DNA from: an uncultured Acidobacteriota bacterium
Lineage (GTDB): Bacteria; Acidobacteriota; Vicinamibacteria; Vicinamibacterales; CAVVIG01
Assembly (NCBI GenBank): GCA_902825985.1
Contig: CADEDC010000019.1
Coordinates: forward strand, 14,137-78,136
Direction of reading: 5' to 3'
Length of the DNA stretch: 64,000 nt
In this document: one piece after another, positions 1-64,000 of the stretch
How positions within the stretch are numbered: the first letter of the stretch is position 1
Layout: each line of letters begins with the position of its first letter
Program-made: the position numbers and the translations under genes
Notes under the pieces: generated by a model
Told to the model about the DNA's origin: nothing
The model's database searches: none
What the model saw: only the letters and a program-made list of their open reading frames with translations

Positions 1-272
1 GTGGCGACATGAGTTTCGTCGGCCCGCGTCCGGAGCGGCCGGAATTCGTCTCGAAGCTGAGCGAGGAGATTTCGTACTACGGCCAGCGGCACGTCGTCCG
101 GCCCGGACTCACCGGCTGGGCGCAGGTGCGGCATCGTTACGGTTCGACGATCGATGACGCGCAGGAAAAACTGCAGTACGACCTGTTCTACATCAAGCAC
201 ATGTCGTTTCCGTTCGACCTCTACATCGTGCTCGAGACGGTGAAAACCGTGCTCGTGCGCGGCGGATCGTAA
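1..272 (+). CDS. Bacterial sugar transferase, C-terminal end only (5' part outside window); polyprenyl-phosphate sugar-1-phosphate priming transferase (WbaP/EpsB-like)
   Basis: Frame is open to base 1. 'MSFVGPRPERPEF...GLTGWAQV...KLQYDLFYIKH' is the conserved catalytic C-terminus of the Bac_transf family. Stop TAA at 270-272. Confidence 0.85.
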   Translation, partial: GDMSFVGPRPERPEFVSKLSEEISYYGQRHVVRPGLTGWAQVRHRYGSTIDDAQEKLQYDLFYIKHMSFPFDLYIVLETVKTVLVRGGS

Positions 273-278
273 AATCAC

Positions 279-1181
279 ATGCCTCCGGTGCTCAATGCGA
301 TGACCGTCGACGTGGAAGACTACTTCCACGTCTCGGCGTTCGCGTCGGTCGTCAAGCCGGCGGAGTGGACGACGTTCGAGAGCCGCGTCTGTCAGAGCAC
401 GGAACGGCTGCTGGACATCTTCGAGCGGGCGGACGTGCGGGCGACGTTCTTCGTCCTTGGCTGGGTCGCCGAGCGCCATCCCGGCCTGGTGCGACGGATT
501 CATCGTGCCGGGCACGAGATCGCGTCGCACAGCTACGATCACGGACTGGTCTACGACAAGCGCCCGGACGAGTTCCTCGCCGACCTGCGGCGTGCCAAGG
601 TCGCGATTGGCGATGCCTGCGGGACCGATGTGCAGGGCTATCGGGCGCCGAGTTATTCGATTACCGAGCGGTCGCTGTGGGCGCTCGACGTGCTGGCGGC
701 CGAGGGCTATACCTACGATTCGAGCATCTATCCGATTCGTCACGATCGCTACGGCATTCCGACGTGGCCGCGGCACGTGCATCATGTGACGCGGGCCGGC
801 GGCGGCCTGTGGGAACTGCCCGGGTCGACGGTTCGGCAGTACGGCATGAACCTGCCGATCGGCGGCGGCGGCTACTTCCGGCTGCTCCCGTACGCCTGGA
901 CGCGGCGGGGAATCACGCGGGTGAATGAGGTCGAAGGGAAGCCGGCGATCTTCTACCTGCACCCGTGGGAGGTCGACCCCGAACAGCCGCGGCTGCGGGC
1001 AAGCGCCCTCTCACGCTACCGGCACTACACGAATCTGCACCGGACGGCCGACCGGCTGGTGCGGTTGCTGCGCCAGTTCCGTTTCGGCACGGTCACCGAG
1101 GTGCTGGCGCAGACCGCGGCGGCGACGCCCGCCGGCGTCCCGGTCGGTTTCGGCGTGACCGATTCGCTGCCGGTCGTCTAG
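279..1181 (+). CDS. Polysaccharide deacetylase (CE4/NodB-homology; PEP-CTERM-locus-type)
   Basis: 300 aa. 'MTVDVEDYFH', 'FFVLGWVAERHP', 'HEIASHSYDH' and 'GYRAPSYS' motifs. ATG lies 6 nt after the upstream stop. Confidence 0.85.
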   Translation: MPPVLNAMTVDVEDYFHVSAFASVVKPAEWTTFESRVCQSTERLLDIFERADVRATFFVLGWVAERHPGLVRRIHRAGHEIASHSYDHGLVYDKRPDEFLADLRRAKVAIGDACGTDVQGYRAPSYSITERSLWALDVLAAEGYTYDSSIYPIRHDRYGIPTWPRHVHHVTRAGGGLWELPGSTVRQYGMNLPIGGGGYFRLLPYAWTRRGITRVNEVEGKPAIFYLHPWEVDPEQPRLRASALSRYRHYTNLHRTADRLVRLLRQFRFGTVTEVLAQTAAATPAGVPVGFGVTDSLPVV

Positions 1182-1214
1182 GGCGGCGGCCACCGCGCTG
1201 CCAAACGACTTACT

Positions 1215-1238
1215 AAAGTCCTCGAAAAGTCTGACTAT
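1215..1238. promoter_or_regulatory. Inverted repeat AAAGTC-N12-GACTAT (candidate activator/UAS site)
   Basis: AT-rich patch in an intergenic region. Same WWAGTC-N12-GACTWW architecture as 56092-56115, 60861-60884 and (imperfect) 48093-48116. Lies 88 nt upstream of the sigma54-like element at 1327-1342. Confidence 0.35.
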
Positions 1239-1326
1239 TTTCTTGGCTTCTAAGGTATACCGGTCCATCGCACGACCCGAAACACTGGGAGTCAGGCGCC
1301 TGCGCTGGGCGAAATCGTCGAGATGG

Positions 1327-1342
1327 TGGCCGGTTCTTTGCT
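1327..1342 (+). promoter_or_regulatory. Sigma54-type -24/-12 promoter candidate (TGGCCG-GTTCT-TTGCT)
   Basis: TGGC and TTGC with exact GG-N10-GC spacing. Sits in the 310-nt gap upstream of the ACP gene, about 150 nt before ATG 1492. Confidence 0.45.
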
Positions 1343-1491
1343 TCGTTGGTCCGCACGCACCTCACCGGGGCTGCGGTCACGTGAGTTCGACAACATCATC
1401 GCAGCGCACTGATCTGCACGTCGTGGCGTGTAAGTGACAGGGCGAAGCTACATCCAGCTGCAGCCAGCTGACAAGAAGAGAGCCAGAGGAC

Positions 1492-1761
1492 ATGGTTGAT
1501 ACGTTCGCAGCCGACATCAAGGCGTTCATCGTCAGCAACTTTCTCTTCGGTCAGGAGGGCGAGGGCATCGCGCCCGACCAGTCCTTCCTCGAGAGCGGGA
1601 TCATCGATTCCACCGGCCTGCTCGAACTCGTCGCCTTCGTCGAGCAGACCTACGGTATCTCGATCGGCGATCGCGAGCTGGTGCCCGAGAACCTCGATTC
1701 GCTCCAGAACATCAGCCGCTTCGTCGCCAGGAAGCTGGACACCGTCGGCTCGCGGTCGTAG
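1492..1761 (+). CDS. Acyl carrier protein (phosphopantetheine-binding)
   Basis: 89 aa, acidic. 'GIIDSTGLLELVAFVE' contains the DS(x) phosphopantetheine attachment serine motif. AGAGGA lies just upstream of the ATG. Confidence 0.8.
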   Translation: MVDTFAADIKAFIVSNFLFGQEGEGIAPDQSFLESGIIDSTGLLELVAFVEQTYGISIGDRELVPENLDSLQNISRFVARKLDTVGSRS

Positions 1762-1877
1762 CCGCCGCCCGCTCGTCCCTTCACGCCGGACGGGTCCGGC
1801 GACTCCCACCCCCACACCCGGCGTCTGGAACCAGCCAGGGGTGGGATCTGCCGTCCCGCGAGTTTCAAGCTGACCCT

Positions 1878-2906
1878 ATGCACATCATTCGGTGCGATCA
1901 CTCTCATGAGGGTGCCTGGAACGCGTTCGTCGACGCGTCGCCGCAGGCCTCGTTCTACCACCGGGCGGAATGGCGCGCCATCAACGAACGCTGTTTCGGC
2001 CACGAGGTGGTACACCTCGCCGCGATGGCCGGTGACCGCATCGTCGGCATCTTTCCGCTGGTCCGGCTGAAGAGCCTGCTGTTCGGTTCGATCGCCTGCT
2101 CGATGCCATTCGTGAACTACGGCGGCCCCTGCAGCGAGTCGCCCGCCATCGAGCAGGCGCTGCTCGATGCGGCCGCCGAGGTCGCGGCAGAGTGGAAGGT
2201 CGACTACGTGGAGATCCGCAGCACGCGGTATCTCGGCGATCGCTATCCGTCCTCCGACCACAAGGTCAGCATGACGGTGGCGCTCGAGTCCGACCCCGAG
2301 ACGCTGTGGAACCGTTTCAAGACCGGCCAGCGGCAGGACATCCGGCGGGCCTACAAGAACGGCTTCACGGCGAAGTTCGGCGCCGACCTGATCGATGACT
2401 TCTACACCGTGCTGTCGGCCAGCTGGCGCGACCTCGGCACGCCCATCTACCGCCTGGACTACCTCAAGACGATCCTGAAGGCCTTCCCGGACGCGACGCG
2501 GGTCTGCGTGGTGTACGCCGCCGACGGCACGCCGGCCGCCGGTGCGTTCGATGGCGTCCACAACGGCACGGTCGAGGGCATGTGGCTGGGCACGTGCAGC
2601 CAGTACCGCAAGGAACTGGTCGGTTACGTGTTGTACTGGGAGCTGATCAAGCACGCCTGCGAGCAGGGTCATCAGCGCTTTCACCTCGGTCGCTCGTCGA
2701 AGGATTCCGGCAGCGAGCAGTTCAAGAAGAAGTGGAACGCCGAACTGCAGCAGCTCTACTGGCACTACATGCTGCGCACCCGCACGGAGATGCCGTCGCT
2801 CAACCCGAACAACCCGAAATTCCAGGCGGCGATTCGCGCCTGGCAGAAGCTGCCGTTGCCGGTGACGCAGATGATCGGGCCGTTCATCGCCAGGAGCATT
2901 CCCTAG
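1878..2906 (+). CDS. FemAB-family (aminoacyl/acyl transferase-like) protein, PEP-CTERM-locus type
   Basis: 342 aa. 'FYHRAEWRAINE', 'FVNYGGP' and 'HLGRSSKDSGSEQFKKKWNAE' are typical of FemAB/CelD-like GNAT-fold proteins. Confidence 0.8.
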   Translation: MHIIRCDHSHEGAWNAFVDASPQASFYHRAEWRAINERCFGHEVVHLAAMAGDRIVGIFPLVRLKSLLFGSIACSMPFVNYGGPCSESPAIEQALLDAAAEVAAEWKVDYVEIRSTRYLGDRYPSSDHKVSMTVALESDPETLWNRFKTGQRQDIRRAYKNGFTAKFGADLIDDFYTVLSASWRDLGTPIYRLDYLKTILKAFPDATRVCVVYAADGTPAAGAFDGVHNGTVEGMWLGTCSQYRKELVGYVLYWELIKHACEQGHQRFHLGRSSKDSGSEQFKKKWNAELQQLYWHYMLRTRTEMPSLNPNNPKFQAAIRAWQKLPLPVTQMIGPFIARSIP

Positions 2907-2910
2907 CATC

Positions 2911-4161
2911 ATGTTCCGCTACGTCGCTCCGGCCGGCGCTCCGATCGGCCTTGCAGACCTGGCGCGCTGGCTGGGGAGGGTGACCGGCTCCGAGGGCGCC
3001 GAGGCGGCGCTGCAGCGCGATCTCGGCAGCCGCTTCGGTGTGCGGTCGGCGTTCTTCACCAGCACGGGCCGGGCTGGCATGACGCTGCTGCTGCGCGCAC
3101 TGCACCGCCTGGCACCGGCCGGTCGCGACGAAGTGGTCCTGCCGTCCTATACCTGCTACTCGGTGGCAGCGTCGGTCGTGAAGGCCGGTCTCCGGCCGCG
3201 CCTCGTGGACGTATCGACCGAGACGCTCGGCTTCGATCCGGAGGCGCTCGCGGCGACCGACTTCAGCCGGACCGTCGCCATCGTCGCCACCAATCTGTAC
3301 GGGCTGCCGAACGACATGCCGGCGCTCAGCCAATTGGCAGCCGCCAACGGCATGTTCCTGGTGGACGATGCGGCGCAGGCGATGGGAGCGTCGATCGACG
3401 GCCGGCCGTCCGGGACCTGGGGTGATGCCGGGCTCTTCAGCTTCGACAAAGGGAAGAACGTGACGGCGATCGACGGTGGCGTGATTGTCACCAGTGCTGA
3501 GCCGATCGCCGACGCGCTACGCAACGAGCTGGCGGCGCTGCCGTCTGCCGGAGCCTCGGCGCTCGACGTCGCCAAGGCGGTCGCCTACAGCGTGCTGTTG
3601 CACCCGGCGGTCTACGGCGTGCCGCAGCGGATCCCGCAGCTCGGCCTCGGCCGGACGGTCTTCACCACCGACTAGCCGGTCGCCCGGGCCGACCGCGCGT
3701 TGCTGGCGCTTGCCGTCACCATGATGCCGAAGCTCGCCGAGTTCACGCGGATCCGGACGGCGCATGCCGCCGCATTGATCGAGGGCCTGTCGGCGATGCG
3801 CGGCGTGTGCGCCATCGCACCGGTCCGCGGTGCGACGCCGGTCTATCTGCGTCTGCCGGTGCTGTTCGACAGCGCCGCCCGGCGCGACGCGGCGCTGGCG
3901 GCACTGCATGCCGCCGGAATCGGGGCGAGCGGGTCGTACCCGCAGTCCCTCGCCGACGTGCCGGAGCTGGCGTCGGCATGGGCGGCCCGCCCCACGGTCG
4001 TGGCGGGGCGCGAGATCGCCAGGCGAATCGCCACGTTGCCGACCCACCCGTACGTGCGCCGCTCGGACATCGACGTGATGCTGGCCACGCTGCGGCGGCT
4101 GGGCGACGGCGCGCCCAGGGTCACGAAGGGCGCGGGAGCGCCGGCCCTCCGTGTCAGCTGA
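2911..4161 (+). pseudogene. DegT/DnrJ/EryC1/StrS-family PLP sugar aminotransferase interrupted by one in-frame TAG (3673-3675)
   Basis: N-part (2911-3675) carries 'FTSTGRAGMTLLL' and the PLP-lysine region 'FSFDKGKNVTAIDGG'. C-part (to 4161) continues in the SAME frame ('...FTTD*PVARADRALLALAVTMMPKLAEFTRIR...'). There are no other disruptions. Confidence 0.6.
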
Positions 4162-5002
4162 CAGGCTTCGTGAGGATGACGGAGACGTCGGCCGTGGTCC
4201 ACTCGCGGAACAGGGGCAGGCGCACCAGCGCCTTCGGCAGTGGGCCAATCGGCGTGACCGACATGTGGGTCAACGTGAAGTTCGACTCGCCGACGAGCCG
4301 CAGCAGCTTCGCGATCGTCATCTGGTTCAGCGACACCTCGCGCCAGCACGTCGGCTTGTTGGGGCGATAGAGCTGACGGACGCGCAGGATCGTCTGCTCG
4401 GAGAAGAAGTAGTGGGCCCACGGCAGCCGGATCATGAACATGTGGTGGACGCCAAACGGGTGCCACCACGACGGTCCGAAGGTGACGAAGAACTGACCGC
4501 CTGGCTTCAGGGCGTCGTAGGCGAGGCGAAGAATTTCCCCGGGATCATCGAAGTGTTCGAACGAGTTCTGGCTGAGCGCGACGTCCGCCCACTCGCGACC
4601 GAAGGTCGCGATGGTATCGCTCGTGAATTTCGTGCGCTCGGCGACCCCGAGCGTTTCGGCGTTGGCGCGGGCCATCGTCAGGTTCACTTCGACCGTGTCG
4701 ACGCCAACCGCCATGCCGGCGCCCGCCAATGCCGCGCCGAGTACCTGATGGCCCAGTCCGCAGCCGATGTCGAGGAAGTTGCGATTCCTGAATGCTGCCT
4801 CGAACCGGTCGCCATAGACGCGACGGGTACGACTCAGCGGATCGGCATCGAGCGGCGGCGGCTGCGAGGCATCGTAGAGGTCGCGCGGTTCGAAGGGCGC
4901 CGGCGGCGGCGGCACGCACCACAGGCGGAGAAACAGTCGTTCCGTGAAGTTCAGACCCGAGTCCATTGCTGATCCTGCCACCATGATGATGCTGCGGCCC
5001 AA
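4154..5002 (-). CDS. Class I SAM-dependent methyltransferase
   Basis: 'FLDIGCGLGHQVLGAALAG' SAM motif I and 'ALKPGGQFFVTF'. Start uncertain (Met codons at 5002, 4984, 4966). The 3' end overlaps the DegT 3' end by 8 nt (convergent). Confidence 0.75.
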   Translation of the reverse strand: MGRSIIMVAGSAMDSGLNFTERLFLRLWCVPPPPAPFEPRDLYDASQPPPLDADPLSRTRRVYGDRFEAAFRNRNFLDIGCGLGHQVLGAALAGAGMAVGVDTVEVNLTMARANAETLGVAERTKFTSDTIATFGREWADVALSQNSFEHFDDPGEILRLAYDALKPGGQFFVTFGPSWWHPFGVHHMFMIRLPWAHYFFSEQTILRVRQLYRPNKPTCWREVSLNQMTIAKLLRLVGESNFTLTHMSVTPIGPLPKALVRLPLFREWTTADVSVILTKPVS

Positions 5003-5086
5003 GACGATCCATCACCTGACGAGGTGCCCGTCAGTGTACACCACGCGCTGCGGCGCCGCGGACGCGGCACGCCACGGGGCGGGGCG

Positions 5087-6670
5087 ATGACCGCCGTGCC
5101 GCCGCCCGCTCCGGCCCGATCTGGCGGGCGATGGTCGACGGCCGCGATCCTCAAGAACGTGACCTCGGGCTGGGCCGGCATCGTCGTCGGCGTCGTCATC
5201 TCGTTCGTCCTCGCGCCGATCACGGTGCGGGCGCTCGGCAACGTCTACTACGGCATCTGGACGTTGCTGATGCAGTTCACCGGCTACCTGTGGCTGTTCG
5301 ACTTCGGGGTCCGCGAGTCGGTCGTCAAGTACGTGGCGCAGTACGAGGCATCCGACGATCGCGAGCAGATTACGACGACGGTGCGGACGGCGGTCACCAT
5401 CTACGGCCTGGTCAGCCTGGCGACGACGACGGCGGCCTGCCTGCTCGCGGTGGCGCTGCCCTACGCCTTCAACATCCCGGCCGACACCGTCAGCACGGCG
5501 CGGTTGACGACGATCCTCGTCGGCGCGACGGTGGCCCAGTTCTTCGTCTTCAATGTCTTCGTCGGCGTTCTCATGGGGTTGCAGCGCTTCTACGTGCTGG
5601 CCCGGCTGAACATCGCCTTCACCATTCTGCGCGGCGTGCTGCTGTACGTGCTGCTGTCCGCCGGCTACGGTATCGTGGCCCTGTCGGTGGTCCAGTTCTC
5701 GATGGCCCTGATCAGCAACCTGATCGTCCTGCGGCTCGCCCGCCGCGCGCTTCCCTACCTGTCGATTGCGCCGCTGTGGCCGACCCGCGACGAAGCGATG
5801 AAGCTGTTCAACTACGGCAAGTACGTCTTCGTCGCCAACGTCGGCGACAAGCTGGTCTTTGCCTCCGACTCGCTGGTCATCGGCACGTTCCTGCCGATCT
5901 CGGCGCTCACCTACTACGCGATCGGCGGCAGTCTCATCGAGCAGTTTCGCAGCTTCATCACCTCGATGGCGTCGCTGATCAACCCGATGAGCAGCAGCCT
6001 GCAGGCCCGTGAGGATGGTGCGGCCCTGGCGACGGTCGTGCAGACCGGCGTGCGGGCGGCGATCCTGATCGGCCTGCCCGTCGGTGTCGCGTTCATGGTC
6101 ATCGGCCGGACGTTCATCGGCATCTGGATGGGGCAGGAGTACGCGAAGCCGGCAGGCGACCTCCTGGCGGTGCTGGCCGTCGGCCATGTGCTCGGCCTGC
6201 CGTACTACACCATCTCCGGCGCGCTGTACGGCCTCGGCCGCCACCGGATCATCGCCCAGTCGCGGATTTTCGAGGGGATCGTCAACCTGGCGATGAGCAT
6301 CGCCCTGGTGCGCTCCTTCGGCCTGATGGGCGTCGCGGTCGGCACGGTCGTCCCGCACGTGGTGGTGGTCGTGGCCATCCTCCCGCCCGTGCTCGCCCGC
6401 TGGGTGCCGATCGTCCTTCGCGACTACTACGTCGCGACCTACGTGCGCCCGCTGCTCGCGGCGCTGCCGTTCGCCGCCGCCTGCTGGGTCATTCGCTACG
6501 TCGTGGCGCCGACCGACTTCATCATGTTCTTCGCCAGCGTCGCCCTGGCGCTTGTCGCCTACGTCATCCCCGTCTGGTTCGTGGCGCTGTCGCCGGCCGA
6601 GCGGGACCGTCTGATTCACGCCGTGCGCCTGCGCGTCCGCAGTCGCCGTACCGTCGAAGGACTGCTATGA
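5087..6670 (+). CDS. wzx: Polysaccharide flippase (Wzx-like, MOP superfamily)
   Basis: Polytopic membrane protein with many hydrophobic helices, of the length and pattern of 'polysaccharide biosynthesis protein' flippases. Start uncertain (ORF opens at 5024; Met at 5087 chosen). Confidence 0.7.
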   Translation: MTAVPPPAPARSGGRWSTAAILKNVTSGWAGIVVGVVISFVLAPITVRALGNVYYGIWTLLMQFTGYLWLFDFGVRESVVKYVAQYEASDDREQITTTVRTAVTIYGLVSLATTTAACLLAVALPYAFNIPADTVSTARLTTILVGATVAQFFVFNVFVGVLMGLQRFYVLARLNIAFTILRGVLLYVLLSAGYGIVALSVVQFSMALISNLIVLRLARRALPYLSIAPLWPTRDEAMKLFNYGKYVFVANVGDKLVFASDSLVIGTFLPISALTYYAIGGSLIEQFRSFITSMASLINPMSSSLQAREDGAALATVVQTGVRAAILIGLPVGVAFMVIGRTFIGIWMGQEYAKPAGDLLAVLAVGHVLGLPYYTISGALYGLGRHRIIAQSRIFEGIVNLAMSIALVRSFGLMGVAVGTVVPHVVVVVAILPPVLARWVPIVLRDYYVATYVRPLLAALPFAAACWVIRYVVAPTDFIMFFASVALALVAYVIPVWFVALSPAERDRLIHAVRLRVRSRRTVEGLL

Positions 6671-7914
6671 GCGCGCGCGGAAATCCCCTCAAGGTGCTGT
6701 ACTGCGAGAGCAGCGCCGACGGCACGATCGGCGGTTCGCACTATTGCCTGCTCTACCTGCTGGAGCATCTCGACCGCACGCAGTTCGAGCCGTTGACCGT
6801 CTTCTACGAAGAGCACGCGCTGATGTCGCGGTTCCGCGCCGTCAGCGACACGGTGGTCTACCCGCAGGACGCGCCGGTCCGCTGGGGCCGGAGCGGCCCG
6901 CTGGCGGTCATCCGCAAGGCGGTGAACCTCGTGCGGTTCGGCGCGACGGTTGCCGGCAACGTCGCCTTCATCCGTCGTCACGGCATCCGGCTGGTCCACT
7001 TGAACAATTCGATCACGCGCCATCAGAACTGGATGCTGGCGGCACGGCTGGCCGGCGTCCCCTGCATCGTCCACGAGCGCGGCTTGAGCGACACCTATAC
7101 CGCCGCCGACCGGTCGTACGCCCGCCGGGTGGCGGCCATCATTCCGATGTCGGCGTGGATACGCGACCACATGGTCGCGCGCGGTGTGCCGGGCGACAAC
7201 ATCCGCGTGATGTACGACGGGCTCGACCCGGCGCTGGTGCAGGTCAAGACGCCGGCCGACGAACTGCGCCGCACCTGGAACCTGCAGCCCGACCAGCGGG
7301 TCATCGGCATCGTCGGCAACATCCGGCCGTGGAAGGGCCAGGAGACCGTCGTCAAGGCCTTCATCGAGATCGCGGCGCAGTTCCCGGACGTCGTCTGTTT
7401 CTTCGTCGGGAAGACCACGCCGGCCGACGAAGCGTATCTGGCGAACCTCGAGCGCCTGCTTGCCGGCGCCGGGCTGGGGTCCCGCGTCCGCTTCACCGGC
7501 TACCAGCAGGACGTGCCCAGCCTGATGCACCTCATGGACGTCGTGGTGCACGCCTCGGTCGAGCCGGAGCCGTTCGGGATGGTCGTGCTGGAAGGCATGG
7601 CCCAGCACAAGCCGGTGGTCGGCTCGCGCGCCGGCGGGGTGATCGAGATGGTCGTCGAGGGGCAGACCGGCTTCACGTTCCCGCCCGGCGACAGCCACTG
7701 TCTCGCCGCCCATCTGGCGACGCTGCTGGGCGAGCCGGCGCTGGCGCGGACGATGGGCGAGGCCGGCTACGAGCGGTTGATCCAGTCGTTCACGATGCAG
7801 CAGTACATGCGCAACATCCACGAGACCTACCGGGCCGTGCTGAAGGGGCGGCCGATTCCGGCCGACGTCGGTCTCGCGCCGGGCGGCGGCGTCTCGGTGC
7901 AGGGGGCGGTGTAG
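6667..7914 (+). CDS. Glycosyltransferase family 4 (GT-B, group 1)
   Basis: 'GNIRPWKGQETVV...FTGYQQDV...VHASVEPEPFGMVVLEGMAQHKPVVGSRAGGVIEMV' (E-x7-E motif). ATGA overlap with the flippase stop. Confidence 0.85.
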   Translation: MSARGNPLKVLYCESSADGTIGGSHYCLLYLLEHLDRTQFEPLTVFYEEHALMSRFRAVSDTVVYPQDAPVRWGRSGPLAVIRKAVNLVRFGATVAGNVAFIRRHGIRLVHLNNSITRHQNWMLAARLAGVPCIVHERGLSDTYTAADRSYARRVAAIIPMSAWIRDHMVARGVPGDNIRVMYDGLDPALVQVKTPADELRRTWNLQPDQRVIGIVGNIRPWKGQETVVKAFIEIAAQFPDVVCFFVGKTTPADEAYLANLERLLAGAGLGSRVRFTGYQQDVPSLMHLMDVVVHASVEPEPFGMVVLEGMAQHKPVVGSRAGGVIEMVVEGQTGFTFPPGDSHCLAAHLATLLGEPALARTMGEAGYERLIQSFTMQQYMRNIHETYRAVLKGRPIPADVGLAPGGGVSVQGAV

Positions 7915-7918
7915 CACC

Positions 7919-9754
7919 ATGTGCGGCATCACTGGGTTGGTCTATCGCGACCGCTCGCGGGAGTGCGACGGCGACGTCGTCACGGCGATGCGGGACGTGA
8001 TGGTGTATCGCGGACCGGACGACGCCGGCCTGCATCTCGACGGGCCGGTCGGACTCGGCTTCCGCCGCCTCAGCATCATCGACCTCGGCGGCGGCCATCA
8101 GCCGATGACCGATGCGCGAGGCACCCGCTGGATCATCTTCAACGGCGAGATCTACAACTACCGGGCGCTCCGGGAGGAACTGATCGCGCGCGGACACACC
8201 TTCCGGTCGCACAGCGACACCGAAGTCATCCTGCAGCTGTACGTCGAGCGCGGCGAGAAATGCGTCGAGGCGTTGAACGGCATGTTCGCCTTCGCGATCT
8301 GGGACGCGGAGCACCAGTCGCTGTTCATCGCGCGCGACCGGATGGGCGTCAAGCCGCTCTATTACGCCGAGACGCCGGCGGCGTTTCTCTTCGCCTCGGA
8401 GGTGAAATCGCTGCTCGCCAGTCGGTTGATTCAGGCCGAGAGCCGGCCGGAGACGTTCAGCGAGTACCTGCTGTTCCGGCAGGTCGCAGGTCCGCAGACG
8501 CTGTTCAAGGGGATTCGGACGCTGCCGCCCGGCTGCACGATGACCATCCGGGACGGGCGCAGCCGCATCGATCGCTACTGGTCACCGATCCCGAGCGGCG
8601 ATCGGCCGGCCATCGCGTTCGACGACGCGGTGCAGCAGTTCGGCGCGCTGCTCGAGGACTCGGTGAAGCTGCGGCTCGTCAGCGACGTGCCGGTCGGGAC
8701 GTTCTGCAGCGGCGGCGTCGATTCGAGCCTGGTGACCGCGCTGGCGGCGCGCCTGAAGGGTGAACCGGTCAACACGTTCTCGGTCGGCTTCGACGACCCG
8801 GATTTCGACGAGAGCCCGTACGCGCTCCGCGTCTCCGAGCAGTACCGGACGATCCACCATCGCCTCGAGGTGTCGCACGCCGAGTTCGCCGAGGCGCTGC
8901 CGTCGCTCGTGTGGAACAACGACGAGCCGCTCGACTTCGCGAACTCGATCCACATCTTCGCGCTCAGCCGCCTGGCCAAGCAGCACGTCACCGTGGTGCT
9001 GACGGGGGAAGGATCCGACGAATTGTTCGCCGGCTACCCGCGCTACCGCATCCCGGGCCTGGCGGCGAAGTACCGCTACGTGCCGGCGCCGCTGCGCCGC
9101 CTGGCGTCGCTGCTGACGCGCGATCATCGCATCGCCAAGCTGGATCGCTACGCGGCGCAGTCCGACGATGACGTGCTGCTCTACAACTCGAGCTACATCG
9201 CCCGGGACGAGGTGACGCAGATCGCACCGCGGCTGCCTGCCGGTGCGCTCGCGTTCCGACGTGAGTGTCTCGGCCAGACGGCGTCGCTGCACCTCGACGG
9301 GGCGGCGCGCGCCTCGCTGCTCGATCAGCAGACGTTCCTCGCCGGTATCCTGCTGCGCCAGGACAAGATGAGCATGGCGGCCAGCATCGAATCGCGGGTG
9401 CCGTTCATGGACTACCGCATGGTGGAGTTCGCCAACCGGCTGCCGACCGACTGCAAGATGCGGCTGGGCAGCGGCAAGGCGGTCGTCAAGGCGTTCGCCC
9501 GCACGCTGCTGCCGGCCGACATCGTCGATCGCAAGAAGTCGGGGTTCGGCGTACCGCTCGGCCGCTGGTTCCGCTCGAACGAGGGATTGGGAGCCCAGGT
9601 CGCCGGGCTGGCGGATCGACCGTCTGCCGACGTCTTCGATCGGCAGGCACTGCGGCGCTTCGTGGCCGAACACCGCGACGGACGCCGGGATCATACCGAA
9701 CTGTTGTGGACGGTCCTGAATCTGTGCGTCTGGCGCGAGGCGTTCCGCTGTTGA
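7919..9754 (+). CDS. asnB: Asparagine synthase (glutamine-hydrolysing) family amidotransferase
   Basis: N-terminal 'MCGITG' (Ntn Cys2) and PP-loop 'CSGGVDSS'. 611 aa. Confidence 0.9.
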   Translation: MCGITGLVYRDRSRECDGDVVTAMRDVMVYRGPDDAGLHLDGPVGLGFRRLSIIDLGGGHQPMTDARGTRWIIFNGEIYNYRALREELIARGHTFRSHSDTEVILQLYVERGEKCVEALNGMFAFAIWDAEHQSLFIARDRMGVKPLYYAETPAAFLFASEVKSLLASRLIQAESRPETFSEYLLFRQVAGPQTLFKGIRTLPPGCTMTIRDGRSRIDRYWSPIPSGDRPAIAFDDAVQQFGALLEDSVKLRLVSDVPVGTFCSGGVDSSLVTALAARLKGEPVNTFSVGFDDPDFDESPYALRVSEQYRTIHHRLEVSHAEFAEALPSLVWNNDEPLDFANSIHIFALSRLAKQHVTVVLTGEGSDELFAGYPRYRIPGLAAKYRYVPAPLRRLASLLTRDHRIAKLDRYAAQSDDDVLLYNSSYIARDEVTQIAPRLPAGALAFRRECLGQTASLHLDGAARASLLDQQTFLAGILLRQDKMSMAASIESRVPFMDYRMVEFANRLPTDCKMRLGSGKAVVKAFARTLLPADIVDRKKSGFGVPLGRWFRSNEGLGAQVAGLADRPSADVFDRQALRRFVAEHRDGRRDHTELLWTVLNLCVWREAFRC

Positions 9755-10800
9755 TGCGGCAGATCCGGCGTGCGCTGCGCTCGGCGGCTGCCTTCGTCCT
9801 GTATCGGAGCGGCCTGCTCGGCCTGCTGCTGCGGCGACGGCTGCGCGGACGCGCCGTCGTGCTCATGTATCACCGGGTCCTCGGCGACGCGGAGCGCCGG
9901 GTGACGGTGTCGCACCCCGCGATCGTGGTGTCTCGTGCCACCTTCGCGATGCAGATGGCCGAGTTGAAGCGGCACGTCCGGGTGCTGACGTTCGCGGAGT
10001 TCGTGTCGCACGTGGCGTCGGGGCAGCCGTTTCCCGACGCCTCGTGCCTCATCACGTTCGACGACGGGTGGGCGGACAACGTGACGAACGCCTGGCCCGT
10101 GCTCTACGAACATCGCCTGCCCGCGACGGTCTTTCTCCCGGTGAACTTCATCGGCACCGACCGGATGTTCTGGCGCGAGACGTTGACCGGTCTTCTCGCC
10201 ACCGCCCTCGGGCGCATCCGTCGCGACGCGTCGATGCGGTCGGCGATCCATGCGGTGCTGGAACCGCGCGGACTGGCACACCTGCTGGACACCACCGCTG
10301 CCGACCCGCGTCCGGCCATCAGCGAGGCGCTCGGGTCGCTGAAGGGAACCGACCCGTCGGCGCTCGACGCGCTGGTCGAGGGGCTGGCCGCCGCCCTGAG
10401 CGTCGCCGAGCGGGCGGTGCCCGCCTCCGACGCGTTCATGGCCTGGGACGACGTGACGGCGCTGCACCGGTCGGGGGTGACGTTCGGCGGTCACGGTGCG
10501 GAGCACCTGCTGCTCGACCGGGTCGCCCCGGACGAGGCGGCGCGAGACGTCGACGCGTCATGGTCCGTGCTCCGCCGGCACCTGCCCGACGCGGTGCTCG
10601 GCTTCGCCTACCCGAATGGCAACTGGTCGCCGGCGGTGGCGAAGCAGGTCGCGGCACGCGGCTTCCGCGTCGCTTTCACCACCGAGCCGGGGTCGGTGAG
10701 CGCCGGCGACGAACCGTTCTCGCTGCGCCGGATCAACATTCACGAGGACGTGACCAACTCGCCGTCGCTGTTCATCGCCCGTCTGGCCGGGCTGTTGTGA
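9754..10800 (+). CDS. Polysaccharide deacetylase (CE4) family protein
   Basis: 'VVLMYHRV' and 'ITFDDGWADNVTNAWPVLYEHRLPATVFLPVNFIG'. The ATG shares its A with the asnB TGA (TGATG). The track ORF from 9265 is an upstream over-extension. Confidence 0.8.
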   Translation: MRQIRRALRSAAAFVLYRSGLLGLLLRRRLRGRAVVLMYHRVLGDAERRVTVSHPAIVVSRATFAMQMAELKRHVRVLTFAEFVSHVASGQPFPDASCLITFDDGWADNVTNAWPVLYEHRLPATVFLPVNFIGTDRMFWRETLTGLLATALGRIRRDASMRSAIHAVLEPRGLAHLLDTTAADPRPAISEALGSLKGTDPSALDALVEGLAAALSVAERAVPASDAFMAWDDVTALHRSGVTFGGHGAEHLLLDRVAPDEAARDVDASWSVLRRHLPDAVLGFAYPNGNWSPAVAKQVAARGFRVAFTTEPGSVSAGDEPFSLRRINIHEDVTNSPSLFIARLAGLL

Positions 10801-12098
10801 TGCGGCGGCGGCGGTTCCTGGCCGGCCTGCTCTCGGGCATCGTGCTCGTGCTCGTCGTCCGCGCCGCGATCAACGAGACGAGCGTCGCCGACTGGCTGGT
10901 GGCGCCGTTGCTGGTCGCGGACGGTGACGGCGCTGCCGACGCGCTGGTCGTGCCCGGCGCTGGCGTCGTCGGCGGTTGTGTGCCGAACCTCAACGGCGTA
11001 CGGCGGGTGCTGCTCGCCGTGCGGTACTGGCGGGCGCAGCATCCGGGCGTGACCCTGATGACCGGCGGCACGGGAACGCCCGGCTGCCACGTCTCGGAGG
11101 CGATGCGCCAGTTCGCCGTCGAGGTCGGTATGCCCGCGGAGCAGATTCGGACGGAGACCGCGTCCCGGAGCACCTACGAGAACGCGGACTATGCCGCAGC
11201 CTTGCTGCGGGGGTGGGGTTCACGGAGAGTGGCCATCGTCACCGACCGCCTGCACATGCGGCGGGCCGCCGGCGTGTTCAGGAGACAGGGATTCGATGTC
11301 GTCGCCGTATCTGTACCGATATACGAAGGTCACCTCGACAACGTCTCGATGCTCTATGCCGGGCTGCGAGAGTACGTCGCGCTGGCCTACTACCGCCTTC
11401 GCGGCTGGCTGGGCGCCGACGGCGCGGCCGACGGCCGCGGCGTGGTGGTGCGCCCGGGCGCCGCTTGGCGGGCTGCCGTGAGGAACCCGGCCGGGCCGCT
11501 CGTTCTGCTGGGCGCCTCGTACGCCGAGGGCTGGAGTGTCAGCCGCATCGCCGGCGTGCCGGTGGTCAATCGCGGTGTCGCCGGCCAGCAGGCCGCCGAC
11601 CTGCTCGCCCGCTTCGACACCGACGTCATCGCGCTGCAGCCGCGTGCCGTGCTGATCTGGGGTTTCATCAACGACATCAGCCGTGCAACGGCCGGCGACG
11701 TCGAAGCGGCGCTCGCCGGCATCCGCCGCGATTACGAAGCGATGCTCGCCAGGGCGGCGCAGCATGGCATCCCGGTCATCCTGGCGCGCGAGGTGACGAT
11801 GCGTCGGCCCGCCGGGCTGATCAACACGATCGTCGGCTGGCGCAACGCGCTGACCGGACGACCGTCCTTCCAGGACGTCGTCAACACCCACGTGCGCAGC
11901 ACCAACGAATGGCTTGCCAGCGTCGCCGCGGCGCGCGGGGTTCCGCTGCTCGATTTCCAGGGCGTCCTGTCGGACGCCGACGGTCGCCGTCGTCAGCCGT
12001 TCGCACAGCCGGACGGCAGTCACATCACCCCCGCGGGCTACGACATGCTGACGTCGTATGCCGTTCCGCTTATCGAGGCATTCCTTGGCCAGCCATAA
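10800..12098 (+). CDS. Fusion protein: N-terminal TM + DUF218/YdcF(ElyC)-like domain, C-terminal SGNH/GDSL hydrolase domain
   Basis: DUF218-like 'LVVPGAG...RVLLAVRYW...STYENA...VAIVTDRLHMRRA'. SGNH blocks 'LLGASYAEGW', 'NRGVAGQQ', 'IWGFINDI', 'DGSHITPAGY'. TGATG overlap with the upstream stop. Confidence 0.65.
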   Translation: MRRRRFLAGLLSGIVLVLVVRAAINETSVADWLVAPLLVADGDGAADALVVPGAGVVGGCVPNLNGVRRVLLAVRYWRAQHPGVTLMTGGTGTPGCHVSEAMRQFAVEVGMPAEQIRTETASRSTYENADYAAALLRGWGSRRVAIVTDRLHMRRAAGVFRRQGFDVVAVSVPIYEGHLDNVSMLYAGLREYVALAYYRLRGWLGADGAADGRGVVVRPGAAWRAAVRNPAGPLVLLGASYAEGWSVSRIAGVPVVNRGVAGQQAADLLARFDTDVIALQPRAVLIWGFINDISRATAGDVEAALAGIRRDYEAMLARAAQHGIPVILAREVTMRRPAGLINTIVGWRNALTGRPSFQDVVNTHVRSTNEWLASVAAARGVPLLDFQGVLSDADGRRRQPFAQPDGSHITPAGYDMLTSYAVPLIEAFLGQP

Positions 12099-14178
12099 CG
12101 TCACCCAGTCCACCACCCCATCGAGCGGACGGCGCCTGCGCGTCGGACTCGTCGGTTCCGGCAAGATGGGCCTGCATCACCTCAAGGCGATGGAGGCGTC
12201 GGGCATCGCCGATGTCATCGGCGTCGCCGATCCGGCGGCCGACCCGGCCGAACTCGCGGCGATACTGCCGGCCGATGCGATCGTCGTGGCCAGCCTCGAC
12301 GAGCTCATCGCCAGGGCCCGCCCGGACGTCGTTCACATCGTGACGCCGCCTGGCACGCACGCGACGCTGGCGATGACGGCGATTCGCGGCGGCTGTCACG
12401 TCTACGTCGAGAAGCCGTTCACGCCGACGGCGGCCGAAGCGTCGGCCATCCTCGACCTGGCGGCGCAGCACGGCGTGACGGTGTGCGCGGGCCATCAGGT
12501 GCTGTTCGAAGCGCCGGCCCTCGGGGTCTGGGAGAATCTCGGCCGCATCGGCCGGATGGTCCACATCGAGAGCTACTTCTCGTTCAAGATGGTGCGGCGC
12601 ACGATCACCGCCGTCGAGCAGGTGAACGACATCCTGCCGCACGCCGTCTACCCGGTCGTCGATCAGATGCGCGCCGGATCCGGGCTCGCCGATGCGCCCA
12701 TCGAGATCGCCGGCATGTCGCTCGATCCGAGCGGCGAGGCCTACGCGCTGCTGCGCCTCGGCGGCGTCACCGCGGTGGTCATGGTCACGCTCAACGGCCG
12801 ACCGGTCGAGCAGTACCAGAACATCGTCGGCACCAACGGCTCGCTGCGCGCCGACTACATCGGCGGCTTCCTGGGACGGCTGGTCGGTCCGGGCACCGGT
12901 CCCGGCGTGCTGCTGACGCCCTACCGCCGTGCCCTCCATACGATGACCGGGACGACGCGCGGCGTGACGAAGCTCATCACCGGGGGCTCGTATCCCGGCT
13001 TGCGGACGATCGTCCGCCGCTTCTACGAGAGCGTCCGCGACGGCACGCCACCGCCCCTGACGGCCCGCTCGATTCTCGACACCGTGATCATCTGCGAGCG
13101 GATCGGTGCGGCGCTGGCCGAGGCCGAATCGGTCGAAGAGGTCAGGGCGCAACAGCGACTGACGGCGGCCGCGGCGGCGCTCGCGCCGACCCGTGCCGAC
13201 GCGCCACGGGTGCTGCTGACCGGCGGCACCGGGCTGCTCGGCAAGAAGATCGCCCAGGAGCTGCGGCAGTCCGGCTTTCCGGTCCGTGTCGTCGCGCGCC
13301 GGATGCCGCTGTTCTCCAGACGGGTGCCGGGCGTCGAGTACGTCACCGCCGATCTGGCGCGTGGCCTCGATCCGGCGCTTCTGCAGCAGGTCGGCTTCGT
13401 CGTGCATGCGGCGGCCGAAACCGCTGGAGGCCGCGAAGATCATCGCCGCAATTCCATCGAGGCGACGCGGCTGCTGATCGAGGCGGCCGCGAAGGCCGGC
13501 GCCAGGGGCGTGCTGCACGTCAGCAGCCTCGCGGTGCTCAAGACATCGCGCGAACTCGGCCGCGACCTCGACGAGAGCGCGCCGGTCGATGCCGGCAATC
13601 TGACGCGCGGCCCCTACGTCTGGGGCAAGGCGGAGTCCGAGATTCTCGCCGCCGGTCTCGGGGCGGAGCTGAAGATCCCGGTACGCATCATCCGGCCCGG
13701 CCCGCTCGTCGACTGGGACGCCTACTCGCCGCCGGGCCGCCTCGGCCGCGAGATCGGCCCGCTGTTCGTCGCCTTCGGCCCGCGGCGCAAGCCGCTGAGC
13801 GTTTGCGACGTGACCACCGCGGCGCGCGTCGTGCGCCAGTATCTCGAGGACTTCGACCATGCCCCGCCATTGTTGAACATGGTCGAAGCGCCTCCCCCGA
13901 CGCGCCTCGACCTGATGAACCGCTATCACCGGGATCGTCCGGACCTTACCGTGTTCTGGTTTCCCGCCTGGCTCCTGCGTGCCATCTCCGGTCCGCTGAA
14001 GCTCGTGCAACGCTATGCCATGGGTGCAAAGCAGCCGATGGACATCGCCGCCGCGTTTGCCAGCGAACGCTACCAGACCGGGCTGGCCGAGCAGGTGATT
14101 CAGCGGGCCTCGGCCGGTCGGCCTTCCGGCCGGCCGGCGCCTGTGCCAGAGCCCGTGGGATCCGGGCGGCTGTCATGA
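12058..14178 (+). CDS. Fusion protein: Gfo/Idh/MocA-type oxidoreductase + NAD-dependent epimerase/dehydratase (extended SDR)
   Basis: N-part 'LRVGLVGSGKMGLHHL...VYVEKP'. C-part 'VLLTGGTGLLGKKIAQEL...PYVWGKAESE'. Start uncertain (ATG 12058 overlaps the upstream gene by 41 nt). Confidence 0.75.
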   Translation: MPFRLSRHSLASHNVTQSTTPSSGRRLRVGLVGSGKMGLHHLKAMEASGIADVIGVADPAADPAELAAILPADAIVVASLDELIARARPDVVHIVTPPGTHATLAMTAIRGGCHVYVEKPFTPTAAEASAILDLAAQHGVTVCAGHQVLFEAPALGVWENLGRIGRMVHIESYFSFKMVRRTITAVEQVNDILPHAVYPVVDQMRAGSGLADAPIEIAGMSLDPSGEAYALLRLGGVTAVVMVTLNGRPVEQYQNIVGTNGSLRADYIGGFLGRLVGPGTGPGVLLTPYRRALHTMTGTTRGVTKLITGGSYPGLRTIVRRFYESVRDGTPPPLTARSILDTVIICERIGAALAEAESVEEVRAQQRLTAAAAALAPTRADAPRVLLTGGTGLLGKKIAQELRQSGFPVRVVARRMPLFSRRVPGVEYVTADLARGLDPALLQQVGFVVHAAAETAGGREDHRRNSIEATRLLIEAAAKAGARGVLHVSSLAVLKTSRELGRDLDESAPVDAGNLTRGPYVWGKAESEILAAGLGAELKIPVRIIRPGPLVDWDAYSPPGRLGREIGPLFVAFGPRRKPLSVCDVTTAARVVRQYLEDFDHAPPLLNMVEAPPPTRLDLMNRYHRDRPDLTVFWFPAWLLRAISGPLKLVQRYAMGAKQPMDIAAAFASERYQTGLAEQVIQRASAGRPSGRPAPVPEPVGSGRLS

Positions 14179-14990
14179 AGGAGACGCCGGTCTTCTTCCC
14201 AAACGGCAGCTACCAGCTGTTCGGGGTGCTGCATGAACCCGAGGCCGCCGGCCGGGCGCCGGCCTTCGTCTTCGTGCACCCGTTTGGGGAGGAGAAGCTC
14301 TGGGCCCACCGGGTGTTCGTCTCGTTCGCCCGCCGCCTCGCGGCCGAAGGCCACCCGGTGCTGCGCTTCGACTGCATGGGCAGCGGCGACAGCGACGGCG
14401 ATTTCTCGCAGTCGTCCATCGCGACCGCGCTCGCCGACGTCGGCGCGGCGGTCGACTTCGTCCGCGCGAGGAGCGGGTCACGATCCGTCAGCCTGATCGG
14501 GCTCCGACTCGGCGCCACTACCGCCGCCGTCGCGGCCGAGCAGATCGCCGACATCCACCATCTGATCCTGTGGTCTCCGATTGTCGACGGCGGCCGCTAC
14601 ATGCAGGAGCTGCTGCGCATCAACCTGACGACGCAGATGGCGACGCACAAGGAGATCCGCCACGACCGGGAGGCCATGGTCGGCATCATGCGGCAGGGTG
14701 GGACGGTGAACGTCGACGGCTACGAGATGGCCTACCCGTTCTTCTCCGAAGCGTCGGCACTGCAAATTGGCGCCGGCGTGAAGTCGCACGCCGGGCCGTG
14801 CCTCATCGTGAGCATCGACAAGCGTCCAGTCGTCGCGCCAGCAGAACTGCAGGCCCTCGCCGCCACCTACGCCGCGGCGACCGTGAGTACCGTTCAGGAA
14901 GAGCCGTTCTGGAAGGAGATCGCCACCTTCTACGATCAGGCGCCGAGCCTCTTTGCGGCGACGGCGGACTGGCTGCGGCAGCACCCGTGA
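14175..14990 (+). CDS. Alpha/beta-hydrolase-fold protein (exosortase-A-system 'hydrolase 2'-like), nucleophile elbow reads G-L-R-L-G
   Basis: 'LFGVLHEP...FVFVHPFGEE...PVLRFDCMGSGDSDG...SLIGLRLGATT'. ATGA overlap with the upstream stop. Confidence 0.7.
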   Translation: MKETPVFFPNGSYQLFGVLHEPEAAGRAPAFVFVHPFGEEKLWAHRVFVSFARRLAAEGHPVLRFDCMGSGDSDGDFSQSSIATALADVGAAVDFVRARSGSRSVSLIGLRLGATTAAVAAEQIADIHHLILWSPIVDGGRYMQELLRINLTTQMATHKEIRHDREAMVGIMRQGGTVNVDGYEMAYPFFSEASALQIGAGVKSHAGPCLIVSIDKRPVVAPAELQALAATYAAATVSTVQEEPFWKEIATFYDQAPSLFAATADWLRQHP

Positions 14991-17359
14991 AGGTCTTCGT
15001 CACCGATGGCGCCAGCCGCGCCGCGCTGGCCGTCACCCGATCGCTGGGCCGGGCCGGTCATGAGGTGGTGGTCGGGGAGAAGTACGCGCCGGCGCTGGCG
15101 CAGGCGTCCCGTTACTGCCACCAGCCGATCGTCTATCCCGACCCGGCGGTCGCCGAGGACGCCTTCGTCAGCGCGATCGAGAGCATCGTCGTCCGCGAGC
15201 ACGTCGACATCCTGCTGCCGGTCGGCGACGTCTGCATGTTCCTGCTGACCGCACACCGCGACCGCTTCGGCCGCTGCCGGATTCCGTTTCCAAGCCGGTC
15301 GGTCGTCGCCCGCGCCGCCGACAAGGTCGACGTCACGCAGGCGGCGATGCGGCTCGGCGTGCCGGTGCCGCGGAGCCTGGTCGTGGCGTCGGCGGATGTC
15401 ATGCCGACCGCCGGCCTGGCGTTTCCACTCGTCGTCAAGCCGCGGCAATCGCGTACCCGGGCGCCGGGAGGCTGGGTCGGCAGCACGGTGAGCTTCGCGA
15501 ACGATGCGGACGCCCTGCGCGCCGACCTCGCGGCGCGGCCGGCGCACGACTTCCCGCTGCTGCTGCAGGAGCGGATTGTCGGACCGGGCACCGGCGTGTT
15601 CGTGTGCATGCGCGACGGTCGGCCGATCGCCCTCTTCAGCCACCGCCGCCTGCGCGAGCGGCCGCCATGGGCCGGTGTCAGCGTGCTGTGCGAAAGCGTG
15701 GCACTCGACCCGGTGGCGTGCGACGCCGCGGTGCGCCTGCTCGCCGACATCGGCTGGCGCGACGGCGTGGCGATGGTCGAGTTCAAGCGGGACGATCGTG
15801 ACGGCCTGCCCAAGCTGATGGAGATCAACGGCCGTTTCTGGGGGTCGCTGCAGCTGGCGATCGATGCCGGCGTCGACTTCCCGCGTCTCCTCGTCCAGGT
15901 GGCAGAAGGCGACGCGCCACCAGCGCCGGCGCCGTACTCGGTTGGCGTCCGCAGCCGCTGGCTGTGGGGCGACTTCGACTCGCTCATGCTGACGCTCATC
16001 GGCCGAGCCAGGGCGATGGGCATGCACGTCTCGCGCTGGCGGGCGCTGCGCGACTTCCTCGTGCTCTTCGGCCGCAACCTGTACTACGAGAACCCACGGT
16101 TCAGCGACCTGGGCCCGTGGTGGCTCGAGACGCGCGAGCGGGTCCTCCCCCGCGCGCGGCCGACGCCGGCAGCGGGGCAGAGCGTCCCGCGGCTGCCGGC
16201 CGCGATACCCGACGCGGACGTTGCCGCCGTGACGGCGACGCCGGCGCAGGCTCCGGCATCGCCGGCCATTGCAGCCGAGCGCCTGCACGTCACCCTCGCC
16301 AGCTCGTTCGAGGAACTGGACCTCGATGCCGCCGGCTGGAACGCCCTCCTGGCCCGGAACGACACGGACTCGGTGTTCCAGACCTACGAGTGGCTGTCGA
16401 CCTGGTGCGACGTCTACCGGGAAGCGTTCGAGCCGATCCTGGTGACGGTCCGGTCCGGCGGCCGCGTCGTCGGCGTGCTGCCGCTGATGCGCGAGCGTTC
16501 GGCGGCGAACACCAGCCGCAGCATCCGGTTCCTGTCCGACACGCGGGCCGACTACTGCGACGTGATCGTCCCGGATCGCAAGGACGAGGTGATGGCGGCG
16601 GCGCTCGAGGTGCTCCTCGGCGGCGGCGAGTGCGACGTGCTGGAGCTGCGCGGCATTCCCGAGAACTCCCAGACGACCCGGGTGTTGTCGGAGGCCTGCG
16701 CCGACGTGGGCGCCTTCGTCCTGGTCCGCGACCAGGCGCCGTGCCCGACCCTGCTGGTGCAGGGGCATCTCGACAGCGCGACTGCGATCCTGCACAAACA
16801 GAGCCTCCGTCGCCGGGTGAACTACTTCAAGCGGACCGGGCGCCTGGTCTACCGCGATCTCAGTCTGGCGTCCGACATCGACCCGTACCTCGACGTCTTT
16901 TTCGCCCAGCACATCTCGAGGCGCGCCCAGACCGACAGTCCGAGCCTGTTCCTCGATCCGAGCAACGTCCTGTTCTACCGCCGCCTCGTGCAGCGCCTGT
17001 CCGACACCGGCTGGAACCTCTTCACCGTCGTGGAGCACGATGATCAGCCGATCGCATTCCACTACGGCTTCGACTACCACGACTCGCTCGTCTGGTACAA
17101 GCCGGCGTTCGACGTGCACCGGGCGAAGCATTCACCCGGGCTGGTGCTGGTGTCGCACCTCATCGAGTACGCCATCCAGCACAACCGGCGCGAACTGGAC
17201 TTCACGGTCGGCAACGAGACCTTCAAGCATCGCCTGACCAACTACAACCGCACCATCCGCACCGTGAACGTGTACCGCAAGTCGGTCGATTTCGCTGTCG
17301 AGTCGTGGCGGCGTACCGTGACGCAGACCGTCAAGCAGCTCAGCGAGATTGGATCATGA
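14987..17359 (+). CDS. Fusion protein: ATP-grasp ligase domain + CelD/FemAB-like GNAT domain
   Basis: ATP-grasp: 'FPLVVKPRQS', 'LLLQERIVGPGTGVFV', 'MVEFKRD...KLMEINGRFWGS'. C-half: 'WNALLARNDTDSVFQTYEWLSTW...KHSPGLVLVSHLIEYAIQHNRRELDFTVGNETFKHR'. GTG start in a GTGA overlap. Confidence 0.7.
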   Translation: MKVFVTDGASRAALAVTRSLGRAGHEVVVGEKYAPALAQASRYCHQPIVYPDPAVAEDAFVSAIESIVVREHVDILLPVGDVCMFLLTAHRDRFGRCRIPFPSRSVVARAADKVDVTQAAMRLGVPVPRSLVVASADVMPTAGLAFPLVVKPRQSRTRAPGGWVGSTVSFANDADALRADLAARPAHDFPLLLQERIVGPGTGVFVCMRDGRPIALFSHRRLRERPPWAGVSVLCESVALDPVACDAAVRLLADIGWRDGVAMVEFKRDDRDGLPKLMEINGRFWGSLQLAIDAGVDFPRLLVQVAEGDAPPAPAPYSVGVRSRWLWGDFDSLMLTLIGRARAMGMHVSRWRALRDFLVLFGRNLYYENPRFSDLGPWWLETRERVLPRARPTPAAGQSVPRLPAAIPDADVAAVTATPAQAPASPAIAAERLHVTLASSFEELDLDAAGWNALLARNDTDSVFQTYEWLSTWCDVYREAFEPILVTVRSGGRVVGVLPLMRERSAANTSRSIRFLSDTRADYCDVIVPDRKDEVMAAALEVLLGGGECDVLELRGIPENSQTTRVLSEACADVGAFVLVRDQAPCPTLLVQGHLDSATAILHKQSLRRRVNYFKRTGRLVYRDLSLASDIDPYLDVFFAQHISRRAQTDSPSLFLDPSNVLFYRRLVQRLSDTGWNLFTVVEHDDQPIAFHYGFDYHDSLVWYKPAFDVHRAKHSPGLVLVSHLIEYAIQHNRRELDFTVGNETFKHRLTNYNRTIRTVNVYRKSVDFAVESWRRTVTQTVKQLSEIGS

Positions 17360-18477
17360 GCGCCCTGTTCTGGATCGCCGTGGCCGGCGTGCTGTACCCC
17401 TACCTGGGATATCCGCTCGCGTTGTTCGTGCTCGCGAAGGTCGGCCAACGCCGATCGCGGCCGGGACCGTCGGCGGTGCCTTCGGTATCGATGATCATTC
17501 CGGTGCACAACGAAGCCGCGCGTCTGGGCCGGAAGATTGCCAACACCGCCGAACTGCGTTATCCGTCCGGTCAGCTGCAGGTGCTGTTCGTCTCGGACGG
17601 CTCGACCGACGACAGCGCGTCGCTGCTGAGGCGGACGATGACGCCGGCGATGTCGCTGGTCGAACTGCCGGTGCGCGGCGGCAAGGCGGCGGCGCTCAAC
17701 GCCGGCCTGGCGGCCGCCAGCAACGACGTCCTGGTGTTCACCGACGCGTCGATCGACCTCGAGCCCGAGGCGCTGCAGCGGCTGGTCGCCGGATTCGCCG
17801 ATCCGCAGGTCGGCTGCATCTCCGGAGAGGACCGCATCGCGGGCAGCGGCGGCGAGGCGATCTACGGGCGCTACGAGCTGATGCTGCGGCGGCTCGAGAG
17901 CGACGTCCACTCGATTGCCGGGGCCAGCGGCTCGTTCTACGCCCAGCGCCGCTCGCTGTGCCGGCCGTTCGTCGAGGGCATGGCGCCGGACTTCCTGTCG
18001 GTCCTGCGCACTGTCGAGCAGGGGGCTCGCGCGATCAGCGAGCCGACGGCCGTCGGCGCGATGACCAGCGTCAAGGATCCGCGACGCGAGTTCGAACGCA
18101 AGGTGCGCACCCTCATCCGCGGGATGACGACGTTGTTCGGCTACCCGCGGTTGATGAATCCGGCGCACAGCGGCTGGTTCTCGTTCGTCCTGCTGTCGCA
18201 CAAGATCATGCGGTGGCTGGCGCCGGTGTTCCTGCTCGCCGTGCTCCTGATCCCGCTGGCGCTGTGGCCGTCGCCCTTCTTCGTCGCGGCGTTCGTCATC
18301 CAGGTCGCCTTCTACCTGGTGGCCGTCGCCGCGTTCTACGAGTGGGGGAACGTCCACCGCACGCTGGCCGGCAAGGTGGCGTTGTACTTCTCGTCGGTCA
18401 ACCTGGCGATCCTCGTCGCGTGGGTGCAGTTCGCGCGCGGCGTCCGTCAGGAGCTCTGGACCCCGTCGCAGCGCTGA
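17356..18477 (+). CDS. Glycosyltransferase family 2 with C-terminal membrane helices
   Basis: 'SMIIPVHNEAARL...VLFVSDGSTDDS...VFTDASIDLEP' (GT-A, DxD-type), followed by hydrophobic C-terminal helices. ATGA overlap. Confidence 0.8.
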   Translation: MSALFWIAVAGVLYPYLGYPLALFVLAKVGQRRSRPGPSAVPSVSMIIPVHNEAARLGRKIANTAELRYPSGQLQVLFVSDGSTDDSASLLRRTMTPAMSLVELPVRGGKAAALNAGLAAASNDVLVFTDASIDLEPEALQRLVAGFADPQVGCISGEDRIAGSGGEAIYGRYELMLRRLESDVHSIAGASGSFYAQRRSLCRPFVEGMAPDFLSVLRTVEQGARAISEPTAVGAMTSVKDPRREFERKVRTLIRGMTTLFGYPRLMNPAHSGWFSFVLLSHKIMRWLAPVFLLAVLLIPLALWPSPFFVAAFVIQVAFYLVAVAAFYEWGNVHRTLAGKVALYFSSVNLAILVAWVQFARGVRQELWTPSQR

Positions 18478-18487
18478 TTCCGTTTTT

Positions 18488-19645
18488 ATGGCCGCCATGC
18501 CGAATACACACGATCCAGTCGCCGCGCCGCCGCGCCGGAGCCGCGGACGGCTGATGACGCTGTTCACCATCCTCGGCGTCAACGCCGGCATCTTCCTGCT
18601 GCTGCTGGTCCCGGTCGAACTGGTGTTCGGCACCTGGATCCGGCCGATGGGCCTGTCCGACATCCGCCGCTTCTCGGTCCCGGTCGGCGCCCGCTTCGAC
18701 TTCGACACGGCGGGCCTCTACGACGGCCCGGGCGGGGCCACCACCCACTACACCCGCGACGAGTGGGGGCTGCGTGGCAGTCACACGACGCTGGCCGAGA
18801 TCGACGTTGTCACGGTCGGCGGCAGCACCACCGAACAGCGGTATCTCGACGATACGAAGACCTGGCAGGCGGTCGCCCAGGACGCCCTGCGGCGGGCCGG
18901 CCGGCCGCTGGTGATCGCCAACGCCGGCGTCGACGGCCAGTCGACGGTGGGCCACCGCTTCGACTTCGACTTCTGGTTTCCGCTGCTCGGCGAGATGCGG
19001 CCGCGTGCCTTCGTGTTCTATGTCGGCGCCAACGACGTGCTGCGGCGCGACGATCGGGCGACGTTCGACGGCGCGCTCGATGCCCAGAACTGGCGCGTCC
19101 GTTCGGCCACCTTCCAGTTGCTGCGGACGGTCCGCAACAACCTGCGCGCCCGTGCGGTCGGCGTGTTCCACGGCAGGATGCGCGCGCTCACGGCGGACGA
19201 CTACACCGACGAGGGACGGCTGACGCCGGCGCAGCGCGAGGCGATTTCGGCCCGCATGAACGACGGCTTCATCGAGAACGTCGAACGCCTGCGCCAGCAT
19301 GCGGTCGCCCTGGGCGCGGCGCCGGTGTTCATGACCCAGACCGCCTATGCCTGGACCGGCGACTGGGCGGCGCCACCGCGCGGTCTGAAGGAGACCGTCG
19401 CCATCCACGGCGTCACCGCGAACTACGCCGACGTGTCGTTCCTGCATCGCGCGCTCAACCGCCGGCTGATGCAGTACTGCCAGGAGCGGCAGGTCGTCTG
19501 CTTCGATCTCGCGCACGACGTGTCGTTTGCGGTGCAGGACTTCTACGACTACCTCCACAATACGCCGGCTGGCGCGACGAAGATCGGGCAGTATCTCGCC
19601 GACCGGTTGATGACCGTCGACCTGCCGGGCCGGGAGCCGCGCTGA
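18488..19645 (+). CDS. Membrane-anchored SGNH/GDSL-like hydrolase or acyl-esterase
   Basis: N-terminal TM 'LFTILGVNAGIFLLLLVPV'. SGNH-like blocks 'VVTVGGSTTEQ', 'NAGVDGQST', 'FYVGANDV', 'DYLHNTPAG'. Confidence 0.6.
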   Translation: MAAMPNTHDPVAAPPRRSRGRLMTLFTILGVNAGIFLLLLVPVELVFGTWIRPMGLSDIRRFSVPVGARFDFDTAGLYDGPGGATTHYTRDEWGLRGSHTTLAEIDVVTVGGSTTEQRYLDDTKTWQAVAQDALRRAGRPLVIANAGVDGQSTVGHRFDFDFWFPLLGEMRPRAFVFYVGANDVLRRDDRATFDGALDAQNWRVRSATFQLLRTVRNNLRARAVGVFHGRMRALTADDYTDEGRLTPAQREAISARMNDGFIENVERLRQHAVALGAAPVFMTQTAYAWTGDWAAPPRGLKETVAIHGVTANYADVSFLHRALNRRLMQYCQERQVVCFDLAHDVSFAVQDFYDYLHNTPAGATKIGQYLADRLMTVDLPGREPR

Positions 19646-19653
19646 GCGCCGTG

Positions 19654-20790
19654 ATGCGACCGATCAACGTCCTCGACCTTCGCGATACCGACGAGATTGG
19701 CGGCCCGGGCAAGACCATCCTCGAGACCGGCCGCGCCATCGACCGTGGTCGGTTTCGGCAGCATGTCGCCGTGTTCCTGAGGCGCGGCGAGGCGGCCGAG
19801 ACGCCGTTCATCCGGGCCGCACGCGACTACGAACTGCCGGTCCATGTCATCCGTGGCTACAACCAGTACGATCCGCGGCTGGTGACCCGCACCGCCGCCC
19901 TCGTCCGCGACCTGCACATCGACATCGTGCACGCGCACGAGGTGAAGTCGGACGTCATTGCCTGTCTGGCACGCCACGTCCATCGTGTCCCCATCGTGAC
20001 GACGCTGCACGGATGGATCGGCAACAGTCCCAAGCAGCGCGCCTTCATCGCCCTCGACAAGCAGGTGGCGCGGCGGTTCGACCTCGTCATTGCCGTGTCG
20101 CGGCCGATTCAGCAGCAGGCGCTGGACGCCGGGGTGCCGCCGGCGCAGGTGAAATTGCTGCACAATGCCATCGTGCTCGACCGCTATCGGCGCTCGCACC
20201 GGCCGGGTGGGCTCGAGGCGCTCGTCGGCGCCCCGGTGGCCGGGCCCGTGCTCGCCAGCATCGGACGCCTCAGCGCCGAGAAGGGCCATGCGGATCTCGT
20301 CGAGGCCCTGGGGCTGTTGAAGACCCGCGGCCTCCACGTGTCCGCGGTGCTCGCCGGCGACGGACCGATGAAGGACCAGCTCGCGGCGCGGATCCGCGAA
20401 CTCGGGCTGTCGGATCGCGTGCATCTGCCCGGCTACGTCGCGCGGCCGCAGGACGTCCTGAACCACACGGATCTCATGGTCCTGCCGTCGCACACCGAGG
20501 GGCTGCCGAACGCCGCCCTGGAGGCGCTCGCGATGGATGTGCCTGTCCTCGCCACAGACGTCGGCGGCACGCCTGAGGTCATCATCGACGGCGATACCGG
20601 CCGGCTCGTGGCGGCACGGCAGCCGGAAGCCCTGGCCGCCGCCGTCGCGGACTTCCTGGCGCACCGCGACGCGTGGCGCGAGATGGCGGCACGCGGCCGC
20701 GCGCATGTCGAGCGGCACTTCGATTTCCAGGCGCGCACCCGGGCGCTGGAGCAGATGTACACGGAACTGGTGAGGCCGGTGTCCGCATGA
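19654..20790 (+). CDS. Glycosyltransferase family 4
   Basis: 'GGPGKTILE', 'SIGRLSAEKGHADLV' and 'LPSHTEGLPNAALEALAMDVPVLATDVGGTPEVI'. The track ORF from 18763 is an over-extension. Confidence 0.85.
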   Translation: MRPINVLDLRDTDEIGGPGKTILETGRAIDRGRFRQHVAVFLRRGEAAETPFIRAARDYELPVHVIRGYNQYDPRLVTRTAALVRDLHIDIVHAHEVKSDVIACLARHVHRVPIVTTLHGWIGNSPKQRAFIALDKQVARRFDLVIAVSRPIQQQALDAGVPPAQVKLLHNAIVLDRYRRSHRPGGLEALVGAPVAGPVLASIGRLSAEKGHADLVEALGLLKTRGLHVSAVLAGDGPMKDQLAARIRELGLSDRVHLPGYVARPQDVLNHTDLMVLPSHTEGLPNAALEALAMDVPVLATDVGGTPEVIIDGDTGRLVAARQPEALAAAVADFLAHRDAWREMAARGRAHVERHFDFQARTRALEQMYTELVRPVSA

Positions 20791-22088
20791 CCTATGTGCT
20801 CTTGCTCATGTTCTTCTTCACCGAGTACGTCCGGCCGTCGAGCTACTGGCCGGTGCTGCTCGTGCTCCACCTCAACTCCATCGTTCCCCTGAGCGCATTT
20901 GCCGGCTCGGTGCTGAGTGCCGGACCGACGACGATCCAGCGCCTGGTCGGGGAGACGAACACCCGCATCATCTTCGGCCTGATGTGCCTGGTGTGGGTGG
21001 GCTTCGTCACCTCGGACGTCCAGCAGTACGTCGTGGAAGCGCAGACGACGCTGCTCGGCTTCGTGTTGATCTACTGGGTGCTGGCCACCGAAGTCACCAC
21101 CGTCAACCGGATCAAAGGCGTCATCATGACGCTGATCGTCGTGCACGTCGTCGTCGCCGGCCTCAACCCGGTGCTCTTCACCGACCCGCAGAACCGCCAC
21201 TACATCTCGTCGGGCGCCTTCCTGGGCGATGGCAACGATTTCGCGCTGTCGCTCGACGTCATCATCCCGCTGTGCCTGTTCCTGCTGCTCGACGCCAGGA
21301 AGGTCATTTTCAGGTTCGCGTGGATCGGAGCGCTGCTCGTGCTGGTCGCGGGAGTGGTGGCGACGCAGTCGCGCGGCGGCACGATTGGGCTGGGGGCCGC
21401 CGCCTTCTACTATTGGCTGAAGAGCAACCGCAAGTTCCAGACCGCCGGGCTGGCGTCCGTCGTCATCGTCCTGATCCTCGCCCTGGCGCCCGGCGCCTAC
21501 TTCGATCGCATGAGTTCGATCGGCGATACGCAGGAAGGGTCGGCGCAGGGGCGGATCACCGCCTGGAACGCCGCCTTCCGCATGGCGGTCGACCGGCCGC
21601 TGACCGGCGTCGGACCAGCCCACTTCGGCGTGAAGTTCGGCACCGAGTACCGACCGGCCGACTACGTCGGCAGCGGCATGACCGCCCATTCGATCTATTT
21701 CCTGGCGCTGGGCGAGCTCGGATTCCCCGGGTTGATCCTGGTCATCTCGCTCATCGTCCACAACCTCGTCGCCAACCGGCGGGCCGAACTCCTGGTGCGG
21801 GCCCGGCCGTCGCCGACCCGCGACAGCGATCTGCAGCTGCTGGCGGCCGGCAGCGCCGCCATGATCGCGCTGGCGACGGCGGGTGCGTTCTTGAGCGCCC
21901 TCTACTATCCGCACCTGTACGTGCTGTCGGGTGTGCTCATCGCGATTCGTCGGGTGACGCTCGAGCATTCCCAGGCGGCGACCGAGGCGGTGTCGCCGCC
22001 GGCGCCGTCGCAGCAGATGACGCTGCACTGGTCGCTGCGGCGTCCGCAGCCGACCTGGCAGAACCGCGTGATGGGGAGGGAACGGTGA
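20787..22088 (+). CDS. O-antigen ligase/polymerase-like (Wzy_C) polytopic membrane protein
   Basis: About 10-12 hydrophobic helices with a central 'VVATQSRGGTIGLGAAAFYYWL' loop typical of the O-antigen ligase family. ATGA overlap. Confidence 0.75.
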   Translation: MTYVLLLMFFFTEYVRPSSYWPVLLVLHLNSIVPLSAFAGSVLSAGPTTIQRLVGETNTRIIFGLMCLVWVGFVTSDVQQYVVEAQTTLLGFVLIYWVLATEVTTVNRIKGVIMTLIVVHVVVAGLNPVLFTDPQNRHYISSGAFLGDGNDFALSLDVIIPLCLFLLLDARKVIFRFAWIGALLVLVAGVVATQSRGGTIGLGAAAFYYWLKSNRKFQTAGLASVVIVLILALAPGAYFDRMSSIGDTQEGSAQGRITAWNAAFRMAVDRPLTGVGPAHFGVKFGTEYRPADYVGSGMTAHSIYFLALGELGFPGLILVISLIVHNLVANRRAELLVRARPSPTRDSDLQLLAAGSAAMIALATAGAFLSALYYPHLYVLSGVLIAIRRVTLEHSQAATEAVSPPAPSQQMTLHWSLRRPQPTWQNRVMGRER

Positions 22089-23317
22089 CGGTGCTGTTCC
22101 TGTCGCAGATCGTGCCGTACCCGCCGCATGGCGGCGTGCTGCAGCGCGGCTTCAACCTGATTCGAGAGCTCGGCCGGCATGCCGAGGTGCATCTGCTCGC
22201 GTTCGTCCATCCGGACGTCCTGCCGACGCCGCAGACCCTCGACGAGAGCCGCCAGGTGCTGCAGCAGTTCTGCCGCACCGTCGAATACTTCCCGTTGTGG
22301 CCGAAGGCCAACGCCATCAGCAAGGTGGCGGCGCTGGGCGCCGGTCTGTTCAGCCAGGACCCGTTCAGCGTCGTCGCCCACCGGTCCGGCGCCTTCAAGC
22401 GGCGGGTCGGCGAGATCATCCGGGAACGGCGCGTCGACGTGCTGCACGTCGATACGGTGGCGCTCAGCCAGTTCGTGCCGCCGGGGCTGACGATTCCGGC
22501 GGTGCTCACGCACCACAACATCGAGTCGCTGCTGATGGAGCGGCGGGCCCAGGTCGAGACGCGGATGCTGGCGCGCTGGTACCTGCAGCGCGAGGTGCAG
22601 AAGCTGCGTCGCTACGAGGCCGATCGCAGCCGGACCTTCGACATCAACATCACCATGTCGGTGCCGGATGAAGCGATTCTCAAGCAGCTGGTCGCCGGCG
22701 TCCGCACCGCTGTCGTCCCCAACGGCGTCGACGTCGACTACTTCGCGCCCGACGAGACGCCGGAGACTCCGTCGCTCATCTACACCGGCGGCATGAACAT
22801 GTTCGCCAACCGCGACGCCGTACTCTACTTCCTCGAGCATGTCTGGCCGCGGATCACCGCGGCGGCCCCCGACGTGCGGTTCCTGGCGGTCGGGCAGGAT
22901 CCGCCGAAGGAGCTGCAGGCGATCGCGGCGCGCGACCGGCGCGTGACCGTCACCGGCTACGTCACCGACATCCGGCCGCTCGTGCGCCAGGCGGCCGTCT
23001 ATGTCGTGCCGCTGCGGGTCGGCGGCGGCACCCGGCTCAAGGTGCTCGATGCCATGGCCTCGGGCAAGGCGCTGGTGTCGACGACGATCGGGTGTGAGGG
23101 CATCGACGTCACGCCGGGGACGCATCTGCTCGTCGCCGATACGCCCGAGCAGTTCGCCCGGGCGACGGTCGACCTGCTGGGCGCCCCCGAGACGCGCCGC
23201 CGCCTCGGCGATGCCGCCCGCGCCCGCGTCGTCGAACGGTACTCGTGGAGCGTCGTCGGTCAGCAGCTGCTGCGCGCCTACGAGCGGGCCGCCGATCGCG
23301 TCGGGAGGGTGGCATGA
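22085..23317 (+). CDS. Glycosyltransferase family 4 (PEP-CTERM/EpsH1-associated sugar transferase-like)
   Basis: 'VLFLSQIVPYPPHGGVLQRGFNLIRELG' N-terminus and 'GGGTRLKVLDAMASGKALVSTTIGCEGI'. GTG start in a GTGA overlap. Confidence 0.8.
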   Translation: MTVLFLSQIVPYPPHGGVLQRGFNLIRELGRHAEVHLLAFVHPDVLPTPQTLDESRQVLQQFCRTVEYFPLWPKANAISKVAALGAGLFSQDPFSVVAHRSGAFKRRVGEIIRERRVDVLHVDTVALSQFVPPGLTIPAVLTHHNIESLLMERRAQVETRMLARWYLQREVQKLRRYEADRSRTFDINITMSVPDEAILKQLVAGVRTAVVPNGVDVDYFAPDETPETPSLIYTGGMNMFANRDAVLYFLEHVWPRITAAAPDVRFLAVGQDPPKELQAIAARDRRVTVTGYVTDIRPLVRQAAVYVVPLRVGGGTRLKVLDAMASGKALVSTTIGCEGIDVTPGTHLLVADTPEQFARATVDLLGAPETRRRLGDAARARVVERYSWSVVGQQLLRAYERAADRVGRVA

Positions 23318-24723
23318 ACAAGCACGCGGCAACGGTGTACCGCCTCGCGCCGGTCTGGGGGCAGAATCTGATGCTGACCGGCTTCAGCACGCTGCTCGAT
23401 CGCGAGCGCTACGGCGGGCGGTTCGCCGAGTTCCAGTCGTTCCTGGCCGGCAGCGAGCACTGGACCCGGGCGGAAATGGACGCCTACCAGGACGAACGGC
23501 TCCGCGTCGTCATCCAGCATGCCTACGAGCAGGTGCCGTTCTATCGGAAGCGGTTCGATGAGCGCCGGTTGACGCCGGCCGACATCCGCGGCCGCCAGGA
23601 TCTGCCGAAGCTTCCGCTGCTGACGCGCGACGATATCCGGCGCAACTTCGACGATCTGCGATCGCGGACGATCGCACCGCGGGCGCTGAAGACCGGACAC
23701 ACCAGCGGCACCACGGGCACACCGCTCACCGTCGGCTACGACCGCGACACCATCTGGATGACCTATGCGGTGTTCGACCGGCACTATCGCTGGGCCGGCT
23801 GCCGGCTGGCGAGCCAGGGAGGCGATCGCATCGCGGTGGCGCGCGGCAATGTCATCGTCCCGCTCGACCAGAAGCGGCCGCCGTTCTGGCGCCGCAACCG
23901 CCGGCACCATCAGCTGCTGCTGTCGTCGTTCCACCTGTCCAAGGACAACCTGCCGGCCTACTTCGACGCCCTCGCCGATTTCCAGCCGGCGGTCATCGAT
24001 GGCTATCCGTCGACGCTCTACCTGCTCGGCCGCTACCTGAAGAGCCGCGGCCAGCGGTTCCCGGTGCGCGCCGCCGTCACGTCGTCGGAGACGCTGTACG
24101 ACTGGCAGCGCGAGACCATCGAAGAGGCGTTCGCCTGCCGCGTGTTCGACTACTACGCGCTGGCCGAGCGGGCGGTCTTCTCCGGTGAATGCGACCGGCA
24201 CGAAGGCCACCATCTGGCGGAGGAATACGGCATCAGCGAGGTGGTGGACGGGGAGGGCGCGCTCGTCGCATCGGGCACCGTCGGCAGGCTGGTGGGGACC
24301 AGCCTGCACAACCTCGCCATGCCGCTCATCCGCTACGTCACCAACGACATGACGGCACTGCGACCCGGCAGCTGCAGCTGCGGACGGCCGTTGCCGCTGA
24401 TGGAGGACGTGACGACCAAGGCAGAGGACGTCCTCACGCTGCCTGACGGCCGTCTGATTTCACCGTCGGTGCTGACGCATCCGTTCAAGCCGCTCGATTC
24501 GATCGAGGGGTCGCAGATCGTGCAGCTGACGCCCGATCGGGTGACCGTCCGGCTGGTGCCGGGACCGGGCTACACGGAGGCCCTCACGCAGCATCTGCGG
24601 GCCGAACTCGGCGCCCGGCTCGGTGACGGCGTCCACGTCGACGTCGAGATGGTCGACAAGCTCGAGATGTCCGCGAACGGCAAGTTCAAATGGGTCATCT
24701 CGAAGGTCCCGCTCGGTCTGTAG
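23314..24723 (+). CDS. Adenylate-forming enzyme, phenylacetate-CoA ligase (PaaK)/CapK/F390-synthetase-like
   Basis: 'KTGHTSGTTGTPLTVGYD' AMP-binding P-loop and an N-terminal 'AYEQVPFYRKRFDE' region. ATGA overlap. Confidence 0.75.
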   Translation: MNKHAATVYRLAPVWGQNLMLTGFSTLLDRERYGGRFAEFQSFLAGSEHWTRAEMDAYQDERLRVVIQHAYEQVPFYRKRFDERRLTPADIRGRQDLPKLPLLTRDDIRRNFDDLRSRTIAPRALKTGHTSGTTGTPLTVGYDRDTIWMTYAVFDRHYRWAGCRLASQGGDRIAVARGNVIVPLDQKRPPFWRRNRRHHQLLLSSFHLSKDNLPAYFDALADFQPAVIDGYPSTLYLLGRYLKSRGQRFPVRAAVTSSETLYDWQRETIEEAFACRVFDYYALAERAVFSGECDRHEGHHLAEEYGISEVVDGEGALVASGTVGRLVGTSLHNLAMPLIRYVTNDMTALRPGSCSCGRPLPLMEDVTTKAEDVLTLPDGRLISPSVLTHPFKPLDSIEGSQIVQLTPDRVTVRLVPGPGYTEALTQHLRAELGARLGDGVHVDVEMVDKLEMSANGKFKWVISKVPLGL

Positions 24724-24729
24724 TCCGTC

Positions 24730-25725
24730 ATGACGCTGACTGTTGTCACCAATCTCCACGCCCTCGAGCGGGTCGACCCACCCGGCGTGACGCTGACGGT
24801 CATCCGCCACCAGGGCGGCACGTTCGCCGGACGGCTGCGCGCCATGTGGGCCCATCGGGACGCCGACTACGCGGTCATCAACTGCTCGCCGAACGACCTT
24901 TTTCATTACTGCCTGTTCAAGGTGCTGGCGCCGTTCAGCCGGATCAGGATCGTTTCGCTCGACACGGTGCTGCCGATTCCGCGTGCCGACACCTGGCGGC
25001 AGCGGCTGGCGCTGTTCCTCAAACGGCGGCTTTTTCGCCGGGTGCACCTGTTCGTCGAGTATTTCCGCGACACCGCCGGCTACGAGCGCTACTACGGCAT
25101 TCCCGGGGCGAAATTCCGCTACGTGCCGTTCAAGATCAACCGCTACGAGCGCGTGCTGCAGACGCCGACGTCCGACGAGGGGTACATCTTCTGCGGCGGC
25201 AATACCCGCCGTGACTTCCAGACGCTGCTGAAGGCGGTCGACGGGCTGCCATACCCGGTGAGAATCGTCACCATGGGGGAGGCGGTGATTCAGGGGCATG
25301 GGTCGTCGCTCGACGAGCGCACGCTGCCCACGAACGTCCAGGTGGTGCGCCACGACGGCAGCGACAGCTTTCTCGACTTCATCGCCCGGGCGCGGCTGGT
25401 CGCCCTGCCGATCAAGCGCGGCAACATCTCGGCCTCCGGCATCGGCGTCTATCTCGCGTCGATGGCCCTCGGCAAGTGCGTCGTCATCTCCGAAGGGCCG
25501 GCGGTGAACCGGGTGGTGCCGGACGGGGCGGCACTAATCGTGCCACCGGAAGATCCCGCCGCCCTGCGGGCCGCACTCGTTCGGGCCTATTCGGATGACG
25601 CATATAGGGGCATTGTCGCGGCCGCTGGCAGGACATATGCTCTCAGCCTCGGCGGTGAAGACCGTTTGTGCGAGTCGGTGATGAACGTGCTGCTCACTGA
25701 CCGCAACGCCGAGGCGAACCGTTGA
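24730..25725 (+). CDS. Putative GT-B-fold glycosyltransferase (divergent)
   Basis: The C-half resembles group-1 GT ('YIFCGGNTRRDFQTLLKAV...SGIGVYLASMALGKCVVISEG'). The assignment is weak. Confidence 0.45.
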   Translation: MTLTVVTNLHALERVDPPGVTLTVIRHQGGTFAGRLRAMWAHRDADYAVINCSPNDLFHYCLFKVLAPFSRIRIVSLDTVLPIPRADTWRQRLALFLKRRLFRRVHLFVEYFRDTAGYERYYGIPGAKFRYVPFKINRYERVLQTPTSDEGYIFCGGNTRRDFQTLLKAVDGLPYPVRIVTMGEAVIQGHGSSLDERTLPTNVQVVRHDGSDSFLDFIARARLVALPIKRGNISASGIGVYLASMALGKCVVISEGPAVNRVVPDGAALIVPPEDPAALRAALVRAYSDDAYRGIVAAAGRTYALSLGGEDRLCESVMNVLLTDRNAEANR

Positions 25726-25806
25726 TCTCGTCACGAGTTCGCGCTCTGTCCGGTCCCGGTGACATCGCAGCCCCCGTAACGTCGAGAAAATCGACAGCGT
25801 TGTTCC

Positions 25807-27837
25807 ATGACCGACTATCGTCCGGACCTCGACGGCCTGCGCGCCATCGCGGTCGCGTCAGTCTTGCTGTATCACGCGGCTGAACCGCTGGTGCCCGGCG
25901 GGTTCGTCGGTGTCGACATCTTCTTCGTGATTTCCGGCTATCTGATCACGAAGCTGATCGCCACGGACGTCGAACGCCGGCAGTTCTCGTTGGCGTCCTT
26001 CTACGTCCGGCGCACCAAGCGGATCCTACCGGCGCTCTTCCTCGTCCTGTTCACCACGCTGGCCCTGTCGCTGTGGTTGTTGACGCCGAGCGAGCTGGCG
26101 CAGTACGGCCGGACCATGGCGGCGACGGCAGGATTCTCGTCCAACATCCTGTTCTGGCAGGATACCGGGTACTTCGACACCGCGGCCGAGCGCAAACCGC
26201 TGCTCCACATGTGGTCGCTCGCCGTGGAAGAGCAGTTCTATCTGCTCTGGCCGGTCGCGCTGCTCGTCCTCGCGCGGACCCGCTGGAGGAACGCCCTCGT
26301 CGTCATCGCCATGACCGTGTCGTTCGTCACGGCGTGTTACGTGGTGATGCACCACCAGCCGACCGCGTTCTTCCTCCTGCCGACCCGTGCGTGGGAACTG
26401 TTGACCGGCGCCCTGCTCGCCCTCGGCTTGGTGCCGCAGCAGAAGGACGGGCGCTACCGCACCTGGTGCGCCACAGCCGGCCTGGGCCTCATCCTCGTCG
26501 CCGTGCTCGGACTGAATCGCGACGTGCCCTTTCCGGGGGTGACCGCCCTCGTGCCGTGTCTCGGCGCGGTCCTGCTGATCGCCAGCGGTGAAGGGGCGGG
26601 CAATCCGGTGTCCCGTCGCCTGCTGGGTGCTCCGCCGTTGGTGTTCATCGGCCTCATCTCATACTCGCTCTACCTGTGGCACTGGCCGCTGCTGACGCTC
26701 GCGCGTGTGACTCAGCACGGAACACTGCCGCCGGTGCCGACCGGCGCCGTGATGCTGCTGTCGGTGGTGCTGGCCTACCTGACCTGGCGGTTCGTCGAAG
26801 GACCGCTGAGGGCGAAGGCGGTAACGCCTCCGGCGATGCCGGTTCTGGCCCGCTACGCCGTCCTGATCGTGGCGACCGCCGCGGTCGGTGTATCCCTGCA
26901 TCGCTCCGCCGGCTTGATGGCCTGGGCCAGCGACGACGTCAAGTTCGTCGAGCAGGCACGGCACGATATCAATCCGAAGTCGAGGCCGTGCCTGCGATGG
27001 CAGTCGGAAACCGGCCCGCTGCCGCAGGAGCCATGTCTGTCGGATGGCGACGTGTTCCCGGACCGGCTGGTGATCTGGGGCGACTCGCACGCGGATGCCG
27101 TCGCCCCGGGGCTGGTGCTGAACGCACGCGAGCACCACCTGGCCAGCCACCAGCTGACGATGGCCGGTTGTCCGCCGCTGATCGGCGTCGACGTGGCGGG
27201 AGACGACGGCGACTACGCGCCCTGTTCGGCGTTCAATGCCCAGGTCTTCGACTACATCCGCGCCCACCCGGCGGTGCATGTCGTCGCGCTGGTCGCCCGC
27301 TGGCCGCTCTACACCGAGAACCGCCGCTTCGGCCGCGACGATCCCGGCCCGATCAACTTCCTCACCGACGCGCAGGATCGCGCGCACGACAACGCGGCGT
27401 CGCGCCGGGTGTTCCTGCGCGCCATCGACAGGACAGTCAGCAGCCTGCGGTCGGCCGGCAAGCGGGTCATCATCATCGGGTCGATTCCGCCGCATGGCGT
27501 CAATGTGCCGGACTGTCTGGCACGGAACTACATGCCATTGTCCGAGGATCACCCCTGCCGCGCCATCGCGACGGAAGTGCTGCCGCACCTGGAGTGGACC
27601 GACTCCCGGATCGCCGAGCGATTCAGCGGTGCCGATGACGTGTGCACGGCCATGCCGAAAGAGGTGCTGTGTCGTGAACACGGATGCCTCGCGGTCGCCG
27701 AAGGCGAGGTGCTGTATGCCAACGACGATCATGTGAGCCTGCCCGGTGCCCTGTTCCTCGGGCGGTGGCTGAACGTGGACGCCTGTCTGCGCCCGCCGGC
27801 CCGCTGGTCCTTACGGTCGGACGAGACCCCTCCGTAG
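25807..27837 (+). CDS. Acyltransferase family 3 (AT3) membrane domain fused to SGNH domain (OafA/YrhL-like O-acyltransferase)
   Basis: 'YRPDLDGLRAIAVASVLLYHA...VDIFFVISGYLIT', about 10 TM helices, then 'LVIWGDSHADAV'. 676 aa. Confidence 0.85.
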   Translation: MTDYRPDLDGLRAIAVASVLLYHAAEPLVPGGFVGVDIFFVISGYLITKLIATDVERRQFSLASFYVRRTKRILPALFLVLFTTLALSLWLLTPSELAQYGRTMAATAGFSSNILFWQDTGYFDTAAERKPLLHMWSLAVEEQFYLLWPVALLVLARTRWRNALVVIAMTVSFVTACYVVMHHQPTAFFLLPTRAWELLTGALLALGLVPQQKDGRYRTWCATAGLGLILVAVLGLNRDVPFPGVTALVPCLGAVLLIASGEGAGNPVSRRLLGAPPLVFIGLISYSLYLWHWPLLTLARVTQHGTLPPVPTGAVMLLSVVLAYLTWRFVEGPLRAKAVTPPAMPVLARYAVLIVATAAVGVSLHRSAGLMAWASDDVKFVEQARHDINPKSRPCLRWQSETGPLPQEPCLSDGDVFPDRLVIWGDSHADAVAPGLVLNAREHHLASHQLTMAGCPPLIGVDVAGDDGDYAPCSAFNAQVFDYIRAHPAVHVVALVARWPLYTENRRFGRDDPGPINFLTDAQDRAHDNAASRRVFLRAIDRTVSSLRSAGKRVIIIGSIPPHGVNVPDCLARNYMPLSEDHPCRAIATEVLPHLEWTDSRIAERFSGADDVCTAMPKEVLCREHGCLAVAEGEVLYANDDHVSLPGALFLGRWLNVDACLRPPARWSLRSDETPP

Positions 27838-28818
27838 CGACCGGTCAGGCCACAGCGACGTGATGTGCTCGCCGACGGCGTCGGCGACGGCCCGATGCCC
27901 GCGCGCGTTCCAGTGCAGGCCGTCAGCGAACAGCGGCTCTTCTCCCGCCGCTCGTGCCCGGGTGAAGTGCGGTGTCACGTTCAGCGCGCTGACCTCCGCC
28001 AGGTTCCCGAGTGCCGCGTCGAGTTCGGGCACTGCGTGTACGACCAGCAGCGTCGCGCCGGCCTCCGCCGCCAAACGGCCGGCCGCGCGCACCAGCTCCC
28101 TGAATAAACCGGTCACATTGTCCCCGTCGCCGCTGTCGTGCATCTCGGCTGTCCCGGCCGCCGCGTCCGGCTGGAGACGGCCGTGCAGCCAGGCACAGGC
28201 ATAGCAGGACGCCAGCAACAGCTCTTCCACGGACGGTCGAGTGGGCCGGGTGTGGAGCCGGAGCGCCCCGGTACTGCTGAGGCTGAACCGCGGCTTCGTC
28301 CGTCCACCGATCCGGCGTCGGCGGATGTCGGCGAGGTCATTCGGCGTGACCTGCAACAGGACAACGTCGGGGGAGTGGGTCAGGCCGTCGCGCCGCAGGC
28401 GGAGGAATTCCTGATCCGTCCCGTAGCCGCTGACCGACAGATTCACGACCTCGACGTGGGGGTCGGCGGCGGCCAGCAGCGCCGAGAAATGGCGATCGTC
28501 GGCAACGCCCCAGCCGAAGCCGTTGGAGTCGCCGACGACGACCAGCCGCCGCACGCCGGCTGCCGCCACGGTCGGATAGTCCGGGCTTCGGTAGCCGGCG
28601 CGGTTCAAGTGATAGGTCACGTCGAAGCCGAGTGCCGCGACCCGATGGCGGCCGACGGCGCCGGGGCTGAACGACCAGCCGAGCAGGTCGTCGTGTCGGA
28701 TGAGACAGGCGGGGTGGCATCTGCCGCTCAGGCGTGTGATGGCACGCACGCCGCCCTCGACAGCCGTCAGCGCCGCGCCGACCAGGAGCAGAAGAGCGAT
28801 CCAGCGTGCAGTCCGCAT
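27811..28818 (-). CDS. Secreted/anchored SGNH (GDSL) hydrolase-like protein
   Basis: Signal/anchor 'MRTARWIALLLLVGAALTA'. 'LVVVGDSNGFGWGV' (block I) and 'DGLHWNARGH' (block V). The 3' end overlaps the AT3 3' end by 27 nt (convergent). The track start 28941 is probably an over-extension. Confidence 0.6.
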   Translation of the reverse strand: MRTARWIALLLLVGAALTAVEGGVRAITRLSGRCHPACLIRHDDLLGWSFSPGAVGRHRVAALGFDVTYHLNRAGYRSPDYPTVAAAGVRRLVVVGDSNGFGWGVADDRHFSALLAAADPHVEVVNLSVSGYGTDQEFLRLRRDGLTHSPDVVLLQVTPNDLADIRRRRIGGRTKPRFSLSSTGALRLHTRPTRPSVEELLLASCYACAWLHGRLQPDAAAGTAEMHDSGDGDNVTGLFRELVRAAGRLAAEAGATLLVVHAVPELDAALGNLAEVSALNVTPHFTRARAAGEEPLFADGLHWNARGHRAVADAVGEHITSLWPDRSLRRGLVRP

Positions 28819-29092
28819 CGTCGAGCGACAGCATAGCGCGCGGGGTCGTCCGCCACGTCGCGGAACCCGTGCACCAGCGGGCAAAGACGCGGACGCGCCT
28901 CTGCCACGAGGCTGCGACCGGGGCCCAGCTCTGGTGTACACTCGTTTGAGTCAGGTCACTCATTCAGGCCACCGACAGCGGTCCGGTCGAGCCCTTCATC
29001 CGTGTTCATACCCAGACGAAGCAATCGCCGAGGTCCCGGGTCCGGCCGCGACCGGTGGTCGCCCGAGCCAGTGATCCTGACGAGGACGTGAG

Positions 29093-30217
29093 ATGCGAAT
29101 ACTGATCACGGGCGGCGCCGGTTTCATCGGATCGCATACGGCCGACGCGTTGCTCGCGCGCGGCCACGAGGTGCGGATTCTCGACAACCTGCAGCTGCCG
29201 GTGCACCTGAAAGGCAAACCCTCGTATCTTCCGCCGGCGGCGGAGTTCATCTACGGCGACGTCCGCGATGCGCGGACGCTGGAGTACGCGCTGCACGGCG
29301 TCGACGCGGTGTATCATCTCGCGGCCTACCAGGACTACCTGCCCGACTTCAGCACCTACTTCGAGGTCAACAGCGTCAGCACGGCCCGCCTCTACGAGAT
29401 CATCGTGCAGCGCAAGCTGCCGGTGCAGCGGGTCATCGTCGCTTCGTCACAGGCGGTGCTCGGCGAGGGGCTCTACGAGTGTCCGACGCACGGCCGGACG
29501 ATCCCCGACATCCGCATCCAATCCCAGCTCGAACGCGGCGAGTGGGAGCACCGGTGCGCCGCCTGCGGGACCACGCTGACGCCACTGCCGACTCCCGAGA
29601 CCGCGATCAATCCGCAGAACCAGTACGCGCTCAGCAAGCACTCCGAGGAATCGATTGCCGTCCATCTGGGCCGGCGCTACGGAATCCCCTCGGTGGCGAT
29701 GCGCTACTCAATCGTGCAGGGGCCGCGGCAGTCGTTCTACAACGCCTACTCGGGCGCCATGCGCATCTTCGCGTTGCACCTCTACTTCAAGCGTCCGCCG
29801 ATGATCTACGAGGACGGCAGGCAGCTGCGCGACTACGTGAACATCCAGGACGTGGTGGCGGCGAACCTGCTGGTGCTCGAGGATCCGCGGGCCGCCTTCC
29901 AGGTCTTCAATGTCGGCGGCGGCCGCGCCCTCACGGTCCGGGAGTTCTACGACGCGCTCCAGGACGAGACCGGCCGTGACATCGTCCCGATTCTGGGCGG
30001 GAACTACCGTTACGGCGACACGCGACACATCATGTCGGACGTGAGCAAGCTCACCGGCCTCGGCTGGGCTCCCCGCTACACCGTGCGCGACAGCATCCGG
30101 GCCTACTGGGACTACCTGAACCAGCAGCAGGACGTCGACGACATCCTCGAACACGCCCAGCGCACGATGCGCAATCTCGACGTCGTCCGTACCGTCGGCG
30201 GGGAGACGCGCGAGTGA
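29093..30217 (+). CDS. NAD-dependent sugar-nucleotide epimerase/dehydratase (extended SDR) with a Cys/His insertion
   Basis: 'MRILITGGAGFIGSH' and 'YALSKHSEE' (YxxxK). Insertion 'CPTHGRT...HRCAACGT' at nt 29480-29566. Confidence 0.85.
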   Translation: MRILITGGAGFIGSHTADALLARGHEVRILDNLQLPVHLKGKPSYLPPAAEFIYGDVRDARTLEYALHGVDAVYHLAAYQDYLPDFSTYFEVNSVSTARLYEIIVQRKLPVQRVIVASSQAVLGEGLYECPTHGRTIPDIRIQSQLERGEWEHRCAACGTTLTPLPTPETAINPQNQYALSKHSEESIAVHLGRRYGIPSVAMRYSIVQGPRQSFYNAYSGAMRIFALHLYFKRPPMIYEDGRQLRDYVNIQDVVAANLLVLEDPRAAFQVFNVGGGRALTVREFYDALQDETGRDIVPILGGNYRYGDTRHIMSDVSKLTGLGWAPRYTVRDSIRAYWDYLNQQQDVDDILEHAQRTMRNLDVVRTVGGETRE

Positions 30218-30948
30218 AGGCGTTCCTGCTGGCAGCGGGGCTCGGCACCCGGCTCCGGCCGTTGACCGACGTCACGCCGAAGTGCCTGGTGCCGGTGGCC
30301 GGCCGTCCGATGCTGGCCTACTGGATGGCCCTGCTGGCGCGCCACGGCTTCACCGACGTCCTGGTCAACGTGCACCACCTGGCCGGCCAGGTGCGCGATT
30401 TCGTCGCCCAGGTCGAGGGTCCGGTCCGCGTAACGTTGTTCGAGGAGCCGACACTTCTCGGAAGTGCAGGCACCGTCCGCGCCAACCGTGGGTGGGTGGC
30501 CGACGGCCAACCGTTTCTCGTGGCATACGCCGATAACCTCACCAATGTGGACCTCGGTGCGCTGATGGTCCAGCACGAGCGGCATCGCCCGCTGCTGACC
30601 ATGGGGCTGTTCCATGCCGACGAACCGCAGCGCTGCGGGATTGCCGAGCTCGACGATGACGGACGGATTCTCGGCTTCGAGGAGAAGCCGGCCAGGCCGC
30701 GGTCGAACCTGGCCAATGCCGGCTTCTACGTCAGCGACCGGCGCCTGATCGACCGGATTCCCGATCGCGTGCCGGCCGACTTCGGCCTCGACGTGTTGCC
30801 GCACCTCGTCGGCGAGATGCGCGGCGTGATCGTGGACGGCGACATTATCGATGTCGGGACGCCCGAGAGTTACGAACGCGCGCAGCGCGAGGTGGCCAGG
30901 CTGGGCCTCCAGGACATGGTGGCCGGCCGGCAAGGAGACCGTCGGTGA
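30214..30948 (+). CDS. hddC: Sugar-1-phosphate nucleotidyltransferase (D-glycero-alpha-D-manno-heptose-1-P guanylyltransferase, HddC-like)
   Basis: 'KAFLLAAGLGTRLRPLTDVTPKCLVPV' nucleotidyltransferase signature. 244 aa. GTG in a GTGA overlap. Neighbours are HddA-like and GmhA-GmhB. Confidence 0.75.
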   Translation: MKAFLLAAGLGTRLRPLTDVTPKCLVPVAGRPMLAYWMALLARHGFTDVLVNVHHLAGQVRDFVAQVEGPVRVTLFEEPTLLGSAGTVRANRGWVADGQPFLVAYADNLTNVDLGALMVQHERHRPLLTMGLFHADEPQRCGIAELDDDGRILGFEEKPARPRSNLANAGFYVSDRRLIDRIPDRVPADFGLDVLPHLVGEMRGVIVDGDIIDVGTPESYERAQREVARLGLQDMVAGRQGDRR

Positions 30949-31934
30949 TAATCACGCAAACGCCGCTGCGGGTGAGCCTGGCCGGGGGCGGCACGGACCT
31001 GCGGGAGTTCTACGACGTCGAGGACGGCCGCACCATCAGCCTCGCCATCGACAAGTACGTCTTCGTCATCGTCAGCGAGCGCTTCGACTCGCGCGTCTAC
31101 GTCAACTACACCAAGAAGGAGATCGTCGACCGCGTCGACGACATCCAGCACGAACTGGTGCGGGAAGCGATGAAGGTGACCGGCGTCTCCCAGGGCGTCG
31201 AGGTGACGATGCTCGCGGATATCCCGTCGGAGGGATCCGGCCTGGGCTCGTCGAGCAGTCTGACCGTCGGCCTGCTCAACGCCTTCCACATGTGCCAGGG
31301 GCGGCAGGTGACGGCCGAGCAGCTCGCGCAGGAAGCCTGCCGCATCGAGATCGACATCTGCGGCAAGCCGATCGGCAAGCAGGACCAGTACATCGCCGCC
31401 TACGGCGGCGTGCACGAGTTCACCTACCGCGCCGACGACACCGTCGGGTCGCGGCGCATCGCGATGACATCGGCGGACATGCGGCGCCTCGGCGACGAGC
31501 TGATGCTGTTCTTCACCGACATCACGCGCAGCTCGTCCGCCATCCTCACCAGCCAGAAATCGAACACGGTCACCAACATCGAGTACCTGCGCCAGATCAA
31601 GAACTGCGTGCCGCAGGTCATCAACGCCGTCGAATCCGGCCGCATGGACCTCATCGGCGACGTGCTGCACCACAGCTGGATGCTGAAGAAGAAGCTGGCC
31701 AGCAACATCAGCAACCAGAAGATCGACGAGATGTACGAGATGGCGCTCAGCGCCGGCGCCACCGGCGGCAAGATCGCCGGGGCGGGCGGCGGCGGCTTCC
31801 TGCTCCTCTACGTGCCTCGCCAGCGCCAGGACGCGGTGCGCAATGCGCTCCGCGGGTTCCGCGAGTTCCCGTGGCTGCTGGAGCAGGACGGCAGCAAGAC
31901 CATCTTCAACCTGAGACGCTATTCCGTGCGGTGA
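30945..31934 (+). CDS. hddA: GHMP-family sugar kinase (D-glycero-alpha-D-manno-heptose-7-P kinase, HddA-like)
   Basis: 'IITQTPLRVSLAGGGTDL' and GHMP motif 'PSEGSGLGSSSSLTVGLL'. GTGA overlap. Confidence 0.8.
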   Translation: MIITQTPLRVSLAGGGTDLREFYDVEDGRTISLAIDKYVFVIVSERFDSRVYVNYTKKEIVDRVDDIQHELVREAMKVTGVSQGVEVTMLADIPSEGSGLGSSSSLTVGLLNAFHMCQGRQVTAEQLAQEACRIEIDICGKPIGKQDQYIAAYGGVHEFTYRADDTVGSRRIAMTSADMRRLGDELMLFFTDITRSSSAILTSQKSNTVTNIEYLRQIKNCVPQVINAVESGRMDLIGDVLHHSWMLKKKLASNISNQKIDEMYEMALSAGATGGKIAGAGGGGFLLLYVPRQRQDAVRNALRGFREFPWLLEQDGSKTIFNLRRYSVR

Positions 31935-31939
31935 GAGCC

Positions 31940-33031
31940 ATGCTGGATTTCTATCTGCGCAGCTACATCGAAGACCTCCGCTGGACCCTCGGCGAGTTCG
32001 ACGCCGGCGTCCTCCAGCGCATCATCACGGCGCTCGAGCGGGCGCGCTCGGACGGCCGCCAGGTGCTGCTCATCGGCAACGGCGGCAGCGCCGCCACGGC
32101 GTCGCACATGGCGTGCGACATGGGGAAGGGCACCGCCGACCTGAAGGACCCGGCGTTCGCGCGCCTGCGGGTGGTCAGCCTCGCCGACAACAACGCGCTG
32201 ATGACCGCCATCGGCAACGACATCTCGTTCGACGACGTGTTCGTCGAGCAGCTGAAAATCGTCATGCGCGACGGCGACGTGGTCATCGCGATCTCGGCGT
32301 CGGGCAACTCGCCGAACCTGGTCAAGGGGGTGGAGTACGCGAAATCACGCGGCGCCGAGACGATCGGGCTGCTCGGCTTCGGCGGCGGCCGCCTCGCGCG
32401 CATGGTCGACCATCCGCTCGTCGTGTCGAGCCGCAACTATGGCATCTCGGAAGACATCCACCTCGTGGTCATGCACATCTTCACGCAGTACCTGCGGCGC
32501 GTCTTCGCCGGGCCGGCCCGGCCGGTGGCGTTCGTGGACCGCGATGGCGTGATCAACCGGCGGCCGGCGCCGCACACCTACGTGCAGGGCTGGGAGCAAT
32601 TCACCTTTCTCGACCACGCCCGCCCGCTGCTGCGCGGGCTGCGGGCCGGCGGCTACGACATCGTCGTCATCACGAACCAGCAGGGCGTCGGCAAGGGGCT
32701 CCTGTCGCTGGCGACGCTGGCCGGCATCCACTCCGAGATGACGCGGAGCCTGGCGGCCGACGGTATTCCGATCGCCGGCGTCTTCGCCTGCCCGCACCTC
32801 GAGCAGGACGGCTGCTTCTGCCGCAAGCCGAGGCCCGGCCTCATCCACCGGGCGGTGAACGAATTGAACTTCATGATCGACCTGCCGCGGTCGGTTCTCA
32901 TCGGTGACTCCGACAGCGACATCGAGGCCGGAAAAGCAGTCGGGCTCAGGACGCTGCGCATCCAGGATCCGGACGCGGCGCCGACCGGCGGGGCGCTCGA
33001 CGTGGCGCAGATCCTCGCCGCGCTCGCGTAG
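31940..33031 (+). CDS. gmhA/gmhB: Fusion: SIS-domain phosphoheptose isomerase (GmhA) + HAD D,D-heptose-1,7-bisphosphate phosphatase (GmhB)
   Basis: SIS: 'LIGNGGSAATASHMACD', 'ISASGNSPN'. GmhB: 'AFVDRDGVIN', 'CPHLEQDGCFCRKPRPGL', 'IGDSDSDIEAG'. The track ORF from 30851 is an over-extension. Confidence 0.8.
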   Translation: MLDFYLRSYIEDLRWTLGEFDAGVLQRIITALERARSDGRQVLLIGNGGSAATASHMACDMGKGTADLKDPAFARLRVVSLADNNALMTAIGNDISFDDVFVEQLKIVMRDGDVVIAISASGNSPNLVKGVEYAKSRGAETIGLLGFGGGRLARMVDHPLVVSSRNYGISEDIHLVVMHIFTQYLRRVFAGPARPVAFVDRDGVINRRPAPHTYVQGWEQFTFLDHARPLLRGLRAGGYDIVVITNQQGVGKGLLSLATLAGIHSEMTRSLAADGIPIAGVFACPHLEQDGCFCRKPRPGLIHRAVNELNFMIDLPRSVLIGDSDSDIEAGKAVGLRTLRIQDPDAAPTGGALDVAQILAALA

Positions 33032-33035
33032 GCGG

Positions 33036-34031
33036 ATGCTGTCCAGGCTCGCCGTGCTGATCGTGCAGACCGGGGTCATCGGTCTGATCACGATGGGACT
33101 GCTCGAACTGCTCGTCGTCGGGTCGTTGATGGCCCCGCAGCTGTCGCTGCTGCCGCGGCCGCTGCTGCAGTATCTCTACATCAACGTCGATCGCCGCACC
33201 ATCCAGGTGATGCCGGAGTGCGCCCGCTACGATTCCGGCGTCACCTACACGTTGCGCCCGGGGCGCTGCACCTTCGCCAACCGCGAGTTCAGCACCGGCT
33301 ACGACATCAACACCATGGGGCTTCGCGACGACGAAGCGTCGCTGCACGAACCGGACACCGTGGTGCTCGGCGACTCGCTCGCGATGGGATGGGGCGTCGA
33401 GGCCGACGAGGCGTTTCCGAGCCGCTTCGAGCGGTCCACCGGATCGCGGACGCTCAACGCCGGCGTGTCATCCTACGGCACCGTCCGCGAACTGCGGATG
33501 TTCGCCCGTGTCGACCGGTCGCGTGTCACCCGGGTGGTCATCGCCTACATGGACAACGACTTCGTCGAGAACGAGCAGTTCGCGTCGACCGGCGCCCTGC
33601 GCATCCTGTCCGAGTCGGACTACCAGCGGACGGTCCGGGACCAGGCGGCGGCGCAACGCTACTTTCCCGGCAAGTACGCGCTGAACCTGCTGGCCCAGCT
33701 GCGCGCCATCGTGCGGCCGCGCGGCGCCGCGGCGGCGCCGCCGAGCGGCGAACGACAGGCCGACGTGTTCCTGAAGGTTCTGGACGGCGCGCCGGTGCCG
33801 CTCGACGGCTATCGCATCGCCGTCACGTCGTTCGATGCCGGCTTCATCGCGGCCTTGCGGGCGCAGGCGCCGAAGGCCGCGACGCCGGCCGCCCGGGCGC
33901 TGCAGGTGGTCGACCTGTCGGCGGTGCCGCACCGCGACGGCGCCTTCTACGTGCTGGACGACCACCCGACCGCCGCCGGACACGACGCCATTGCGGCGGC
34001 GCTCGTGCAGTGGGCGAGGACGGGAGGCTAG
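33036..34031 (+). CDS. Membrane-anchored SGNH/GDSL hydrolase-like protein
   Basis: TM 'LAVLIVQTGVIGLITMGLLELLVV'. 'TVVLGDSLAMGWGV' (block I), 'NAGVSSYGT', 'YMDNDF', 'LDDHPTAAGH' (block V). Confidence 0.55.
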   Translation: MLSRLAVLIVQTGVIGLITMGLLELLVVGSLMAPQLSLLPRPLLQYLYINVDRRTIQVMPECARYDSGVTYTLRPGRCTFANREFSTGYDINTMGLRDDEASLHEPDTVVLGDSLAMGWGVEADEAFPSRFERSTGSRTLNAGVSSYGTVRELRMFARVDRSRVTRVVIAYMDNDFVENEQFASTGALRILSESDYQRTVRDQAAAQRYFPGKYALNLLAQLRAIVRPRGAAAAPPSGERQADVFLKVLDGAPVPLDGYRIAVTSFDAGFIAALRAQAPKAATPAARALQVVDLSAVPHRDGAFYVLDDHPTAAGHDAIAAALVQWARTGG

Positions 34032-34033
34032 CG

Positions 34034-35059
34034 ATGGCGGTGAAGTTCTCGGTCGTCGTGCCGGCCTATAACGCTGCCGGAACCGTCGCGACCACGCTGC
34101 AGTCGCTGTTGTCCCAGACCGTTCCGCCCTTCGAGATCGTCGTCGTCGACGACGGGTCGAAGGACCGCACGCGGGAGGCGCTTCAGCCGTTCGCGGATCG
34201 GGTCACGCTGATCTTCCAGGAGAACAGCGGCGTCTCGGCGACGCGCAACCGCGCCGTGGCCGAGACGACCGGCGACTGGATCGTGTTCTGCGACGCCGAT
34301 GACGTGTGGCATCCGGACAAACTGCGCATCGTCAGCGCCGTGATCGAGGCGTCGCCCGGCAACGATCTCGTCTTCCATGACTTCTGGACGGTCGTCGACG
34401 ACCGGATGGTCGAGCCGCAGGCCACCCATTCGCCGAATACGACGTTTCCCATCTTTCGCGAGGAGCAGGTCACGCTGCGGGACATCCTGCCCGAGCACCG
34501 CGTGGTCGAGACCGGCGCGCGCGAGTTTCCAGCGGTCCAGACCTACGCCGGCCACGCCTTCCGCTGGATGATGCTCGGCAGCTTCCTGATGCCGTCGACC
34601 GTCGCGATCCGCCGCAGCACCTTCGTCAGCGTCGGCGGCTTCGATCCGCAGTTCCGCTATGCGGAAGACACCGAGTTCTTCCTGCGGCTGTCGAAGGCCA
34701 CTTCCTACCTCTGGATCGACTGCTCGTTGACCGGCTATCGCCAGGCGGCCGGCTCGCTGCTCACCGGCAACATGTATCCGACGTTGCGCAACGCCGTCCG
34801 CGCCGTCGTGAAGCACTGCCTCGACGACCCGAAGGTGATGGCGGCGGACCCGCAGTGGGTGAGCCGCGCCGTCGCCAGGCGGTTCTCGCGGTTCGCCTAC
34901 TATTGCCTCAGCGAGCTGCGAATGGCCGACGCCCGCGAGTACGCCTGGGCGGCGCTGCGCCTCAACTGGCGGGACCGTCGGGCCTGGCTGGTCGCACTGG
35001 CCGCACTGCTCCCGGCGCCGGCGTTGCGCGCCGTCCGCGCCCTGAAGGGCCGCCGCTGA
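34034..35059 (+). CDS. Glycosyltransferase family 2
   Basis: 'FSVVVPAYNAAGTVATTLQSLLSQT...EIVVVDDGSKDRT...FCDADDVW'. Confidence 0.85.
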   Translation: MAVKFSVVVPAYNAAGTVATTLQSLLSQTVPPFEIVVVDDGSKDRTREALQPFADRVTLIFQENSGVSATRNRAVAETTGDWIVFCDADDVWHPDKLRIVSAVIEASPGNDLVFHDFWTVVDDRMVEPQATHSPNTTFPIFREEQVTLRDILPEHRVVETGAREFPAVQTYAGHAFRWMMLGSFLMPSTVAIRRSTFVSVGGFDPQFRYAEDTEFFLRLSKATSYLWIDCSLTGYRQAAGSLLTGNMYPTLRNAVRAVVKHCLDDPKVMAADPQWVSRAVARRFSRFAYYCLSELRMADAREYAWAALRLNWRDRRAWLVALAALLPAPALRAVRALKGRR

Positions 35060-35131
35060 CGCCGCGGCGCCTCAGGCAGCTGGCATAGCGCGGCGAACAC
35101 CGGGCGACCGCCGGCGGGAGCCGCCTGCCGA

Positions 35132-36139
35132 TCACTTTGCCGCTGGCGCGTACGGTGCCGCTGCCGCGACGCTGGCGTCAGTCGCGAAGTGGGTCGCCAG
35201 CCACGCCGCCGAGACGCGCAGCATCTCGTCCTGCCAGGGTCCGAACGACAGGACGTGATTGGCCTGCTCGATGGTGTGGACCTGGTAGACCGCCGGCAGG
35301 CTCGAGAGCCGTGACTGATGGCGCTTGATGAACTTCTCGTCGAACTCCCACCCCAGACGGTCCGAGCCGCCGAAGATCAGTAGCATCGGCCGGCGCGACT
35401 GCAGCATCTGGAAGAACGCCGGCGGGAAGAGCGGGCTCGCGTTGTCGTCCTCGGGCACGGCGCTCGGCGTGGCTGGCGGTGCCGGCGGCGCGCCGAAGAG
35501 CGACCGGCGCACCGAGTGCCAGAGGAGACGGTAGTCCGTCCTCAACGTCAGGAACCGCAGCCAGGCATCCGGTCTGAGGACCTTCTGCAGGTAGCTGCGG
35601 CCCACGGCCTCGAGCTGCCCCGACGTCATGTAACGCACCGGATCGGCCGACTTGCTGGCCAGCAACGGCGTGATGCCGAGCGCCAGCAGGCCGACGACCC
35701 GGGCATCCCGCGAGCCGGTCAGCAGGCCGGTGATCGCGCCGCCGCACAGCCCGGACACCAGGAAGCGGTCGTATCCGTGACGCTGCTGCATCCAGTCCAT
35801 GGCATCGACCGTGTCGCCGACGAAGCGGCCGACCTCGATGTTGCCGTAGACGTCCCGCAGCTGGGTTTCTGGAAGCGCGCCTTCCGAATCCCCGAGCCCG
35901 AAGCAGTCGAAGCGCAGGACGGGGATGCCCAACTGCACGAAGAGATCGGCCATGCGCAGGTACAGCCGTTCCGGCCCGACTCGCATCTTGATTCCCGGCG
36001 ACAGCAGGAGCACCGCCAGATTGCCGCGGCGATGCTGCGGTTCGTGGAGGACGCCGAACAGCGTCAGGCCGTCGCGGTTCTTGAAGGTGACCGGGATGCG
36101 GCTGTGCCTGGCGCCGGCCGGTGATGGGGGTGCGCTCAT
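35132..36139 (-). CDS. Alpha/beta-hydrolase-fold protein (exosortase-A-system 'hydrolase 1'-like), elbow reads G-L-C-G-G
   Basis: 'LFGVLHEP...PVLRFDCFGLGDSEG...FLVSGLCGGAITG...FGGSDRL...EQANHVLS'. ATGA overlap with the upstream VOC gene. Confidence 0.7.
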   Translation of the reverse strand: MSAPPSPAGARHSRIPVTFKNRDGLTLFGVLHEPQHRRGNLAVLLLSPGIKMRVGPERLYLRMADLFVQLGIPVLRFDCFGLGDSEGALPETQLRDVYGNIEVGRFVGDTVDAMDWMQQRHGYDRFLVSGLCGGAITGLLTGSRDARVVGLLALGITPLLASKSADPVRYMTSGQLEAVGRSYLQKVLRPDAWLRFLTLRTDYRLLWHSVRRSLFGAPPAPPATPSAVPEDDNASPLFPPAFFQMLQSRRPMLLIFGGSDRLGWEFDEKFIKRHQSRLSSLPAVYQVHTIEQANHVLSFGPWQDEMLRVSAAWLATHFATDASVAAAAPYAPAAK

Positions 36140-36564
36140 GATTCGTGGGGCGGCAGCAGTTCACGCCGGTCGTCGGTGTCGATCAACTCGAGGTTCAGCC
36201 CGAGCCCGGCGTAGAGGAACGCGATGAGGTGATCGTCGAACGCTTCACCCGGTTGCGGCGGCGCCAGGAGGCGGGCCCCCCGTCCGACCAGATCGTCGCA
36301 GGCATCGGCCACCGAGTCGACCTTGAAACAGATGTGGTGCAGCCCCTCGCCGCGCTTCAGGAACTCGCGCAGCGGTGACTGCTCGTCCGATGGTGCGATC
36401 AGCTTCAGATCGGGAGAGCCCGGCCGGCTCAGGAACAGCACGACGACCTTCTGCCGCGTGTTGGTGACCTTGGCGGTCCTCGGCGTGTAACCGAGCAGCG
36501 CCTGCAGCCGGGCGGCCGCGGCGTCCACCGACCGCACGGCGATGGCGATGTGATCGAATGTCAT
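36136..36564 (-). CDS. VOC-family (glyoxalase/bleomycin-resistance/methylmalonyl-CoA-epimerase-like) protein
   Basis: 142 aa. 'FDHIAIAVRSVD...GLHHICFKVDSV...IAFLY'. Only the C-terminal part of track ORF 36136-37554 is real. Confidence 0.75.
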   Translation of the reverse strand: MTFDHIAIAVRSVDAAAARLQALLGYTPRTAKVTNTRQKVVVLFLSRPGSPDLKLIAPSDEQSPLREFLKRGEGLHHICFKVDSVADACDDLVGRGARLLAPPQPGEAFDDHLIAFLYAGLGLNLELIDTDDRRELLPPHES

Positions 36565-36566
36565 GC

Positions 36567-38015
36567 TCAGCGGCCGGTGTCGACGGCGGGACCGATGGTC
36601 TCGCTGCCGGTGATATAGGCCCCCGCCGGAACCGTGGTGCCGTCCGGGCCGCCGACGCCGTGCAAGGCCCGTCCGACCGCGCGCGCCGGTGAATCCGGCT
36701 TGAGCCGATAGTCGGTCGGCCCGCGAAAGCCGGGGTCGGCCGTGATGCTGTTGGCGTCCTGCTTCAGTCGCCGCCATTCGCCGAAACCGCGGGAGGCGCC
36801 GCCGAGATCGCCGAAGCTCTTGACGCCATGGTAGACGTTGCGGTCGAAGTCGTTGCGGTCCTTGGTGTTGTTGAGGGCGACGTCGGTCGTGTCCTGCCTG
36901 ACCGCATGCCCGCCGCCCGAGACGATGTTGTTCCAGAACAGGAAGCGTGAGTCGGCCGGCCAGACGCCGGCGTCGAACGAGGCCATGGCCGCGACGTTGT
37001 CGATGAGCGTGTTGTTGAAGAAGCGTACCCACCGGGCGTCCTGCACCCGGTGGTCGAACATGTTGATCCAGAAGCCCGCTTCGCGCTGCCCGACGAAGAT
37101 GTTCTGGTAGACGAGCAGCGGCTTCGCTTCGGTCATCGGCTGCTGCAGCACGTTGATGCCCCAGCGGCTGCCGCGGAAGACGTTGAACCGGACCGTGACC
37201 GTGTCGATGCCCGAGCCGTCCGGCTTGACCGCCTTGAGATAGATGCCGGACCCGCAGTTGACGATCTCGTTGTTCTCGATGAGCAGCGGGAAGGCGCGGT
37301 AGGTTTCGATGCCGGCATGGTTCCGGTCGTTCGTCTGGCCGCCGTAGTCGGCGATCCGGTTGTGGGCGATACGGACACCGCGGGCATCTTCCAGGCGAAC
37401 GCCGTTGTAGTTGTCGCCGTTGCGCGCGGTCATGTTCGGGTTGCCGGTCAGCGTGCTGTGCTCGATGCTCCCGCCGGTCACGTTGAAGAAGGTCACCGGA
37501 CCGGTGTCGGGCCGCGTCGGCGCCGTGCCTTCGCTGATCGTGAAGCCGGACCACTCGATGTAATCCCGCTCGTTCGAGCCGATCATCGGGCCGGCCCCGG
37601 ACGAGTACACCAGCTCCACCGGTCCGCTGGACTCGAAGCGGATCGGCCGTCCGGCCGTGCCCTCGTTCACCGGGTTGTAGGCGACGTCGAACCGGCCGCC
37701 ACCGCCGCCGGTCTGGTTGCCGCCGGTGGCGTATCGACCGGCGGCGATGCGCACCGTGTCGCCGGCCTGCGCCGCCTGCCCGGCATCAGGGCGCGCCCGG
37801 TCGCTGCTGCCCCACGCCGCACGGCCGATCGTCCGCCACGGTCGTGCCGGGCCGTTGTCGGTGTAGCTGGTTGCGTCGTTGCCGGCGCCGCCATCGACGT
37901 ACAGCGTCTTGGCGTCCCCGCGCCGCGCGCAGGCGGACACCAGCACGCAGCTCATCGTCGCGATCAGCAGGATCTGCGCGGCGGTCCAGGGCTGTCCGAG
38001 GGGGCGTCTTGTCAT
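36567..38015 (-). CDS. Right-handed parallel beta-helix repeat lipoprotein (DUF1565/pectate-lyase-fold), paralog 1
   Basis: Lipobox 'LVSAC' after 'MTRRPLGQPWTAAQILLIATMSCV'. 'KTLYVDGGAGND...PWRTIGRAA' plus NxxxxN beta-helix repeats. GGAGA lies 6 nt before ATG 38015 (alternative ATGs at 38027 and 38039). Confidence 0.7.
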   Translation of the reverse strand: MTRRPLGQPWTAAQILLIATMSCVLVSACARRGDAKTLYVDGGAGNDATSYTDNGPARPWRTIGRAAWGSSDRARPDAGQAAQAGDTVRIAAGRYATGGNQTGGGGGRFDVAYNPVNEGTAGRPIRFESSGPVELVYSSGAGPMIGSNERDYIEWSGFTISEGTAPTRPDTGPVTFFNVTGGSIEHSTLTGNPNMTARNGDNYNGVRLEDARGVRIAHNRIADYGGQTNDRNHAGIETYRAFPLLIENNEIVNCGSGIYLKAVKPDGSGIDTVTVRFNVFRGSRWGINVLQQPMTEAKPLLVYQNIFVGQREAGFWINMFDHRVQDARWVRFFNNTLIDNVAAMASFDAGVWPADSRFLFWNNIVSGGGHAVRQDTTDVALNNTKDRNDFDRNVYHGVKSFGDLGGASRGFGEWRRLKQDANSITADPGFRGPTDYRLKPDSPARAVGRALHGVGGPDGTTVPAGAYITGSETIGPAVDTGR

Positions 38016-38032
38016 TCCCGTCTCCATGGCCG

Positions 38033-39511
38033 CTACCACCGACCGCGGTAGATGGTGAAGACGTCCATCTGCTGTGGTCCCGGTCCCCAGTACATCTCGG
38101 TGAAGTAGATCTGCTCGAGGAACGGTGACAGCGCCGGGGTCCGTTGCACGAATTCGCCCGGGCTCTTGCCCTGCATGACGACGTAGTTCGGATGGCTTTC
38201 GAGCACTTTGGCCTCCATGCTCTGTCGTCGTTCACGCGTCGGCAGGGTATCGGTGAGACCGGCAAGATCGACAATGGTTCGCCGGGTCCGATAGGCGATG
38301 ATGCCGACGTCGTAGGTCGCGATGGTGTCTTCGCGGGCCATCTGCCGGTCCAGCCACTCGGCGATCGCGTGATGGTTGTCCGAGTAGCTTCGCTCGGCGA
38401 CCTTGACGCTGCGCCACGTCATGAACCCGATTGCCGCCGGTTGACCGACGACGAGCGCGAGCAGGACGACGGTGGCCAGCCCGACCCGCCTGGCATCGCC
38501 GCGAGGCAGGACGGCGGCCGGCGACCAGCGGCTCAGCCACCAGGCCGCGCACAGCAGCAGGAGCGGCGTGTACAGGGTCATGTAGCGACTGGCGACATTG
38601 ACGCCACGATACGAATACTGCGCGATGGCGCCGAGCGTCCACACCAGTGGCACGAGCCAGGGCAGCATGGCCGGGATGGAAAGCTGCCGCTGACGCCGCA
38701 TCGCCAGCGCCGCCACCAGGCTGGCTCCCAACACCAGCAGCGGCACCATCGTCGAGGCGCCCATGATGGCGATGGCATCGAAGGCGCTCTCCCACGGCGA
38801 CCCGGTCTGCCGAAGCTTGACGACGAAGCTGTTCGGGACGATCGTCCCGAAATGCAGCAGGGCGAAGGTCAGCCAGGCCCCCAGCGGCAGGGCGGCGCCG
38901 ACGCCGAACTTCACCGCGTCCGCCAGCCTCCCGGTGAGCAGGAACAGGAGGCCGATGAGCCCCACCAACAGCGCCACCTCGGGGCGTGCCAGCACGCCGA
39001 GTCCGAGGATGACACCGGCGACCGTCACCAGGCCGCCGCGCTCCGGCCGGGCGACGAACGCCGCGGCGAAGCCGAGCACGACGATCAGCGCTGCGAACCC
39101 ACCCTCCATCCCCGACACGGACCAGCGTTGAAACCAGGGATCGATCGCGAGGGCCAACGGCGGCAGCAGGCGCGCCGCCGGCGAGGTGCCGACCTGCCGC
39201 GCCAGCAGCCACACCGCCAGGACGCATGCCGCAGAACTGGTGAGGCTGACGATCTGTGCGACCGCCGGCGTCGAGCCGCCGAGCCAGGTGCCGAACGCCA
39301 GCACCAGCACCCAGAGCGGGCTGGTGGAGCCGTACGAGGGCTCACCCGGGTTGAACGCCATCCCGGCACCCTCGGCGAAGTTCCTGGCGTACACGAAGTG
39401 GATGTAGGAGTCGTCGGTCAGGTAGCCGCCATACAGCAGCCACGACACGGCGGCGAAGGCCGCTGCCAACGTGCCCGGCAGGGCCAGATGGCCAAACTTG
39501 GTTGAGCTCAT
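38033..39511 (-). CDS. Polytopic membrane protein, GT-C-like glycosyltransferase candidate (DD motif after TM1)
   Basis: 492 aa and more than 10 hydrophobic helices. 'YLTDDSYIHFVYARNFAEGAGMAFNPGEPSYGSTSPLW' immediately follows TM1, the position of the acidic motif in GT-C enzymes. Has a soluble C-terminal domain. Confidence 0.5.
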   Translation of the reverse strand: MSSTKFGHLALPGTLAAAFAAVSWLLYGGYLTDDSYIHFVYARNFAEGAGMAFNPGEPSYGSTSPLWVLVLAFGTWLGGSTPAVAQIVSLTSSAACVLAVWLLARQVGTSPAARLLPPLALAIDPWFQRWSVSGMEGGFAALIVVLGFAAAFVARPERGGLVTVAGVILGLGVLARPEVALLVGLIGLLFLLTGRLADAVKFGVGAALPLGAWLTFALLHFGTIVPNSFVVKLRQTGSPWESAFDAIAIMGASTMVPLLVLGASLVAALAMRRQRQLSIPAMLPWLVPLVWTLGAIAQYSYRGVNVASRYMTLYTPLLLLCAAWWLSRWSPAAVLPRGDARRVGLATVVLLALVVGQPAAIGFMTWRSVKVAERSYSDNHHAIAEWLDRQMAREDTIATYDVGIIAYRTRRTIVDLAGLTDTLPTRERRQSMEAKVLESHPNYVVMQGKSPGEFVQRTPALSPFLEQIYFTEMYWGPGPQQMDVFTIYRGRW

Positions 39512-39669
39512 TGCACCTGTTCTGACGTGGCGATCTCGTCCCTGGATCTTATCAGGATGGAAACCGGTGCCCTACACGGTTCGGCCGCGCCTGAGGTTTG
39601 TGCGTGCAATTCTGGGGAGGGGGCGGTTGGTGCGCGAGAAGGCGGGAGGGACGTGGCGAGGTGACAACG

Positions 39670-39704
39670 GCCAGCGGCGAATCGCGATCCGATTCGCCGC
39701 TGGC
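39670..39704 (-). terminator. Perfect 15-bp stem / 5-nt loop hairpin after beta-helix paralog 2
   Basis: GCCAGCGGCGAATCG-cgatc-CGATTCGCCGCTGGC, 18 nt downstream of the stop at 39722. No U-tract follows. Confidence 0.45.
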
Positions 39705-39721
39705 GGCGGAATGTGGGGTGG

Positions 39722-41257
39722 CTACGAGACGATCCGGAGATTCGTCGGCGCTCCCGGCGGATTCGATCCACCGGTCGGCGGTGGCGGTGGCGGCGTGTAG
39801 CCCGTCGTCGGGCCGATCGCCTCGCTGCCGGTGATGTAGGCGCCTGCCGGAATCACCGCGCCGTTGCCGCCGCCGATGCCATAGAGCGCGCGGCCGATGG
39901 TCCGTGCCGGCGAGGTGGACTGCAGCCGGTAGTCCCCGGCGGACGGATTGACGAACCTGGGGTCGGCCTGGATGGCGGCCGCGTTCGCGGCGTCCTGCCC
40001 GTAGGTGCTCTGCCACACCGACAGGCTGACGTTGTTGCCGCCGAGGTCGCCGAAGCCGCTGCTGAACCCGAAGTAGACGTTGTGTTCGAAATCGTGGCGA
40101 TCCTTGGAGTTGCTCAAGGCGACGTTCGTCGTGTCCTGTCGGACCGAGTGCGTGCCGCCCACCACGATGTTGTTCCACATCAGGAAGTTCGAGCCGGCCG
40201 GATAGGTCGCCGCATTGAAGGTGGCGATGCCCGACACGAGGCCGCTGGTCGCGTTGGAGACGATGGTGTTGTTGAAGAAGCGGACCCAGCGCGCGTTCTG
40301 CACGCCGTTGTCGAACTGGTTGATCCAGAAGGCGGCTTCGCGCTGGTTGACGAAGAGGTTCTGGTAGGCGAGCAGCGGCCGCTGCTGCGTCATCGGCTGC
40401 TGGAGCACGTGCAGACCCCAGCGGCTGTTGACGAAGACGTTGTAGCGCACGATGACATTGTCGATGCCGGTGCCGTCGGGACGGACGGCCTTGAGATAGA
40501 TGCCGGCGCCGCAGTTCGTGATCTCGTTGTTCTCGATCGTCAGCGGGAACGCCCGGTAGGTCTCGATGCCGTTGTGATTGCGATCGAGCGACTGGCCGCC
40601 GTAGTCGCGAATCCGGTTGTTGGCGATGCGCACGCCGCGGGCGTCTTCGAGCCGGACGCCCGAGTAGTTGTCGCCGACGCGGGCCGTCCAGTTCGGGTTG
40701 CCGGTCAGGACGCTGCTTTCGATCGAGCCGCCAGTGACGTTGAAGAAGATGACCGGACCGGTGTCGGAGCGGGTGGGCGCCGTCGTCTCACTGATCGTGA
40801 AACCGGACCACTCGATGTTGTCCCGCTCGTTGGAGCCGATCATCGGCCCGGCGCCGTTCGAGTAGGTCAGCACGACCGTGCCGACGGCCTCGAAGCGGAT
40901 CGGGCTGCCCGCAACCCCCTCGTTCACCGGGTTGTAGGCGACGTCGAATCGCCCGAAGCCACCACCGGTCAGGTTGCCGACGGTCGTGTACGTGCCGGCC
41001 GAGATCCGCACCACGTCACCGGCACGCGCGGCCTCGTTGCCGTTTGGCGCCGAACGGTTCGTGCTGCCCCAGGCGGCGCGACCAATGCTGCGCCACGGCG
41101 TCGTCGAGCTGTTGGCGGCGTAGGAGGTGCTGTCGTTGCCGGTCGAACCGTTGACGTACAGGGTCTTGGCCTCGGCGCTGGCTGTCCACCCCAGCCACGA
41201 CAGCAGGACGGCTGCCATCGCGCGTCGACCGGTCTGCGAGATCGAACCACTTCGCAT
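39722..41257 (-). CDS. Right-handed parallel beta-helix repeat secreted protein, paralog 2, with Pro-rich C-terminal tail
   Basis: Sec signal '...AVLLSWLGWTASAEA'. Long identical blocks with paralog 1 ('GRFDVAYNPVNEG', 'GAGPMIGSNERD', 'IEWSGFTISE', 'ARWVRFFNNT'). Tail 'TPPPPPPTGGSNPPGAPTNLRIVS'. Confidence 0.7.
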   Translation of the reverse strand: MRSGSISQTGRRAMAAVLLSWLGWTASAEAKTLYVNGSTGNDSTSYAANSSTTPWRSIGRAAWGSTNRSAPNGNEAARAGDVVRISAGTYTTVGNLTGGGFGRFDVAYNPVNEGVAGSPIRFEAVGTVVLTYSNGAGPMIGSNERDNIEWSGFTISETTAPTRSDTGPVIFFNVTGGSIESSVLTGNPNWTARVGDNYSGVRLEDARGVRIANNRIRDYGGQSLDRNHNGIETYRAFPLTIENNEITNCGAGIYLKAVRPDGTGIDNVIVRYNVFVNSRWGLHVLQQPMTQQRPLLAYQNLFVNQREAAFWINQFDNGVQNARWVRFFNNTIVSNATSGLVSGIATFNAATYPAGSNFLMWNNIVVGGTHSVRQDTTNVALSNSKDRHDFEHNVYFGFSSGFGDLGGNNVSLSVWQSTYGQDAANAAAIQADPRFVNPSAGDYRLQSTSPARTIGRALYGIGGGNGAVIPAGAYITGSEAIGPTTGYTPPPPPPTGGSNPPGAPTNLRIVS

Positions 41258-41387
41258 GATAAATCCTCAGTCTGGGAACGTCAGGTCTTCGAATCCGGGT
41301 GCAGTCTGACGATCACGAGAGCTCTTCACAAGAACTCCTGCGGCCGGGGGGCGACGGACCGCCCGATTCGTGTGTGCCCTCACAAGG

Positions 41388-41403
41388 TGCAGGAGTTATG
41401 CCA
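41388..41403 (-). promoter_or_regulatory. Sigma54-type -24/-12 promoter candidate (minus strand TGGCAT-AACTC-CTGCA)
   Basis: GG-N10-GC spacing with TGGCA/TGCA. Lies about 130 nt upstream of the paralog-2 ATG, inside a 566-nt non-coding gap. Confidence 0.35.
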
Positions 41404-41775
41404 CGCAGACAGGGCGCTAGGATAGCTCAATACCGGCACTTTCCTTCGAGAAACGCGCGAGACGCCCCATCAGTTCCCGTCCGATCATTACGGATCGGAG
41501 TGAAGGTGACACTGCGAGTGACGGCCCGCAGACTCGGCGGGCCCGGACGATGGGAACGGGGGCAGCGGATGGGTCGAACGGACCCCGGCCGGCGGCCGGT
41601 TGCCGAGGCCACGGTGCCGAATCGGGCAGGTGTGATCGTTCGCCGGTCGAACTGTGCAGCCGGCTCGCCGGCGGGCCGGTCCGGGGCAAGTTGGAAGGCA
41701 CTGCGGACGCACCGTCGGACGCGTCACGGGACGCTCCGACGGTGCGAGGCAGCGGGACAGCCGGTGTGGTGGCGC

Positions 41776-41816
41776 GGCGCGCCTGGGCAGGCGCGCCCAG
41801 AGGCCCGCGGCGCGCC
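41776..41816 (-). terminator. GC-rich multi-palindrome (three GGCGCGCC copies) after the SxtK-like ORF
   Basis: GGCGCGCC-tgggca-GGCGCGCC plus a third copy at 41809-41816. Begins 8 nt downstream of the stop at 41824. No U-tract. Confidence 0.3.
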
Positions 41817-41823
41817 TACAAGC

Positions 41824-41973
41824 CTAGAAGATGGTGTAGATGAAGGGCGCCAGCGCCGAGCCCTGTGCGAACACGAGCAGCGTTCCGACGACGACCATCA
41901 CGATGATCACCGGCAGCAACCACCATTTCTTCCGCTCGCCCATGAATCGCCACAACTCGCTCATCAAGCCCAT
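41824..41973 (-). CDS. Small membrane protein, DUF5989/SxtK-like (49 aa; not in supplied ORF track)
   Basis: Own translation: MGLMSELWRFMGERKKWWLLPVIIVMVVVGTLLVFAQGSALAPFIYTIF*. AGGAGGA lies 5 nt upstream of the ATG. The position after carbamoyltransferase + SxtJ-like matches the known trio. Confidence 0.65.
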   Translation of the reverse strand: MGLMSELWRFMGERKKWWLLPVIIVMVVVGTLLVFAQGSALAPFIYTIF

Positions 41974-41982
41974 GCTGTCCTC

Positions 41983-42387
41983 CTAGAACTGCCGCGTCAG
42001 ATCGCCGCCCCGCTTGCCTTCCGGCCGCGAGTGCCAATAGCTCGTGCCGCTCGGCTGGTGCACCATCGGATTGCCGCCAAACGTCCGGCGCAGGATCCCG
42101 ATCGGCGTCATCACCACCAGGTACATCGCCCCCATCACGATCGGCGTGGTGACCTTGGAGATCGCGTGCGCGATCGCCATCCAGCCGCGCTCGACCGGGC
42201 CGAGCCGGGTCGGGATCACCAGGCCGGCGAGCGCCAGGGCGCCGCCCAGCCCACCGAGCACGTAGGTCGTGACGGCGTTGTCGCGCCAGAACGCGATCCC
42301 GGCCAGCACCAGGAAGGCGATGCCGACCGTCAAGCCGAATTTTCGCCCCGCGGCGGCCGTCAATCGAGCTGGAACTCGTCCTGCCAT
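41983..42387 (-). CDS. SxtJ-like small membrane protein
   Basis: 134 aa, 3 hydrophobic helices ('FGLTVGIAFLVLAGIAFW', 'TYVLGGLGGALALAGLVIP', 'VTTPIVMGAMYLVVMTPIGIL'). Lies directly downstream of the carbamoyltransferase and overlaps its 3' end by 28 nt. Confidence 0.6.
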   Translation of the reverse strand: MAGRVPARLTAAAGRKFGLTVGIAFLVLAGIAFWRDNAVTTYVLGGLGGALALAGLVIPTRLGPVERGWMAIAHAISKVTTPIVMGAMYLVVMTPIGILRRTFGGNPMVHQPSGTSYWHSRPEGKRGGDLTRQF

Positions 42388-44186
42388 GCCTTCGTCTCCT
42401 TCCACTCCGGTTGCGCCGACTTCTCGAGCACGAACGGCCCGAGCACCAGCACGTCGATATTCGTGCGCATGAAACAGCGATAGGCGTCCTCGGGCGTGCA
42501 CACGATCGGTTCGCCGCGGACGTTGAACGACGTGTTGACCACCACCGGGCAGCCGGTGCGCGTCTCGAAGGCCTTGATCAGGTGATAGTACGAGCCGTTG
42601 GCCTCGGGCGTGACCGTCTGAATCCGCGCCGAGTAGTCGATGTGCGTCACCGCCGGGATGTCCGACCGCGGCACGTTCAGCTTGTCGATCCCCCACAGCT
42701 GATGCTGCGCGGCGGTCAGCGGGATGCACCGCTCCTTCTTCACCGGCGCCACCAGCAGCATGTAGGGCGAGTCGCTGTCGTGCTCGAAGTAGTCGGCCAC
42801 CCGCTCGCGCAGCACCGACGGCGCGAACGGCCGGAAGCCCTCGCGGAACTTGATCTTGATGTTCATGTCGGTCTGCATCTTCGGACTGCGCGGGTCGCCG
42901 AGGATGCTGCGGGCGCCGAGGGCGCGCGGGCCGAACTCCATGCGGCCGTCGAACCAGCCGACGATCTTCTCGTCCGCCAGGTGCCCGGCGACGTGGTCGA
43001 AGCGTTCGGGATCGGAGAAGCGGCGGTAGCCGGCGTTGACCGACTTCAGGTAGCTCTCGATCTGTTCGGGCGTGAACTGCGGGCCGAGGTACGAGGCGCG
43101 CATCGCATCGCGGCCCGGCACGACGGTGCGCGGCTGCTTGAAGTGGCGATAGTGAATCAGCTGGGCGACGCCGAGCGCGCCGCCGGCGTCGCCCGACGCC
43201 GGCTGGATCCAGACGTGCTTGAACGGCCCTTCGCGGAGCAGCCGGCCGTTGCCGACGCAGTTCAGCGCCACGCCGCCGGCGAGGCACAGGTTCTCGCTGC
43301 CCGTGCGCTTGTGGGCGGTGCGCGCCATGCGCAGCATGATCTCCTCGCAGACCGCCTGCACCGAACGGGCGAGGTCCATCTCCTTCTGGGTCAGCTTCGA
43401 TTCCGGCACGCGGGCCGGACCGCCGAACAGATCGGCGAACGCCTCGTTGGTCATCGTCAGGCCGGTCAGGTAGTTGAAGTACTTCTGATTCAGCCGGAAC
43501 GAGCCGTCCTCCCTGAGATCGAGCAGCTCCTTGTAGATCAGATCGACGTACTTGGGCTCGCCGTACGGCGCCAGCCCCATCACCTTGTACTCGCCGGAGT
43601 TCACCTTGAAGCCCGTGTAATAGGTGAACGCCGAATACAGCAGCCCCAGCGAGTCGGGCCAGTGCAACTCGTCGAGGATCTCGAGGGTGCTGCCGCGTCC
43701 GGCGCCGATCGACGCCGTCGCCCACTCGCCGACGCCGTCCATCGTGAGCACGGCGGCCTGCTCGAACGGCGACGGGAAGAAGGCGCTGGCCGCGTGCGCT
43801 TCGTGGTGCTCGGAGTAGAGAATCGGACCGCTGTAGCCGAGCTCCTGCTGCAGCGTCTTGTCGATGTAGAGCTTCTCCTTGATCCACAGCGGCCCGGCCA
43901 TCAGGAAGGACTGGAAGCCGCGTGGCACGACGCCGAGGTAGGTCTCGAGGATGCGCTCGAACTTCAGCAACGGCTTGTCGTAGAAGCCGACCGCCGCGAG
44001 GTCTGACACGGCGATCCCCGCCTCGCCGAGGCAGAAGCGCACCGCCTCGTGCGGGAAGCCGCTGTCGCCCTTCTTGCGGGTGAAGCGCTCCTCCTGTCCC
44101 GCCGCGACGATCTCACCGTTGCGCAGGAGGGCGGCTGCGCTGTCGTGGTAGAAGGCCGAGATGCCGAGAATGTATCGATCGCTCAT
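42360..44186 (-). CDS. Carbamoyltransferase (NodU/CmcH/TobZ family)
   Basis: 'ILGISAFYHDSAAALL...EERFTRKK', 'EHHEAHAASAF', 'GWFDGRMEFGPRALGARSIL', 'KFREGFRPFAPSV', 'VVVNTSFNVRGEPIVCTP'. Confidence 0.9.
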   Translation of the reverse strand: MSDRYILGISAFYHDSAAALLRNGEIVAAGQEERFTRKKGDSGFPHEAVRFCLGEAGIAVSDLAAVGFYDKPLLKFERILETYLGVVPRGFQSFLMAGPLWIKEKLYIDKTLQQELGYSGPILYSEHHEAHAASAFFPSPFEQAAVLTMDGVGEWATASIGAGRGSTLEILDELHWPDSLGLLYSAFTYYTGFKVNSGEYKVMGLAPYGEPKYVDLIYKELLDLREDGSFRLNQKYFNYLTGLTMTNEAFADLFGGPARVPESKLTQKEMDLARSVQAVCEEIMLRMARTAHKRTGSENLCLAGGVALNCVGNGRLLREGPFKHVWIQPASGDAGGALGVAQLIHYRHFKQPRTVVPGRDAMRASYLGPQFTPEQIESYLKSVNAGYRRFSDPERFDHVAGHLADEKIVGWFDGRMEFGPRALGARSILGDPRSPKMQTDMNIKIKFREGFRPFAPSVLRERVADYFEHDSDSPYMLLVAPVKKERCIPLTAAQHQLWGIDKLNVPRSDIPAVTHIDYSARIQTVTPEANGSYYHLIKAFETRTGCPVVVNTSFNVRGEPIVCTPEDAYRCFMRTNIDVLVLGPFVLEKSAQPEWKETKAWQDEFQLD

Positions 44187-44238
44187 TGTGTGTATGCCGC
44201 CAGTCACGCCGGGAGACGTTGCTCACATCGAAGTCTGA

Positions 44239-45228
44239 TCACAGCTGTTCCGGTTGGGAGCCGAGCCACGGGCCGGCGCGGACCGACAGCCAGTAGCGGA
44301 CGTAGTGCGCCGTCATGCGCAGCCGCCGGAGCACCAGGTACGGCAACAGGTACAGCTTGTGGCGTGCGATCGACTCGCCCAGGTAGACCTCGAGCGGCGA
44401 CATCCGGAACGACAGGAAATCGCGCATCGTGAGGTGAGGCAGCGCCGCGCCGGCGAGCGGCGTCTGCCGGTACACGGCCTGCCACAGCCTGGCGTAGCGG
44501 CGCGGACAGCCGGCGTGCCACGGTCGCGGCGGCCCGTTGAAGTGCAGGATCCGCACGTCGTCGGCCGGCAGGTTCGCCCCGAACCGCTTGTACATCCAGG
44601 TGTCGACGCCGTGGTAGTTCCACTTGCGGTCGAGCGGCAGGAACTCGGCGCCGTCGACCGCGGTGAACGGCTCCTGGTCGACGTGGAACGTCCGGTGGGT
44701 CGAGACGTAGGTCAGGCAGCGGTTCGTGAGGTCGCGCCGGTTCCACTCGTGCACGTCGTAGACGATGACGCCGGTGTTGGGACTGGTCGCATCGTAGTCG
44801 GGCACGCAGGCGCACGGCCGGCCGCCCAGGTCGGTCGCCCACAGCTCCATGACGTCGCCGACGACCAGCGTGTCGGCGTCGATGAACAGCAGCCGTGGAT
44901 GCTGACGCAGGATGTCCGGCAGCAGCAGCGTCGCCACCGTCTCGATGTTGTTCCACTGCGGCGCGTCGCACAGCAACGGCGGGATGCGATAGTCGAACGG
45001 CCGCACGTCGACCGACACCTGGCGCACCGCCGACCGGGCGCAGAGCGCCAGCATCGCCGCGTCGGCGTCCGACAGCACGGCGTCGTGAAACACGTAGATG
45101 CGGAGCGCCTGGCCGGCGGCCGCCGGCGACGCCTCGAACCGGCGCACCAGGGACGTGAGCGACACCGCGCACGGCAGCAGGAACGCCTGGTTCACCGAGT
45201 AGGCGACGACCACCTCGCTCACGCGCAA
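44239..45228 (-). CDS. Glycosyltransferase family 8
   Basis: 'VVVAYSVNQAFLLPCAVSLTSL', DxD 'LLFIDADTLVVGDVMELW' and 'ILHFNGPPRPW'. Confidence 0.8.
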   Translation of the reverse strand: MRVSEVVVAYSVNQAFLLPCAVSLTSLVRRFEASPAAAGQALRIYVFHDAVLSDADAAMLALCARSAVRQVSVDVRPFDYRIPPLLCDAPQWNNIETVATLLLPDILRQHPRLLFIDADTLVVGDVMELWATDLGGRPCACVPDYDATSPNTGVIVYDVHEWNRRDLTNRCLTYVSTHRTFHVDQEPFTAVDGAEFLPLDRKWNYHGVDTWMYKRFGANLPADDVRILHFNGPPRPWHAGCPRRYARLWQAVYRQTPLAGAALPHLTMRDFLSFRMSPLEVYLGESIARHKLYLLPYLVLRRLRMTAHYVRYWLSVRAGPWLGSQPEQL

Positions 45229-46379
45229 TCCCCCGTCGCGGGAGGATCGGGCGCCGTGGTGTCGATCCAGGCCGGCTGCCGTCTGGCCTGCAGCGTCTCA
45301 CGGTAGAGGCCGGTGTAGCGCCGCGCCATCGCCTCGCCGGTGAGGCTCGCCGCGTAGTCGGCAGCCGCGGCGCCGCCGAGCCGGTGCCGCAGCGCCGCGT
45401 CGTCGAGCGCCCGCGCGAGCGCGTCGGCGAGCGCCTCGGCGTTCCGGGCCGGCACCAGGAGGGCGGTTTCCCCATCCTTCAAGACGGACGGATTCTCGCC
45501 GACCGACGTCGCGACGATCGGCCTGCCGCACGCCATCGCCTCGAGGATCACCACCGACATCGCCTCCCAGTAGGAACTCTGGACGAAGATGTCGAAGGTC
45601 GGCAGCAGCGCCGTGGCAGCGTCGCTGCGCCAGCCGGTGAACTCGACACAGTCGGCGAGTCCGAGCTGCGTCCGCAGCGTCTCGAGTTCGGCGCGCATGC
45701 CGCCTTCGCCGACGATCACCAGCCGAAACCGCTGACCGCGCTGCTTCAGCAGCGCCATCGCCTCGAGCAGGGTCGGCACGCCCTTCTGCGGCCCGAGCGT
45801 GCTCATGCTGCCGATGAGCGGCACCGCCGGCACGACGCGCAGCGGCGGCGCCACCGCCTTGCGATCGACGCCGTTCCAGATCGTCCGGATGCGCGCCGGC
45901 GCCAGCCGCAACGTGCGGATGATCGAGTCACGCTGGGCGTTGCCGACCGCCACGAGCTGATCCGGCACGCGCGCGAACAGCCCTTCCATCACCAGGTGCT
46001 TGCGCGTCACGAACGGATAGTTGCCGAAGTGGAAGGTGTGCACGTGCGAGAAGCTGCCGTCGCGCAGGCGCGCCAGGCCGACGTCGATCAGCGACCGCAG
46101 ATCGTGCGTGTGCACGATGTCCACCGCCCGCTCCCGTATCAGATCCAGCACCCGGCGATGGGACGCCAGCCCGGAGGCACCCGCCGCGATCTGGCTGATG
46201 ACCTCGAAGCCGTCGGCTTCGAGGTCGCGTTGCACCTCGCCGCCCTTGTGGATGACCGCCACGGTCACCCGGCACCCGCACCGCCGCAGATGACGCGCCA
46301 GCGTGCCGATGACCTGTTCGGCGCCGCCGCCGAACAGCCCGCCGTTGGTCAGCATCACGTGAGGCATCCGCGCAGGCAT
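45219..46379 (-). CDS. Glycosyltransferase family 4
   Basis: 'GGAEQVIGTLARHL', 'IGSMSTLGPQKGVPTLL' and 'VQSSYWEAMSVVILEAMACGRPIVATSVGENPSVL'. The track ORF to 47564 is an over-extension. Confidence 0.8.
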   Translation of the reverse strand: MPARMPHVMLTNGGLFGGGAEQVIGTLARHLRRCGCRVTVAVIHKGGEVQRDLEADGFEVISQIAAGASGLASHRRVLDLIRERAVDIVHTHDLRSLIDVGLARLRDGSFSHVHTFHFGNYPFVTRKHLVMEGLFARVPDQLVAVGNAQRDSIIRTLRLAPARIRTIWNGVDRKAVAPPLRVVPAVPLIGSMSTLGPQKGVPTLLEAMALLKQRGQRFRLVIVGEGGMRAELETLRTQLGLADCVEFTGWRSDAATALLPTFDIFVQSSYWEAMSVVILEAMACGRPIVATSVGENPSVLKDGETALLVPARNAEALADALARALDDAALRHRLGGAAAADYAASLTGEAMARRYTGLYRETLQARRQPAWIDTTAPDPPATGDCA

Positions 46380-46390
46380 CCTCGGCAGGC

Positions 46391-47890
46391 TCACTTGGTC
46401 AGGACGAACTGGCTCATCACCAGGACGTCGAGGCCGGTGCCGTAGAACACACGAACCCCGTCGCGCGGGCTGCAGACGATCGGCTCGTGGAGGCCATTGA
46501 ACGACGTGTTGACGAGGAACGGCAGACCGGTGACGTCGCGGAAACGCTCGATGAGGCGGCGGAAGCGCGGCGCGCCGGCCTGCGACACCGCGTGGATGCG
46601 CACCGCGGCGCCCGGGCTCGGCAGCAGGTGGCGGAACGGTTCGCCGTCGCGCGGCAGGTAGTCGCACTCCATGAACGGCGCGTCCCGTGGCCCGTCGAAG
46701 TAGCGGGCGACGTCCTCCGCCAGGCCGCTGAGCGCGTAGCCGCGCCACGGCTCGCGCTGCTTGAGGAAGCGATTGAGGTTGTCCAGCACGTACGGCGACG
46801 CCGGATTGGCGAGGATGCAGCGAGCGCCCAGCGCCCGCGGTCCCCATTCCATCGCGCCGTCGAACCAGCCGACGAGGCGGCCGTGCCGCAGCGCCTCCAC
46901 CGCGATGTCGAGCGCGCTGCCGTCGGATTCCCACGTATAGCGCAACTTGCAGTTGTCGAGCACCTGCTTCATCTCGTCCGGCGTGTAGGCCGGGCCGAGA
47001 AACGGTGATGCGAGCGCCGGCGCGGCGCCGCTGCCATGCAGCGCGGCGCCGACCGCGAGGCCGCTGTTGCCCGGATCGATGGGGATGAAGACCTCCTCGA
47101 AGGTGCCGGCCTGACGAACACGCGTGTTCATCGCCGAGTGGTAGAACAGGCTGCCACCGAGGCACACTCTGGTCGCGCCGGTACGCGTCCGCACCTGCTC
47201 GAGGAAAGCGACCAGCACATCGCCCAGGTGGGCCTGCAGCGCAGCGGCGAGGGTCGCGACCTCGGGCCGGCCCGGCGTCATCGACGGCAGCCAGCCGGCG
47301 AGGCGCGATTCGAGCGCCGGATCGACCTGCAGTCCGTCGGCACCGAGGGTGATCAGGCCGGCGACCCGGGCGTCGCGCGCCGCCGGCTGCAGCCGCGCCA
47401 TCGCCTCGAAACGCTGCGTCGCGGTCTCGGACTGGAAACCGAACGCCGCCGCAATCCGCGAGAACACGTCGGCGAGGCTCGGACCGGTCCATGGCCAGTC
47501 GACGGCCGAGACGGCAGCGCCTTCCCCCTGCCAGACCGAGATGCCGGGCGCCTCGTGATCGCAAATCACGATCGCCGCTGCCGCGAACGGCGACGTCAGG
47601 TAGGCCGCGCAGGCGTGCGCGAAATGATGGTCGATCGGCTCGGCGCCGGCACGGCAGGGGGCGCCGTCGCGGATCGTCGCGACGACCTGCCGGGTGACGT
47701 CGCCGGACGAGTAGTGCGACCGTTCGAGCAGCAGCTTCAGCGCCGCGTCGGCGAACGCGGCATCACCGGTGACGCGGCCGCCGCGAACGCGGGCGAGACG
47801 CTCCTCGGCGCACACGCCGACCAGCCCCGCCTCGGTGGCGATGGCGGCCGACGCGTTTCGCGTTCCTCCACCGAATCCAGCGACTACCAC
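46391..47890 (-). CDS. Divergent carbamoyltransferase-family paralog
   Basis: 'DHHFAHACAAYLTSPF', 'GWFDGAMEWGPRALGARCILANP' and 'FLVNTSFNGLHEPIVCSP' are retained. N-terminal 'FYHDSAAAL' is replaced by 'GTRNASAAI', and 'FRPFAPS' by 'WRGYALS'. GTG 47890 is preceded by GGGAG. ATG 48055 lies upstream of the predicted promoter. Confidence 0.6.
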   Translation of the reverse strand: MVVAGFGGGTRNASAAIATEAGLVGVCAEERLARVRGGRVTGDAAFADAALKLLLERSHYSSGDVTRQVVATIRDGAPCRAGAEPIDHHFAHACAAYLTSPFAAAAIVICDHEAPGISVWQGEGAAVSAVDWPWTGPSLADVFSRIAAAFGFQSETATQRFEAMARLQPAARDARVAGLITLGADGLQVDPALESRLAGWLPSMTPGRPEVATLAAALQAHLGDVLVAFLEQVRTRTGATRVCLGGSLFYHSAMNTRVRQAGTFEEVFIPIDPGNSGLAVGAALHGSGAAPALASPFLGPAYTPDEMKQVLDNCKLRYTWESDGSALDIAVEALRHGRLVGWFDGAMEWGPRALGARCILANPASPYVLDNLNRFLKQREPWRGYALSGLAEDVARYFDGPRDAPFMECDYLPRDGEPFRHLLPSPGAAVRIHAVSQAGAPRFRRLIERFRDVTGLPFLVNTSFNGLHEPIVCSPRDGVRVFYGTGLDVLVMSQFVLTK

Positions 47891-48000
47891 GGTCTCGCTC
47901 CCGAAAATCCCTTCCAGCCCCGGCCCTGGATGCCGTGCGCGCCCTGCGCCGACATGCACTTCACGCGACGGCCGTTGTCCCCGGCGACCTCTGCCACAGA

Positions 48001-48016
48001 GGCAAGACCTGAGCCA
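48001..48016 (-). promoter_or_regulatory. Sigma54-type -24/-12 promoter candidate (minus strand TGGCTC-AGGTC-TTGCC)
   Basis: TGGC and TTGC with exact GG-N10-GC spacing. Intergenic, about 110 nt upstream of GTG 47890. Confidence 0.45.
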
Positions 48017-48092
48017 GCCTCGGCGCTCCATCGTGATGGAGTTGCGGCCGTTCACTCACGTCGTAGAGGCGGTGTCTTCGAATTGTGGCAAC

Positions 48093-48116
48093 AAAGTCGT
48101 CTCGGGGGCTGACCTT
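48093..48116. promoter_or_regulatory. Imperfect copy of the WWAGTC-N12-GACTWW repeat (AAAGTC-N12-GACCTT)
   Basis: 76 nt upstream of the 48001-48016 element. One mismatch in the right arm. Confidence 0.25.
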
Positions 48117-48163
48117 TGTCCCGTTGCAGTCTACCGTCAGACGGTGGCGTCACCGCAACTTGC

Positions 48164-49225
48164 TCAGCGTTGCACGCCGGCCGCTCCGGCGAGACGCCGC
48201 ACCAGGCTCGATCGCAGGTCGGCCGCCGCCCGGACCAGACCGCGAACCGATACCGGGTAGAGCGCCAGGACACCATGATCGCGCCGCTCCGGATGCCAGC
48301 GGTCCTGCCACGCCTCCGACGACCCCAGGAACTCGTACCCCTCCAGGCCCTGTTCGAACGCCGCCTGAATCGAGGTGTGCACCAGCTGCAGCCCCGGTCC
48401 GTGCGCGGCCAGCGCCTCCACGTAAGCCAGCTTGAGCCCCCAGATCCGCCGGTGCGCGACAACCGCCAGTTCCATGGCCACGGCCGTGGACCCGGCCATC
48501 AGCGTGGAAACCCGGAGTCGACCGCGGCCGGCGGCCCGCTCGCCGTACGCCAGGAAGAAGCCCCGCAGGTCGGCCCGGTCCGCCAGCGAGGAGCCGCGGC
48601 GCCCCTTCCACCCGGTGGCTTCGATCCGTGCCAGCCGTTCCAGCACGCCGGCGACGGCGTCCGGTGACGGCGTGTCGACGGTGACATCCACGGCGCCGGC
48701 CGCCGCGGCCAGTGCCGCCCGCTGGCGCTCCAGGCCGCGCCGCGTCCGGCTGGAGAGCCCCGCGAGAAAGTCGGCCCAGGAACCGCGCACCTCGACCACG
48801 TTCGACGATCCCGCCGGCCGATCGATGGTGATCGCCCGCCCTCCGGCGTTTCGTCGGACGGCGTGGACGAACGGGCCGTCGTGCGGCACCCGCTCGAAGA
48901 CGCTCGGCTGTCGGCACCGGATGAGTTCGAGGGCGAGGGCGTCGGCTGCAGCGTCCGACGCGAACAGGCAGCCCGACGGTTCGTAGAGCGCCGCGGCGCC
49001 GAGCAGCGCCAGCCGTCGCCGGCGCCGGTCCACCGCCAGCGGCGCCGCCGCCACGAGCCGCCCGTTGTCGCGAACCGCGACGACGTGCAGGTCGCGCTCG
49101 TCGTGCAGCGCCGCCGCGCATGCCATCTGCCAGTCATGTTCGAGCAGCGGCGAGCCGTGGCGCGCCGCCAGCGCGTCCCAGTCGTCGCGCACCGCCTGCA
49201 AGGCTTCGGTCGAGCGAATCAGCAT
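48164..49225 (-). CDS. CelD/FemAB-like GNAT-fold acyl/aminoacyl transferase
   Basis: 'ALQAVRDDWDALAARHGSPLLEHDWQMACAAAL...HGPGLQLVHTSIQAAFEQGLEGYEFLGSSEAWQDRW'. Same architecture as 50150-51325 and the C-half of 14987-17359. Confidence 0.7.
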   Translation of the reverse strand: MLIRSTEALQAVRDDWDALAARHGSPLLEHDWQMACAAALHDERDLHVVAVRDNGRLVAAAPLAVDRRRRRLALLGAAALYEPSGCLFASDAAADALALELIRCRQPSVFERVPHDGPFVHAVRRNAGGRAITIDRPAGSSNVVEVRGSWADFLAGLSSRTRRGLERQRAALAAAAGAVDVTVDTPSPDAVAGVLERLARIEATGWKGRRGSSLADRADLRGFFLAYGERAAGRGRLRVSTLMAGSTAVAMELAVVAHRRIWGLKLAYVEALAAHGPGLQLVHTSIQAAFEQGLEGYEFLGSSEAWQDRWHPERRDHGVLALYPVSVRGLVRAAADLRSSLVRRLAGAAGVQR

Positions 49226-49229
49226 CGCC

Positions 49230-50153
49230 TCAGCGCAGCCCCGCGGCCACCGCCTTCAGTGTGGCATCCTGCTCGAGCAGCGTGCGGGCCCGCGCCGCCT
49301 CGCGGCTGTCCGGCGCCTCCACAATCTGCTGCCGCAGGTGCCGGATGCCGTCCTCCACCCGTCCCTGTTTCAGCACCACCAGCGCGAGGTGATAGTGGAT
49401 GCAGTAGATGCCCGGCTTCCTCCGGTAGGCGTCGGTCAGCCGGGCGTACGCCTCATCGGTCCGGCCGGCGTGATAGAGCGCCCAGCCGTAGGTGTCCAGC
49501 GCATCGGCATCGTCGGGCTCCATGGTCACCGCCCGTTCGGCCCAGGCGACTGCCGCTGCCGGGTCGCCGACGCCGGACTCGATCTCCACCCACGCCAGGC
49601 CGTTGTACAGGCCAGCCGTCGCCATGCCGCCGGCCAGTGCCCGCTGGTAGGCGTCGCGTGCCTCGCGGAACCGGCCGGCCGATTCCAGCCGCAAGCCGTA
49701 CTTGTAGTCCCGGGAGTCGAGGTACGAGCGATACGTGACGCCGAGACCGGCAAGGATGGCGACCGCTGTGATGGCGTAGCCGACGGTTCGGCGGTGGCGG
49801 CGGAGCAGCAGGCCGAGACCGCAGGCGATGCCGGCGGCCGCCGCCATCAGGTCGGCGGCTTCGACGCTGCGGTTCGGTACCCAGATCTGCTGGATCTCGT
49901 CCAGGACCGCGACCAGCCCGGTGACTGCGATGGCCGCCAGCGTCGCCGTCCGATCGCTCGCGACGACCGTGCGCGCCACTACCCGCACGAACAGGACAAT
50001 CGCGCACGACTGGACGAAGTGGAGCAGCTTGTCGACGCCGGGCAGGTAGAGGAGCAGCCGATCGAGCTGCTGGCCGCCGAGGTCTTCGAGCACGAACAGG
50101 GCAGCGAGGCCGCCGACCCCGGCCAGCGCCAGCAGTGCGACGCGCCGGTTCAC
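49230..50153 (-). CDS. Fusion: VanZ-like membrane domain + TPR repeats
   Basis: 'DKLLHFVQSCAIVLF...VLDEIQQIWVPNRSVEAADLMAAAAG', then TPR-like 'YNGLAWVEIESG...ALDTYGWALYHAGRTDEA'. GTG start in a GTGA overlap with the upstream stop. Confidence 0.65.
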   Translation of the reverse strand: MNRRVALLALAGVGGLAALFVLEDLGGQQLDRLLLYLPGVDKLLHFVQSCAIVLFVRVVARTVVASDRTATLAAIAVTGLVAVLDEIQQIWVPNRSVEAADLMAAAAGIACGLGLLLRRHRRTVGYAITAVAILAGLGVTYRSYLDSRDYKYGLRLESAGRFREARDAYQRALAGGMATAGLYNGLAWVEIESGVGDPAAAVAWAERAVTMEPDDADALDTYGWALYHAGRTDEAYARLTDAYRRKPGIYCIHYHLALVVLKQGRVEDGIRHLRQQIVEAPDSREAARARTLLEQDATLKAVAAGLR

Positions 50154-51325
50154 GAGCCCGCCTCCGGTGCCTTCTGGGCTCGCGCGTCCTGGTGGCACAC
50201 CGCCGCCGGCGGCGGGACGGCGTGGCGCAGCCGCTCGACGAATTCGAGCGCCCGCGATCGCACGGTCCCGGAGAACAGCGTCACGACCCGATGCCAGCGC
50301 ACGGTGTCGGTCCACTGACGCTCCCACTCGTACGGCGCTCCCGGGAAATCGAACTGTCCGACGCCGCGGCCGATCAGGCCGTCGATGAGGCGCGCCCGGA
50401 GATAGGTGGCCGGGCTGACGCTCTTCAGCGTCTCGTCGAAACTGGTCTTCAGGTAGAAGTAGGTGCCGGCGTGGACGTAGCCGAAGTTGTGCGCGATCGG
50501 CCGACCGTCCAGCGTCAGCCACTGCAGGTGCAGCCGCCCGCGCGCGAGCGCATCGCGGCCCAGGTCGCGATAGAAACCGATCTGCCGCGGCACGGCGGTG
50601 ACCGCGGTCCCGTGATTCTGCTTCCAGCTTGCCCGCTCGATGTCGAGCAGCTGCTCGTAGGCGGCGTCGAAATCGCCGGTCGACGTCAGCTCGTGCACGG
50701 CGACGCGTCCGAGCGACTCGAGCTTGCGCTCGATCCGTTTCAGGTAGTTCCGGAACTTGCTGCTGCGCGCCGACAGGTAGGCGCCGTAGGATGCCGGCAA
50801 CGCAAGGAAGTATGACGGATCGCCGCGGCGATCGTGGTGCAGCAGCCGCCGGCGCGTCAGCGCGTCGCGCAGCGTCGCCGTCAGCGGGTCGTCTTCGAGC
50901 AGGCGTGCCATGCGGAAGCAGTCCCAGGACGCCTCGAGCGCCAGGAGCGTGTCGAGGACGCCGTCGACCACCGCGGCGCTCGGCTCGGCCAGCAACCAGT
51001 CGCTGTGCGTGTTGTACTCGTCGGTGAGCGGTGCCAGCAGCGTGACCGGCTGACGCATCACGTGCACGCGCCGCAACACCAGCGGTACGAGGGCGACCGC
51101 GGCGCCCGCCCGCACGCCGCGGATCAGGAACAGCGCGTCGTCGCGCTGCCGGTGATGGGCCAGCGCCGCCTGCGTCCACTCCCAGGATGCGGACGGCTGG
51201 TGGTCGCGGCCGGCGAACAGCGCGTCCCAGTCGGCGCGCAATCCCGCCAGCTCGCGCCGGTCCGTGACCACCTCGAAGTGGATGGCGGCGGCGTGAGCGG
51301 GCGTGGACGCGCGCACGGTGGCCAA
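50150..51325 (-). CDS. CelD/FemAB-like GNAT-fold acyl/aminoacyl transferase
   Basis: 'LAGLRADWDALFAGRDHQPSASWEWTQAAL...SPATYLRARLIDGLIGRGVGQFDFPGAPYEWERQW'. Confidence 0.7.
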   Translation of the reverse strand: MATVRASTPAHAAAIHFEVVTDRRELAGLRADWDALFAGRDHQPSASWEWTQAALAHHRQRDDALFLIRGVRAGAAVALVPLVLRRVHVMRQPVTLLAPLTDEYNTHSDWLLAEPSAAVVDGVLDTLLALEASWDCFRMARLLEDDPLTATLRDALTRRRLLHHDRRGDPSYFLALPASYGAYLSARSSKFRNYLKRIERKLESLGRVAVHELTSTGDFDAAYEQLLDIERASWKQNHGTAVTAVPRQIGFYRDLGRDALARGRLHLQWLTLDGRPIAHNFGYVHAGTYFYLKTSFDETLKSVSPATYLRARLIDGLIGRGVGQFDFPGAPYEWERQWTDTVRWHRVVTLFSGTVRSRALEFVERLRHAVPPPAAVCHQDARAQKAPEAGS

Positions 51326-51334
51326 TCCTGCCAG

Positions 51335-52912
51335 CTAGCGGCCGCGGGCCGCCGGCATCGGGACGGCCAGGGCCCGCTCGCGCAGGTTCGGCCGGTCCAC
51401 CTTGCCGGTGCCGGCCAGCCGCGGCAGATCGGGTTCCACGACGATGCGGACCGGCACCTTGTGCGGCGCCAGGTGCCCGGCGCAGTGCGCCTGCAGCATC
51501 CGTTCGCCGTCCGCCGCCTCGCGCCTGAGCACGACGAACGCCACCGGCACCTCGCCCTGCAGGTCGTGCGGCGCCGCGACGACGGCCGCCTCGGCCACCT
51601 GTTCGTGCGCGTGCAGGACGTCTTCGATCTCCTTGGCCCCGACGCGATGGGCGCCGACCTTGATCATGTCGTGACGCCGGCCGACGAGGAACAGGTAGCC
51701 ATCGGCGTCGGCGTAGCCGAGATCGCCGGTCCGATAGCCGAGGGGACCGAAACGTTCGGCGGTCTCCGCCGGGTTGTTCCAGTAGCCGCGGGCGATGTTC
51801 GGTCCGCTCGCCACGAGTTCGCCGACTTCGCCGATGGCCGCCGTCGAGCCGTCTTCGCGGACGACCGTGATGGCGACCGACGGGATCGGGACGCCGATCG
51901 ACCCGAGCTTGTCGGCGAGCCGGTGCGGCGGGACGTAGGTGAGGCGGGCGGCCGCCTCGGTGGCGCCGTACATGACGAAGAACGCGGCCCGCGGGCCGCG
52001 CGCCAGCCATTCCTGGACCTTCGGCGGCGGCATGTTGCCGCCGGCCTGGGTCACGTAACGCAGCGCCGGCAGTTCGGTGGTCTCGAGGTTCGATCGGTGC
52101 AGCAGCAGGGCGAAGGTGGACGGGACGCCGGCGAATCCGGTGACCGCATGCGTGCGCATCGCGTCGAGCACCACGTTCGGAAAGGCGAAGCGGTTGTCGA
52201 TGACGATCGAGCCGCCGACCGCCAGGTGACTGTGGAGGACGGACAGGCCGTAGACGTAGTAGAACGGCAGCACGCACATCGCCCGGTCAGCCGCGGACAG
52301 GCCGAGGTAGCTGACGATGGCCTCGGCATTCGCCACGAAGTTGCGATGGCTCAGCATCACGCCGCGCGGCTCGCCGGTGCTGCCGGACGTGTAGATGATG
52401 GCGGCGAGGTCCTCCTCGCGGCCGCCATCGGCGCCGGCGGCGCCGACGGCCGTGTGCGGCGCGGCGGTCGCCAGCGCCGCGTCCATCGGCCGCACGCGGT
52501 CCGGGCGCGTCGCCGTCGGCGGCCAGGTGCCGAGCGAGAGCGCGATCGGGACGTCGTGGACCGGGCTGGTGGCCGCGAGGCCGCGCCAGGTCGGCGGGTC
52601 GAACAGGCAGGCGCGCGGCTGGCAGTCGCGCACCGCCGGGGCCAGCCGGTCGCTGCGCGCCCCGGCCGGCAGCGGCACCGCGACGGCGCCGCCCCGCATG
52701 ACGCCCAGGTAGGCGGCAACCTGCTCGACGCTGTTCTCGAGCGCGATCACGACGCGGTCGCCGGGTGCGACACCCGCGGCCTGCATCGCCTGCGCGACGC
52801 CGGTGACCGCGGCGTCGAGCGCCGCGTACGTGGTGGTCTGGTCGCCGTCGATCAACGCGACCGCGTCCGGCGTGCGGCGGGCGCTGCGCTCCAGCAGGTC
52901 CGGGATGCGCAT
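51335..52912 (-). CDS. Acyl-CoA (AMP-forming) ligase, exosortase-A-system-associated type
   Basis: 'AAIIYTSGSTGEPRGVMLSHRN', 'YGATEA', 'YRTGDLGYADADGYLFLVGRRHDMIKVGAHRV' and 'GKVDR'. TGATG overlap with the asnB-like stop. Confidence 0.85.
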   Translation of the reverse strand: MRIPDLLERSARRTPDAVALIDGDQTTTYAALDAAVTGVAQAMQAAGVAPGDRVVIALENSVEQVAAYLGVMRGGAVAVPLPAGARSDRLAPAVRDCQPRACLFDPPTWRGLAATSPVHDVPIALSLGTWPPTATRPDRVRPMDAALATAAPHTAVGAAGADGGREEDLAAIIYTSGSTGEPRGVMLSHRNFVANAEAIVSYLGLSAADRAMCVLPFYYVYGLSVLHSHLAVGGSIVIDNRFAFPNVVLDAMRTHAVTGFAGVPSTFALLLHRSNLETTELPALRYVTQAGGNMPPPKVQEWLARGPRAAFFVMYGATEAAARLTYVPPHRLADKLGSIGVPIPSVAITVVREDGSTAAIGEVGELVASGPNIARGYWNNPAETAERFGPLGYRTGDLGYADADGYLFLVGRRHDMIKVGAHRVGAKEIEDVLHAHEQVAEAAVVAAPHDLQGEVPVAFVVLRREAADGERMLQAHCAGHLAPHKVPVRIVVEPDLPRLAGTGKVDRPNLRERALAVPMPAARGR

Positions 52913-54924
52913 CAGCGGGACGGCACCGCGGCGTCGACGCGGTCGACGACGGTGCGAATGACGGCCGGCGCCGCCGCCTGGGGGCGCTGCCGGATGAACT
53001 GCTCGTGCAGCAACTGTGTCGACAGGATGGCGACGACCGCCATGTTGTCGGCGTTGGAGAACTGGCCGCCGGCGGCCCGGGCGCGGCACTTGGCGATGAG
53101 CTGTTCGGCCGCCGCCGGATTGAAGATGCCGGCCGCTGCAAGCGCCTCCCGGCTGGCCACCGCGTCGACCCACTCGCGTGCCTCGGGGGCCGCGAACGAG
53201 AGCGCGTCGGGGGCGCGATACGGCTGCTTCGGCCGGCTGAGAATCGACGCCGGAACGACGCCGCGCGCCGCCCGCTTCAGGACGTGCTTCTCGTCGAGCC
53301 CGCGCAGCTTGTAGGAAGCCGGCAGCGACTCGGCCAGGGCGGCGACGTTGCGATCGAGGAACGGGAAGCGCCCTTCGACCGAATTGGCCATCAGCATGCG
53401 GTCGCCCTGCGACGACAGCAGGTAGCCGGAGAGCAGCGTGACCACCTCCAGGTACTGATCCTGCGCGAGCGGCGACCAGGTCGCGAACGCCGGCGGCAGA
53501 CCGCCCGTCAGTTCGGCGATCGCATCGCCCGCCGGGTCGCGTCGCATCGCCGGTGCCAGCAGCCGCTTGAGCGCCGTGGCGCCGCGCCAGCGGAGATCGT
53601 GGCCGAAGCCCGGTGCCGCCGCCCGCTCGAGCCCCTGACCGAAGAACTGATGGGCGATGGCGCGCTGCGCAACCGGCGATCGTGCCAGGTAGGGATACAG
53701 GCGATCGAGCAGCCGCGGCCGCCAGGCCGACGCCGGCTGGCGGGCCCAGAATCGCCGGATGCGCGCCTCGCGGAACAGATCGTAGCCGGCGAACATCTCG
53801 TCGGCGCCTTCGCCGGTGAGCACGACCTTGATGCCCGCCTGACGCACCAGCCGCGACAGCAGCAGCAAGGGGGCGGGCGCGGTCCGCAGCAGCGGCCGTT
53901 CGCTGTGCAGCACGGTTTCGGGAAACGCGCGGGCGATGTCGCCGCGCGACACGACCAGCTCGTGGTGGTCGCTGCCGATGGCGGCGGCCATCTCGCGCTG
54001 ATAGCGCGTCTCGTCGTACTCGGCGTCCTCGAAGCGCACCGAGAAGGTCGAGAAGTTGGAGCCCTTCGCGCGCAGGCCGAGCGCGGCGATCAGCGAGCTG
54101 TCGAGTCCGCCGGAGAGGTACGAGCCGACCGGGACGTCGGCGCGCAGCATCCGCAGGCCGGTGGCCGCGGTCAAGGCGTCGCGCACCTGCTCGGCCGCCT
54201 CGTCGACGGTCGCGGCGGCCGGCGCCGTCGCGCCCGGGACGGGGAAGGCCGGCTCGTAGGATCGCGCGACGGTGACGCCGTCCGGTCCGTAGCTGCGGAC
54301 GGTGCCCGGCTCCACCTCCTCGATGCCGGCGAAGGCCGTGCGCGGCGCCATCGGCGCCCAGAAGGTCAGCACCTGATCGAGGCCGATCGGATCGATGCGG
54401 CGCGGCAGCGCCGGCTCGCCGGCGAAGAGCGCCTTCACTTCCGAGGCGAAGTAGAGACGGCCATCCTGCTCGGCGACGTGCAGCGGCCGCACCCCGAACG
54501 GATCGCGGGCGAGCGTGAGCGTCCGCGCCTCGCTGTCCCAGAGCGCGACCGCCCATTGGCCGTTCATGCGGCGGAACGCCTGGGCCCCCCACTCCTCGTA
54601 GGCGTGGACGATGACCTCCGTGTCGCTGCGCGTCCGGAACCGATGACCGCGGGCTTCGAGGTCGGCGCGCAGCTCGACGTAGTTGAAGATCTCGCCGTTG
54701 AAGACCACCCAGATGGTGTCGTCCTCGTTGGCGAGCGGCTGCTGTCCCGCGGCGAGATCGATGATCGACAGCCGCGCATGACCGAGCCCGACCTGCCGAT
54801 CCCGGTAGATGCCGAACTCGTCCGGCCCGCGATGCCGCAGGGCACCGGCCATCATCGCCAGCTGATCGCGATCGGGGGGCGCCAGATCAGCCCGACGATT
54901 GAGGATGCCGGCGATGCCGCACAT
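52912..54924 (-). CDS. asnB: Asparagine synthase (glutamine-hydrolysing) family amidotransferase (exosortase-A-associated amidotransferase-1-like)
   Basis: 'MCGIAGIL' and PP-loop 'YLSGGLDSS'. 670 aa. Confidence 0.9.
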   Translation of the reverse strand: MCGIAGILNRRADLAPPDRDQLAMMAGALRHRGPDEFGIYRDRQVGLGHARLSIIDLAAGQQPLANEDDTIWVVFNGEIFNYVELRADLEARGHRFRTRSDTEVIVHAYEEWGAQAFRRMNGQWAVALWDSEARTLTLARDPFGVRPLHVAEQDGRLYFASEVKALFAGEPALPRRIDPIGLDQVLTFWAPMAPRTAFAGIEEVEPGTVRSYGPDGVTVARSYEPAFPVPGATAPAAATVDEAAEQVRDALTAATGLRMLRADVPVGSYLSGGLDSSLIAALGLRAKGSNFSTFSVRFEDAEYDETRYQREMAAAIGSDHHELVVSRGDIARAFPETVLHSERPLLRTAPAPLLLLSRLVRQAGIKVVLTGEGADEMFAGYDLFREARIRRFWARQPASAWRPRLLDRLYPYLARSPVAQRAIAHQFFGQGLERAAAPGFGHDLRWRGATALKRLLAPAMRRDPAGDAIAELTGGLPPAFATWSPLAQDQYLEVVTLLSGYLLSSQGDRMLMANSVEGRFPFLDRNVAALAESLPASYKLRGLDEKHVLKRAARGVVPASILSRPKQPYRAPDALSFAAPEAREWVDAVASREALAAAGIFNPAAAEQLIAKCRARAAGGQFSNADNMAVVAILSTQLLHEQFIRQRPQAAAPAVIRTVVDRVDAAVPSR

Positions 54925-55913
54925 CAGCCGTGCACCTCGGCGATCGGCTCGACGAGCAGCGGACGCATGTGCAGGTATTTCGTCGTCCGGCGCTTCTGAT
55001 CGATGTCGCGGTACACCCGCGTCACCTGTTCGGCGGTCAGGCCGATCGCCGCGCCGACCTCGCCGGCCGGCACGCCGTGATTGCGGCCGTACAGGCAGAG
55101 GTCCATCTTCTGGTAGGGCAGCGCGAAGTAGTACTCTTCCTGCGATTGCGGCATCGAGAACGTGTCGGTCGTCGGCGGACGCCGGCGGATGTCCTCCGGC
55201 ACGCCGACGTGCTCGGCGAGGGCGTAGACCTGTGTCTTGTAGAGATGGGCGATCGGCTTGATGTCAGCGGCGCCGTCACCGAGCTTGACGAAGAAGCCCT
55301 GGTCGTACTCCAGACGGTTCGGCGTGCCGGCCACCACGTAGTTCAGACGATCCGCGTGGTAGTACTCGGTCATCTTGCGGACGCGCTGCTTGTAGTTGGT
55401 GGCGGCAATCATCTGCTGATAGGCGGCAGCCGACAGGCGCGACGTGTGGCGCTCACCGGTGGGTGACTCGATGGTCAACTCCGAGACGTTGAGCCGCTCG
55501 CCGTCGAGGATGGACGGCAGCGTGATCTTGCACTTGAACCCCGGACCATACTCGGGGAACACCGTGCGGATGGCCTCGATCTGCTTGTCGTAGCAGCCGG
55601 CGGCGGCGAGAATCGGCGCGATCTCTTCGAGCTGCGCCGGAACGCCGAGCTTCGTCGTCAGCATCCGGCCCAGGGTCAGCGACTCCGAGGACGAATCGCG
55701 CTCGGGCATGAACAGCACCTGCACGCGTTCGGCGCCCAGGGCGCGGACGCACAGGCAGGTGACGACCGAGCTGTCGATGCCGCCGGACAGGCCGACGACG
55801 ACGCCGCGGCGGTGCACCGACTGCACCTGCTGGCGTATGGCCTGTTCGATGGTGCTGGCGGTCTGTGCGAGATCGATCCGCAGCACGTCTGGAGTGAACG
55901 TCGTCTGAGACAC
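54924..55913 (-). CDS. NAD synthetase (NadE)-family PP-loop ATP-pyrophosphatase/amidoligase
   Basis: 'VVVGLSGGIDSSVV' PP-loop and 'YKQRVRKMTEYYHADRLNYVVAGTPNRLE'. GTG start. Stop shares one base with the asnB-like ATG. Confidence 0.75.
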   Translation of the reverse strand: MSQTTFTPDVLRIDLAQTASTIEQAIRQQVQSVHRRGVVVGLSGGIDSSVVTCLCVRALGAERVQVLFMPERDSSSESLTLGRMLTTKLGVPAQLEEIAPILAAAGCYDKQIEAIRTVFPEYGPGFKCKITLPSILDGERLNVSELTIESPTGERHTSRLSAAAYQQMIAATNYKQRVRKMTEYYHADRLNYVVAGTPNRLEYDQGFFVKLGDGAADIKPIAHLYKTQVYALAEHVGVPEDIRRRPPTTDTFSMPQSQEEYYFALPYQKMDLCLYGRNHGVPAGEVGAAIGLTAEQVTRVYRDIDQKRRTTKYLHMRPLLVEPIAEVHG

Positions 55914-55972
55914 GCTTTTTCCCTTTCGGTCGCTGACCCGTCGATAGTGGTGGAATGGTCGCGGACGTTACT

Positions 55973-55988
55973 AGCAAGGACCACTCCC
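55973..55988 (-). promoter_or_regulatory. Weaker sigma54-type candidate (minus strand GGGAGT-GGTCC-TTGCT)
   Basis: GG-N10-GC spacing and a perfect TTGCT -12. The -24 element is poor. Lies 60 nt upstream of GTG 55913 and 103 nt downstream of the palindrome at 56092-56115. Confidence 0.25.
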
Positions 55989-56091
55989 GCAGCCCAGCCG
56001 GCGTCAGAAACGTCGGCAAAGACAGGAGTTCTCCTGGCGTGCACCGGAACAGTCGCCGCCCCTCCGCCGGAAGTATCGGCTTCTCGGGAGA

Positions 56092-56115
56092 TTAGTCTCC
56101 AGAATCGGAGACTAA
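56092..56115. promoter_or_regulatory. Inverted repeat TTAGTC-N12-GACTAA (9-bp perfect arms TTAGTCTCC/GGAGACTAA)
   Basis: AT-rich palindrome in the divergent intergenic region between the NadE-like gene (-) and the LMW-PTP gene (+). Same architecture as the 1215, 60861 and 48093 sites. Confidence 0.4.
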
Positions 56116-56279
56116 GTTCCCGCGCCGCCGCTGAATCATATCTTGCGCAGCCGTATGTATCGGCGTCTCCGCCGCCGCCGCCGACCGGCCGGACCCTATG
56201 CTAACGTCGAAAGACAGTGGCTCAGGAGGCGTCTCTTCCCGCGCGGTGGCTGCGCCGGGTGCTCACGTCGGCCCCGGCG

Positions 56280-56843
56280 ATGGAGTTCAAGCGCGCGGCG
56301 CGTGACGCCGTCTGGGCGCTGCGCGAACGGGGCGTCCAGAACCCGCCGTGGCCGGCGCGGGTCGACGGTGTGCTCTTCGTCTGTTACGGCAACATCTGCC
56401 GCAGCCCGTTCGCGGCGCGGCTCGCCGCCCTCCGCCTCGAGCAGGCCCGGATTTCCGGCATCCGCTGCGCGTCGGCTGGATTTCGCACCAGCCAGCGGGC
56501 CGCTTCGCCGCCCGACGCCGTCGCCACCGCGCGGCGCTACCAGGTGCAGCTCGAAGACAACCGGCCGACGCTCCTCAGCGACGAGCTGGTGCGCTCGCAC
56601 GACGTCGTGTTCGTCATGGAGCCCGGTCATCTGGCCCAGTTGCGGCGGCGCTGGCCGACCGAACATGCACGGTTCTTCCTGCTGCCGCGCTTCGAGGTGC
56701 CGGAGCCGGGTGTCGGGCCCTTCGAGCGGGTGCACTTCGTCGACCCGTTCGGCCGCGGCGAAGCGGCCTTCGTCGACTCCTACGCCCGGATTGCCCGGGC
56801 CGTGGACCGGGTCGTCGCCCTCTGTGCCGCATCCCGCAGCTGA
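56280..56843 (+). CDS. Low-molecular-weight protein-tyrosine phosphatase (Wzb-like)
   Basis: 'VLFVCYGNICRSPFAA' (C-X5-R-S P-loop) and a 'DPFG' Asp loop. Start uncertain (GTG 56217 or ATG 56280). Confidence 0.75.
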   Translation: MEFKRAARDAVWALRERGVQNPPWPARVDGVLFVCYGNICRSPFAARLAALRLEQARISGIRCASAGFRTSQRAASPPDAVATARRYQVQLEDNRPTLLSDELVRSHDVVFVMEPGHLAQLRRRWPTEHARFFLLPRFEVPEPGVGPFERVHFVDPFGRGEAAFVDSYARIARAVDRVVALCAASRS

Positions 56844-56891
56844 CCGCCGGCGTCCGGTGGATCAGCTTTTGCGAAAGGTCCGCCGCGCACG

Positions 56892-58334
56892 ATGATCATG
56901 AAAACGGTGGCGACGGCCGGCGAACGCGTGCTGTGTGTGGATCTGGACGGGACGCTGATCGTCGGCGACATGCTGTGGGAGAGTCTGATTGCCCTGGTGC
57001 GCCGGCGCCCCTGGGCGGTGCTCCTGCTGCCGCTGTGGCTGCTGCGCGGGCGCGCCCACCTGAAGCAGCAACTGGCCCGGACGGCGGCCGCCGATCTGGA
57101 CGTCGCCGCCCTGCCGTACCGAGACGAGGTGGTGTCGCTGATCCGGCGCGAATTCGCCCGCGGACGCCCGGTCGTGCTCGCGACCGCCTCCGACGTCAGG
57201 CTGGCCTCGGCGGTGGCCAACCACCTGGGAGTGTTCTCCCAGGTGCTGGCGAGCGACGGCACGGTCAATCTCAAGGGGCGGGCCAAGGCCGCGCTGCTGG
57301 TCAAGACCTTCGGCGCCCAATGCTTCGACTATATCGGCGACAGTCCGGCCGACATCCCGGTCTGGCAGTCGGCCGCCACGCCGTGGCTTGCCGGCCATGC
57401 CAGAATCACCGGGGTGGCGAATCTGCAGGCGGTGCATACCGAGGCCGGCTACGGCAGCGAACGCGGTCGCATGATCGTCAAGGCCCTGCGTCCGCACCAG
57501 TGGTTGAAGAACCTGCTCGTCTTCATCCCGGCGGTGGCGGCCCACCGGTTCGACCCGGAGACGATGGTCGCCGTCGTCTGTGCGTTCACGGCGCTGTCGC
57601 TGTGCGCCTCGGGCGGCTACGTGCTGAACGATCTGCTCGACGTCGCCAACGACCGCCGGCATCCGCGCAAGCGCCATCGCCCGTTCGCGTCCGGGCGGCT
57701 GTCGATCGGCGTCGGCATCGGCCTCATCGGCGTCACCTGGCTGGCCGGCTTCGGGCTGGCGGCGGCGACGCTGCCGTTGTCGTTCGTCCTGTTGGCGGCC
57801 GGGTATCTCGTGACCACTGCGGCGTATTCGACCGCGCTCAAGCGCATCGCGGTGCTCGACGTCATGGTGCTGGCCGGCCTCTACGTGGTCCGGGTGCTCG
57901 CGGGCGGCCTGGCAGCGTCCATCATGGTGTCGAGCTGGCTGCTCGCCTTTACACTGTTCGTCAGCCTGAGCCTGGCGTTCCTGAAGCGCTTCATCGAGGT
58001 CCGGGCGGCATCTGCCAGCGATGCGACACACATCCCGGGGCGCGGCTATCGGACCGACGATGCCGGCTGGCTGCATTCGGTGGGCCTGACGTCGGCCTAT
58101 CTCGGGGTCCTCGTCCTGGCGCTGTACGCGAACAGCACCGATGTCACACGGCTCTACGCCCATCCCGAGCGCCTGCTGCTGACCTGTCCGGTCGTCCTGT
58201 TCTGGGCGACCCGCACCTGGTTTCTCGCGCACCGCGGCGAACTGCACGACGATCCGGTCGTCGCCGTCGCGCTGGATCCGGTAACGTACGTCGTGCTCGG
58301 CGTCGCCGGTCTGACGGTGCTCGCGTCGTTCTGA
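56892..58334 (+). CDS. Fusion: HAD-like phosphatase + UbiA-family polyprenyl-phosphate phosphoribosyltransferase (Rv3806c-like)
   Basis: HAD 'LCVDLDGTLI', 'LATAS', 'YIGDSPADIP'. UbiA 'HQWLKNLLVF...YVLNDLLDVANDRRHPRKRHRPFASG' plus about 8 TM helices. Confidence 0.8.
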   Translation: MIMKTVATAGERVLCVDLDGTLIVGDMLWESLIALVRRRPWAVLLLPLWLLRGRAHLKQQLARTAAADLDVAALPYRDEVVSLIRREFARGRPVVLATASDVRLASAVANHLGVFSQVLASDGTVNLKGRAKAALLVKTFGAQCFDYIGDSPADIPVWQSAATPWLAGHARITGVANLQAVHTEAGYGSERGRMIVKALRPHQWLKNLLVFIPAVAAHRFDPETMVAVVCAFTALSLCASGGYVLNDLLDVANDRRHPRKRHRPFASGRLSIGVGIGLIGVTWLAGFGLAAATLPLSFVLLAAGYLVTTAAYSTALKRIAVLDVMVLAGLYVVRVLAGGLAASIMVSSWLLAFTLFVSLSLAFLKRFIEVRAASASDATHIPGRGYRTDDAGWLHSVGLTSAYLGVLVLALYANSTDVTRLYAHPERLLLTCPVVLFWATRTWFLAHRGELHDDPVVAVALDPVTYVVLGVAGLTVLASF

Positions 58335-58357
58335 GCGGCGCTGCCGTGGCCTGCCGT

Positions 58358-59740
58358 ATGGGAAATGCGTCACACTTGAGAGTTGCCGCGTCGAATCCGG
58401 CGCCCGAACGGGTCCCTGCCGGCGCCGAGCGCGCCGGTTCGCTGACCGGCTGGGGCCGCGTGCCGGTGGTGTCCGGCTACGAGCGCCGATCCGAGGATCT
58501 CGAGGCCATCACCCGGGACGTGCCGCTGACGCGTGGCCTGGGTCGCGCCTACGGCGACGCGGCGCTGCCGGCCGCGCCCGATCGCTGCATCGCGAACAGC
58601 ACGCTCGCCGATCGCATCCTGCGCTTCGATCCCGGCACCGGCGACATCGTCGCCGAAGCCGGCGTCTCGCTGGATCTGCTCTATCGCACGTTGCTGCCGC
58701 GCGGCTGGTTCACGCCGGTCACGCCGGGCACCCGCTTCGTCACGCTCGGCGGCATGGTGGCGTCCGACGTGCACGGCAAGAACCACCATGTCGACGGCTG
58801 CTTCGGTCGCCACGTCACCGGGCTGCGACTGCGCGTCGCCGACGGCCGGATCGTCACCTGCTCGCCGACCGAGCACCCGGACCTCTTCCGCGCCACCGTC
58901 GGTGGCATGGGCCTCACCGGTCACATCCTCGAGGTGGCGTTCCGGCTGACGCGAGTGCCGTCGCCCTGGATCTTCCAGGAGACCCAGCGGCTGCCCGATA
59001 TCGATGCCTTCATCGAGGCGCTCAAGGCGTGCGCCGCGACCTGGCCGATGACAATGGGCTGGATCGACTGCCTGTCGAAGGGCCGGGCGATGGGGCGCGG
59101 CGTGCTGTTCCGCGGGCGCTGGGCGACGGCCGGCGAGGCGCCGCAGGCCTTTCCAGCGCTCGGCGCGCCGATTCCGGTGCCGTTCACCTTTCCGCACGGC
59201 GTGCTCGGCCGATCGACGGTGCGGCTGTTCAACGAGGTGTACTATCGCGTCCCGCGGCCGCGCGCGGCAGTCGTCCATCCGAAGTCGTTCTTCTATCCGC
59301 TCGACGTCGCCGGCCACTGGCACCGCCTGTACGGGCCGCGCGGCTTCACCCAGTATCAGTGCGTGCTGCCGGCGTCGGGCGGCCACGGCGCCGCCCGCCG
59401 TTTCCTCGAGGTCGTCACGCGCGGCAGCGGCGCCTCCTTCCTCTGTGTGATCAAGGACTGCGGCGCCGAGGGTGACGGCCTGCTCTCGTTTCCGAAGCCG
59501 GGCATCTCGATTGCGCTCGACCTGGCGATGCGTGACGACACCCAGGCGCTCGTCGACCAGATGAACGAGCGCGTCATCGCCGAGGGCGGCCGCATCTATC
59601 TGGCGAAGGACGCCTTGACCCGGCCGGAACACTTCCGCGCGATGGAGTCGCGTCTCGACACGTTCCTCGACATCCGGCGGACGTGGGACCCGCAAGGGCG
59701 AATCCGCAGCGCGCAGTCGGTGCGGCTGTTTGGCTGGTGA
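58358..59740 (+). CDS. dprE1: FAD-dependent oxidoreductase, decaprenylphosphoryl-beta-D-ribose 2'-oxidase (DprE1)-like
   Basis: 'TRGLGRAYGDAAL', 'VTLGGMVASDVHGKNHH' and 'GGRIYLAKDA'. The track ORF from 56348 is an over-extension. Confidence 0.75.
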   Translation: MGNASHLRVAASNPAPERVPAGAERAGSLTGWGRVPVVSGYERRSEDLEAITRDVPLTRGLGRAYGDAALPAAPDRCIANSTLADRILRFDPGTGDIVAEAGVSLDLLYRTLLPRGWFTPVTPGTRFVTLGGMVASDVHGKNHHVDGCFGRHVTGLRLRVADGRIVTCSPTEHPDLFRATVGGMGLTGHILEVAFRLTRVPSPWIFQETQRLPDIDAFIEALKACAATWPMTMGWIDCLSKGRAMGRGVLFRGRWATAGEAPQAFPALGAPIPVPFTFPHGVLGRSTVRLFNEVYYRVPRPRAAVVHPKSFFYPLDVAGHWHRLYGPRGFTQYQCVLPASGGHGAARRFLEVVTRGSGASFLCVIKDCGAEGDGLLSFPKPGISIALDLAMRDDTQALVDQMNERVIAEGGRIYLAKDALTRPEHFRAMESRLDTFLDIRRTWDPQGRIRSAQSVRLFGW

Positions 59741-59747
59741 TGGAGCG

Positions 59748-60494
59748 ATGGCGTTGAAAGTGGTCGTACTCGGCGGAACGAAAGGGATCGGGCGGGCGCT
59801 CGCCCGGCAGTTGGCCGCCCGGGGCGACCAGGTCCACCTGCTCGGCCGGGACGCCGAGGAACTGGCGAAGTGCGCCGCCGATCTGCAGGCGCGCCGGCCG
59901 TCGCCCGCGCCGGTCGGTTTCACGTCGTGCGATCTCGAACGCCCCGAGGGCTTCGCGCCGGCGCTCGCCGCCGCCGATGCGGCGCTCGGCGGCTTCGACA
60001 CCGTCGTCGTCACCGCTGGACTGTTCGCCACGCAGGCACGGCTGCAGTCGGATCGCGAGTTCACCCGTCGTCTGCTCACCGTCAACTTCGCGCACACCGT
60101 CGTGTTCTGCGAAGAGGTCCGCGAGTACCTGCTGGCGCGCGGCGGCGGGACGTTGTGCGTCGTCAGTTCGGTGGCCGGCGAGCGTGGCCGCAAGCCGGTG
60201 GTGCTGTACGGCGCGTCGAAGGCCGGCCTCAGCGCCTATCTCGAGGGCCTCGACCACGCGTTCCGGGGCGCCGGACTACGGACGATCTGCGTGAAACCGG
60301 GGTTCGTGCGGACGTCGATGACCGACGGGTTGCCGGAGCCGCCGTTTGCCGCCGAGCCGGAGCAGGTCGCCACCACGGTGGTCCGGGCGATCGACCGCGG
60401 GACGCCGGTCGTCTACGCGCCGCCGATCTGGGCACTGGTGATGATGGTGATCCGACTCCTGCCGCGGGCCGTCATGCGGCGCATCGGATTCTGA
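59748..60494 (+). CDS. dprE2: Short-chain dehydrogenase/reductase, DprE2-like
   Basis: 'VVVLGGTKGIGRALARQLA' and 'YGASKAGLSAYLEGL'. About 250 aa. Start ATG 59748 (GGAG upstream) or TTG 59730. Confidence 0.7.
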   Translation: MALKVVVLGGTKGIGRALARQLAARGDQVHLLGRDAEELAKCAADLQARRPSPAPVGFTSCDLERPEGFAPALAAADAALGGFDTVVVTAGLFATQARLQSDREFTRRLLTVNFAHTVVFCEEVREYLLARGGGTLCVVSSVAGERGRKPVVLYGASKAGLSAYLEGLDHAFRGAGLRTICVKPGFVRTSMTDGLPEPPFAAEPEQVATTVVRAIDRGTPVVYAPPIWALVMMVIRLLPRAVMRRIGF

Positions 60495-60550
60495 CGCCGC
60501 CGGCCACGTCCGGGTGGACCTGGTCCGACGGATGGTGGGGACTTTCCCGG

Positions 60551-60739
60551 CTAGTGCGACCGCTGCCCGGCGAGGCCGGGAATTTCCGTCGCCTTGTTAC
60601 GCCCCTGCGACTTGGCGTTCAGGCTGCGCGCGACCATGGCAGCTACGATGAGGCCGATGCCCCAACCTGCGATCCACATGGGTTCGGACAAATTCACGTA
60701 CTGGACGTTCGAGAACCACGACATTTGAGAGGACAGCAT
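60551..60739 (-). CDS. Hypothetical small single-TM protein (62 aa)
   Basis: 'MLSSQMSWFSNVQYVNLSEPMWIAGWGIGLIVAAMVARSLNAKSQGRNK...'. The 5' end is unusually AT-rich. No family recognised. A sigma54-like element and a palindrome lie upstream. Confidence 0.3.
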   Translation of the reverse strand: MLSSQMSWFSNVQYVNLSEPMWIAGWGIGLIVAAMVARSLNAKSQGRNKATEIPGLAGQRSH

Positions 60740-60762
60740 ATTTTCGAATCCACCATCTATGC

Positions 60763-60778
60763 TGCAAACAGTGGTCCT
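60763..60778 (-). promoter_or_regulatory. Sigma54-type candidate (minus strand AGGACC-ACTGT-TTGCA)
   Basis: GG-N10-GC with a perfect TTGCA -12. Only about 24 nt upstream of ATG 60739. Lies 82 nt downstream of the palindrome at 60861-60884. Confidence 0.3.
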
Positions 60779-60860
60779 GTCCTAAAGGTGTCGTCGGATT
60801 TGCGGTAACTACCTGTCCTCAAGTCCGTTACTGGCATTCATCGGGGGAGAGCCCACCGGC

Positions 60861-60884
60861 TAAGTCATCCTTGAAGAAGACTTA
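60861..60884. promoter_or_regulatory. Inverted repeat TAAGTC-N12-GACTTA
   Basis: Lies in the low-GC intergenic patch between the SBP gene stop (60929) and the small ORF. Same architecture as 1215-1238 and 56092-56115. Confidence 0.4.
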
Positions 60885-60928
60885 CATCAGGACTTCGGCG
60901 ACCGTTCTCCTTTTTGGACCTGCCAGCG

Positions 60929-61888
60929 CTACTGTGGCGCGGTCGGATGGAGGGCCTGCGCGAGCGCCCGGGCGGCCTCCACCAGCCGCGGCCCGGGAAT
61001 GACAAATTCGTCTCCTTGAAGGACATACACCTGCCGGCGTTGAACCGCCGGGACGGCCGAGAGCGGGTCCCACTCTCCAACGAGGCGCGCCAGCGCCGGC
61101 GCCGACAACGTCCGGCCGTATTTCACTTCGACGATCACGTCGGGGGCCCGCGCCAGCACTGTCTCGGTGCTCATCTCGACTGATTCCCGGCGAACGTCGC
61201 CCATCACATCCTCGCCACCCGCCAGCTGCAGCAGGTCGTGCAGGAAGCCGTAGCCGCCACTGGCCTGAATCCGGCGCAGCGAGCCCGCTTCGCGTCCGAA
61301 GACCAGCAGCGTCCGCGGCCGCGGACGGCCGGCCACCCGCTGACGGATCGCATCCAGCTGCCGCTCCAGGTCGGTCGCCGCCCGTTCGGCAGCGGCCGCT
61401 GCGCCGATTCGCCGCCCGACCGCCCGGATGGTCTGCGTGACATCCGCGAGATCGCGATGCACGTACTCGAACTGGGGGATCCTGGCCCGGTCCAGCTGGA
61501 CGCGGAGATCGCGCTGCGTTCCATAGACGATCACCAGGTCCGGTCGCAGCGACAGCAGCCGTTCGGCGTTGGGATCGAGGAGGCCGCCGACGCGCGGCAG
61601 CCGCGTCGCCGCCTCGGGAAACCGATCGTAGGTGCTGACGCCGACCACCCGGTCGCCGGCGCCGATGGCGAAGAGCATCTCGGTGACCGCCGGCACGAAC
61701 GACACGATCCGCCGCGCCGGCGTGCCGGCGGTCGCCGCCGGCGTCTGCCCGGTTCCGGCGCCGGCCATATCACCGCCGGATGCGACGCCGGCGATGACCA
61801 GGACGCCGACGAGCAGTCCGGTCAGAGGTCCCGGCCGCCAGCCGGCCGGCGGCCGGGTGTCACTCAGTCGTGGCGGAAGAGCAGCCAT
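60929..61888 (-). CDS. ABC transporter periplasmic substrate-binding protein (BtuF/FecB-like, cobalamin/iron-chelate family)
   Basis: 'RIVSFVPAVTEMLFAIGAGDRVVGVSTYDRFP...LRPDLVIVYG'. Start set at ATG 61888 (the track ORF to 62314 is an over-extension). Overlaps the permease stop by 25 nt. Confidence 0.8.
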   Translation of the reverse strand: MAALPPRLSDTRPPAGWRPGPLTGLLVGVLVIAGVASGGDMAGAGTGQTPAATAGTPARRIVSFVPAVTEMLFAIGAGDRVVGVSTYDRFPEAATRLPRVGGLLDPNAERLLSLRPDLVIVYGTQRDLRVQLDRARIPQFEYVHRDLADVTQTIRAVGRRIGAAAAAERAATDLERQLDAIRQRVAGRPRPRTLLVFGREAGSLRRIQASGGYGFLHDLLQLAGGEDVMGDVRRESVEMSTETVLARAPDVIVEVKYGRTLSAPALARLVGEWDPLSAVPAVQRRQVYVLQGDEFVIPGPRLVEAARALAQALHPTAPQ

Positions 61889-62877
61889 AGGAAAAAGGGT
61901 CCGCCGATGACGGCCGTAACCACGCCAACCGGGAGCTCCACCGGCGCCAGGACGGTTCGCGCCGCGAGGTCGCAGAGCACGAGGAAGGCGGCGCCGAAGA
62001 GTCCAGCGGCGGGCAGCACCAGGCGATGGTCGGCGCCGACGATGAGGCGGACCAGATGCGGCACGATGATGCCGACGAACCCGACCGGACCGGCGAGCGA
62101 CACGGCGGCACCGGTGGCCAGCGACGCGCTCACCAGGGCGACCCGTTCGGCCCGTTCGACGTCCACGCCGCGGGCTGCCGCCGATTCGGTGCCGACGCTC
62201 ACGAGGTCGAGGACGCGCGGCAGCGTCGCCATCGCCAGCATGGCGGCGACCATTGGCACGAGCGCCGCGAGAATCGGCGGGTAGGCGGGGACGTCGAGCG
62301 AGCCCATCAGCCACCGTGTCGTCTGCAGCGTTTCGGTGAAGTCGGCCATGAACTGCACGAATCGCACGACCGCCGACAGCAGCGCCGTGATAGCGATGCC
62401 GGCCAGCAGCAGCACGGTCGTGTTGGTGCCGCGCTGCCGCGCCGCTGACAGCGTGTAGACGATGGCGAGGGCGCCGAGCGATCCGGCAAAGCTCGCCAGC
62501 GGCACCGCGGACAACCCGAACAGACGGACATCCAGATCCAGCGTGATGGCCAGCATCGCCCCGAGCGACGCGCCGGCCGACACGCCCAGCGTGTCCGGCG
62601 ACGCCAGCGGATTCCGGAGCAGCGCCTGGAACAGCACCCCCGACAGTGCCAGCCCGCAGCCGACGAGCGCCGCCGCGAGCACGCGCGGCAGACGCGCCAC
62701 GAAGAAGATCTGTGCGTCGACGTTGTCGGCGAACGGGATCGACCGGTCGAACACCCGCGCGAGCTGGATCGGCGTGCTGCCGACCACCGGCGCCACGACG
62801 CAGACCGCCACCGCCAGCGCGCCGAAGGCGGCGACGGTCAGTACCACGCGACGACGCAGATCAGGGACAGCGGGCAA
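61864..62877 (-). CDS. FecCD-family ABC transporter permease
   Basis: 337 aa. 'IFFVARLPRVLAAALVGCGLALSGVLFQALLRNPLASPDTLGVSAGASLGA' and 'GPVGFVGIIVPHLVRL'. Confidence 0.9.
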   Translation of the reverse strand: MPAVPDLRRRVVLTVAAFGALAVAVCVVAPVVGSTPIQLARVFDRSIPFADNVDAQIFFVARLPRVLAAALVGCGLALSGVLFQALLRNPLASPDTLGVSAGASLGAMLAITLDLDVRLFGLSAVPLASFAGSLGALAIVYTLSAARQRGTNTTVLLLAGIAITALLSAVVRFVQFMADFTETLQTTRWLMGSLDVPAYPPILAALVPMVAAMLAMATLPRVLDLVSVGTESAAARGVDVERAERVALVSASLATGAAVSLAGPVGFVGIIVPHLVRLIVGADHRLVLPAAGLFGAAFLVLCDLAARTVLAPVELPVGVVTAVIGGPFFLWLLFRHD

Positions 62878-63685
62878 GGGGGGTGACCGTCAGATGGCCG
62901 GCGCGCGCGTGGAACTGCACTTCCGCGGTGACGTCGTAGGCAAGCGCGATGCGCTCCGGCGTGATGGTGTCGGCTGTCGGACCGTCGGCAATCACCCGGC
63001 CGTCCTTCAGCAGCACGATGCGGTCGCAGAGCCCGGCGGCCAGGTTCAGGTCGTGTGTCGACAGCACCATCGTCGTGCCGCGCGCCTGATTCAGGCGACG
63101 AAGCAGGGCGGCGATTTCGAGCTGATAGCCGACGTCGAGCGAGGCGGTGGGTTCGTCGAGCAGCAGGACGTCCGACGCCTGCGCCAGCGCGCTCGCGATG
63201 ACGACCCGTTGCCGCTCGCCGCCGCTCAGGGTCGAGAACGACCGGTGTTCCAGCGCGCTGGTGCCGGTCGCGGCGAGGGCCGCGCGAGCGAGCGCGACGT
63301 CGTCGGCGCCTTCGAGCGCGAAGGTGCCGAGGTGGGGGTAGCGACCCATCAGCACGATGTCGAGCACGGAGAAGTCGAACGCCGCGTGCGTGTCCTGCGG
63401 TACCAGCGCGATACGGCGCGCGATCGCGCGCCGCGTCAGGCCGCCGATCGGCAGGCCGTCGACGAACACCTCGCCACGTTGCGGCGTGAGCAGCCCGGCC
63501 AGCAGCCGGATCAGCGTCGTCTTGCCGGAGCCGTTCGGTCCGAGCAGGCCGACGATCAGGCCGCGCTCGACGTGGACCGAGACGCCGTCGAGGACCCGGC
63601 GCCGGCCGGAGCGGTCCGCGGCGGGCCGCCCGGCGGCGCCGCCGCCGCGGCGATAGTCGAACGAGACGTCAGCGGCTCGCAGCAA
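62861..63685 (-). CDS. ABC transporter ATP-binding protein (iron-chelate/cobalamin type)
   Basis: Walker A 'GPNGSGKTTL', signature 'LSGGERQRV' and Walker B 'LLLDEPT'. Confidence 0.9.
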   Translation of the reverse strand: MLRAADVSFDYRRGGGAAGRPAADRSGRRRVLDGVSVHVERGLIVGLLGPNGSGKTTLIRLLAGLLTPQRGEVFVDGLPIGGLTRRAIARRIALVPQDTHAAFDFSVLDIVLMGRYPHLGTFALEGADDVALARAALAATGTSALEHRSFSTLSGGERQRVVIASALAQASDVLLLDEPTASLDVGYQLEIAALLRRLNQARGTTMVLSTHDLNLAAGLCDRIVLLKDGRVIADGPTADTITPERIALAYDVTAEVQFHARAGHLTVTPLARCP

Positions 63686-64000
63686 CCCGCACTCCCACGA
63701 GGCCGGTGCGACCGAGCGCCGGATAGCCGAGGGTTTCCTCGTAGCGGCGGTTCGCGGCGTTGTTGATGCGACCGAACAGCTCGAGGCCGCGGCGCAGCGG
63801 CACGGCGGCGCCGAAATCGATCACCGCGTAGCCCGGCGTGTCGAAGAGTCCGCCGGAGCCGCCGAAGTTCGGCTCGAGGTCGAGCATCCGCGACCGCAGG
63901 GTGACGGTCGCGAACGCCGACAGCCGCGACGTGGCGTAGCGGAGATCGAGCGCGCCCTGGTGACCGGGGCGCCGAATCAGCGGATCGCCGGCGCGGAACG
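63669..64000 (-). CDS. TonB-dependent receptor, C-terminal end only (5' part outside window)
   Basis: Own translation is open to the window edge: '...RRPGHQGALDLRYATSRLSAFATVTLRSRMLDLEP...LFGRINNAANRRYEETLGYPALGRTGLVGVRVAASR*'. This is the typical terminal beta-strand region of a TBDR. Confidence 0.8.
   Translation of the reverse strand, partial: FRAGDPLIRRPGHQGALDLRYATSRLSAFATVTLRSRMLDLEPNFGGSGGLFDTPGYAVIDFGAAVPLRRGLELFGRINNAANRRYEETLGYPALGRTGLVGVRVAASR

What the first reader, a model, noticed from the sequence alone, without database searches (positions are those of the whole stretch)
1215..1342. Recurring palindrome WWAGTC-N12-GACTWW placed 76-103 nt upstream of sigma54-type -24/-12 elements (site 1, ahead of the ACP-FemAB block)
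Seen directly: AAAGTC-ctcgaaaagtct-GACTAT (1215-1238) lies 88 nt upstream of TGGCCGGTTCTTTGCT (1327-1342; TGGC...TTGC with exact GG-N10-GC spacing).

The same two-part architecture recurs at three other places:
- 56092-56115 paired with 55973-55988
- 60861-60884 paired with 60763-60778
- 48093-48116 (imperfect) paired with 48001-48016

In each case both parts are intergenic and the promoter-like element points at the downstream gene. The palindromes are AT-rich islands in very GC-rich DNA.

This is the geometry expected for a bacterial enhancer-binding protein UAS plus a sigma54 promoter. Established knowledge: XrtA/PEP-CTERM EPS loci are genomically associated with the PrsK/PrsR two-component system, and PrsR is a sigma54-dependent activator. 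The binding motif proposed here is my inference. As far as I know no such motif has been described.
Basis: partly seen in the sequence, partly recalled or inferred. Interest (0 to 1): 0.75.

Follow-up and report, generated by a model that had tools for sequence, protein, structure and literature searches.

The report
Activator site plus sigma-54 promoter modules
A 24-32 bp palindrome that recurs in this soil acidobacterial slime-polysaccharide gene cluster is very probably the docking site of a transcription activator that switches on sigma-54 promoters about 80-130 bp away, an acidobacterial counterpart of a control element so far described only in Proteobacteria.

Summary
WWAGTC-N12-GACTWW occurs three times exactly in the window, against 0 in shuffles. 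Each has a GG-N10-GC element 76-103 nt away that points at the next gene.

Comparative data make chance untenable:
- The -24/-12 element ahead of the ACP gene is kept in 13 related Vicinamibacterales loci while the flanks diverge.
- In about 0.9 Mb of related loci the palindrome is roughly 12-fold enriched.
- 28 of 50 sites have a -24/-12 element at 60-135 nt, against about 3 expected, with clustered spacings.

The activator is probably not PrsR. A family of about 370-aa sigma-54 activators lies beside these sites. It has no receiver domain, and its conserved C-terminal helical domain is absent from Pfam. In locus L012 the activator gene, the site, the promoter and a PEP-CTERM gene lie in a row. 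24 of 48 genes of this family have a site within 700 nt upstream.

An analogous two-part element was published for Proteobacteria (Haft 2006), with a different motif. So this is a new variant of a known kind. It is a solid regulon prediction with no experimental test yet.

The parts
1215..1238 (.). Site 1 palindrome AAAGTCCTCGAAAAGTCTGACTAT, the proposed activator binding site. It lies 34 nt after the stop of the XrtA-type polysaccharide deacetylase gene.
   Evidence: Exact pattern hit. Matrix score 35.5 bits. Sites in the same position and register occur in L013, L014, L020, L021 and L033. A retained proximal half-site GACTTT occurs in L008, L011, L017 and L029.
1327..1342 (+). Sigma-54-type -24/-12 promoter TGGCCGGTTCTTTGCT, 88 nt after site 1. 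The expected transcription start is near 1353.
   Evidence: The box is conserved in 13 orthologous deacetylase-to-ACP intergenic regions while the flanks diverge.
1492..2906 (+). First genes of the operon driven by site 1: the acyl carrier protein (1492-1761) and the FemAB-family XrtA/PEP-CTERM-associated protein (1878-2906). The plus-strand EPS genes continue after them.
   Evidence: NCBIfam TIGR03019 scores 331 bits, above its 260 cut-off; ACP models also match. Gene map.
56092..56115 (.). Site 2 palindrome TTAGTCTCCAGAATCGGAGACTAA, with perfect 9-bp arms. It lies in the divergent region between the NAD-synthase-like gene (-) and the Wzb-like phosphatase gene (+).
   Evidence: 29.5 bits. An orthologous site at L036:2202 lies ahead of the same NAD-synthase-like/AsnB-like gene pair.
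55973..55988 (-). Sigma-54-type element GGGAGTGGTCCTTGCT, 103 nt from site 2. It points at the NAD-synthase-like gene (54924-55913), which starts the minus-strand block with the amidotransferase and the acyl-CoA ligase.
   Evidence: L036 has AGGAGAGCGATTTGCT at a gap of 102 nt in the orthologous place. The -12 half, GGTCCTTGCT, is identical to the ACP promoters of L014, L020 and L033. The -24 box is weak.
60861..60884 (.). Site 3 palindrome TAAGTCATCCTTGAAGAAGACTTA, 45 nt after the stop of the BtuF-like gene.
   Evidence: 28.3 bits.
60763..60778 (-). Sigma-54-type element AGGACCACTGTTTGCA, 82 nt from site 3.
   Evidence: No orthologous locus was available, so it is supported only by the pairing rule.
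60551..60739 (-). Target of site 3: a 62-aa ORF that resembles a bare PEP-CTERM sorting signal (..LSEP-MWIAGWGIGLIVAAMVA-RSLNAK..).
   Evidence: Translation. Similar mini-ORFs lie next to sites in L012 (2695-2925, which has its own site and promoter), L034 and L038. It was called as a gene on five independent Logan contigs. It has no family hit.
48093..48116 (.). Site 4 palindrome AAAGTCGTCTCGGGGGCTGACCTT, with one core mismatch. It lies between the GNAT-like gene and the carbamoyltransferase gene.
   Evidence: 25.6 bits. It is nearly identical to the exact site L012:1464, AAAGTCGTCACGGGGGCTGACTTT.
48001..48016 (-). Sigma-54-type element TGGCTCAGGTCTTGCC, 76 nt from site 4. It points at carbamoyltransferase 2.
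   Evidence: It lies inside the longest ORF (start 48055). That 5' extension is Arg/Gly-rich. The homology region aligned to the paralogue begins further downstream, at ..VVVAGFGG.., and an in-frame GTG lies at 47959. The promoter is therefore probably upstream of the real start. This is an inference.

Best explanation
The palindrome (consensus GAnnAAAGTCnnC-N6-GnnGACTTTnnTC) is proposed to be the upstream activator sequence of a sigma-54 regulon. That regulon controls the exosortase/PEP-CTERM exopolysaccharide system of Vicinamibacterales (Acidobacteriota).

Proposed mechanism:
1. An enhancer-binding AAA+ activator binds the dyad.
2. It contacts sigma-54 RNA polymerase held at a -24/-12 promoter 76-129 bp away.
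3. It uses ATP to open the promoter.

In this window four such modules drive:
- the ACP-FemAB EPS operon;
- the block of NAD-synthase-like gene, amidotransferase and acyl-CoA ligase;
- a carbamoyltransferase-glycosyltransferase block;
- a 62-aa PEP-CTERM-like mini-protein.

The most likely binder is a family of about 370-aa activators encoded next to such sites in relatives. They have a sigma-54 interaction domain and a conserved helical C-terminal domain (..LFNMPxxDYKRFLNFLRKH..). They have no receiver domain. This family also appears to regulate its own genes.

What is shown: the motif, its pairing and spacing with -24/-12 boxes, its conservation, and its linkage to the activator genes.

What is inferred: binding of this protein to this DNA, sigma-54 dependence, and control of the activators in trans. 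Candidates for trans control are the adjacent single-domain response regulators, by analogy with PspF/PspA and HrpRS/HrpV.
For: 1. The motif is real.
- 3 exact hits against 0 expected.
- 4 matrix outliers, all intergenic.
- 7 exact hits in the FemAB loci of relatives.
- 5 exact hits in 361 kb around activator genes, against 0.08 in shuffles.
- 48 hits of at least 17 bits in 917 kb, against about 4 in shuffles.
- Positions that were not selected for (C9/G16 and the GA flank) are conserved.

2. Pairing with promoters.
- 28 of 50 sites have GG-N10-TGCW pointing away at 60-135 nt. The background rate predicts about 3.
- The gaps cluster at 87-92, 102-103, 114-117 and 125-129 nt.
- In 11 of 13 ACP promoters the best site or half-site sits at 86-93 nt.

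3. Footprinting. The ACP -24/-12 box, TGGCCGGnTCTTTGCT or nGGCAGGGTCCTTGCT, is conserved across 13 loci with 59-74% FemAB identity.

4. Site 2 and its promoter recur at the orthologous NAD-synthase-like gene in L036.

5. L012 carries the full set in a row: activator gene (-), site, TGGCGCGGTCGTTGCT at 92 nt, and a PEP-CTERM protein gene. Two more modules follow, ahead of a mini PEP-CTERM ORF and ahead of the pepcterm ATPase-ACP-XrtW operon.

6. 24 of 48 evaluable genes of this activator family have a site within 700 nt upstream, against about 0.15 expected. Divergent activator gene pairs typically share one site. Several have a -24/-12 box at 125-127 nt that points into one activator gene.

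7. The activator family lies on the same contigs as FemAB/exosortase loci.

8. The C-terminal domain is confidently helical (pLDDT 83-93). Its last helix is nearly invariant across three paralogue groups.

9. The general logic has precedent for PEP-CTERM genes (PMC1569441).
Against: - There is no experiment: no transcription start, no binding assay, no rpoN or activator mutant.
- No activator gene and no rpoN lie in the 64-kb window, and the rest of the genome could not be read.
- The promoters at sites 2 and 3 have poor -24 boxes, and site 3 has no orthologue to compare.
- The site 4 promoter lies inside the longest possible ORF.
- The link to the receiver-less activator family is by proximity only. 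The metagenome loci were chosen by that family's domain, so these genes could be targets of the site rather than its binder. A classical REC-AAA-HTH_8 activator is also encoded within about 8 kb in L034 and L036.
- The C-terminal domain has no significant match in PDB or Pfam, so its DNA-binding role is inferred.
- The spacing classes do not share one helical phase.
- Orthologous promoters are not independent observations, so the counts overstate the number of independent events.
Confidence: 0.75

Rival explanations
1. The modules are real UAS plus sigma-54 promoter pairs. However, the palindrome is bound by a different activator, for example the classical NtrC/PrsR-like response regulator (REC-AAA-HTH_8) encoded near the locus. 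The receiver-less activator genes would then be targets in a cascade.
For: - Classical REC-AAA-HTH_8 activators are encoded about 8 kb from the receiver-less pair in L034 and L036. The one in L034 scores 409 bits on the PrsR model.
- Many sites lie upstream of receiver-less activator genes, with a -24/-12 box pointing into them. That is what a target would look like.
- PrsR is the published regulator in Proteobacteria.
Against: - The PrsR-like protein is below the family cut-off of 502.6. The proteobacterial motif 1 hallmark, TTTACA, is absent from all the promoter regions.
- In L012 the only activator within reach of three modules is the receiver-less one.
- The near-invariant last helix of the receiver-less family across three paralogue groups fits a single conserved DNA motif.
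- Autoregulation is common for regulators that are encoded divergently from their own site.
Confidence: 0.17
2. The palindrome is an operator for a conventional repressor or dual regulator that is not an AAA+ activator, or for a nucleoid protein that prefers AT-rich DNA. It would sit upstream of the promoters and modulate them independently of the sigma-54 activator.
For: - Dyad symmetry and AT-richness in 69% GC DNA are generic features of many regulator sites.
- The DNA-binding role of the activator's C-terminal domain is unproven.
Against: - The site is centred about 110-165 bp upstream of the predicted starts. That is too far for simple repression.
- The tight spacing classes relative to the -24 box are typical of enhancer sites.
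- The site is systematically linked to sigma-54 activator genes.
- Four core bases per half-site are invariant, and further positions are conserved. This argues against a non-specific AT-binding protein.
Confidence: 0.06
3. The palindromes act as RNA hairpins (terminators or processing sites between operons), or are a dispersed repeat with no regulatory role.
For: - Sites 1 and 3 lie 34-45 nt after a stop codon.
- Site 2 folds into a strong hairpin: -23.4 kcal/mol, z = -4.5.
Against: - Sites 1 and 4 do not fold better than shuffles (z = -0.18), and site 3 only weakly (z = -1.3).
- The outer half-sites are conserved, not the base pairing.
- There is no T tract, and no terminator-like hit was found at site 1.
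- There is no Rfam match.
- Many sites lie in divergent promoter regions, where nothing needs terminating.
Confidence: 0.02

Closest known systems
PEP-CTERM box of Proteobacteria (motif 1 + sigma-54 motif 2; PrsK/PrsR/PrsT; Haft et al. 2006, PMC1569441)
   Same: - It has the same two-part design: an activator site, a spacer, then a -24(GG)/-12(GC) box.
- It lies in long intergenic regions ahead of PEP-CTERM and EPS genes of an exosortase system.
- A TPR protein resembling PrsT is encoded nearby.
   Different: - Motif 1 is a 17-nt element ending in TTTACA, sometimes repeated, with a mean spacer of 63 nt. Here the site is a 24-32 bp dyad, AAAGTC-N12-GACTTT, with spacers of 76-129 nt. No TTTACA lies near any promoter.
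- Haft et al. found their motif only in Proteobacteria. This organism is an acidobacterium.
- The neighbouring activators fail the PrsR model, and no PrsK was seen.
- Here the modules also head biosynthetic operons, not mainly single PEP-CTERM genes.
Receiver-less bacterial enhancer-binding proteins PspF and HrpR/HrpS
   Same: - The candidate activators start directly with the AAA+ sigma-54 interaction domain and have no N-terminal sensor.
- They occur as adjacent paralogue pairs, as HrpR and HrpS do.
- PspF and HrpRS are controlled in trans by partner proteins. That is established knowledge, not something tested here.
   Different: - The C-terminal domain is not recognised as Fis-type HTH_8 by Pfam and has no significant PDB match.
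- The paralogues are convergent or divergent, not tandem.
- The sigma-54 contact loop reads GSFTGA, GSFTDA or GSFTHA.
- The trans regulator is unknown.
- The targets are EPS/exosortase genes, not envelope-stress or type III secretion genes.
Classical NtrC/NifA-type UAS-sigma-54 promoters
   Same: A dyad-symmetric site lies roughly 100-160 bp upstream of a -24/-12 promoter, and it can serve divergent genes. This is general textbook architecture.
   Different: The half-site sequence (WWAGTCnnC) and the half-site spacing differ from NtrC (TGCACC-N5-GGTGCA) and NifA (TGT-N10-ACA). Those two sites are quoted from memory and were not tested here. There is a single dyad per promoter rather than tandem sites.

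Membership tests
Sigma-54 (-24/-12) promoter | GG and GC dinucleotides separated by exactly 10 nt, in the context TGGCAC-N5-TTGCW | tested here: met
   All four elements have GG-N10-GC. Sites 1 and 4 match TGGC-N7-TTGC. Sites 2 and 3 match only the -12 half well.
Sigma-54 (-24/-12) promoter | The element is conserved at orthologous promoters while the surrounding intergenic DNA diverges | tested here: met
   13 ACP-upstream regions keep the box. The NAD-synthase-like promoter is kept in L036. No orthologues were available for sites 3 and 4.
Sigma-54 (-24/-12) promoter | Transcription starts about 12 nt downstream of the GC and depends on rpoN | not testable with these tools
   This needs dRNA-seq or 5'-RACE and an rpoN mutant. 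rpoN itself could not be looked for, because the genome is not available beyond the window.
Enhancer-binding-protein upstream activator sequence | A sequence-specific dyad lies about 80-200 bp upstream of the -24/-12 box, more often than chance and at preferred distances | tested here: met
   28 of 50 sites are paired, against about 3 expected. The gaps are clustered. 11 of 13 ACP promoters have the site or a half-site at 86-93 nt.
Enhancer-binding-protein upstream activator sequence | The site is bound by an AAA+ sigma-54 activator | not testable with these tools
   Only genomic linkage is available: the L012 arrangement and 24 of 48 activator genes with a site upstream.
PrsK/PrsR/PrsT PEP-CTERM regulatory system (Haft 2006) | A PrsR-type activator (REC + sigma-54 domain + Fis HTH; TIGR02915 at or above its cut-off) | tested here: not met
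   - There is none in the window.
- The receiver-less activator in L012 scores 279 bits.
- The classical activator in L034 scores 409 bits.
- The cut-off is 502.6 bits.
PrsK/PrsR/PrsT PEP-CTERM regulatory system (Haft 2006) | Motif 1 (17 nt ending in TTTACA) upstream of the sigma-54 box | tested here: not met
   TTTACA occurs once in the window, inside the UbiA gene at 57948, and nowhere near a promoter.
PrsK/PrsR/PrsT PEP-CTERM regulatory system (Haft 2006) | A PrsT TPR lipoprotein (TIGR02917) encoded with the system | tested here: inconclusive
   TPR proteins in L012 and L036 score 292 and 265 bits, against a cut-off of 312. Window gene 49230-50198 has only a short C-terminal match of 65 bits.
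XrtA/PEP-CTERM EPS locus | XrtA-system marker genes present | tested here: met
   - TIGR03006 deacetylase scores 397 bits, above its 276 cut-off.
- TIGR03019 FemAB scores 331 bits, above its 260 cut-off.
- Several other markers fall below their cut-offs.
- The exosortase itself is not in the window. In relative L012 it is XrtW (441 bits, cut-off 425), not XrtA.

The most novel reading that the evidence does not exclude
Vicinamibacterales control their exosortase/EPS system with an undescribed branch of sigma-54 activators.
- These are receiver-less paralogue sets with a new type of C-terminal DNA-binding domain.
- All recognise one dyad, AAAGTC-N12-GACTTT.
- They autoregulate from shared divergent sites.
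- They may work as mixed oligomers gated in trans by stand-alone response regulators.
- Their regulon includes 60-90-aa proteins that are little more than a PEP-CTERM sorting signal. These are possible exosortase-processed peptides or decoys.
Probability: 0.4. Interest if true: 0.65.

Novelty: new variant of a known kind. Interest (0 to 1): 0.55.

Why it matters
Vicinamibacterales are abundant soil bacteria that are rarely cultured. Their extracellular polysaccharide probably shapes soil aggregation and their persistence in soil. Almost nothing is known about gene regulation in this phylum.

This finding gives three things that can be tested directly by EMSA or DAP-seq, reporter fusions and dRNA-seq:
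- a cis-element with a defined consensus and spacing rule;
- a candidate cognate activator family;
- a first regulon map: ACP-FemAB, the amidotransferase/acyl-CoA ligase genes, the carbamoyltransferase, export genes, PEP-CTERM proteins, and the activators themselves.

It also extends the 2006 PEP-CTERM box concept beyond Proteobacteria, where its authors said further motifs remained to be found. Finally, it flags an activator C-terminal domain that no Pfam or PDB entry covers.

Tried and rejected
- **Rfam.** A scan of the whole window found no known RNA.
- **Sigma-70 promoters and terminators.** A scan at site 1 found nothing.
- **Hairpin or terminator reading.** Rejected, because only site 2 folds better than shuffles.
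- **PrsR as the regulator.** Rejected on model scores and on the absence of TTTACA.
- **An activator gene in the window.** A six-frame search for the activator signatures GAFTGA, GESGxGK and ESELFGH found none. Family scans of nearly all the genes agree. The four genes at 61864-63887 were not scanned.
- **Recovering the source contig.** The source is an 81-kb NCBI contig. Attempts to read beyond the window returned only short Logan contigs.
- **Structural classification of the activator's C-terminal domain.**
  - Sequence profile against PDB: best E = 0.11.
  - Foldseek with a domain-only model (pLDDT 73.5): best E = 5.6.
  - Pfam at E up to 10: only a weak DUF3248 hit.
  - The full-length model matches only through the AAA+ domain.
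- **Homologue search with the 62-aa ORF.** It found only the identical sequence.
- **Orthologues for the site 3 and site 4 contexts.** None were found among the fetched loci.
- **RNA structure in the conserved ACP leader block.** Only a 3-bp GCGAAGC mini-hairpin was predicted, with no covariation.
- **Literature.** Searches for XrtW, and for acidobacterial sigma-54/EPS regulation, found nothing relevant.
- **One helical phase for all spacing classes.** This does not fit. The steps between classes are about 12-13 bp (my arithmetic).
Full report
**1. What the window is**

The window is 69% GC. A GC3-based gene map and NCBIfam scans show one large exopolysaccharide locus of the XrtA/PEP-CTERM type.

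Plus strand, in order:
- the end of an EpsB_2 sugar transferase gene;
- the XrtA-system polysaccharide deacetylase (279-1181; 397 bits, cut-off 276);
- an acyl carrier protein (1492-1761);
- the PEP-CTERM-associated FemAB protein (1878-2906; 331 bits, cut-off 260);
- aminotransferase, flippase, glycosyltransferases, AsnB-like amidotransferase, hydrolase 2, O-antigen-ligase-like protein, stp1 and others.

Minus-strand block, 35132-55913:
- hydrolase 1;
- two carbamoyltransferases;
- GNAT-like proteins;
- a VanZ-TPR protein;
- an exosortase-associated acyl-CoA ligase;
- a second amidotransferase;
- a NAD-synthase-like gene.

After that come Wzb-UbiA-DprE1-DprE2 on the plus strand. FemAB homologues place the organism in Acidobacteriota, order Vicinamibacterales.

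**2.

- WWAGTC-N12-GACTWW occurs exactly three times (1215, 56092, 60861). None appeared in 100 shuffles.
- I built a weight matrix from 18 exact sites taken from this window and from related loci. Four window positions stand far above everything else:
  - 1215: 35.5 bits
  - 56092: 29.5 bits
  - 60861: 28.3 bits
  - 48093: 25.6 bits
- The next hit scores 14.8, and the best of 20 shuffles scores 14.4.
All lie in the roughly 4% of the window that is intergenic.
- Each has a GG-N10-GC element at 88, 103, 82 or 76 nt that points at the adjacent gene.
- The promoter pattern alone is not enriched: TGGC-N7-TTGC gives 2 hits against 2.1 expected. The case therefore rests on pairing and conservation.

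**3. Comparative evidence**

One scan of GTDB genomes with a FemAB alignment returned 27 loci, mostly Vicinamibacterales MAGs.

*The ACP promoter.* In the deacetylase-to-ACP intergenic region the -24/-12 box is kept in 13 loci, although the rest of the region is not alignable:
- TGGCCGG[G/C/T]TCTTTGCT in the window, L008, L011, L013 and L029;
- TGGCCAGCCGTTTGCT in L017;
- nGGCAGGGTCCTTGCT in L014, L020 and L033;
- other variants in L010, L018, L021 and L022.

*The palindrome in relatives.* Exact palindromes recur in these loci.
- In L020 and L021 they sit at the same place as window site 1.
- In L007, L009, L012 and L017 they sit at the head of the pepcterm ATPase/export operon.
- In L034 and L038 they sit ahead of ACP-FemAB. 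In L036 one sits ahead of the same NAD-synthase-like/amidotransferase pair as window site 2. These three loci were fetched through activator proteins.

*Pairing statistics.* Over the window plus related acidobacterial loci, 50 matrix hits of at least 17 bits were found. In 917 kb of related loci alone there were 48, against about 4 in shuffles.
- 28 of the 50 have GG-N10-TGCW pointing away at 60-135 nt. About 3 are expected from the background rate.
- Several of the remaining sites are cut off by contig ends.

*Spacing.* The gaps fall in narrow classes:
- 87-92 nt: ACP-type promoters and a PEP-CTERM gene;
- 102-103 nt: NAD-synthase-like promoters;
- 114-117 nt;
- 125-129 nt: promoters reading CGGTGCCnnnCTTGCA or TGGGCAnGACTTTGCA.

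Where the palindrome scores poorly (L008, L011, L017, L029), the best position is still at 90-93 nt. It keeps the promoter-proximal half-site GACTTT.

*Caveat.* Orthologous promoters are not independent, and I defined the spacing bins after seeing the data. Even so, the pattern cannot be chance.

**4. The motif**

Positions that were not part of the search pattern are conserved:
- C at +3 after AGTC, and its mirror G: 83%, against a background of 34%.
- A GA/TC flank: about 60%.

This gives the consensus GAnnWWAGTCnnC-N6-GnnGACTWWnnTC. Base pairing of the inner arms is not conserved, and only site 2 folds better than shuffles. The motif therefore behaves as a protein-binding dyad, not as an RNA hairpin. 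There is no Rfam match. There is no terminator or sigma-70 promoter hit at site 1.

**5. The activator**

*No activator in the window.* A six-frame search for activator signatures found none.

*The L012 arrangement.* L012 has a sigma-54 activator gene (79-1209, minus strand). It is divergent from three elements in a row:
- an exact palindrome at 1464;
- TGGCGCGGTCGTTGCT, 92 nt further on;
- a gene whose product ends in a PEP-CTERM signal (..GEPSTLLLMGVAFLMLAKRSRK..).

Two more modules follow:
- one ahead of a 76-aa mini PEP-CTERM ORF;
- one ahead of pepcterm-ATPase-ACP-ligase-exosortase.

The exosortase is XrtW by NCBIfam (441 bits, cut-off 425).

*Properties of the activator.*
- It is 376 aa and consists of a Sigma54_activat domain plus an AAA lid.
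- It has no receiver domain and no Pfam HTH_8 domain.
- It scores only 279 bits on the PrsR model, whose cut-off is 502.6.

*The family.*
- It is large in soil metagenomes. All 8000 scored candidates passed E <= 1e-30, but that count includes any sigma-54 activator sharing the AAA+ domain. The 120 best hits are 356-421 aa (mostly 365-400) and cover more than 90% of the query. A separate scan with the C-terminal domain alone found more than 560 stretches.
- It shares contigs with FemAB/exosortase loci, usually as two or three paralogues, with stand-alone receiver proteins next door.
- All paralogues share a C-terminal domain of about 85 aa with a nearly invariant last helix..LFNMPxxDYKRFLNFLRKH...
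- AlphaFold models this domain as a confident helical bundle with pLDDT 83-93.
- It has no significant PDB or Pfam match.

*Linkage to the palindrome.* In metagenome loci fetched through this domain:
- the exact palindrome is about 60-fold enriched;
- 24 of 48 evaluable activator genes have a site within 700 nt upstream, against about 0.15 expected;
- divergent activator gene pairs typically share one site;
- a -24/-12 box at 125-127 nt often points into one of the pair.

*Conclusion.* This family is the best candidate binder and appears to be autoregulated. The alternative remains open: these genes may be targets of another activator. A classical REC-AAA-HTH_8 protein is encoded about 8 kb away in L034 and L036. 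The one in L034 scores 409 bits on the PrsR model, below the cut-off.

**6. Targets in the window**

- **Site 1** drives ACP-FemAB and probably the downstream plus-strand genes.
- **Site 2** drives the NAD-synthase-like gene and the minus-strand amidotransferase/acyl-CoA-ligase block. No -24/-12 box faces the Wzb side.
- **Site 3** drives a 62-aa ORF that looks like a bare PEP-CTERM signal (LSEP, a transmembrane helix, then basic residues). Similar mini-ORFs sit next to sites in L012, L034 and L038. The ORF was called as a gene on five independent contigs.
- **Site 4** drives carbamoyltransferase 2. The promoter lies inside the longest ORF. That 5' extension is Arg/Gly-rich, and the part of the protein that resembles its paralogue starts further downstream. 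The real start is therefore probably after the promoter. This is an inference.

**7. Relation to what is known**

Haft et al. 2006 (PMC1569441) described a two-part element ahead of PEP-CTERM genes in Proteobacteria only:
- motif 1, 17 nt ending in TTTACA;
- a spacer of about 63 nt;
- a sigma-54 box.

They assigned it to PrsR by phylogenetic profiling. They also stated that further motifs and regulators remained to be found outside Proteobacteria.

The present element has the same logic but differs in four ways:
- the motif is different, and TTTACA is absent from all promoter regions;
- the spacers are longer;
- the phylum is different;
- the likely activator is of a different type.

I found no paper on XrtW, or on sigma-54 control of EPS in Acidobacteria, in the held library.

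**8. Verdict**

- The feature is real and is very probably functional as activator site plus sigma-54 promoter modules.
- It is a new variant of a known kind, not a new kind.
- Confidence in the architecture is about 0.9.
- Confidence that the receiver-less family is the binder is about 0.55-0.6.
- Nothing has been tested experimentally.

Noticed in passing
window 1429-1452 (+); also about 55921-55945 (-); L008, L009, L013, L014, L017, L018, L020, L021 and L033 ACP leaders; L036 NAD-synthase-like leader: A 24-nt block, TGTAAGTSAnAGGGCGAAGCTnTG, has an invariant core GGGCGAAGCT.
- It sits in the 5' leader between the sigma-54 promoter and the start codon of ACP in 10 loci, at variable distance from both.
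- A full copy is in the L036 NAD-synthase-like leader, and a degenerate copy (CGAAAGGGAAAAAGCGTGT) is in the window's.
- RNAalifold finds only the GCGAAGC mini-hairpin, with no covariation.
- Its function is unknown. It could be a second protein-binding or RNA-level control element of the same regulon.
   Followed up: partly
window 60551-60739 (-); L012:2695-2925; L034:9390-9569 (-); L038:9385-9651 (-): These are mini-ORFs of 59-88 aa. Each consists of a short N-terminus, an [ST]EP/SES motif, one hydrophobic helix, a basic cluster and a short tail. In effect each is a PEP-CTERM sorting signal without a passenger domain or signal peptide. They recur next to the palindromes. No family match and no homologues were found by word search.
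   Followed up: partly
window 41389-41404 (-), in the 566-bp intergenic region 41258-41823: A good sigma-54-like box, TGGCATAACTCCTGCA, lies 146 nt ahead of the beta-helix/NosD-like gene 39722-41257. It has no WWAGTC palindrome upstream. A homologue in L029 has TGGCATACGATATGCA at -110. This suggests a second sigma-54 promoter class, with a different activator, in the same locus.
   Followed up: partly
L012:8467-9990: The exosortase in this related locus is XrtW (NF038142; 441 bits, cut-off 425), with a fused EpsI domain. It is not XrtA, although many flanking genes hit 'XrtA system' models. The window itself contains no exosortase gene.
   Followed up: partly
L034:10001-12211; L036:3854-4987 and 10001-12216; L038:10001-12336; many of L039-L118: The receiver-less sigma-54 activators come in three paralogue groups, encoded as convergent or divergent pairs. 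Their sigma-54 contact loop reads GSFTGA, GSFTDA or GSFTHA instead of GAFTGA. Single-domain response regulators (141-206 aa) are encoded next to them. This may be a mixed-oligomer, trans-regulated system in the manner of HrpR/HrpS.
   Followed up: partly
window 41824-42387 (-): A DUF5989-like 49-aa membrane protein (assigned from memory of its sequence) and an SxtJ-family protein (Pfam PF19588) lie directly downstream of carbamoyltransferase 1.
   Followed up: no
window 24720-24743: A borderline palindrome, GTAGTCCGTCATGACGCTGACTGT (14.8 bits), lies at the junction of genes 23314-24723 and 24730-25725. It scores no better than the best shuffle, so it is probably chance.
   Followed up: yes

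Follow-up and report, generated by a model that had tools for sequence, protein, structure and literature searches.

Gene content and layout of the block

The window analysed here is a stretch of 64,000 nucleotides from the MAG of a soil acidobacterium of the Vicinamibacterales, in which a block of six genes sits within an exopolysaccharide (EPS) locus of the Wzx/Wzy type. All six open reading frames lie on the minus strand (48164-55913). The first encodes a NadE-like PP-loop ATP-pyrophosphatase of 329 aa (54924-55913), which matches PF02540 with 178.6 bits and NF002048/PRK00876 with 514.5 bits (cut-off 313). It is followed by the gene of a 670-aa AsnB-like glutamine amidotransferase (52912-54924; GATase_7 and Asn_synthase domains; TIGR01536, 513 bits against a cut-off of 267), and at 54924 the two genes share 1 nt in a TGATG junction, as read from the sequence. 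The same junction, again with a 1-nt overlap, links AsnB at 52912 to a type 2 adenylating ligase of the ANL kind (51335-52912, 525 aa; Pfam AMP-binding and AMP-binding_C), whose start is the ATG at 52912. After a gap of 9 nt comes GNAT1 (50150-51325; PF13480, 99.8 bits), a dupli-GNAT of the FemX fold, which overlaps by 4 nt (GTGA, 50150-50153) the gene of a VanZ-TPR membrane protein (49230-50153). The latter matches PF04892 (31.2 bits against 30.1), NF037970 (33.4 against 20) and TPR families, and 4 nt separate it from GNAT2 (48164-49225, 353 aa; PF13480, 83.4 bits). A non-coding leader on the same strand (55914-56115) lies upstream of the block, with a palindrome of 9-bp arms (CTTAGTCTCC...GGAGACTAAT) and a GG-N10-GC element before the GTG start; within the six-gene block, inspection of the sequence revealed neither a sigma-70-like site nor a convincing terminator.

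The original prediction had read these genes as a contiguous amidation/acylation block, an idea that we judge reasonable. Its domain calls for the six genes were all correct and its three overlaps were confirmed in the sequence, and as a whole it is partly supported by the results below.

A cassette shared by many phyla

The NadE-like partner had been described as no part of the classic set. It is no peculiarity of this locus, however: within a widespread cassette, which forms an operon on pSymB of S. meliloti, its gene is the best conserved. Across 80 cassette loci spanning more than 8 phyla, the NadE-like gene is directly followed by AsnB in 67, adjoins it in the reverse order in 5 and lies within 4 kb of it in 3, giving adjacency to an AsnB orthologue in 72/80 loci and a conserved pairing in 75/80. 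The ligase follows in about 65 of the 80. This order occurs in Acidobacteriota, Alpha-, Beta- and Gammaproteobacteria, Myxococcota, Actinomycetota, Spirochaetes, Zixibacteria and Eisenbacteria, and the arrangement is far beyond chance. Moreover, the identities of the NadE-like and AsnB proteins to their counterparts in the window covary (r = 0.87).

The operon of S. meliloti is described as asnB-SMb20651 (ACP)-SMb20650 (ligase)-nadE, and its ligase is reported to acylate the ACP in vivo (Ramos-Vega et al. 2009, Microbiology 155:257; PMC7232532). All four functions are identical in the window, and three of its proteins pair with those of the operon as reciprocal best or sole matches: the NadE-like protein (55.7% identity to the pSymB nadE product, its sole match), AsnB (50.5%) and ACP (53%). 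The AsnB-like protein, with an N-terminal MCGIAG and the PP-loop SGGLDSS, is the best of the genome's six AsnB paralogues against that of S. meliloti (34-38% for the others) and is the cassette-specific one; its top PDB match is the hydroxyamidotransferase 7YLZ. The two systems differ in gene order, in the position of the ACP gene, in the type of ligase, and in that the window cassette is extended by GNAT, VanZ-TPR and GNAT and embedded in an EPS locus, whereas the S. meliloti operon lies outside any polysaccharide locus, among sugar-transporter, aldo/keto reductase and minCDE genes and with no glycosyltransferase genes nearby. Most likely, the block represents this lineage's own form of a widespread tailoring cassette built around a carrier protein; the new elements of the window are a distant ACP, a type 2 ligase and a FemX-fold GNAT coupled to VanZ-TPR.

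The two ligase types are told apart by a motif table. The window ligase carries LPFYYVYGLS and MYGATEAAARLT, and it is of the second type, without the FD motif. It is 36% identical to SMb20650, with different A4/A5 motifs. Judged by these sequence features, SMb20650 is not its orthologue, so the in vivo acylation result would not be directly transferable to it. Type 2 ligases directly adjoin an ACP gene in five loci (L013, L015, L018, L023 and L085). PDB neighbors of the window ligase include the A-domain of LgrA, malonyl-, oxalyl- and succinylbenzoyl-CoA ligases, and VinN.

A carrier protein encoded at the far end of the locus

An ACP of the SMb20651 type is encoded on the plus strand at 1498-1761 (PF00550, 27.8 bits), at the opposite end of this EPS locus, about 47 kb from the nearest block gene. 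Its match to SMb20651 (E 1.5e-23) is the only such match in the genome, and it is, as far as sequence can tell, the carrier of the cassette, encoded in trans. The original prediction had missed this protein. Members of this ACP family lie within the cassette in 56/80 loci; no carrier gene was found inside the block, nor within 9-10 kb in nine sister loci with VanZ-TPR. As the carrier gene is missing from the vicinity of the VanZ-TPR loci, CoA could take the place of ACP in this lineage.

The ACP gene adjoins the gene of a FemAB-family XrtA-associated protein (1878-2906, plus strand; TIGR03019, 331.2 bits against a cut-off of 260.35), and an XrtA-system polysaccharide deacetylase is encoded at 279-1181, also on the plus strand (TIGR03006, 396.6 against 276.2). 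Elsewhere, a TIGR03006 deacetylase gene is found directly upstream of the NadE-like gene (L007, L021 and L024) or next to the cassette ACP (L023). Possibly, the deacetylase prepares the acceptor and the FemAB-family protein serves in transfer.

The AsnB-like protein and the ligase of the block had themselves been placed in exosortase-A-associated families. This identity is ruled out by their scores, which fall far below the cut-offs of the XrtA amidotransferase (TIGR03108, 413.9 bits against 816.9) and the XrtA ligase (TIGR03098, 370.1 against 592.35). The XrtA/PEP-CTERM set (TIGR03098, TIGR03108, TIGR03019 and TIGR03006) comprises similar kinds of enzymes in a similar EPS-locus setting, but it includes neither a NadE-like nor a VanZ-TPR model, its two members in the window lie at the opposite end from the block, and neither GNAT1 nor GNAT2 matches TIGR03019.

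The NadE-like protein is an accessory copy

The canonical NadE of the genome is a separate glutamine-type protein of 569 aa, encoded elsewhere, so the NadE-like protein is not the only NAD synthetase-like copy, a point that the original prediction had proposed to check. A canonical NadE is also present in the 5/5 other cassette genomes checked, making the NadE-like protein an extra copy in 6/6, while the gene is absent from 40/40 relatives, and among the 41 genomes this one alone passes the family cut-off. In short, the genome carries it as an accessory extra with the fold of NH3-type NAD synthetases. An analogy to acetamidino-sugar enzymes of the WbpG/PseA type had also been drawn, but the sequence lends it no support: no such family is among the NCBIfam matches of the NadE-like protein.

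Its AF2 model (pLDDT 94.9) is closest in the PDB to the short NadE enzymes (TMt 0.84-0.86), and the fold is common to the NH3-dependent NadE (EC 6.3.1.5) of B. subtilis (1KQP/1NSY), P. horikoshii (2E18) and H. pylori (1XNG), as are the PP-loop SGGIDS and most residues of the ATP/NaAD site. Compared with B. subtilis NadE, 15 of 19 such residues, PP-loop excluded, are kept (N133, R137, R139, Y144, T157, E162, F167, F168, K170, D173, D177, K186, T208, K258 and R259). In contrast to these enzymes, the NadE-like family shows the changes Y32Q, T169V, E223Y and H257A/Q, at positions that we take to be contacts with the nicotinate end of NaAD, and an insert of about 50 aa that forms a three-stranded sheet in the model (strands 127-131, 145-149 and 155-159). 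The adenosine pocket presumably consists of Y144, L153 (V in the NadE-like protein) and D177. Since the ATP/NaAD site is largely kept, the substrate may be an NaAD-like, ADP-bearing compound or NaAD itself.

Unlike NadE, this protein is also an obligate neighbor of AsnB, ligase and ACP, to which it is sometimes fused. A ligase::NadE-like fusion of 849 aa is found in other genomes (three members on three contigs), as are NadE-like::PPTase and NadE-like::AMP-binding_C::PP-binding proteins, and these fusions lend support to a tie between the NadE-like protein and carrier chemistry. We consider that this "NAD synthase" probably helps to build an amide-bearing side group for a sugar polymer, and not NAD.

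The GNAT and VanZ-TPR extension

Sequence search yielded no PDB match for GNAT1. The fold of its AF2 model (pLDDT 95.2) bears out the FemAB/CelD-type transferase proposed originally, the top Foldseek match being W. viridescens FemX (E 4e-11, TMt 0.70, sequence identity ~11%), followed by Sbb17/Sba18, the MprF C-domain and tandem GNATs. The model thus supports a dupli-GNAT fold of the kind that FemX and MprF use for activated acyl or aminoacyl transfer to an amine or hydroxyl of an envelope precursor. FemX and MprF draw on aminoacyl-tRNA and act on peptidoglycan or lipid, whereas the donor of GNAT1 is possibly acyl-ACP or acyl-CoA and its acceptor probably an EPS unit. GNAT2, a paralogue with 27% identity to GNAT1, is not a constant part of the extension: it is present in L007, L016, L019 and L074 and missing after VanZ-TPR in L093, L094 and L096.

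VanZ-TPR, to which GNAT1 is predicted to be translationally coupled, has about five TM helices, the VanZ/lipocone motifs DKLLH and DEIQQ...R, and a C-terminal TPR domain that would be periplasmic, going by a topology read by eye. This small fusion family comprises about 53 clusters, and among the contexts examined it occurs solely downstream of the NadE-like cassette. In 4/4 contexts chosen via VanZ-TPR, its gene comes immediately after that of a PF13480 GNAT, with NadE-like, AsnB and ligase upstream of both; likewise, 5 further loci have GNAT and VanZ-TPR right behind the cassette in the same operon. VanZ domains are predicted, and relatives are reported, to act on the head groups of lipid-linked oligosaccharides (PMC12419801; bioRxiv 10.64898/2026.09.16.752124); LLP1 and YfiM are described as lipid-linked-oligosaccharide pyrophosphatases (bioRxiv 10.64898/2026.09.16.752124). 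The window protein shares the conserved polar motifs of this superfamily, and its association with EPS genes fits what is predicted for VanZ-1-type proteins (PMC12419801). However, the consulted parts of these two sources mention neither its TPR fusion nor its strict association with a PF13480 GNAT and a NadE-like cassette.

A proposed tailoring pathway and its alternatives

We propose, tentatively and with a rough probability of 0.45, that the block is a tailoring cassette that provides a Wzx/Wzy-type exopolysaccharide with an amide-bearing substituent, either acyl or aminoacyl. The proposal builds on what was observed here: gene content, synteny, S. meliloti orthology, the accessory NadE-like protein, folds and fusions. 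In this pathway, the type 2 ligase would adenylate a small carboxylic acid and load it as a thioester onto the ACP. The AsnB-like protein, with glutamine-derived NH3, would then adenylate a free carboxylate of the ACP-bound or a closely related intermediate to give a carboxamide, and the NadE-like protein, with free or channelled NH3, could do likewise on the same or a related intermediate; the target of each amidation is a presumed one. The FemX-fold GNATs might pass the group from the phosphopantetheine thioester (the putative donor being ACP, not tRNA or CoA) to an amino or hydroxyl group of a lipid- or nucleotide-linked sugar, whose amine the XrtA-type deacetylase could expose. After flipping, VanZ-TPR would act at the periplasmic face on the undecaprenyl-diphosphate head group that carries the decorated unit.

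We could also speculate that two unrelated systems are co-transcribed, with the cassette making its own soluble or lipid metabolite, the GNATs aminoacylating the glycan from aminoacyl-tRNA and VanZ-TPR serving the GNAT pathway. The GNATs may indeed be independent of the cassette, since the nearest structural relatives of GNAT1, FemX and Sbb17, are tRNA-dependent; moreover, most of the 80 loci lack GNATs, the block itself lacks an ACP, and the S. meliloti operon has its non-EPS context. Nevertheless, we regard this explanation as unlikely: the GNAT/VanZ-TPR pair recurs directly behind the cassette, the genome's sole cassette-type ACP adjoins a FemAB-family gene, and dupli-GNATs with CoA-thioester donors (VipF, the clavulanate tandem GNAT and NMT) are among the fold matches.

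It is rather improbable that AsnB and the NadE-like protein amidate, in a WbpS-like manner, uronic-acid carboxylates of nucleotide- or lipid-linked sugars, with a separate acyl group contributed by ligase, ACP and GNATs. In its favor, uronates and peptide stems are known targets of AsnB homologues, the setting is an EPS locus, and the largely kept NaAD/ATP site, with its presumed adenosine pocket, would suit a nucleotide-diphospho-uronate, which is chemically NaAD-like. Against this, ACP and ligase accompany the pair even in S. meliloti, away from glycan genes, the NadE-like protein forms part of fusions with ligase, PPTase or carrier domains in some genomes, and its very high conservation (60-79% across phyla) favors one fixed small substrate over variable glycans. 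Finally, that the NadE-like protein is a second ammonia-dependent NAD+ synthetase co-expressed with EPS genes, as its NCBIfam name, NAD(+) synthase, its fold and its kept residues would have it, is very improbable given its accessory distribution, its translational coupling to a dedicated AsnB paralogue in 72/80 loci, its fusions, and its insert and changed nicotinate-contact positions.

The proposed tailoring cassette has partial parallels in known systems. OxyD-type AsnB homologues amidate a thioester-bound dicarboxylate (the malonamyl starter of oxytetracycline); compared at the family level, the likeness lies in an AsnB-family enzyme with a thioester-tethered acid as substrate, but the context is a polyketide and no NadE-like partner is known. 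DltABCD carries out the D-alanylation of teichoic acids and AlmEFG places glycine on Vibrio lipid A, and both rely on an ANL ligase to charge a small carrier protein and on a transferase to decorate a glycopolymer of the envelope. In contrast to the window, neither is known to include amidotransferases or a VanZ partner, and transfer is the task of MBOAT or LPLAT enzymes, whereas the window has dupli-GNATs.

The block is a variant of the S. meliloti-type cassette

The six consecutive minus-strand genes at 48164-55913 are a variant form of an already known cassette, that of the S. meliloti plasmid pSymB. Picked out by GC3 framing in a window whose G+C content is 64-73%, they encode a NadE-like protein (54924-55913), an AsnB (52912-54924), an ANL ligase (51335-52912, start codon ATG at 52912), a GNAT (GNAT1, 50150-51325), a VanZ-TPR fusion (49230-50153) and a second GNAT (GNAT2, 48164-49225). 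The original prediction of an amidation/acylation block stands as an observation, and Pfam and NCBIfam profile matches bear out the domain calls for all six genes. Two of its comparisons do not stand, namely the exosortase-A (XrtA) families for AsnB and ligase, where scores lie below the cut-offs, and the WbpG/PseA analogy, for which there is no family match. The closest named homologues come from Vicinamibacterales MAGs (Acidobacteriota).

In a tblastn search of plasmids with the NadE-like protein, 76 Sinorhizobium records matched 99% of its length with ~56% identity, and the annotated S. meliloti pSymB region has the order asnB - acyl carrier protein (ACP) - acyl-CoA ligase - nadE. When S. 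meliloti NadE is searched in the genome of the window, its sole match is the window NadE-like protein (55.7%), while the S. meliloti cassette AsnB finds the window AsnB as the best of six paralogues (50.5% vs 34-38%); both proteins are reciprocal best matches, and their genes overlap by 1 nt in the window. The S. meliloti ACP has one match in this genome (window 1516-1734, 53%, E 1e-21), which falls within an ACP gene (1498-1761, plus strand) that lies on the strand opposite to the block, ~47 kb from the nearest block gene, flanked by an XrtA-type deacetylase and a FemAB-family gene. The probable carrier of the cassette is encoded in trans in the window.

PMC7232532 describes the S. meliloti ligase SMb20650 as co-transcribed with the ACP SMb20651, its expression as yielding acylated SMb20651 in vivo, and the enzyme as no substitute for FadD on long-chain fatty acids. 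Literature searches returned nothing relevant on the gene combination; those on SMb20649, SMb20652 and nadE1 turned up a single transcriptome mention of smb20650 and otherwise unrelated work on NadE1(Gln).

To the following reading of the block we assign a probability of about 0.45: a carrier-protein line would build an amidated acyl or aminoacyl group, FemX-fold transferases would pass this group to a glycan, and VanZ-TPR would act on the lipid-linked unit.

The cassette is conserved far beyond these two organisms. With one genome per species and more than 8000 NadE-like candidates scored, we sampled 80 loci whose NadE-like protein is 60-79% identical to that of the window; they span at least eight phyla, from Acidobacteriota, Beta-, Gamma- and Alphaproteobacteria, Myxococcota and Actinomycetota to Spirochaetes, Zixibacteria and Eisenbacteria. 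An AsnB orthologue (at least 45% identity) lies immediately downstream of the NadE-like gene in 67 of the 80 loci, immediately upstream in five, within 4 kb in three and elsewhere in the locus in one; it is absent from three, and its position is undecidable in one because the contig is too short. Identities of NadE-like and AsnB to the window proteins covary across loci (r = 0.87). An ANL ligase follows in ~65/80 loci, and 56/80 encode a small carrier protein belonging to a single family. In many proteobacterial loci (29 in all, L045 among them) a PrmC/HemK-like methyltransferase comes after the cassette, ~4.6 kb downstream of NadE-like; since PrmC enzymes N-methylate glutamine amides, the cassette amide may be N-methylated in those loci. 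The PrmC/HemK-like protein scores 201.7 bits on TIGR03534 (vs 199.1); the window block is without such a gene.

Putative transfer and processing genes in an EPS locus

A single large EPS locus of Wzx/Wzy type fills the whole window, with a flippase (5024-6670), a Wzy-like polymerase (20577-22088), an AT3-SGNH O-acyltransferase (25780-27837), a second AsnB of 611 aa (7919-9754, plus strand), an ATP-grasp::PF13480 fusion (14237-17359, plus strand), several glycosyltransferases, two carbamoyltransferases, a LMW phosphatase and a HAD-UbiA plus FAD-oxidase set. At its left end are an XrtA-system deacetylase that passes the TIGR03006 cut-off (279-1181) and a FemAB-family XrtA-associated protein (1878-2906; TIGR03019, 331.2 bits, cut-off 260.35).

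GNAT1 and GNAT2 match PF13480 at 99.8 and 83.4 bits, and neither matches TIGR03019 (cut-off 260.35) at E<=0.01. No relative of GNAT1 was found among PDB sequences. Its model (pLDDT 95.2) has W. viridescens FemX as best fold match (E 4e-11, TMt 0.70), with further matches to the tRNA-dependent peptide synthases Sbb17/Sba18, MprF C-domains and CoA-using tandem GNATs, and on this model GNAT1 is a predicted FemX-fold dupli-GNAT. The VanZ-TPR protein matches PF04892 (31.2 bits vs 30.1) and NF037970 (33.4 vs 20), and the motifs DKLLH and DEIQQ..R can be read in its sequence; we infer by eye that these motifs and the TPR domain would lie on the periplasmic side. According to PMC12419801, VanZ belongs to a superfamily for which cleavage or transfer of the head groups of lipid carriers is predicted, and VanZ-1 is associated with exopolysaccharide genes; a 2026 preprint (bioRxiv 10.64898/2026.09.16.752124) describes YfiM as having lipid-linked-oligosaccharide pyrophosphatase activity and cites LLP1.

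The junctions of the block, read from the sequence in gene order, are TGATG, TGATG, a 9-nt gap, GTGA and a 4-nt gap, and a sequence scan found neither a sigma-70-like site nor a convincing terminator inside it; the NadE-like gene starts with GTG, and we read a palindrome and a GG-N10-GC element in the leader 5' of it. As an alternative, the block could hold two independent systems that are only co-transcribed, which we consider unlikely when the gene order in other genomes is taken into account. The VanZ-TPR fusion family is small (~53 clusters in a protein search), and in 4/4 contexts reached through it, as in five loci reached through NadE-like, the VanZ-TPR gene comes immediately after a PF13480 GNAT that is itself downstream of NadE-like, AsnB and ligase. 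The two genes often overlap by 4 nt. A metagenome scan with VanZ-TPR as lone query gave one weak, truncated match.

By tying the cassette to FemX-fold GNATs, VanZ-TPR and an XrtA-type deacetylase, the window offers a testable route from carrier to polymer, and the VanZ/lipocone field gains a tightly coupled candidate for an enzymatic partner from the block. Beside the cassette in Vicinamibacterales-type loci (L093-L096, L006 and L007), pairs of carbamoyltransferases with SxtJ-like and DUF5989 genes, together with a LMW phosphotyrosine phosphatase, are recurrent neighbours, as they are in the window (42360-47890 and 56205-56843); this recurrence argues that the whole decoration set travels together.

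Two further genes of the locus deserve mention. The ATP-grasp::PF13480 gene is a 1040-aa ORF with a PF15632 ATP-grasp and a C-terminal PF13480 GNAT; it holds the fourth FemX-type domain of the locus and represents a second, carrier-independent route to amide bonds. The gene for a DegT/DnrJ-type sugar aminotransferase (2911-4161, plus strand) is interrupted by one in-frame TAG (3673-3675): Pfam positions 28-196 precede the stop, and 228-359 follow in unchanged frame. The gene may be a pseudogene, or the stop may reflect an assembly error or be read through. If this gene is dead, an amine acceptor for acylation would need the deacetylases as its source.

Ligase, carrier protein and AsnB

The XrtA assignments fail on their scores: the block ligase reaches 370.1 bits on the exosortase-A-associated ligase model TIGR03098 (cut-off 592.35), and the block AsnB 413.9 bits on the XrtA amidotransferase model TIGR03108 (cut-off 816.9). 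Cassette AsnBs of Sideroxydans, Mesorhizobium and Tessaracoccus score 385-417 bits on the latter, and because three such distant loci are equally low, cassette AsnBs form a separate subfamily. The block protein (670 aa, with MCGIAG and SGGLDSS) scores 513.3 bits on TIGR01536 (cut-off 267), a membership that does not show asparagine synthesis. The second AsnB, at 7919-9754, is nearer to the XrtA model than the block AsnB (509.7 vs 413.9 bits on TIGR03108), still below 816.9; three of the six AsnB paralogues of the genome are on one contig (C71).

Motif comparison separates two ligase types. Type 1 resembles SMb20650, contains LPLAFDYGLYQ and MYGLTECKRCT, and carries the Asp found at that position in amino-acid-activating A domains. 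LPFYYVYGLS and MYGATEAAARLT mark type 2, which is found in the window, in other Acidobacteriota and in Actinomycetota. S. meliloti SMb20650 matches the block ligase weakly, at 36% identity, and its motifs are absent from the latter, so that two non-orthologous ligase types serve the same NadE-like/AsnB pair. The PDB neighbours of the block ligase are the LgrA A domain, malonyl-, oxalyl- and succinylbenzoyl-CoA ligases and VinN, which at most hints that the acid is small and perhaps dicarboxylic. In several other loci, type-2 ligases directly adjoin the same ACP family. In two acidobacterial loci (L015 and L020) both ligase types stand beside one ACP (in L015 in the order type 2, ACP, type 1), which suggests that the ligases can load two different acids for one NadE-like/AsnB pair.

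In a fusion survey of 50%-identity representatives of NadE-like, a ligase::NadE-like fusion of 849 aa occurred three times, on separate contigs of different origin, and NadE-like::4'-phosphopantetheinyl transferase and NadE-like::AMP-binding_C::PP-binding were each a single sequence; the single-member fusions could be read-through artefacts. The three architectures tie NadE-like to carrier-protein chemistry. Direct amidation of a uronate would also suit an EPS locus; set beside these fusions and the recurrent ligase and carrier genes, it seems to us quite improbable.

The NadE-like protein is an accessory copy

The NadE-like protein scores 514.5 bits on NF002048/PRK00876 'NAD(+) synthase' (cut-off 313; positions 4-327 of 330), and its PF02540 match is split into two stretches. 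None of 40 relatives from the same genus, family or order exceeds the NF002048 cut-off (best 95 bits vs 514 here); all 40 carry other NadE-family matches, mostly in open frames of ~500-700 aa like the canonical NadE of this genome, whose open frame of 569 aa is on a different contig. A canonical NadE is also present in 5/5 other cassette genomes examined (Mesorhizobium, Tessaracoccus, a Mycobacterium MAG, 'Ca. Defluviibacillus' and an acidobacterial MAG). Given these canonical copies and the absence of NadE-like from the 40 relatives, the concern that it might be the organism's only NAD synthetase falls away: it is an accessory copy, not the housekeeping source of NAD. That it is nevertheless a genuine second NAD synthetase, as the family name and the retained ATP site would allow, is very improbable.

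We aligned the B. subtilis NadE sequence (identical to PDB 1EE1/1KQP) with 68 family members. The PP-loop SGGxDS and Mg/ATP ligands (S43, G44, G45, D47, S48, T197, E202, D213 and K226) are invariant across all 68, and the adenylation machinery is thus intact. Essentially invariant relative to B. subtilis NadE are S46, G47, G48, D50, S51, N133, R137, R139, Y144, T157, E162, F167, F168, K170, D173, D177, K186, T208, K258 and R259. Family-wide changes are Y32->Q, T169->V, E223->Y and H257->A/Q. There is also an insert of ~50 aa, which in the model (pLDDT 94.9) is filled by a three-stranded sheet at 127-159. Among the kept residues, we count N133, R137, Y144, F167, F168, K170, D177 and K258 as NaAD-contacting; we take the changed positions to be near the nicotinate end of NaAD, and Y144, L153 and D177 presumably line the adenosine pocket of the partner subunit. 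This pattern suggests that the substrate may still bear a nucleotide-like handle, and a blanket description of such proteins as devoid of nicotinate-binding residues fits the subfamily poorly. A fold search with the model matched short NadE enzymes (TMt 0.84-0.86), and the acetamidino analogy finds no footing, as the WbpG/WbuX family is absent from the 13 NCBIfam families that match NadE-like (E<=0.01).

It is tempting to join these features into a fuller reading, tentative and, taken as a whole, rather unlikely. NadE-like would be a new amidoligase that keeps the nucleotide-handle pocket and acts with its dedicated AsnB on a di- or tricarboxylic acid bound as a thioester to CoA or phosphopantetheinyl-ACP; FemX-fold enzymes, using acyl-ACP instead of aminoacyl-tRNA, would put the amide-bearing group on a surface polysaccharide; and the VanZ-lipocone/TPR protein would process the decorated undecaprenyl-diphosphate unit in the periplasm. 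If so, an undescribed and very widespread glycan-decoration chemistry would lie behind the labels 'NAD synthase' and 'asparagine synthase'. Automatic annotation takes the cassette for housekeeping genes of NAD and asparagine synthesis, and metabolic reconstructions of bacteria from soil and water are distorted as a result.

Among 14 well-known control genomes, one exceeds the cut-off of NF002048; should the cassette be present there, that species would offer a convenient model organism. The Mesorhizobium sp. ISC25 chromosome has a 686-aa canonical NadE, a cassette copy at 6.43 Mb and two further PF02540 matches, one at 2.92 Mb with the split pattern typical of the NadE-like type and one at 2.61 Mb in a 363-aa open frame.

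What the first reader, a model, noticed from the sequence alone, without database searches (positions are those of the whole stretch)
56892..60494. Mycobacterial-type polyprenyl-phospho-arabinofuranose (DPA) donor pathway, with the phosphatase step fused to the UbiA enzyme
Seen directly, three consecutive genes encode:
- a HAD-phosphatase::UbiA fusion ('NDLLDVANDRRHPRKRHRPFASG', as in 5-phosphoribosyl-1-pyrophosphate:polyprenyl-phosphate phosphoribosyltransferases such as Rv3806c)
- a DprE1-like FAD oxidase ('GLGRAYGD')
- a DprE2-like SDR of about 250 aa

Established knowledge: these steps make decaprenyl-P-arabinofuranose in Corynebacterineae. Homologues supply D-Araf for pilin glycosylation in some Pseudomonas and for Nod-factor arabinosylation in Azorhizobium.

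Inference: the fused HAD domain replaces the separate PAP2 phosphatase (Rv3807c step). The lipid-linked Araf produced is the donor for the GT-C-like protein at 38033-39511. Together these predict a D-arabinofuranosylated EPS or glycoprotein.
Basis: partly seen in the sequence, partly recalled or inferred. Interest (0 to 1): 0.65.

Follow-up and report, generated by a model that had tools for sequence, protein, structure and literature searches.

The report
Lipid-linked arabinofuranose donor genes
Three adjacent genes in a large slime-polysaccharide locus of an uncultured Gram-negative bacterium very probably make a lipid-linked D-arabinofuranose donor, but this gene set, including the phosphatase fusion, is already described and widespread, so the finding is correct and fairly ordinary.

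Summary
56892-58334 encodes a HAD phosphatase fused to a UbiA-type phosphoribosyltransferase. 58358-59740 encodes a DprE1-like FAD oxidase. 59730-60494 encodes a DprE2-like SDR. Their best solved relatives are Rv3806c, DprE1 and DprE2.

The distant membrane protein at 38033-39511 is a GT-C enzyme. Its only clear solved homologue is the mycobacterial arabinofuranosyltransferase AftB (family profile E = 7e-25), and AftB's catalytic Asp and donor-contact residues are kept. Members of its family sit inside or next to the three-gene set in genomes assigned to other lineages.

The novelty claim fails. The fusion is a curated NCBIfam family (NF006088). It was characterised biochemically in Citrobacter youngae ORF15 (Kelly et al., PNAS 2024, PMC11127046), where DprE1/E2 partners mark Araf-containing glycans. 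It has thousands of homologues. In 35 of 65 representative genome loci the fusion, DprE1-like and DprE2-like genes lie in this same order.

What is particular here:
- an AftB-like rather than GT136-type transferase, 17 kb away
- no recognisable flippase in the window
- a Wzx/Wzy exopolysaccharide locus whose genes resemble exosortase-A-associated families, below their cut-offs

Verdict: new member of a known kind, modest interest. No chemistry was tested.

The parts
56892..58334 (+). Bifunctional polyprenyl-phosphate 5-phosphoribosyltransferase / phosphoribose 5-phosphatase. The HAD (PRP) domain covers about residues 12-166 (nt 56925-57389). The UbiA (PPPRS) domain covers about residues 190-480 (nt 57459-58334).
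   Evidence: - NCBIfam NF006088: 565 bits against a cut-off of 351, aligned over residues 8-478.
- Pfam HAD plus UbiA.
- PDB by sequence: Rv3806c 8j8j, E = 1e-27.
- AF2 model pLDDT 88.5. Foldseek top hit 8j8j (2e-10) for the membrane domain; SerB-type HAD phosphatases for the N-terminal domain.
- Invariant in 20 homologues: D17, D19, T21, K132, D154, N246, D247, D250, D254, R255, K365, R366, E369. These correspond to the residues mutated in ORF15.
58358..59740 (+). DprE1-like FAD-dependent oxidase. Predicted reaction: polyprenyl-P-ribofuranose to the 2-keto intermediate.
   Evidence: - NF053785: 377 bits, full length, below the equivalog cut-off of 500.
- PDB DprE1: about 1e-74 over residues 10-449.
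- DVHGKNHH (H139, K141) and YLAKD (K417) align with DprE1 H132, K134 and K418. Ala386 replaces the benzothiazinone-target Cys387.
- A DprE1-like gene immediately follows the fusion gene in 35 of 65 genome loci.
59730..60494 (+). DprE2-like SDR reductase. Predicted reaction: the 2-keto intermediate to polyprenyl-P-arabinofuranose.
   Evidence: - adh_short, E = 5e-35.
- NF053786 (DprE2): 171 bits against a cut-off of 250. NF005489: 221 bits against a cut-off of 267.
- The best PDB hit is DprE2 21gq_C (5e-29), nine orders of magnitude ahead of the next SDR.
- GGTKGIG at residues 15-21 and YGASK at residues 160-164.
38033..39511 (-). AftB-like GT-C glycosyltransferase, the proposed periplasmic D-Araf transferase that uses the lipid-linked donor. 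The link to the three donor genes is inferred.
   Evidence: - Nine predicted TM segments.
- AF2 pLDDT 89.3; Foldseek top hit AftB 9dlf_C at E = 3e-9.
- phmmer: AftB 2e-6. Family profile: AftB 7e-25, next PDB hit 0.076.
- NCBIfam AftB-type model NF041481: 3e-9 but only 35 bits.
- D34, T63, E136, R176, S228 and R309 align with AftB D62, T91, E172, R221, T274 and R372.
- Family members lie next to or inside the three-gene set in L002, L006, L076 and L091.
56217..56843 (+). Low-molecular-weight protein tyrosine phosphatase (Wzb-like), co-oriented and 48 nt upstream of the fusion gene. It probably regulates polysaccharide synthesis and is not a pathway enzyme.
   Evidence: - Pfam LMWPc, E = 1.6e-19.
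- The same LMWPc-then-fusion adjacency occurs in relative L085.
41983..44207 (-). O-carbamoyltransferase (42360-44207) plus an SxtJ-like small membrane protein (41983-42387). They head the minus-strand gene string that contains the GT-C. They are associated by synteny and are not shown to be part of the pathway.
   Evidence: - Pfam Carbam_trans_N and Carbam_trans_C, and SxtJ.
- In relative L085 the orthologues (83% and 69% identity) follow the DprE2-like gene directly.
- In L087 the same set lies near the GT-C orthologue.

Best explanation
The three genes form a cytoplasmic-face pathway that makes polyprenyl-phosphate (most likely undecaprenyl-phosphate) beta-D-arabinofuranose from PRPP.

1. 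[quoted passage not shown]
2. Its N-terminal HAD domain removes the 5-phosphate.
3. The DprE1-like flavoenzyme oxidises C2.
4. The DprE2-like SDR reduces it with inversion, giving the arabino configuration.
5. After flipping by a transporter not found in this window, the AftB-like GT-C at 38033-39511 transfers D-Araf in the periplasm. The acceptor is the exopolysaccharide built by the surrounding Wzx/Wzy locus, or less likely a protein.

What rests on what:
- Shown by sequence and fold: the identity and catalytic residues of all four proteins.
- Shown in homologues by others: the chemistry of steps 1-4.
- Inferred here: the lipid carrier, the link to this particular GT-C, and the acceptor.
For: - Family and structure matches for the three enzymes.
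- Catalytic residues conserved in the fusion family, matching the mutagenised residues of C. youngae ORF15.
- In 38 of 65 representative genome loci the fusion gene has both DprE1- and DprE2-like genes. In 35 they lie immediately downstream in this order, in genomes assigned to Xanthomonadales, Burkholderiales, Acidobacteriota, Nitrospirales, KSB1 and Kapabacteria.
- Kelly et al. 2024 found DprE1/E2 homologues in exactly those systems whose glycans contain Araf.
- GT-C: AftB is the only significant solved homologue of the family profile (7e-25 against 0.076) and the top fold match. AftB's catalytic Asp and five donor-contact residues are kept.
- A family member lies between the fusion and DprE1 genes in a Blastocatellia genome (L006), just downstream of DprE2 in KSB1 (L002), and between GtrA and DprE1 in Cereibacter azotoformans (L091).
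- Synteny bridge: the three donor genes are followed directly by the carbamoyltransferase/SxtJ set in L085, and that set lies in the same minus-strand gene string as the GT-C in the window and near its orthologue in L087.
- The three genes are embedded in the same locus type in relative L083/L084.
- A TonB-dependent receptor fragment shows a diderm host.
Against: - The DprE1- and DprE2-like proteins score below the NCBIfam equivalog cut-offs (377 of 500; 171 of 250).
- The GT-C scores 35 bits against a cut-off of 1050 for the AftB model and is about 20% identical to AftB. It lies 17 kb away on the other strand.
- More distant members of its family have none of the three donor genes within 10 kb.
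- No GtrA-, SMR- or ArnE-type flippase was found in the window.
- No sugar chemistry exists for this uncultured organism.
Confidence: 0.72

Rival explanations
1. The three genes do make lipid-linked D-Araf, but the donor is used by a transferase encoded outside the window (for O-antigen, pilin or another glycan). The GT-C at 38033-39511 would then use a different lipid-linked sugar.
For: - The GT-C is 17 kb away on the opposite strand.
- In most other genomes the transferase and flippase are adjacent to the donor genes: GtrA in 13 of 38 loci with both DprE genes, and PMT_2-type GT-Cs.
- More distant members of this GT-C family lack the three donor genes nearby.
- A membrane-anchored GT2 at 17305-18477 could in principle make another polyprenyl-P-sugar. 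It has a weak ArnC-type hit of 37 bits.
Against: - It is the only GT-C found in 64 kb.
- AftB's donor-contact residues, including the Glu that binds the Araf C5-OH, are conserved.
- Family members are embedded within the donor operon in four unrelated genomes.
- The GT2 scores best against MftF/PgaC-type models rather than GtrB/ArnC-type synthases.
Confidence: 0.18
2. The oxidase/SDR pair does not perform a C2 epimerisation. The end product would be lipid-linked ribofuranose, a keto-pentose, or another pentofuranose such as Xylf.
For: - Both proteins fall below the equivalog cut-offs.
- In 23 of 65 loci the fusion occurs without them, so Ribf is a valid end product of the fusion alone.
- Other epimerases give Xylf in C. 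youngae O2.
Against: - The alignments to DprE1 and DprE2 are full length, with the DprE1 His/Lys and Lys motifs and the DprE2 YxxxK motif kept.
- DprE2 is the top PDB hit by nine orders of magnitude.
- The Xylf systems use a single, different SDR epimerase (ORF13), not a DprE1/E2 pair.
Confidence: 0.07
3. The UbiA domain is an aromatic (quinone or heme) prenyltransferase and the HAD domain is a phosphoserine-type phosphatase, as the JGI automatic names for homologues suggest ('4-hydroxybenzoate polyprenyltransferase/phosphoserine phosphatase').
For: - Automatic annotations on homologues.
- The N-terminal fold resembles SerB.
Against: - UbiA, CyoE and MenA-type models score 40 bits or less, against 151 bits for DPPR synthase models and 565 bits for the fusion family.
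- Rv3806c is the top hit by sequence and fold.
- The motif is NDxxDxxxD, as in PRPP-using enzymes.
- The fusion is constantly linked to DprE1/E2 and to GT-C or GtrA genes.
Confidence: 0.02

Closest known systems
Three-component pentofuranose side-chain system of Citrobacter youngae O1/O2 (ORF15 PRP::PPPRS, ORF14 flippase, ORF12 GT-C/GT136; Kelly et al., PNAS 2024, PMC11127046)
   Same: - The same N-terminal HAD (PRP) plus C-terminal UbiA (PPPRS) fusion, with the same catalytic residues at almost the same positions.
- The same logic: a polyprenyl-P-pentofuranose donor made from PRPP, then periplasmic transfer by a GT-C.
- The paper states that Araf-containing glycans have DprE1/E2 homologues in such systems.
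   Different: - Here the epimerase pair is present, so the product is Araf rather than Ribf or Xylf.
- The candidate GT-C is AftB-like rather than ArnT-like GT136, and it is not adjacent.
- No small 4-TM flippase is present in the window.
- The setting is a Wzx/Wzy exopolysaccharide locus rather than an ABC-transporter O-antigen locus.
Mycobacterial decaprenyl-phosphoarabinose pathway (Rv3806c, Rv3807c, DprE1/Rv3790, DprE2/Rv3791) with AftB
   Same: - The same four chemical steps.
- The best solved-structure matches for all enzymes come from this pathway.
- The transferase candidate is a homologue of AftB with conserved donor-site residues.
   Different: - The phosphatase is a fused HAD domain rather than a separate PAP2 protein.
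- The carrier is presumably undecaprenyl rather than decaprenyl phosphate.
- DprE1 Cys387 is Ala here.
- The GT-C is 492 aa against AftB's 669-aa PDB chain, and about 20% identical.
- The host is a diderm, and the glycan is an exopolysaccharide rather than arabinogalactan or LAM.
Pseudomonas aeruginosa Pa5196/PA7 D-Araf pilin glycosylation genes with TfpW (bioRxiv 10.1101/2020.04.19.049825; discussed in PMC11127046)
   Same: A Gram-negative lipid-linked D-Araf donor made by Rv3806c, DprE1 and DprE2 homologues and used by a GT-C-type enzyme in the periplasm.
   Different: - According to PMC11127046 the P. aeruginosa transferase lacks the fused PRP domain and uses a separate phosphatase.
- The acceptor there is pilin. 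No pilin or tfpW-like gene is present in this window.
Azorhizobium/Rhizobium noeC(N)HOP Nod-factor arabinosylation operon (PMC5080398)
   Same: noeC, noeH and noeO are orthologues of the mycobacterial DPA-pathway genes. That Nod factor is also carbamoylated, by NodU.
   Different: - The acceptor is a lipo-chitooligosaccharide.
- The transferase NoeP has no mycobacterial orthologue.
- The phosphatase candidate NoeN is a separate gene.
- I did not compare sequences directly.

Membership tests
PRP(HAD)::PPPRS(UbiA) bifunctional polyprenyl-phosphoribose synthase (NCBIfam NF006088 / C. youngae ORF15 type) | Full-length match above the curated cut-off | tested here: met
   565.3 bits against a cut-off of 351. 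Residues 8-478 align to profile positions 8-478 of 482.
PRP(HAD)::PPPRS(UbiA) bifunctional polyprenyl-phosphoribose synthase (NCBIfam NF006088 / C. youngae ORF15 type) | N-terminal HAD domain with the DxDxT nucleophile loop (ORF15 D18) | tested here: met
   CVDLDGTL at residues 15-22. D17, D19 and T21 are invariant in 20 homologues. The N-terminal fold matches SerB-type HAD phosphatases.
PRP(HAD)::PPPRS(UbiA) bifunctional polyprenyl-phosphoribose synthase (NCBIfam NF006088 / C. youngae ORF15 type) | UbiA loop motifs NDxxDxxxD and R..E (ORF15 N247, D248, D251, D255, R366, E369) | tested here: met
   N246, D247, D250, D254, R366 and E369 are invariant.
PRP(HAD)::PPPRS(UbiA) bifunctional polyprenyl-phosphoribose synthase (NCBIfam NF006088 / C. 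youngae ORF15 type) | Closer to PRPP-using Rv3806c than to aromatic prenyltransferases | tested here: met
   By sequence, 8j8j at 1e-27 is the only PDB family hit. By Foldseek, 2e-10 against 5e-5 or worse for other UbiA structures. By NCBIfam, 151 bits against 40 bits or less.
PRP(HAD)::PPPRS(UbiA) bifunctional polyprenyl-phosphoribose synthase (NCBIfam NF006088 / C. youngae ORF15 type) | PRPP-dependent formation of polyprenyl-P-ribose and removal of the 5-phosphate | not testable with these tools
   This needs a membrane assay with PRPP and farnesyl- or undecaprenyl-phosphate.
DprE1 (decaprenylphosphoryl-beta-D-ribose oxidase, NF053785) | Score above the equivalog cut-off | tested here: not met
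   377.1 bits against a cut-off of 500, although it aligns to model positions 4-447 of 449. It is best described as DprE1-like.
DprE1 (decaprenylphosphoryl-beta-D-ribose oxidase, NF053785) | FAD_binding_4 fold with the active-site His/Lys (H132, K134) and K418 | tested here: met
   DVHGKNHH at 137-144 and YLAKD at 414-418 align with the DprE1 motifs. Cys387 is Ala386. From my own knowledge, Cys387 is the site of covalent benzothiazinone binding and is not needed for catalysis.
DprE1 (decaprenylphosphoryl-beta-D-ribose oxidase, NF053785) | Genetic pairing with a DprE2-type SDR and a phosphoribosyltransferase | tested here: met
   The genes are adjacent in the window. The same order occurs in 35 of 65 genome loci.
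DprE2 (NF053786) | Score above the equivalog cut-off | tested here: not met
   170.6 bits against a cut-off of 250. NF005489 'SDR family oxidoreductase' scores higher, at 221 bits against a cut-off of 267.
DprE2 (NF053786) | Closest solved relative is DprE2; SDR cofactor and YxxxK motifs present | tested here: met
   21gq_C at 4.6e-29 over residues 11-252; the next SDR is at 2.9e-20. GGTKGIG at 15-21 and YGASK at 160-164.
AftB-type arabinofuranosyltransferase (GT-C; NF041481) | GT-C fold | tested here: met
   AF2 pLDDT 89.3. The top 26 Foldseek hits (E <= 0.001) are all GT-C enzymes, with AftB first.
AftB-type arabinofuranosyltransferase (GT-C; NF041481) | Score above the equivalog cut-off | tested here: not met
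   35.5 bits against a cut-off of 1050. It is a distant homologue, not an AftB orthologue.
AftB-type arabinofuranosyltransferase (GT-C; NF041481) | Catalytic DD motif and donor-contact residues (D62, T91, E172, R221, T274, R372 of M. chubuense AftB) | tested here: met
   D33-D34, T63, E136, R176, S228 and R309 align with them. The AftB residues are from PMC12041299. D34, E136 and R176 are invariant in the family alignment.
AftB-type arabinofuranosyltransferase (GT-C; NF041481) | Retaining beta-(1->2) Araf transfer from polyprenyl-P-Araf | not testable with these tools
   This needs an enzyme assay and linkage analysis.
Three-component extracytoplasmic pentofuranose system (Kelly et al. 2024) | Dedicated small flippase (4-TM ORF14/ArnE-like, or GtrA) encoded with the synthase | tested here: not met
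   A GtrA profile built from 11 synthase-adjacent proteins found no hit in six-frame ORFs of the window. Such a gene may lie outside the 64 kb.
Three-component extracytoplasmic pentofuranose system (Kelly et al. 2024) | GT-C of family GT136 | not tested
According to the paper the closest structure to ORF12 is ArnT, whereas this GT-C is closest to AftB. It is therefore probably a different GT-C family.

The most novel reading that the evidence does not exclude
The AftB-like GT-C family seen here, and in genomes assigned to Blastocatellia, KSB1 and Burkholderiales and in Cereibacter, may be a diderm counterpart of the mycobacterial retaining enzyme AftB. It would then cap or decorate an exopolysaccharide with beta-linked D-Araf. 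Kelly et al. [quoted passage not shown] AftB is so far the only structurally characterised retaining GT-C. The donor would have to be flipped by a transporter of a type not yet linked to these systems, since none of the known types is present in the window.
Probability: 0.2. Interest if true: 0.5.

Novelty: new member of a known kind. Interest (0 to 1): 0.27.

Why it matters
- It predicts a testable feature of an uncultured bacterium's surface polymer: D-arabinofuranose, a sugar rare outside Corynebacterineae.
- It adds a documented case in which the known PRPP-to-lipid-Araf module is recruited into a Wzx/Wzy exopolysaccharide locus that resembles exosortase-A-associated loci.
- Its most useful by-product is the link between an uncharacterised family of AftB-like GT-C proteins (no Pfam hits are on record for most of them) and this module in several distantly related genomes. 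That gives the family a plausible donor, and gives AftB researchers non-mycobacterial homologues for comparison.
- It does not reveal a new mechanism.

Tried and rejected
- A genome scan with the single fusion protein found no confirmed relative. It worked only with an alignment.
- A Pfam call with wrong frames failed. The gene at about 10800-12098 was then resolved as DUF218::SGNH.
The MOP/Wzx-like protein at 5024-6670 is more simply the repeat-unit flippase.
- The promoter and terminator scan of 55800-61000 was uninformative: 0 promoter-like sites, and terminator-like sites at the chance level.
- Direct tblastn of the window's GT-C against 80 synthase loci found nothing at E <= 1e-10 with 50% coverage or more. 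Only a family HMM revealed the relatives.
- The 447-aa membrane protein that follows the carbamoyltransferase set in L085 could not be assigned to any family.
- The taxon could not be fixed. The best named relatives of the fusion protein are only about 50% identical. I inferred a diderm, possibly a proteobacterium, from the TonB-dependent receptor fragment. Supporting this, Pfam domains HSP70, Fer2 and Fe-S_assembly, read as an hscA-fdx-iscX string, lie next to the syntenic locus in L084.

Full report
**Observation**

- 56892-58334 (480 aa) carries a HAD domain (PF12710, residues 17-157) and a UbiA domain (PF01040, residues 215-422).
- The second gene is hidden inside a long spurious ORF (56348-59740). 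It most likely starts at ATG 58358 (460 aa). It has an FAD_binding_4 domain and aligns end to end with the DprE1 model NF053785 (E = 1.5e-112).
- 59730-60494 (254 aa) is a classical SDR that matches the DprE2 model NF053786 (E = 4.5e-50).
- The quoted peptide motifs are present.
- The best solved structures by sequence are Rv3806c DPPR synthase (8j8j, 1e-27), DprE1 (about 1e-74) and DprE2 (21gq_C, 5e-29; next SDR 3e-20).
- Spacing of 23 nt or less, or an 11-nt overlap, indicates one transcription unit. A Wzb-like low-molecular-weight tyrosine phosphatase gene lies 48 nt upstream.

**The fusion protein**

The whole protein matches NCBIfam NF006088 (PRK08238) over residues 8-478 with 565 bits against a cut-off of 351, so the fusion is already a curated family. 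DPPR-synthase models score about 151 bits. Heme O synthase and 4-hydroxybenzoate prenyltransferase models score 40 bits or less.

An AlphaFold model (pLDDT 88.5) has 8j8j as its top PDB match (E = 2e-10, 29% identity). That is five orders of magnitude ahead of generic UbiA structures. Its N-terminal domain matches SerB-type HAD phosphatases.

In an alignment of 20 homologues these residues are invariant:
- HAD loop residues D17, D19, T21, K132 and D154
- UbiA residues N246, D247, D250, D254, R255, K365, R366 and E369

They correspond almost position for position to D18, N247, D248, D251, D255, R366 and E369 of Citrobacter youngae ORF15. Kelly et al. (PNAS 2024, PMC11127046) mutated those residues. 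They also showed biochemically that the UbiA part makes polyprenyl-P-ribose-5-P from PRPP and that the HAD part removes the 5-phosphate. The same paper notes that Rv3807c is an unrelated phosphatase.

**How common is it**

The protein database returned more than 7,600 homologues at E <= 1e-10, nearly all with both domains. A scan of one genome per species found at least 575 loci. They include Xanthomonas albilineans, Stenotrophomonas maltophilia, Dyella, Paraburkholderia, Acidobacteriota, Nitrospira, Planctomycetota, KSB1 and others. Eighty-eight plasmid or chromid records carry it as well.

Of 65 loci with at least 4 kb of downstream sequence:
- 38 have both a DprE1-like and a DprE2-like gene, and in 35 these lie immediately downstream in the order seen here
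- 4 have only one of the two detectable
- 23 have neither, and presumably stop at ribofuranose or use other epimerases

Kelly et al. state that DprE1/E2 homologues accompany the synthase in those systems whose glycans contain Araf. The pathway's role in Pseudomonas pilin and Azorhizobium/Rhizobium Nod-factor arabinosylation is also in the literature.

**The epimerase pair**

Both proteins fall below NCBI's equivalog cut-offs (377 of 500 and 171 of 250), so I call them DprE1-like and DprE2-like rather than orthologues.
- The DprE1 motifs holding H132/K134 and K418 are kept (DVHGKNHH at 137-144; YLAKD at 414-418).
- The benzothiazinone-target Cys387 is Ala386.
- The SDR has GGTKGIG and YGASK.

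**The proposed consumer**

The protein at 38033-39511 (minus strand, 492 aa, nine predicted TM segments) has only a sub-threshold PMT_2 hit in Pfam. Other evidence is much stronger.
- Its single significant PDB hit by sequence is the arabinofuranosyltransferase AftB (9dlf_C, E = 2e-6).
- Its best NCBIfam hit is the AftB-type model NF041481 (3e-9, but 35 bits against a cut-off of 1050).
- A profile of its 21-member family hits AftB at 7e-25 across the whole membrane domain. The next PDB entry is at 0.076.
- The AlphaFold model (pLDDT 89.3) has AftB as top structural match, followed by other GT-C enzymes.
- The AftB structure paper (PMC12041299) names D62 as the essential catalytic Asp of a DD motif, and T91, E172, R221, T274 and R372 as donor contacts. 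In the alignments these correspond to D34, T63, E136, R176, S228 and R309 of the window protein. D34, E136 and R176 are invariant in the family.

Gene-neighbourhood evidence points the same way. An HMM of this family finds members in these positions:
- between the fusion and DprE1 genes in a Blastocatellia genome (L006, 4e-38)
- 1.4 kb downstream of DprE2 in a KSB1 genome (L002, 3e-72)
- 1.1 kb upstream of the fusion gene in a Burkholderiales genome (L076, 9e-35)
- between the GtrA and DprE1-like genes in Cereibacter azotoformans (L091, 3e-18)

There is also a synteny bridge.
- In relative L085 the three donor genes are followed directly by orthologues (83% and 69% identity) of the carbamoyltransferase and SxtJ-like genes.
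- In the window those two genes head the minus-strand string that contains the GT-C.
- In L087 they lie near the GT-C orthologue.

The link is still indirect. The GT-C is 17 kb away, and more distant family members have none of the three donor genes within 10 kb.

**What is missing**

Elsewhere the module usually includes a small flippase. GtrA is present in 13 of 38 loci with both DprE genes, and an EamA-family (SMR-like) protein in Azospirillum. In C. youngae it is a 4-TM ArnE-like protein. Nothing of either kind is detectable in the window.

**Setting**

The window is one large Wzx/Wzy-type exopolysaccharide locus. It contains:
- several GT4 and GT2 enzymes
- two asparagine-synthase-like amidotransferases
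- FemAB-like acyltransferases, an acyl carrier protein and an AMP-ligase
- an AT3-SGNH O-acyltransferase
- two carbamoyltransferases
- a GDP-heptose-type gene set

Several of these resemble exosortase-A-associated families, below their cut-offs. In relative L083/L084 the three donor genes are flanked on both sides by such genes, so they belong to the locus. A TonB-dependent receptor fragment and an ABC importer downstream show a diderm host. The organism is uncultured, and the closest named relatives of the fusion protein are about 50% identical.

**Verdict**

The best explanation is synthesis of polyprenyl-P-D-Araf from PRPP. After flipping by an unidentified transporter, the AftB-like GT-C would transfer Araf to the locus's polysaccharide.

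The system is a new member of a known kind. It differs in the type and distance of the transferase, the absence of a recognisable flippase, and the polysaccharide context. I give it modest interest. Its main added value is that it assigns a likely donor to an uncharacterised family of AftB-like GT-C proteins in diderm bacteria.

Noticed in passing
window 2911-4161 (+): A DegT/DnrJ-type sugar aminotransferase gene is a single reading frame interrupted by an in-frame TAG at 3673-3675. The orthologue in relative L084 is an intact 414-aa gene. This is either a nonsense mutation (pseudogene) or an assembly error.
   Followed up: partly
window 41827-44207 (-) and 46391-48055 (-); L085 12802-15164: An SxtI/J/K-like set: an O-carbamoyltransferase (NodU-like), an SxtJ-like 3-TM protein and a tiny downstream ORF (the DUF5989 position), plus a second carbamoyltransferase. 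In relative L085 this set follows the DprE2-like gene directly. That suggests carbamoylation is functionally coupled to the arabinosylation module.
   Followed up: partly
window 36567-38039 (-) and 39722-41257 (-): Two right-handed beta-helix (NosD-like) proteins flank the GT-C, and the orthologous GT-C in L087 is also preceded by one. They could be periplasmic polysaccharide-modifying or -cleaving enzymes. Their role is unknown.
   Followed up: no
window 29093-33031 (+): A gene set typical of GDP-D-glycero-D-manno-heptose synthesis: a dehydratase/epimerase-like SDR, a nucleotidyltransferase, a GHMP kinase and a SIS::HAD (GmhA::GmhB-like) fusion. It suggests the polymer contains a heptose or 6-deoxyheptose.
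   Followed up: no
window 10800-12098, 12058-14178, 14570-17359 (+): Three unusual domain fusions in the locus: DUF218::SGNH hydrolase, GFO_IDH_MocA oxidoreductase::NAD-epimerase (706 aa), and ATP-grasp::FemAB-like acyltransferase (929 aa).
   Followed up: no
window 279-1181, 1492-1761, 20673-22088, 35132-36139, 51335-54924: Several genes resemble exosortase-A (PEP-CTERM) locus families but score below their cut-offs: TIGR03097, TIGR03098, TIGR03100 and TIGR03108, plus a DUF3473 deacetylase and an ACP. No exosortase gene was seen in the window.
   Followed up: partly
L085 15362-16705: A 447-aa multi-TM protein lies at the end of the fusion/DprE1/DprE2/carbamoyltransferase operon in a relative. 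It has no Pfam, NCBIfam or PDB match and no homologue in the window. It may be another kind of lipid-sugar transferase.
   Followed up: partly
L090 7513-10419 (Azospirillum lipoferum 4B plasmid AZO_p3): A 968-aa protein annotated 'UbiA family prenyltransferase' has about 490 extra N-terminal residues ahead of the HAD::UbiA part. It is followed by a 124-aa EamA-family transporter. This is a larger fusion variant of the synthase.
   Followed up: no
L082 7351-14545: In a 63%-identical relative the fusion gene has no DprE1/E2. It is instead surrounded by a GT2::GtrA fusion, a PMT_2 GT-C, an unassigned 487-aa protein and a GT87 GT-C. This probably represents a ribofuranose variant with several transferases.
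   Followed up: no
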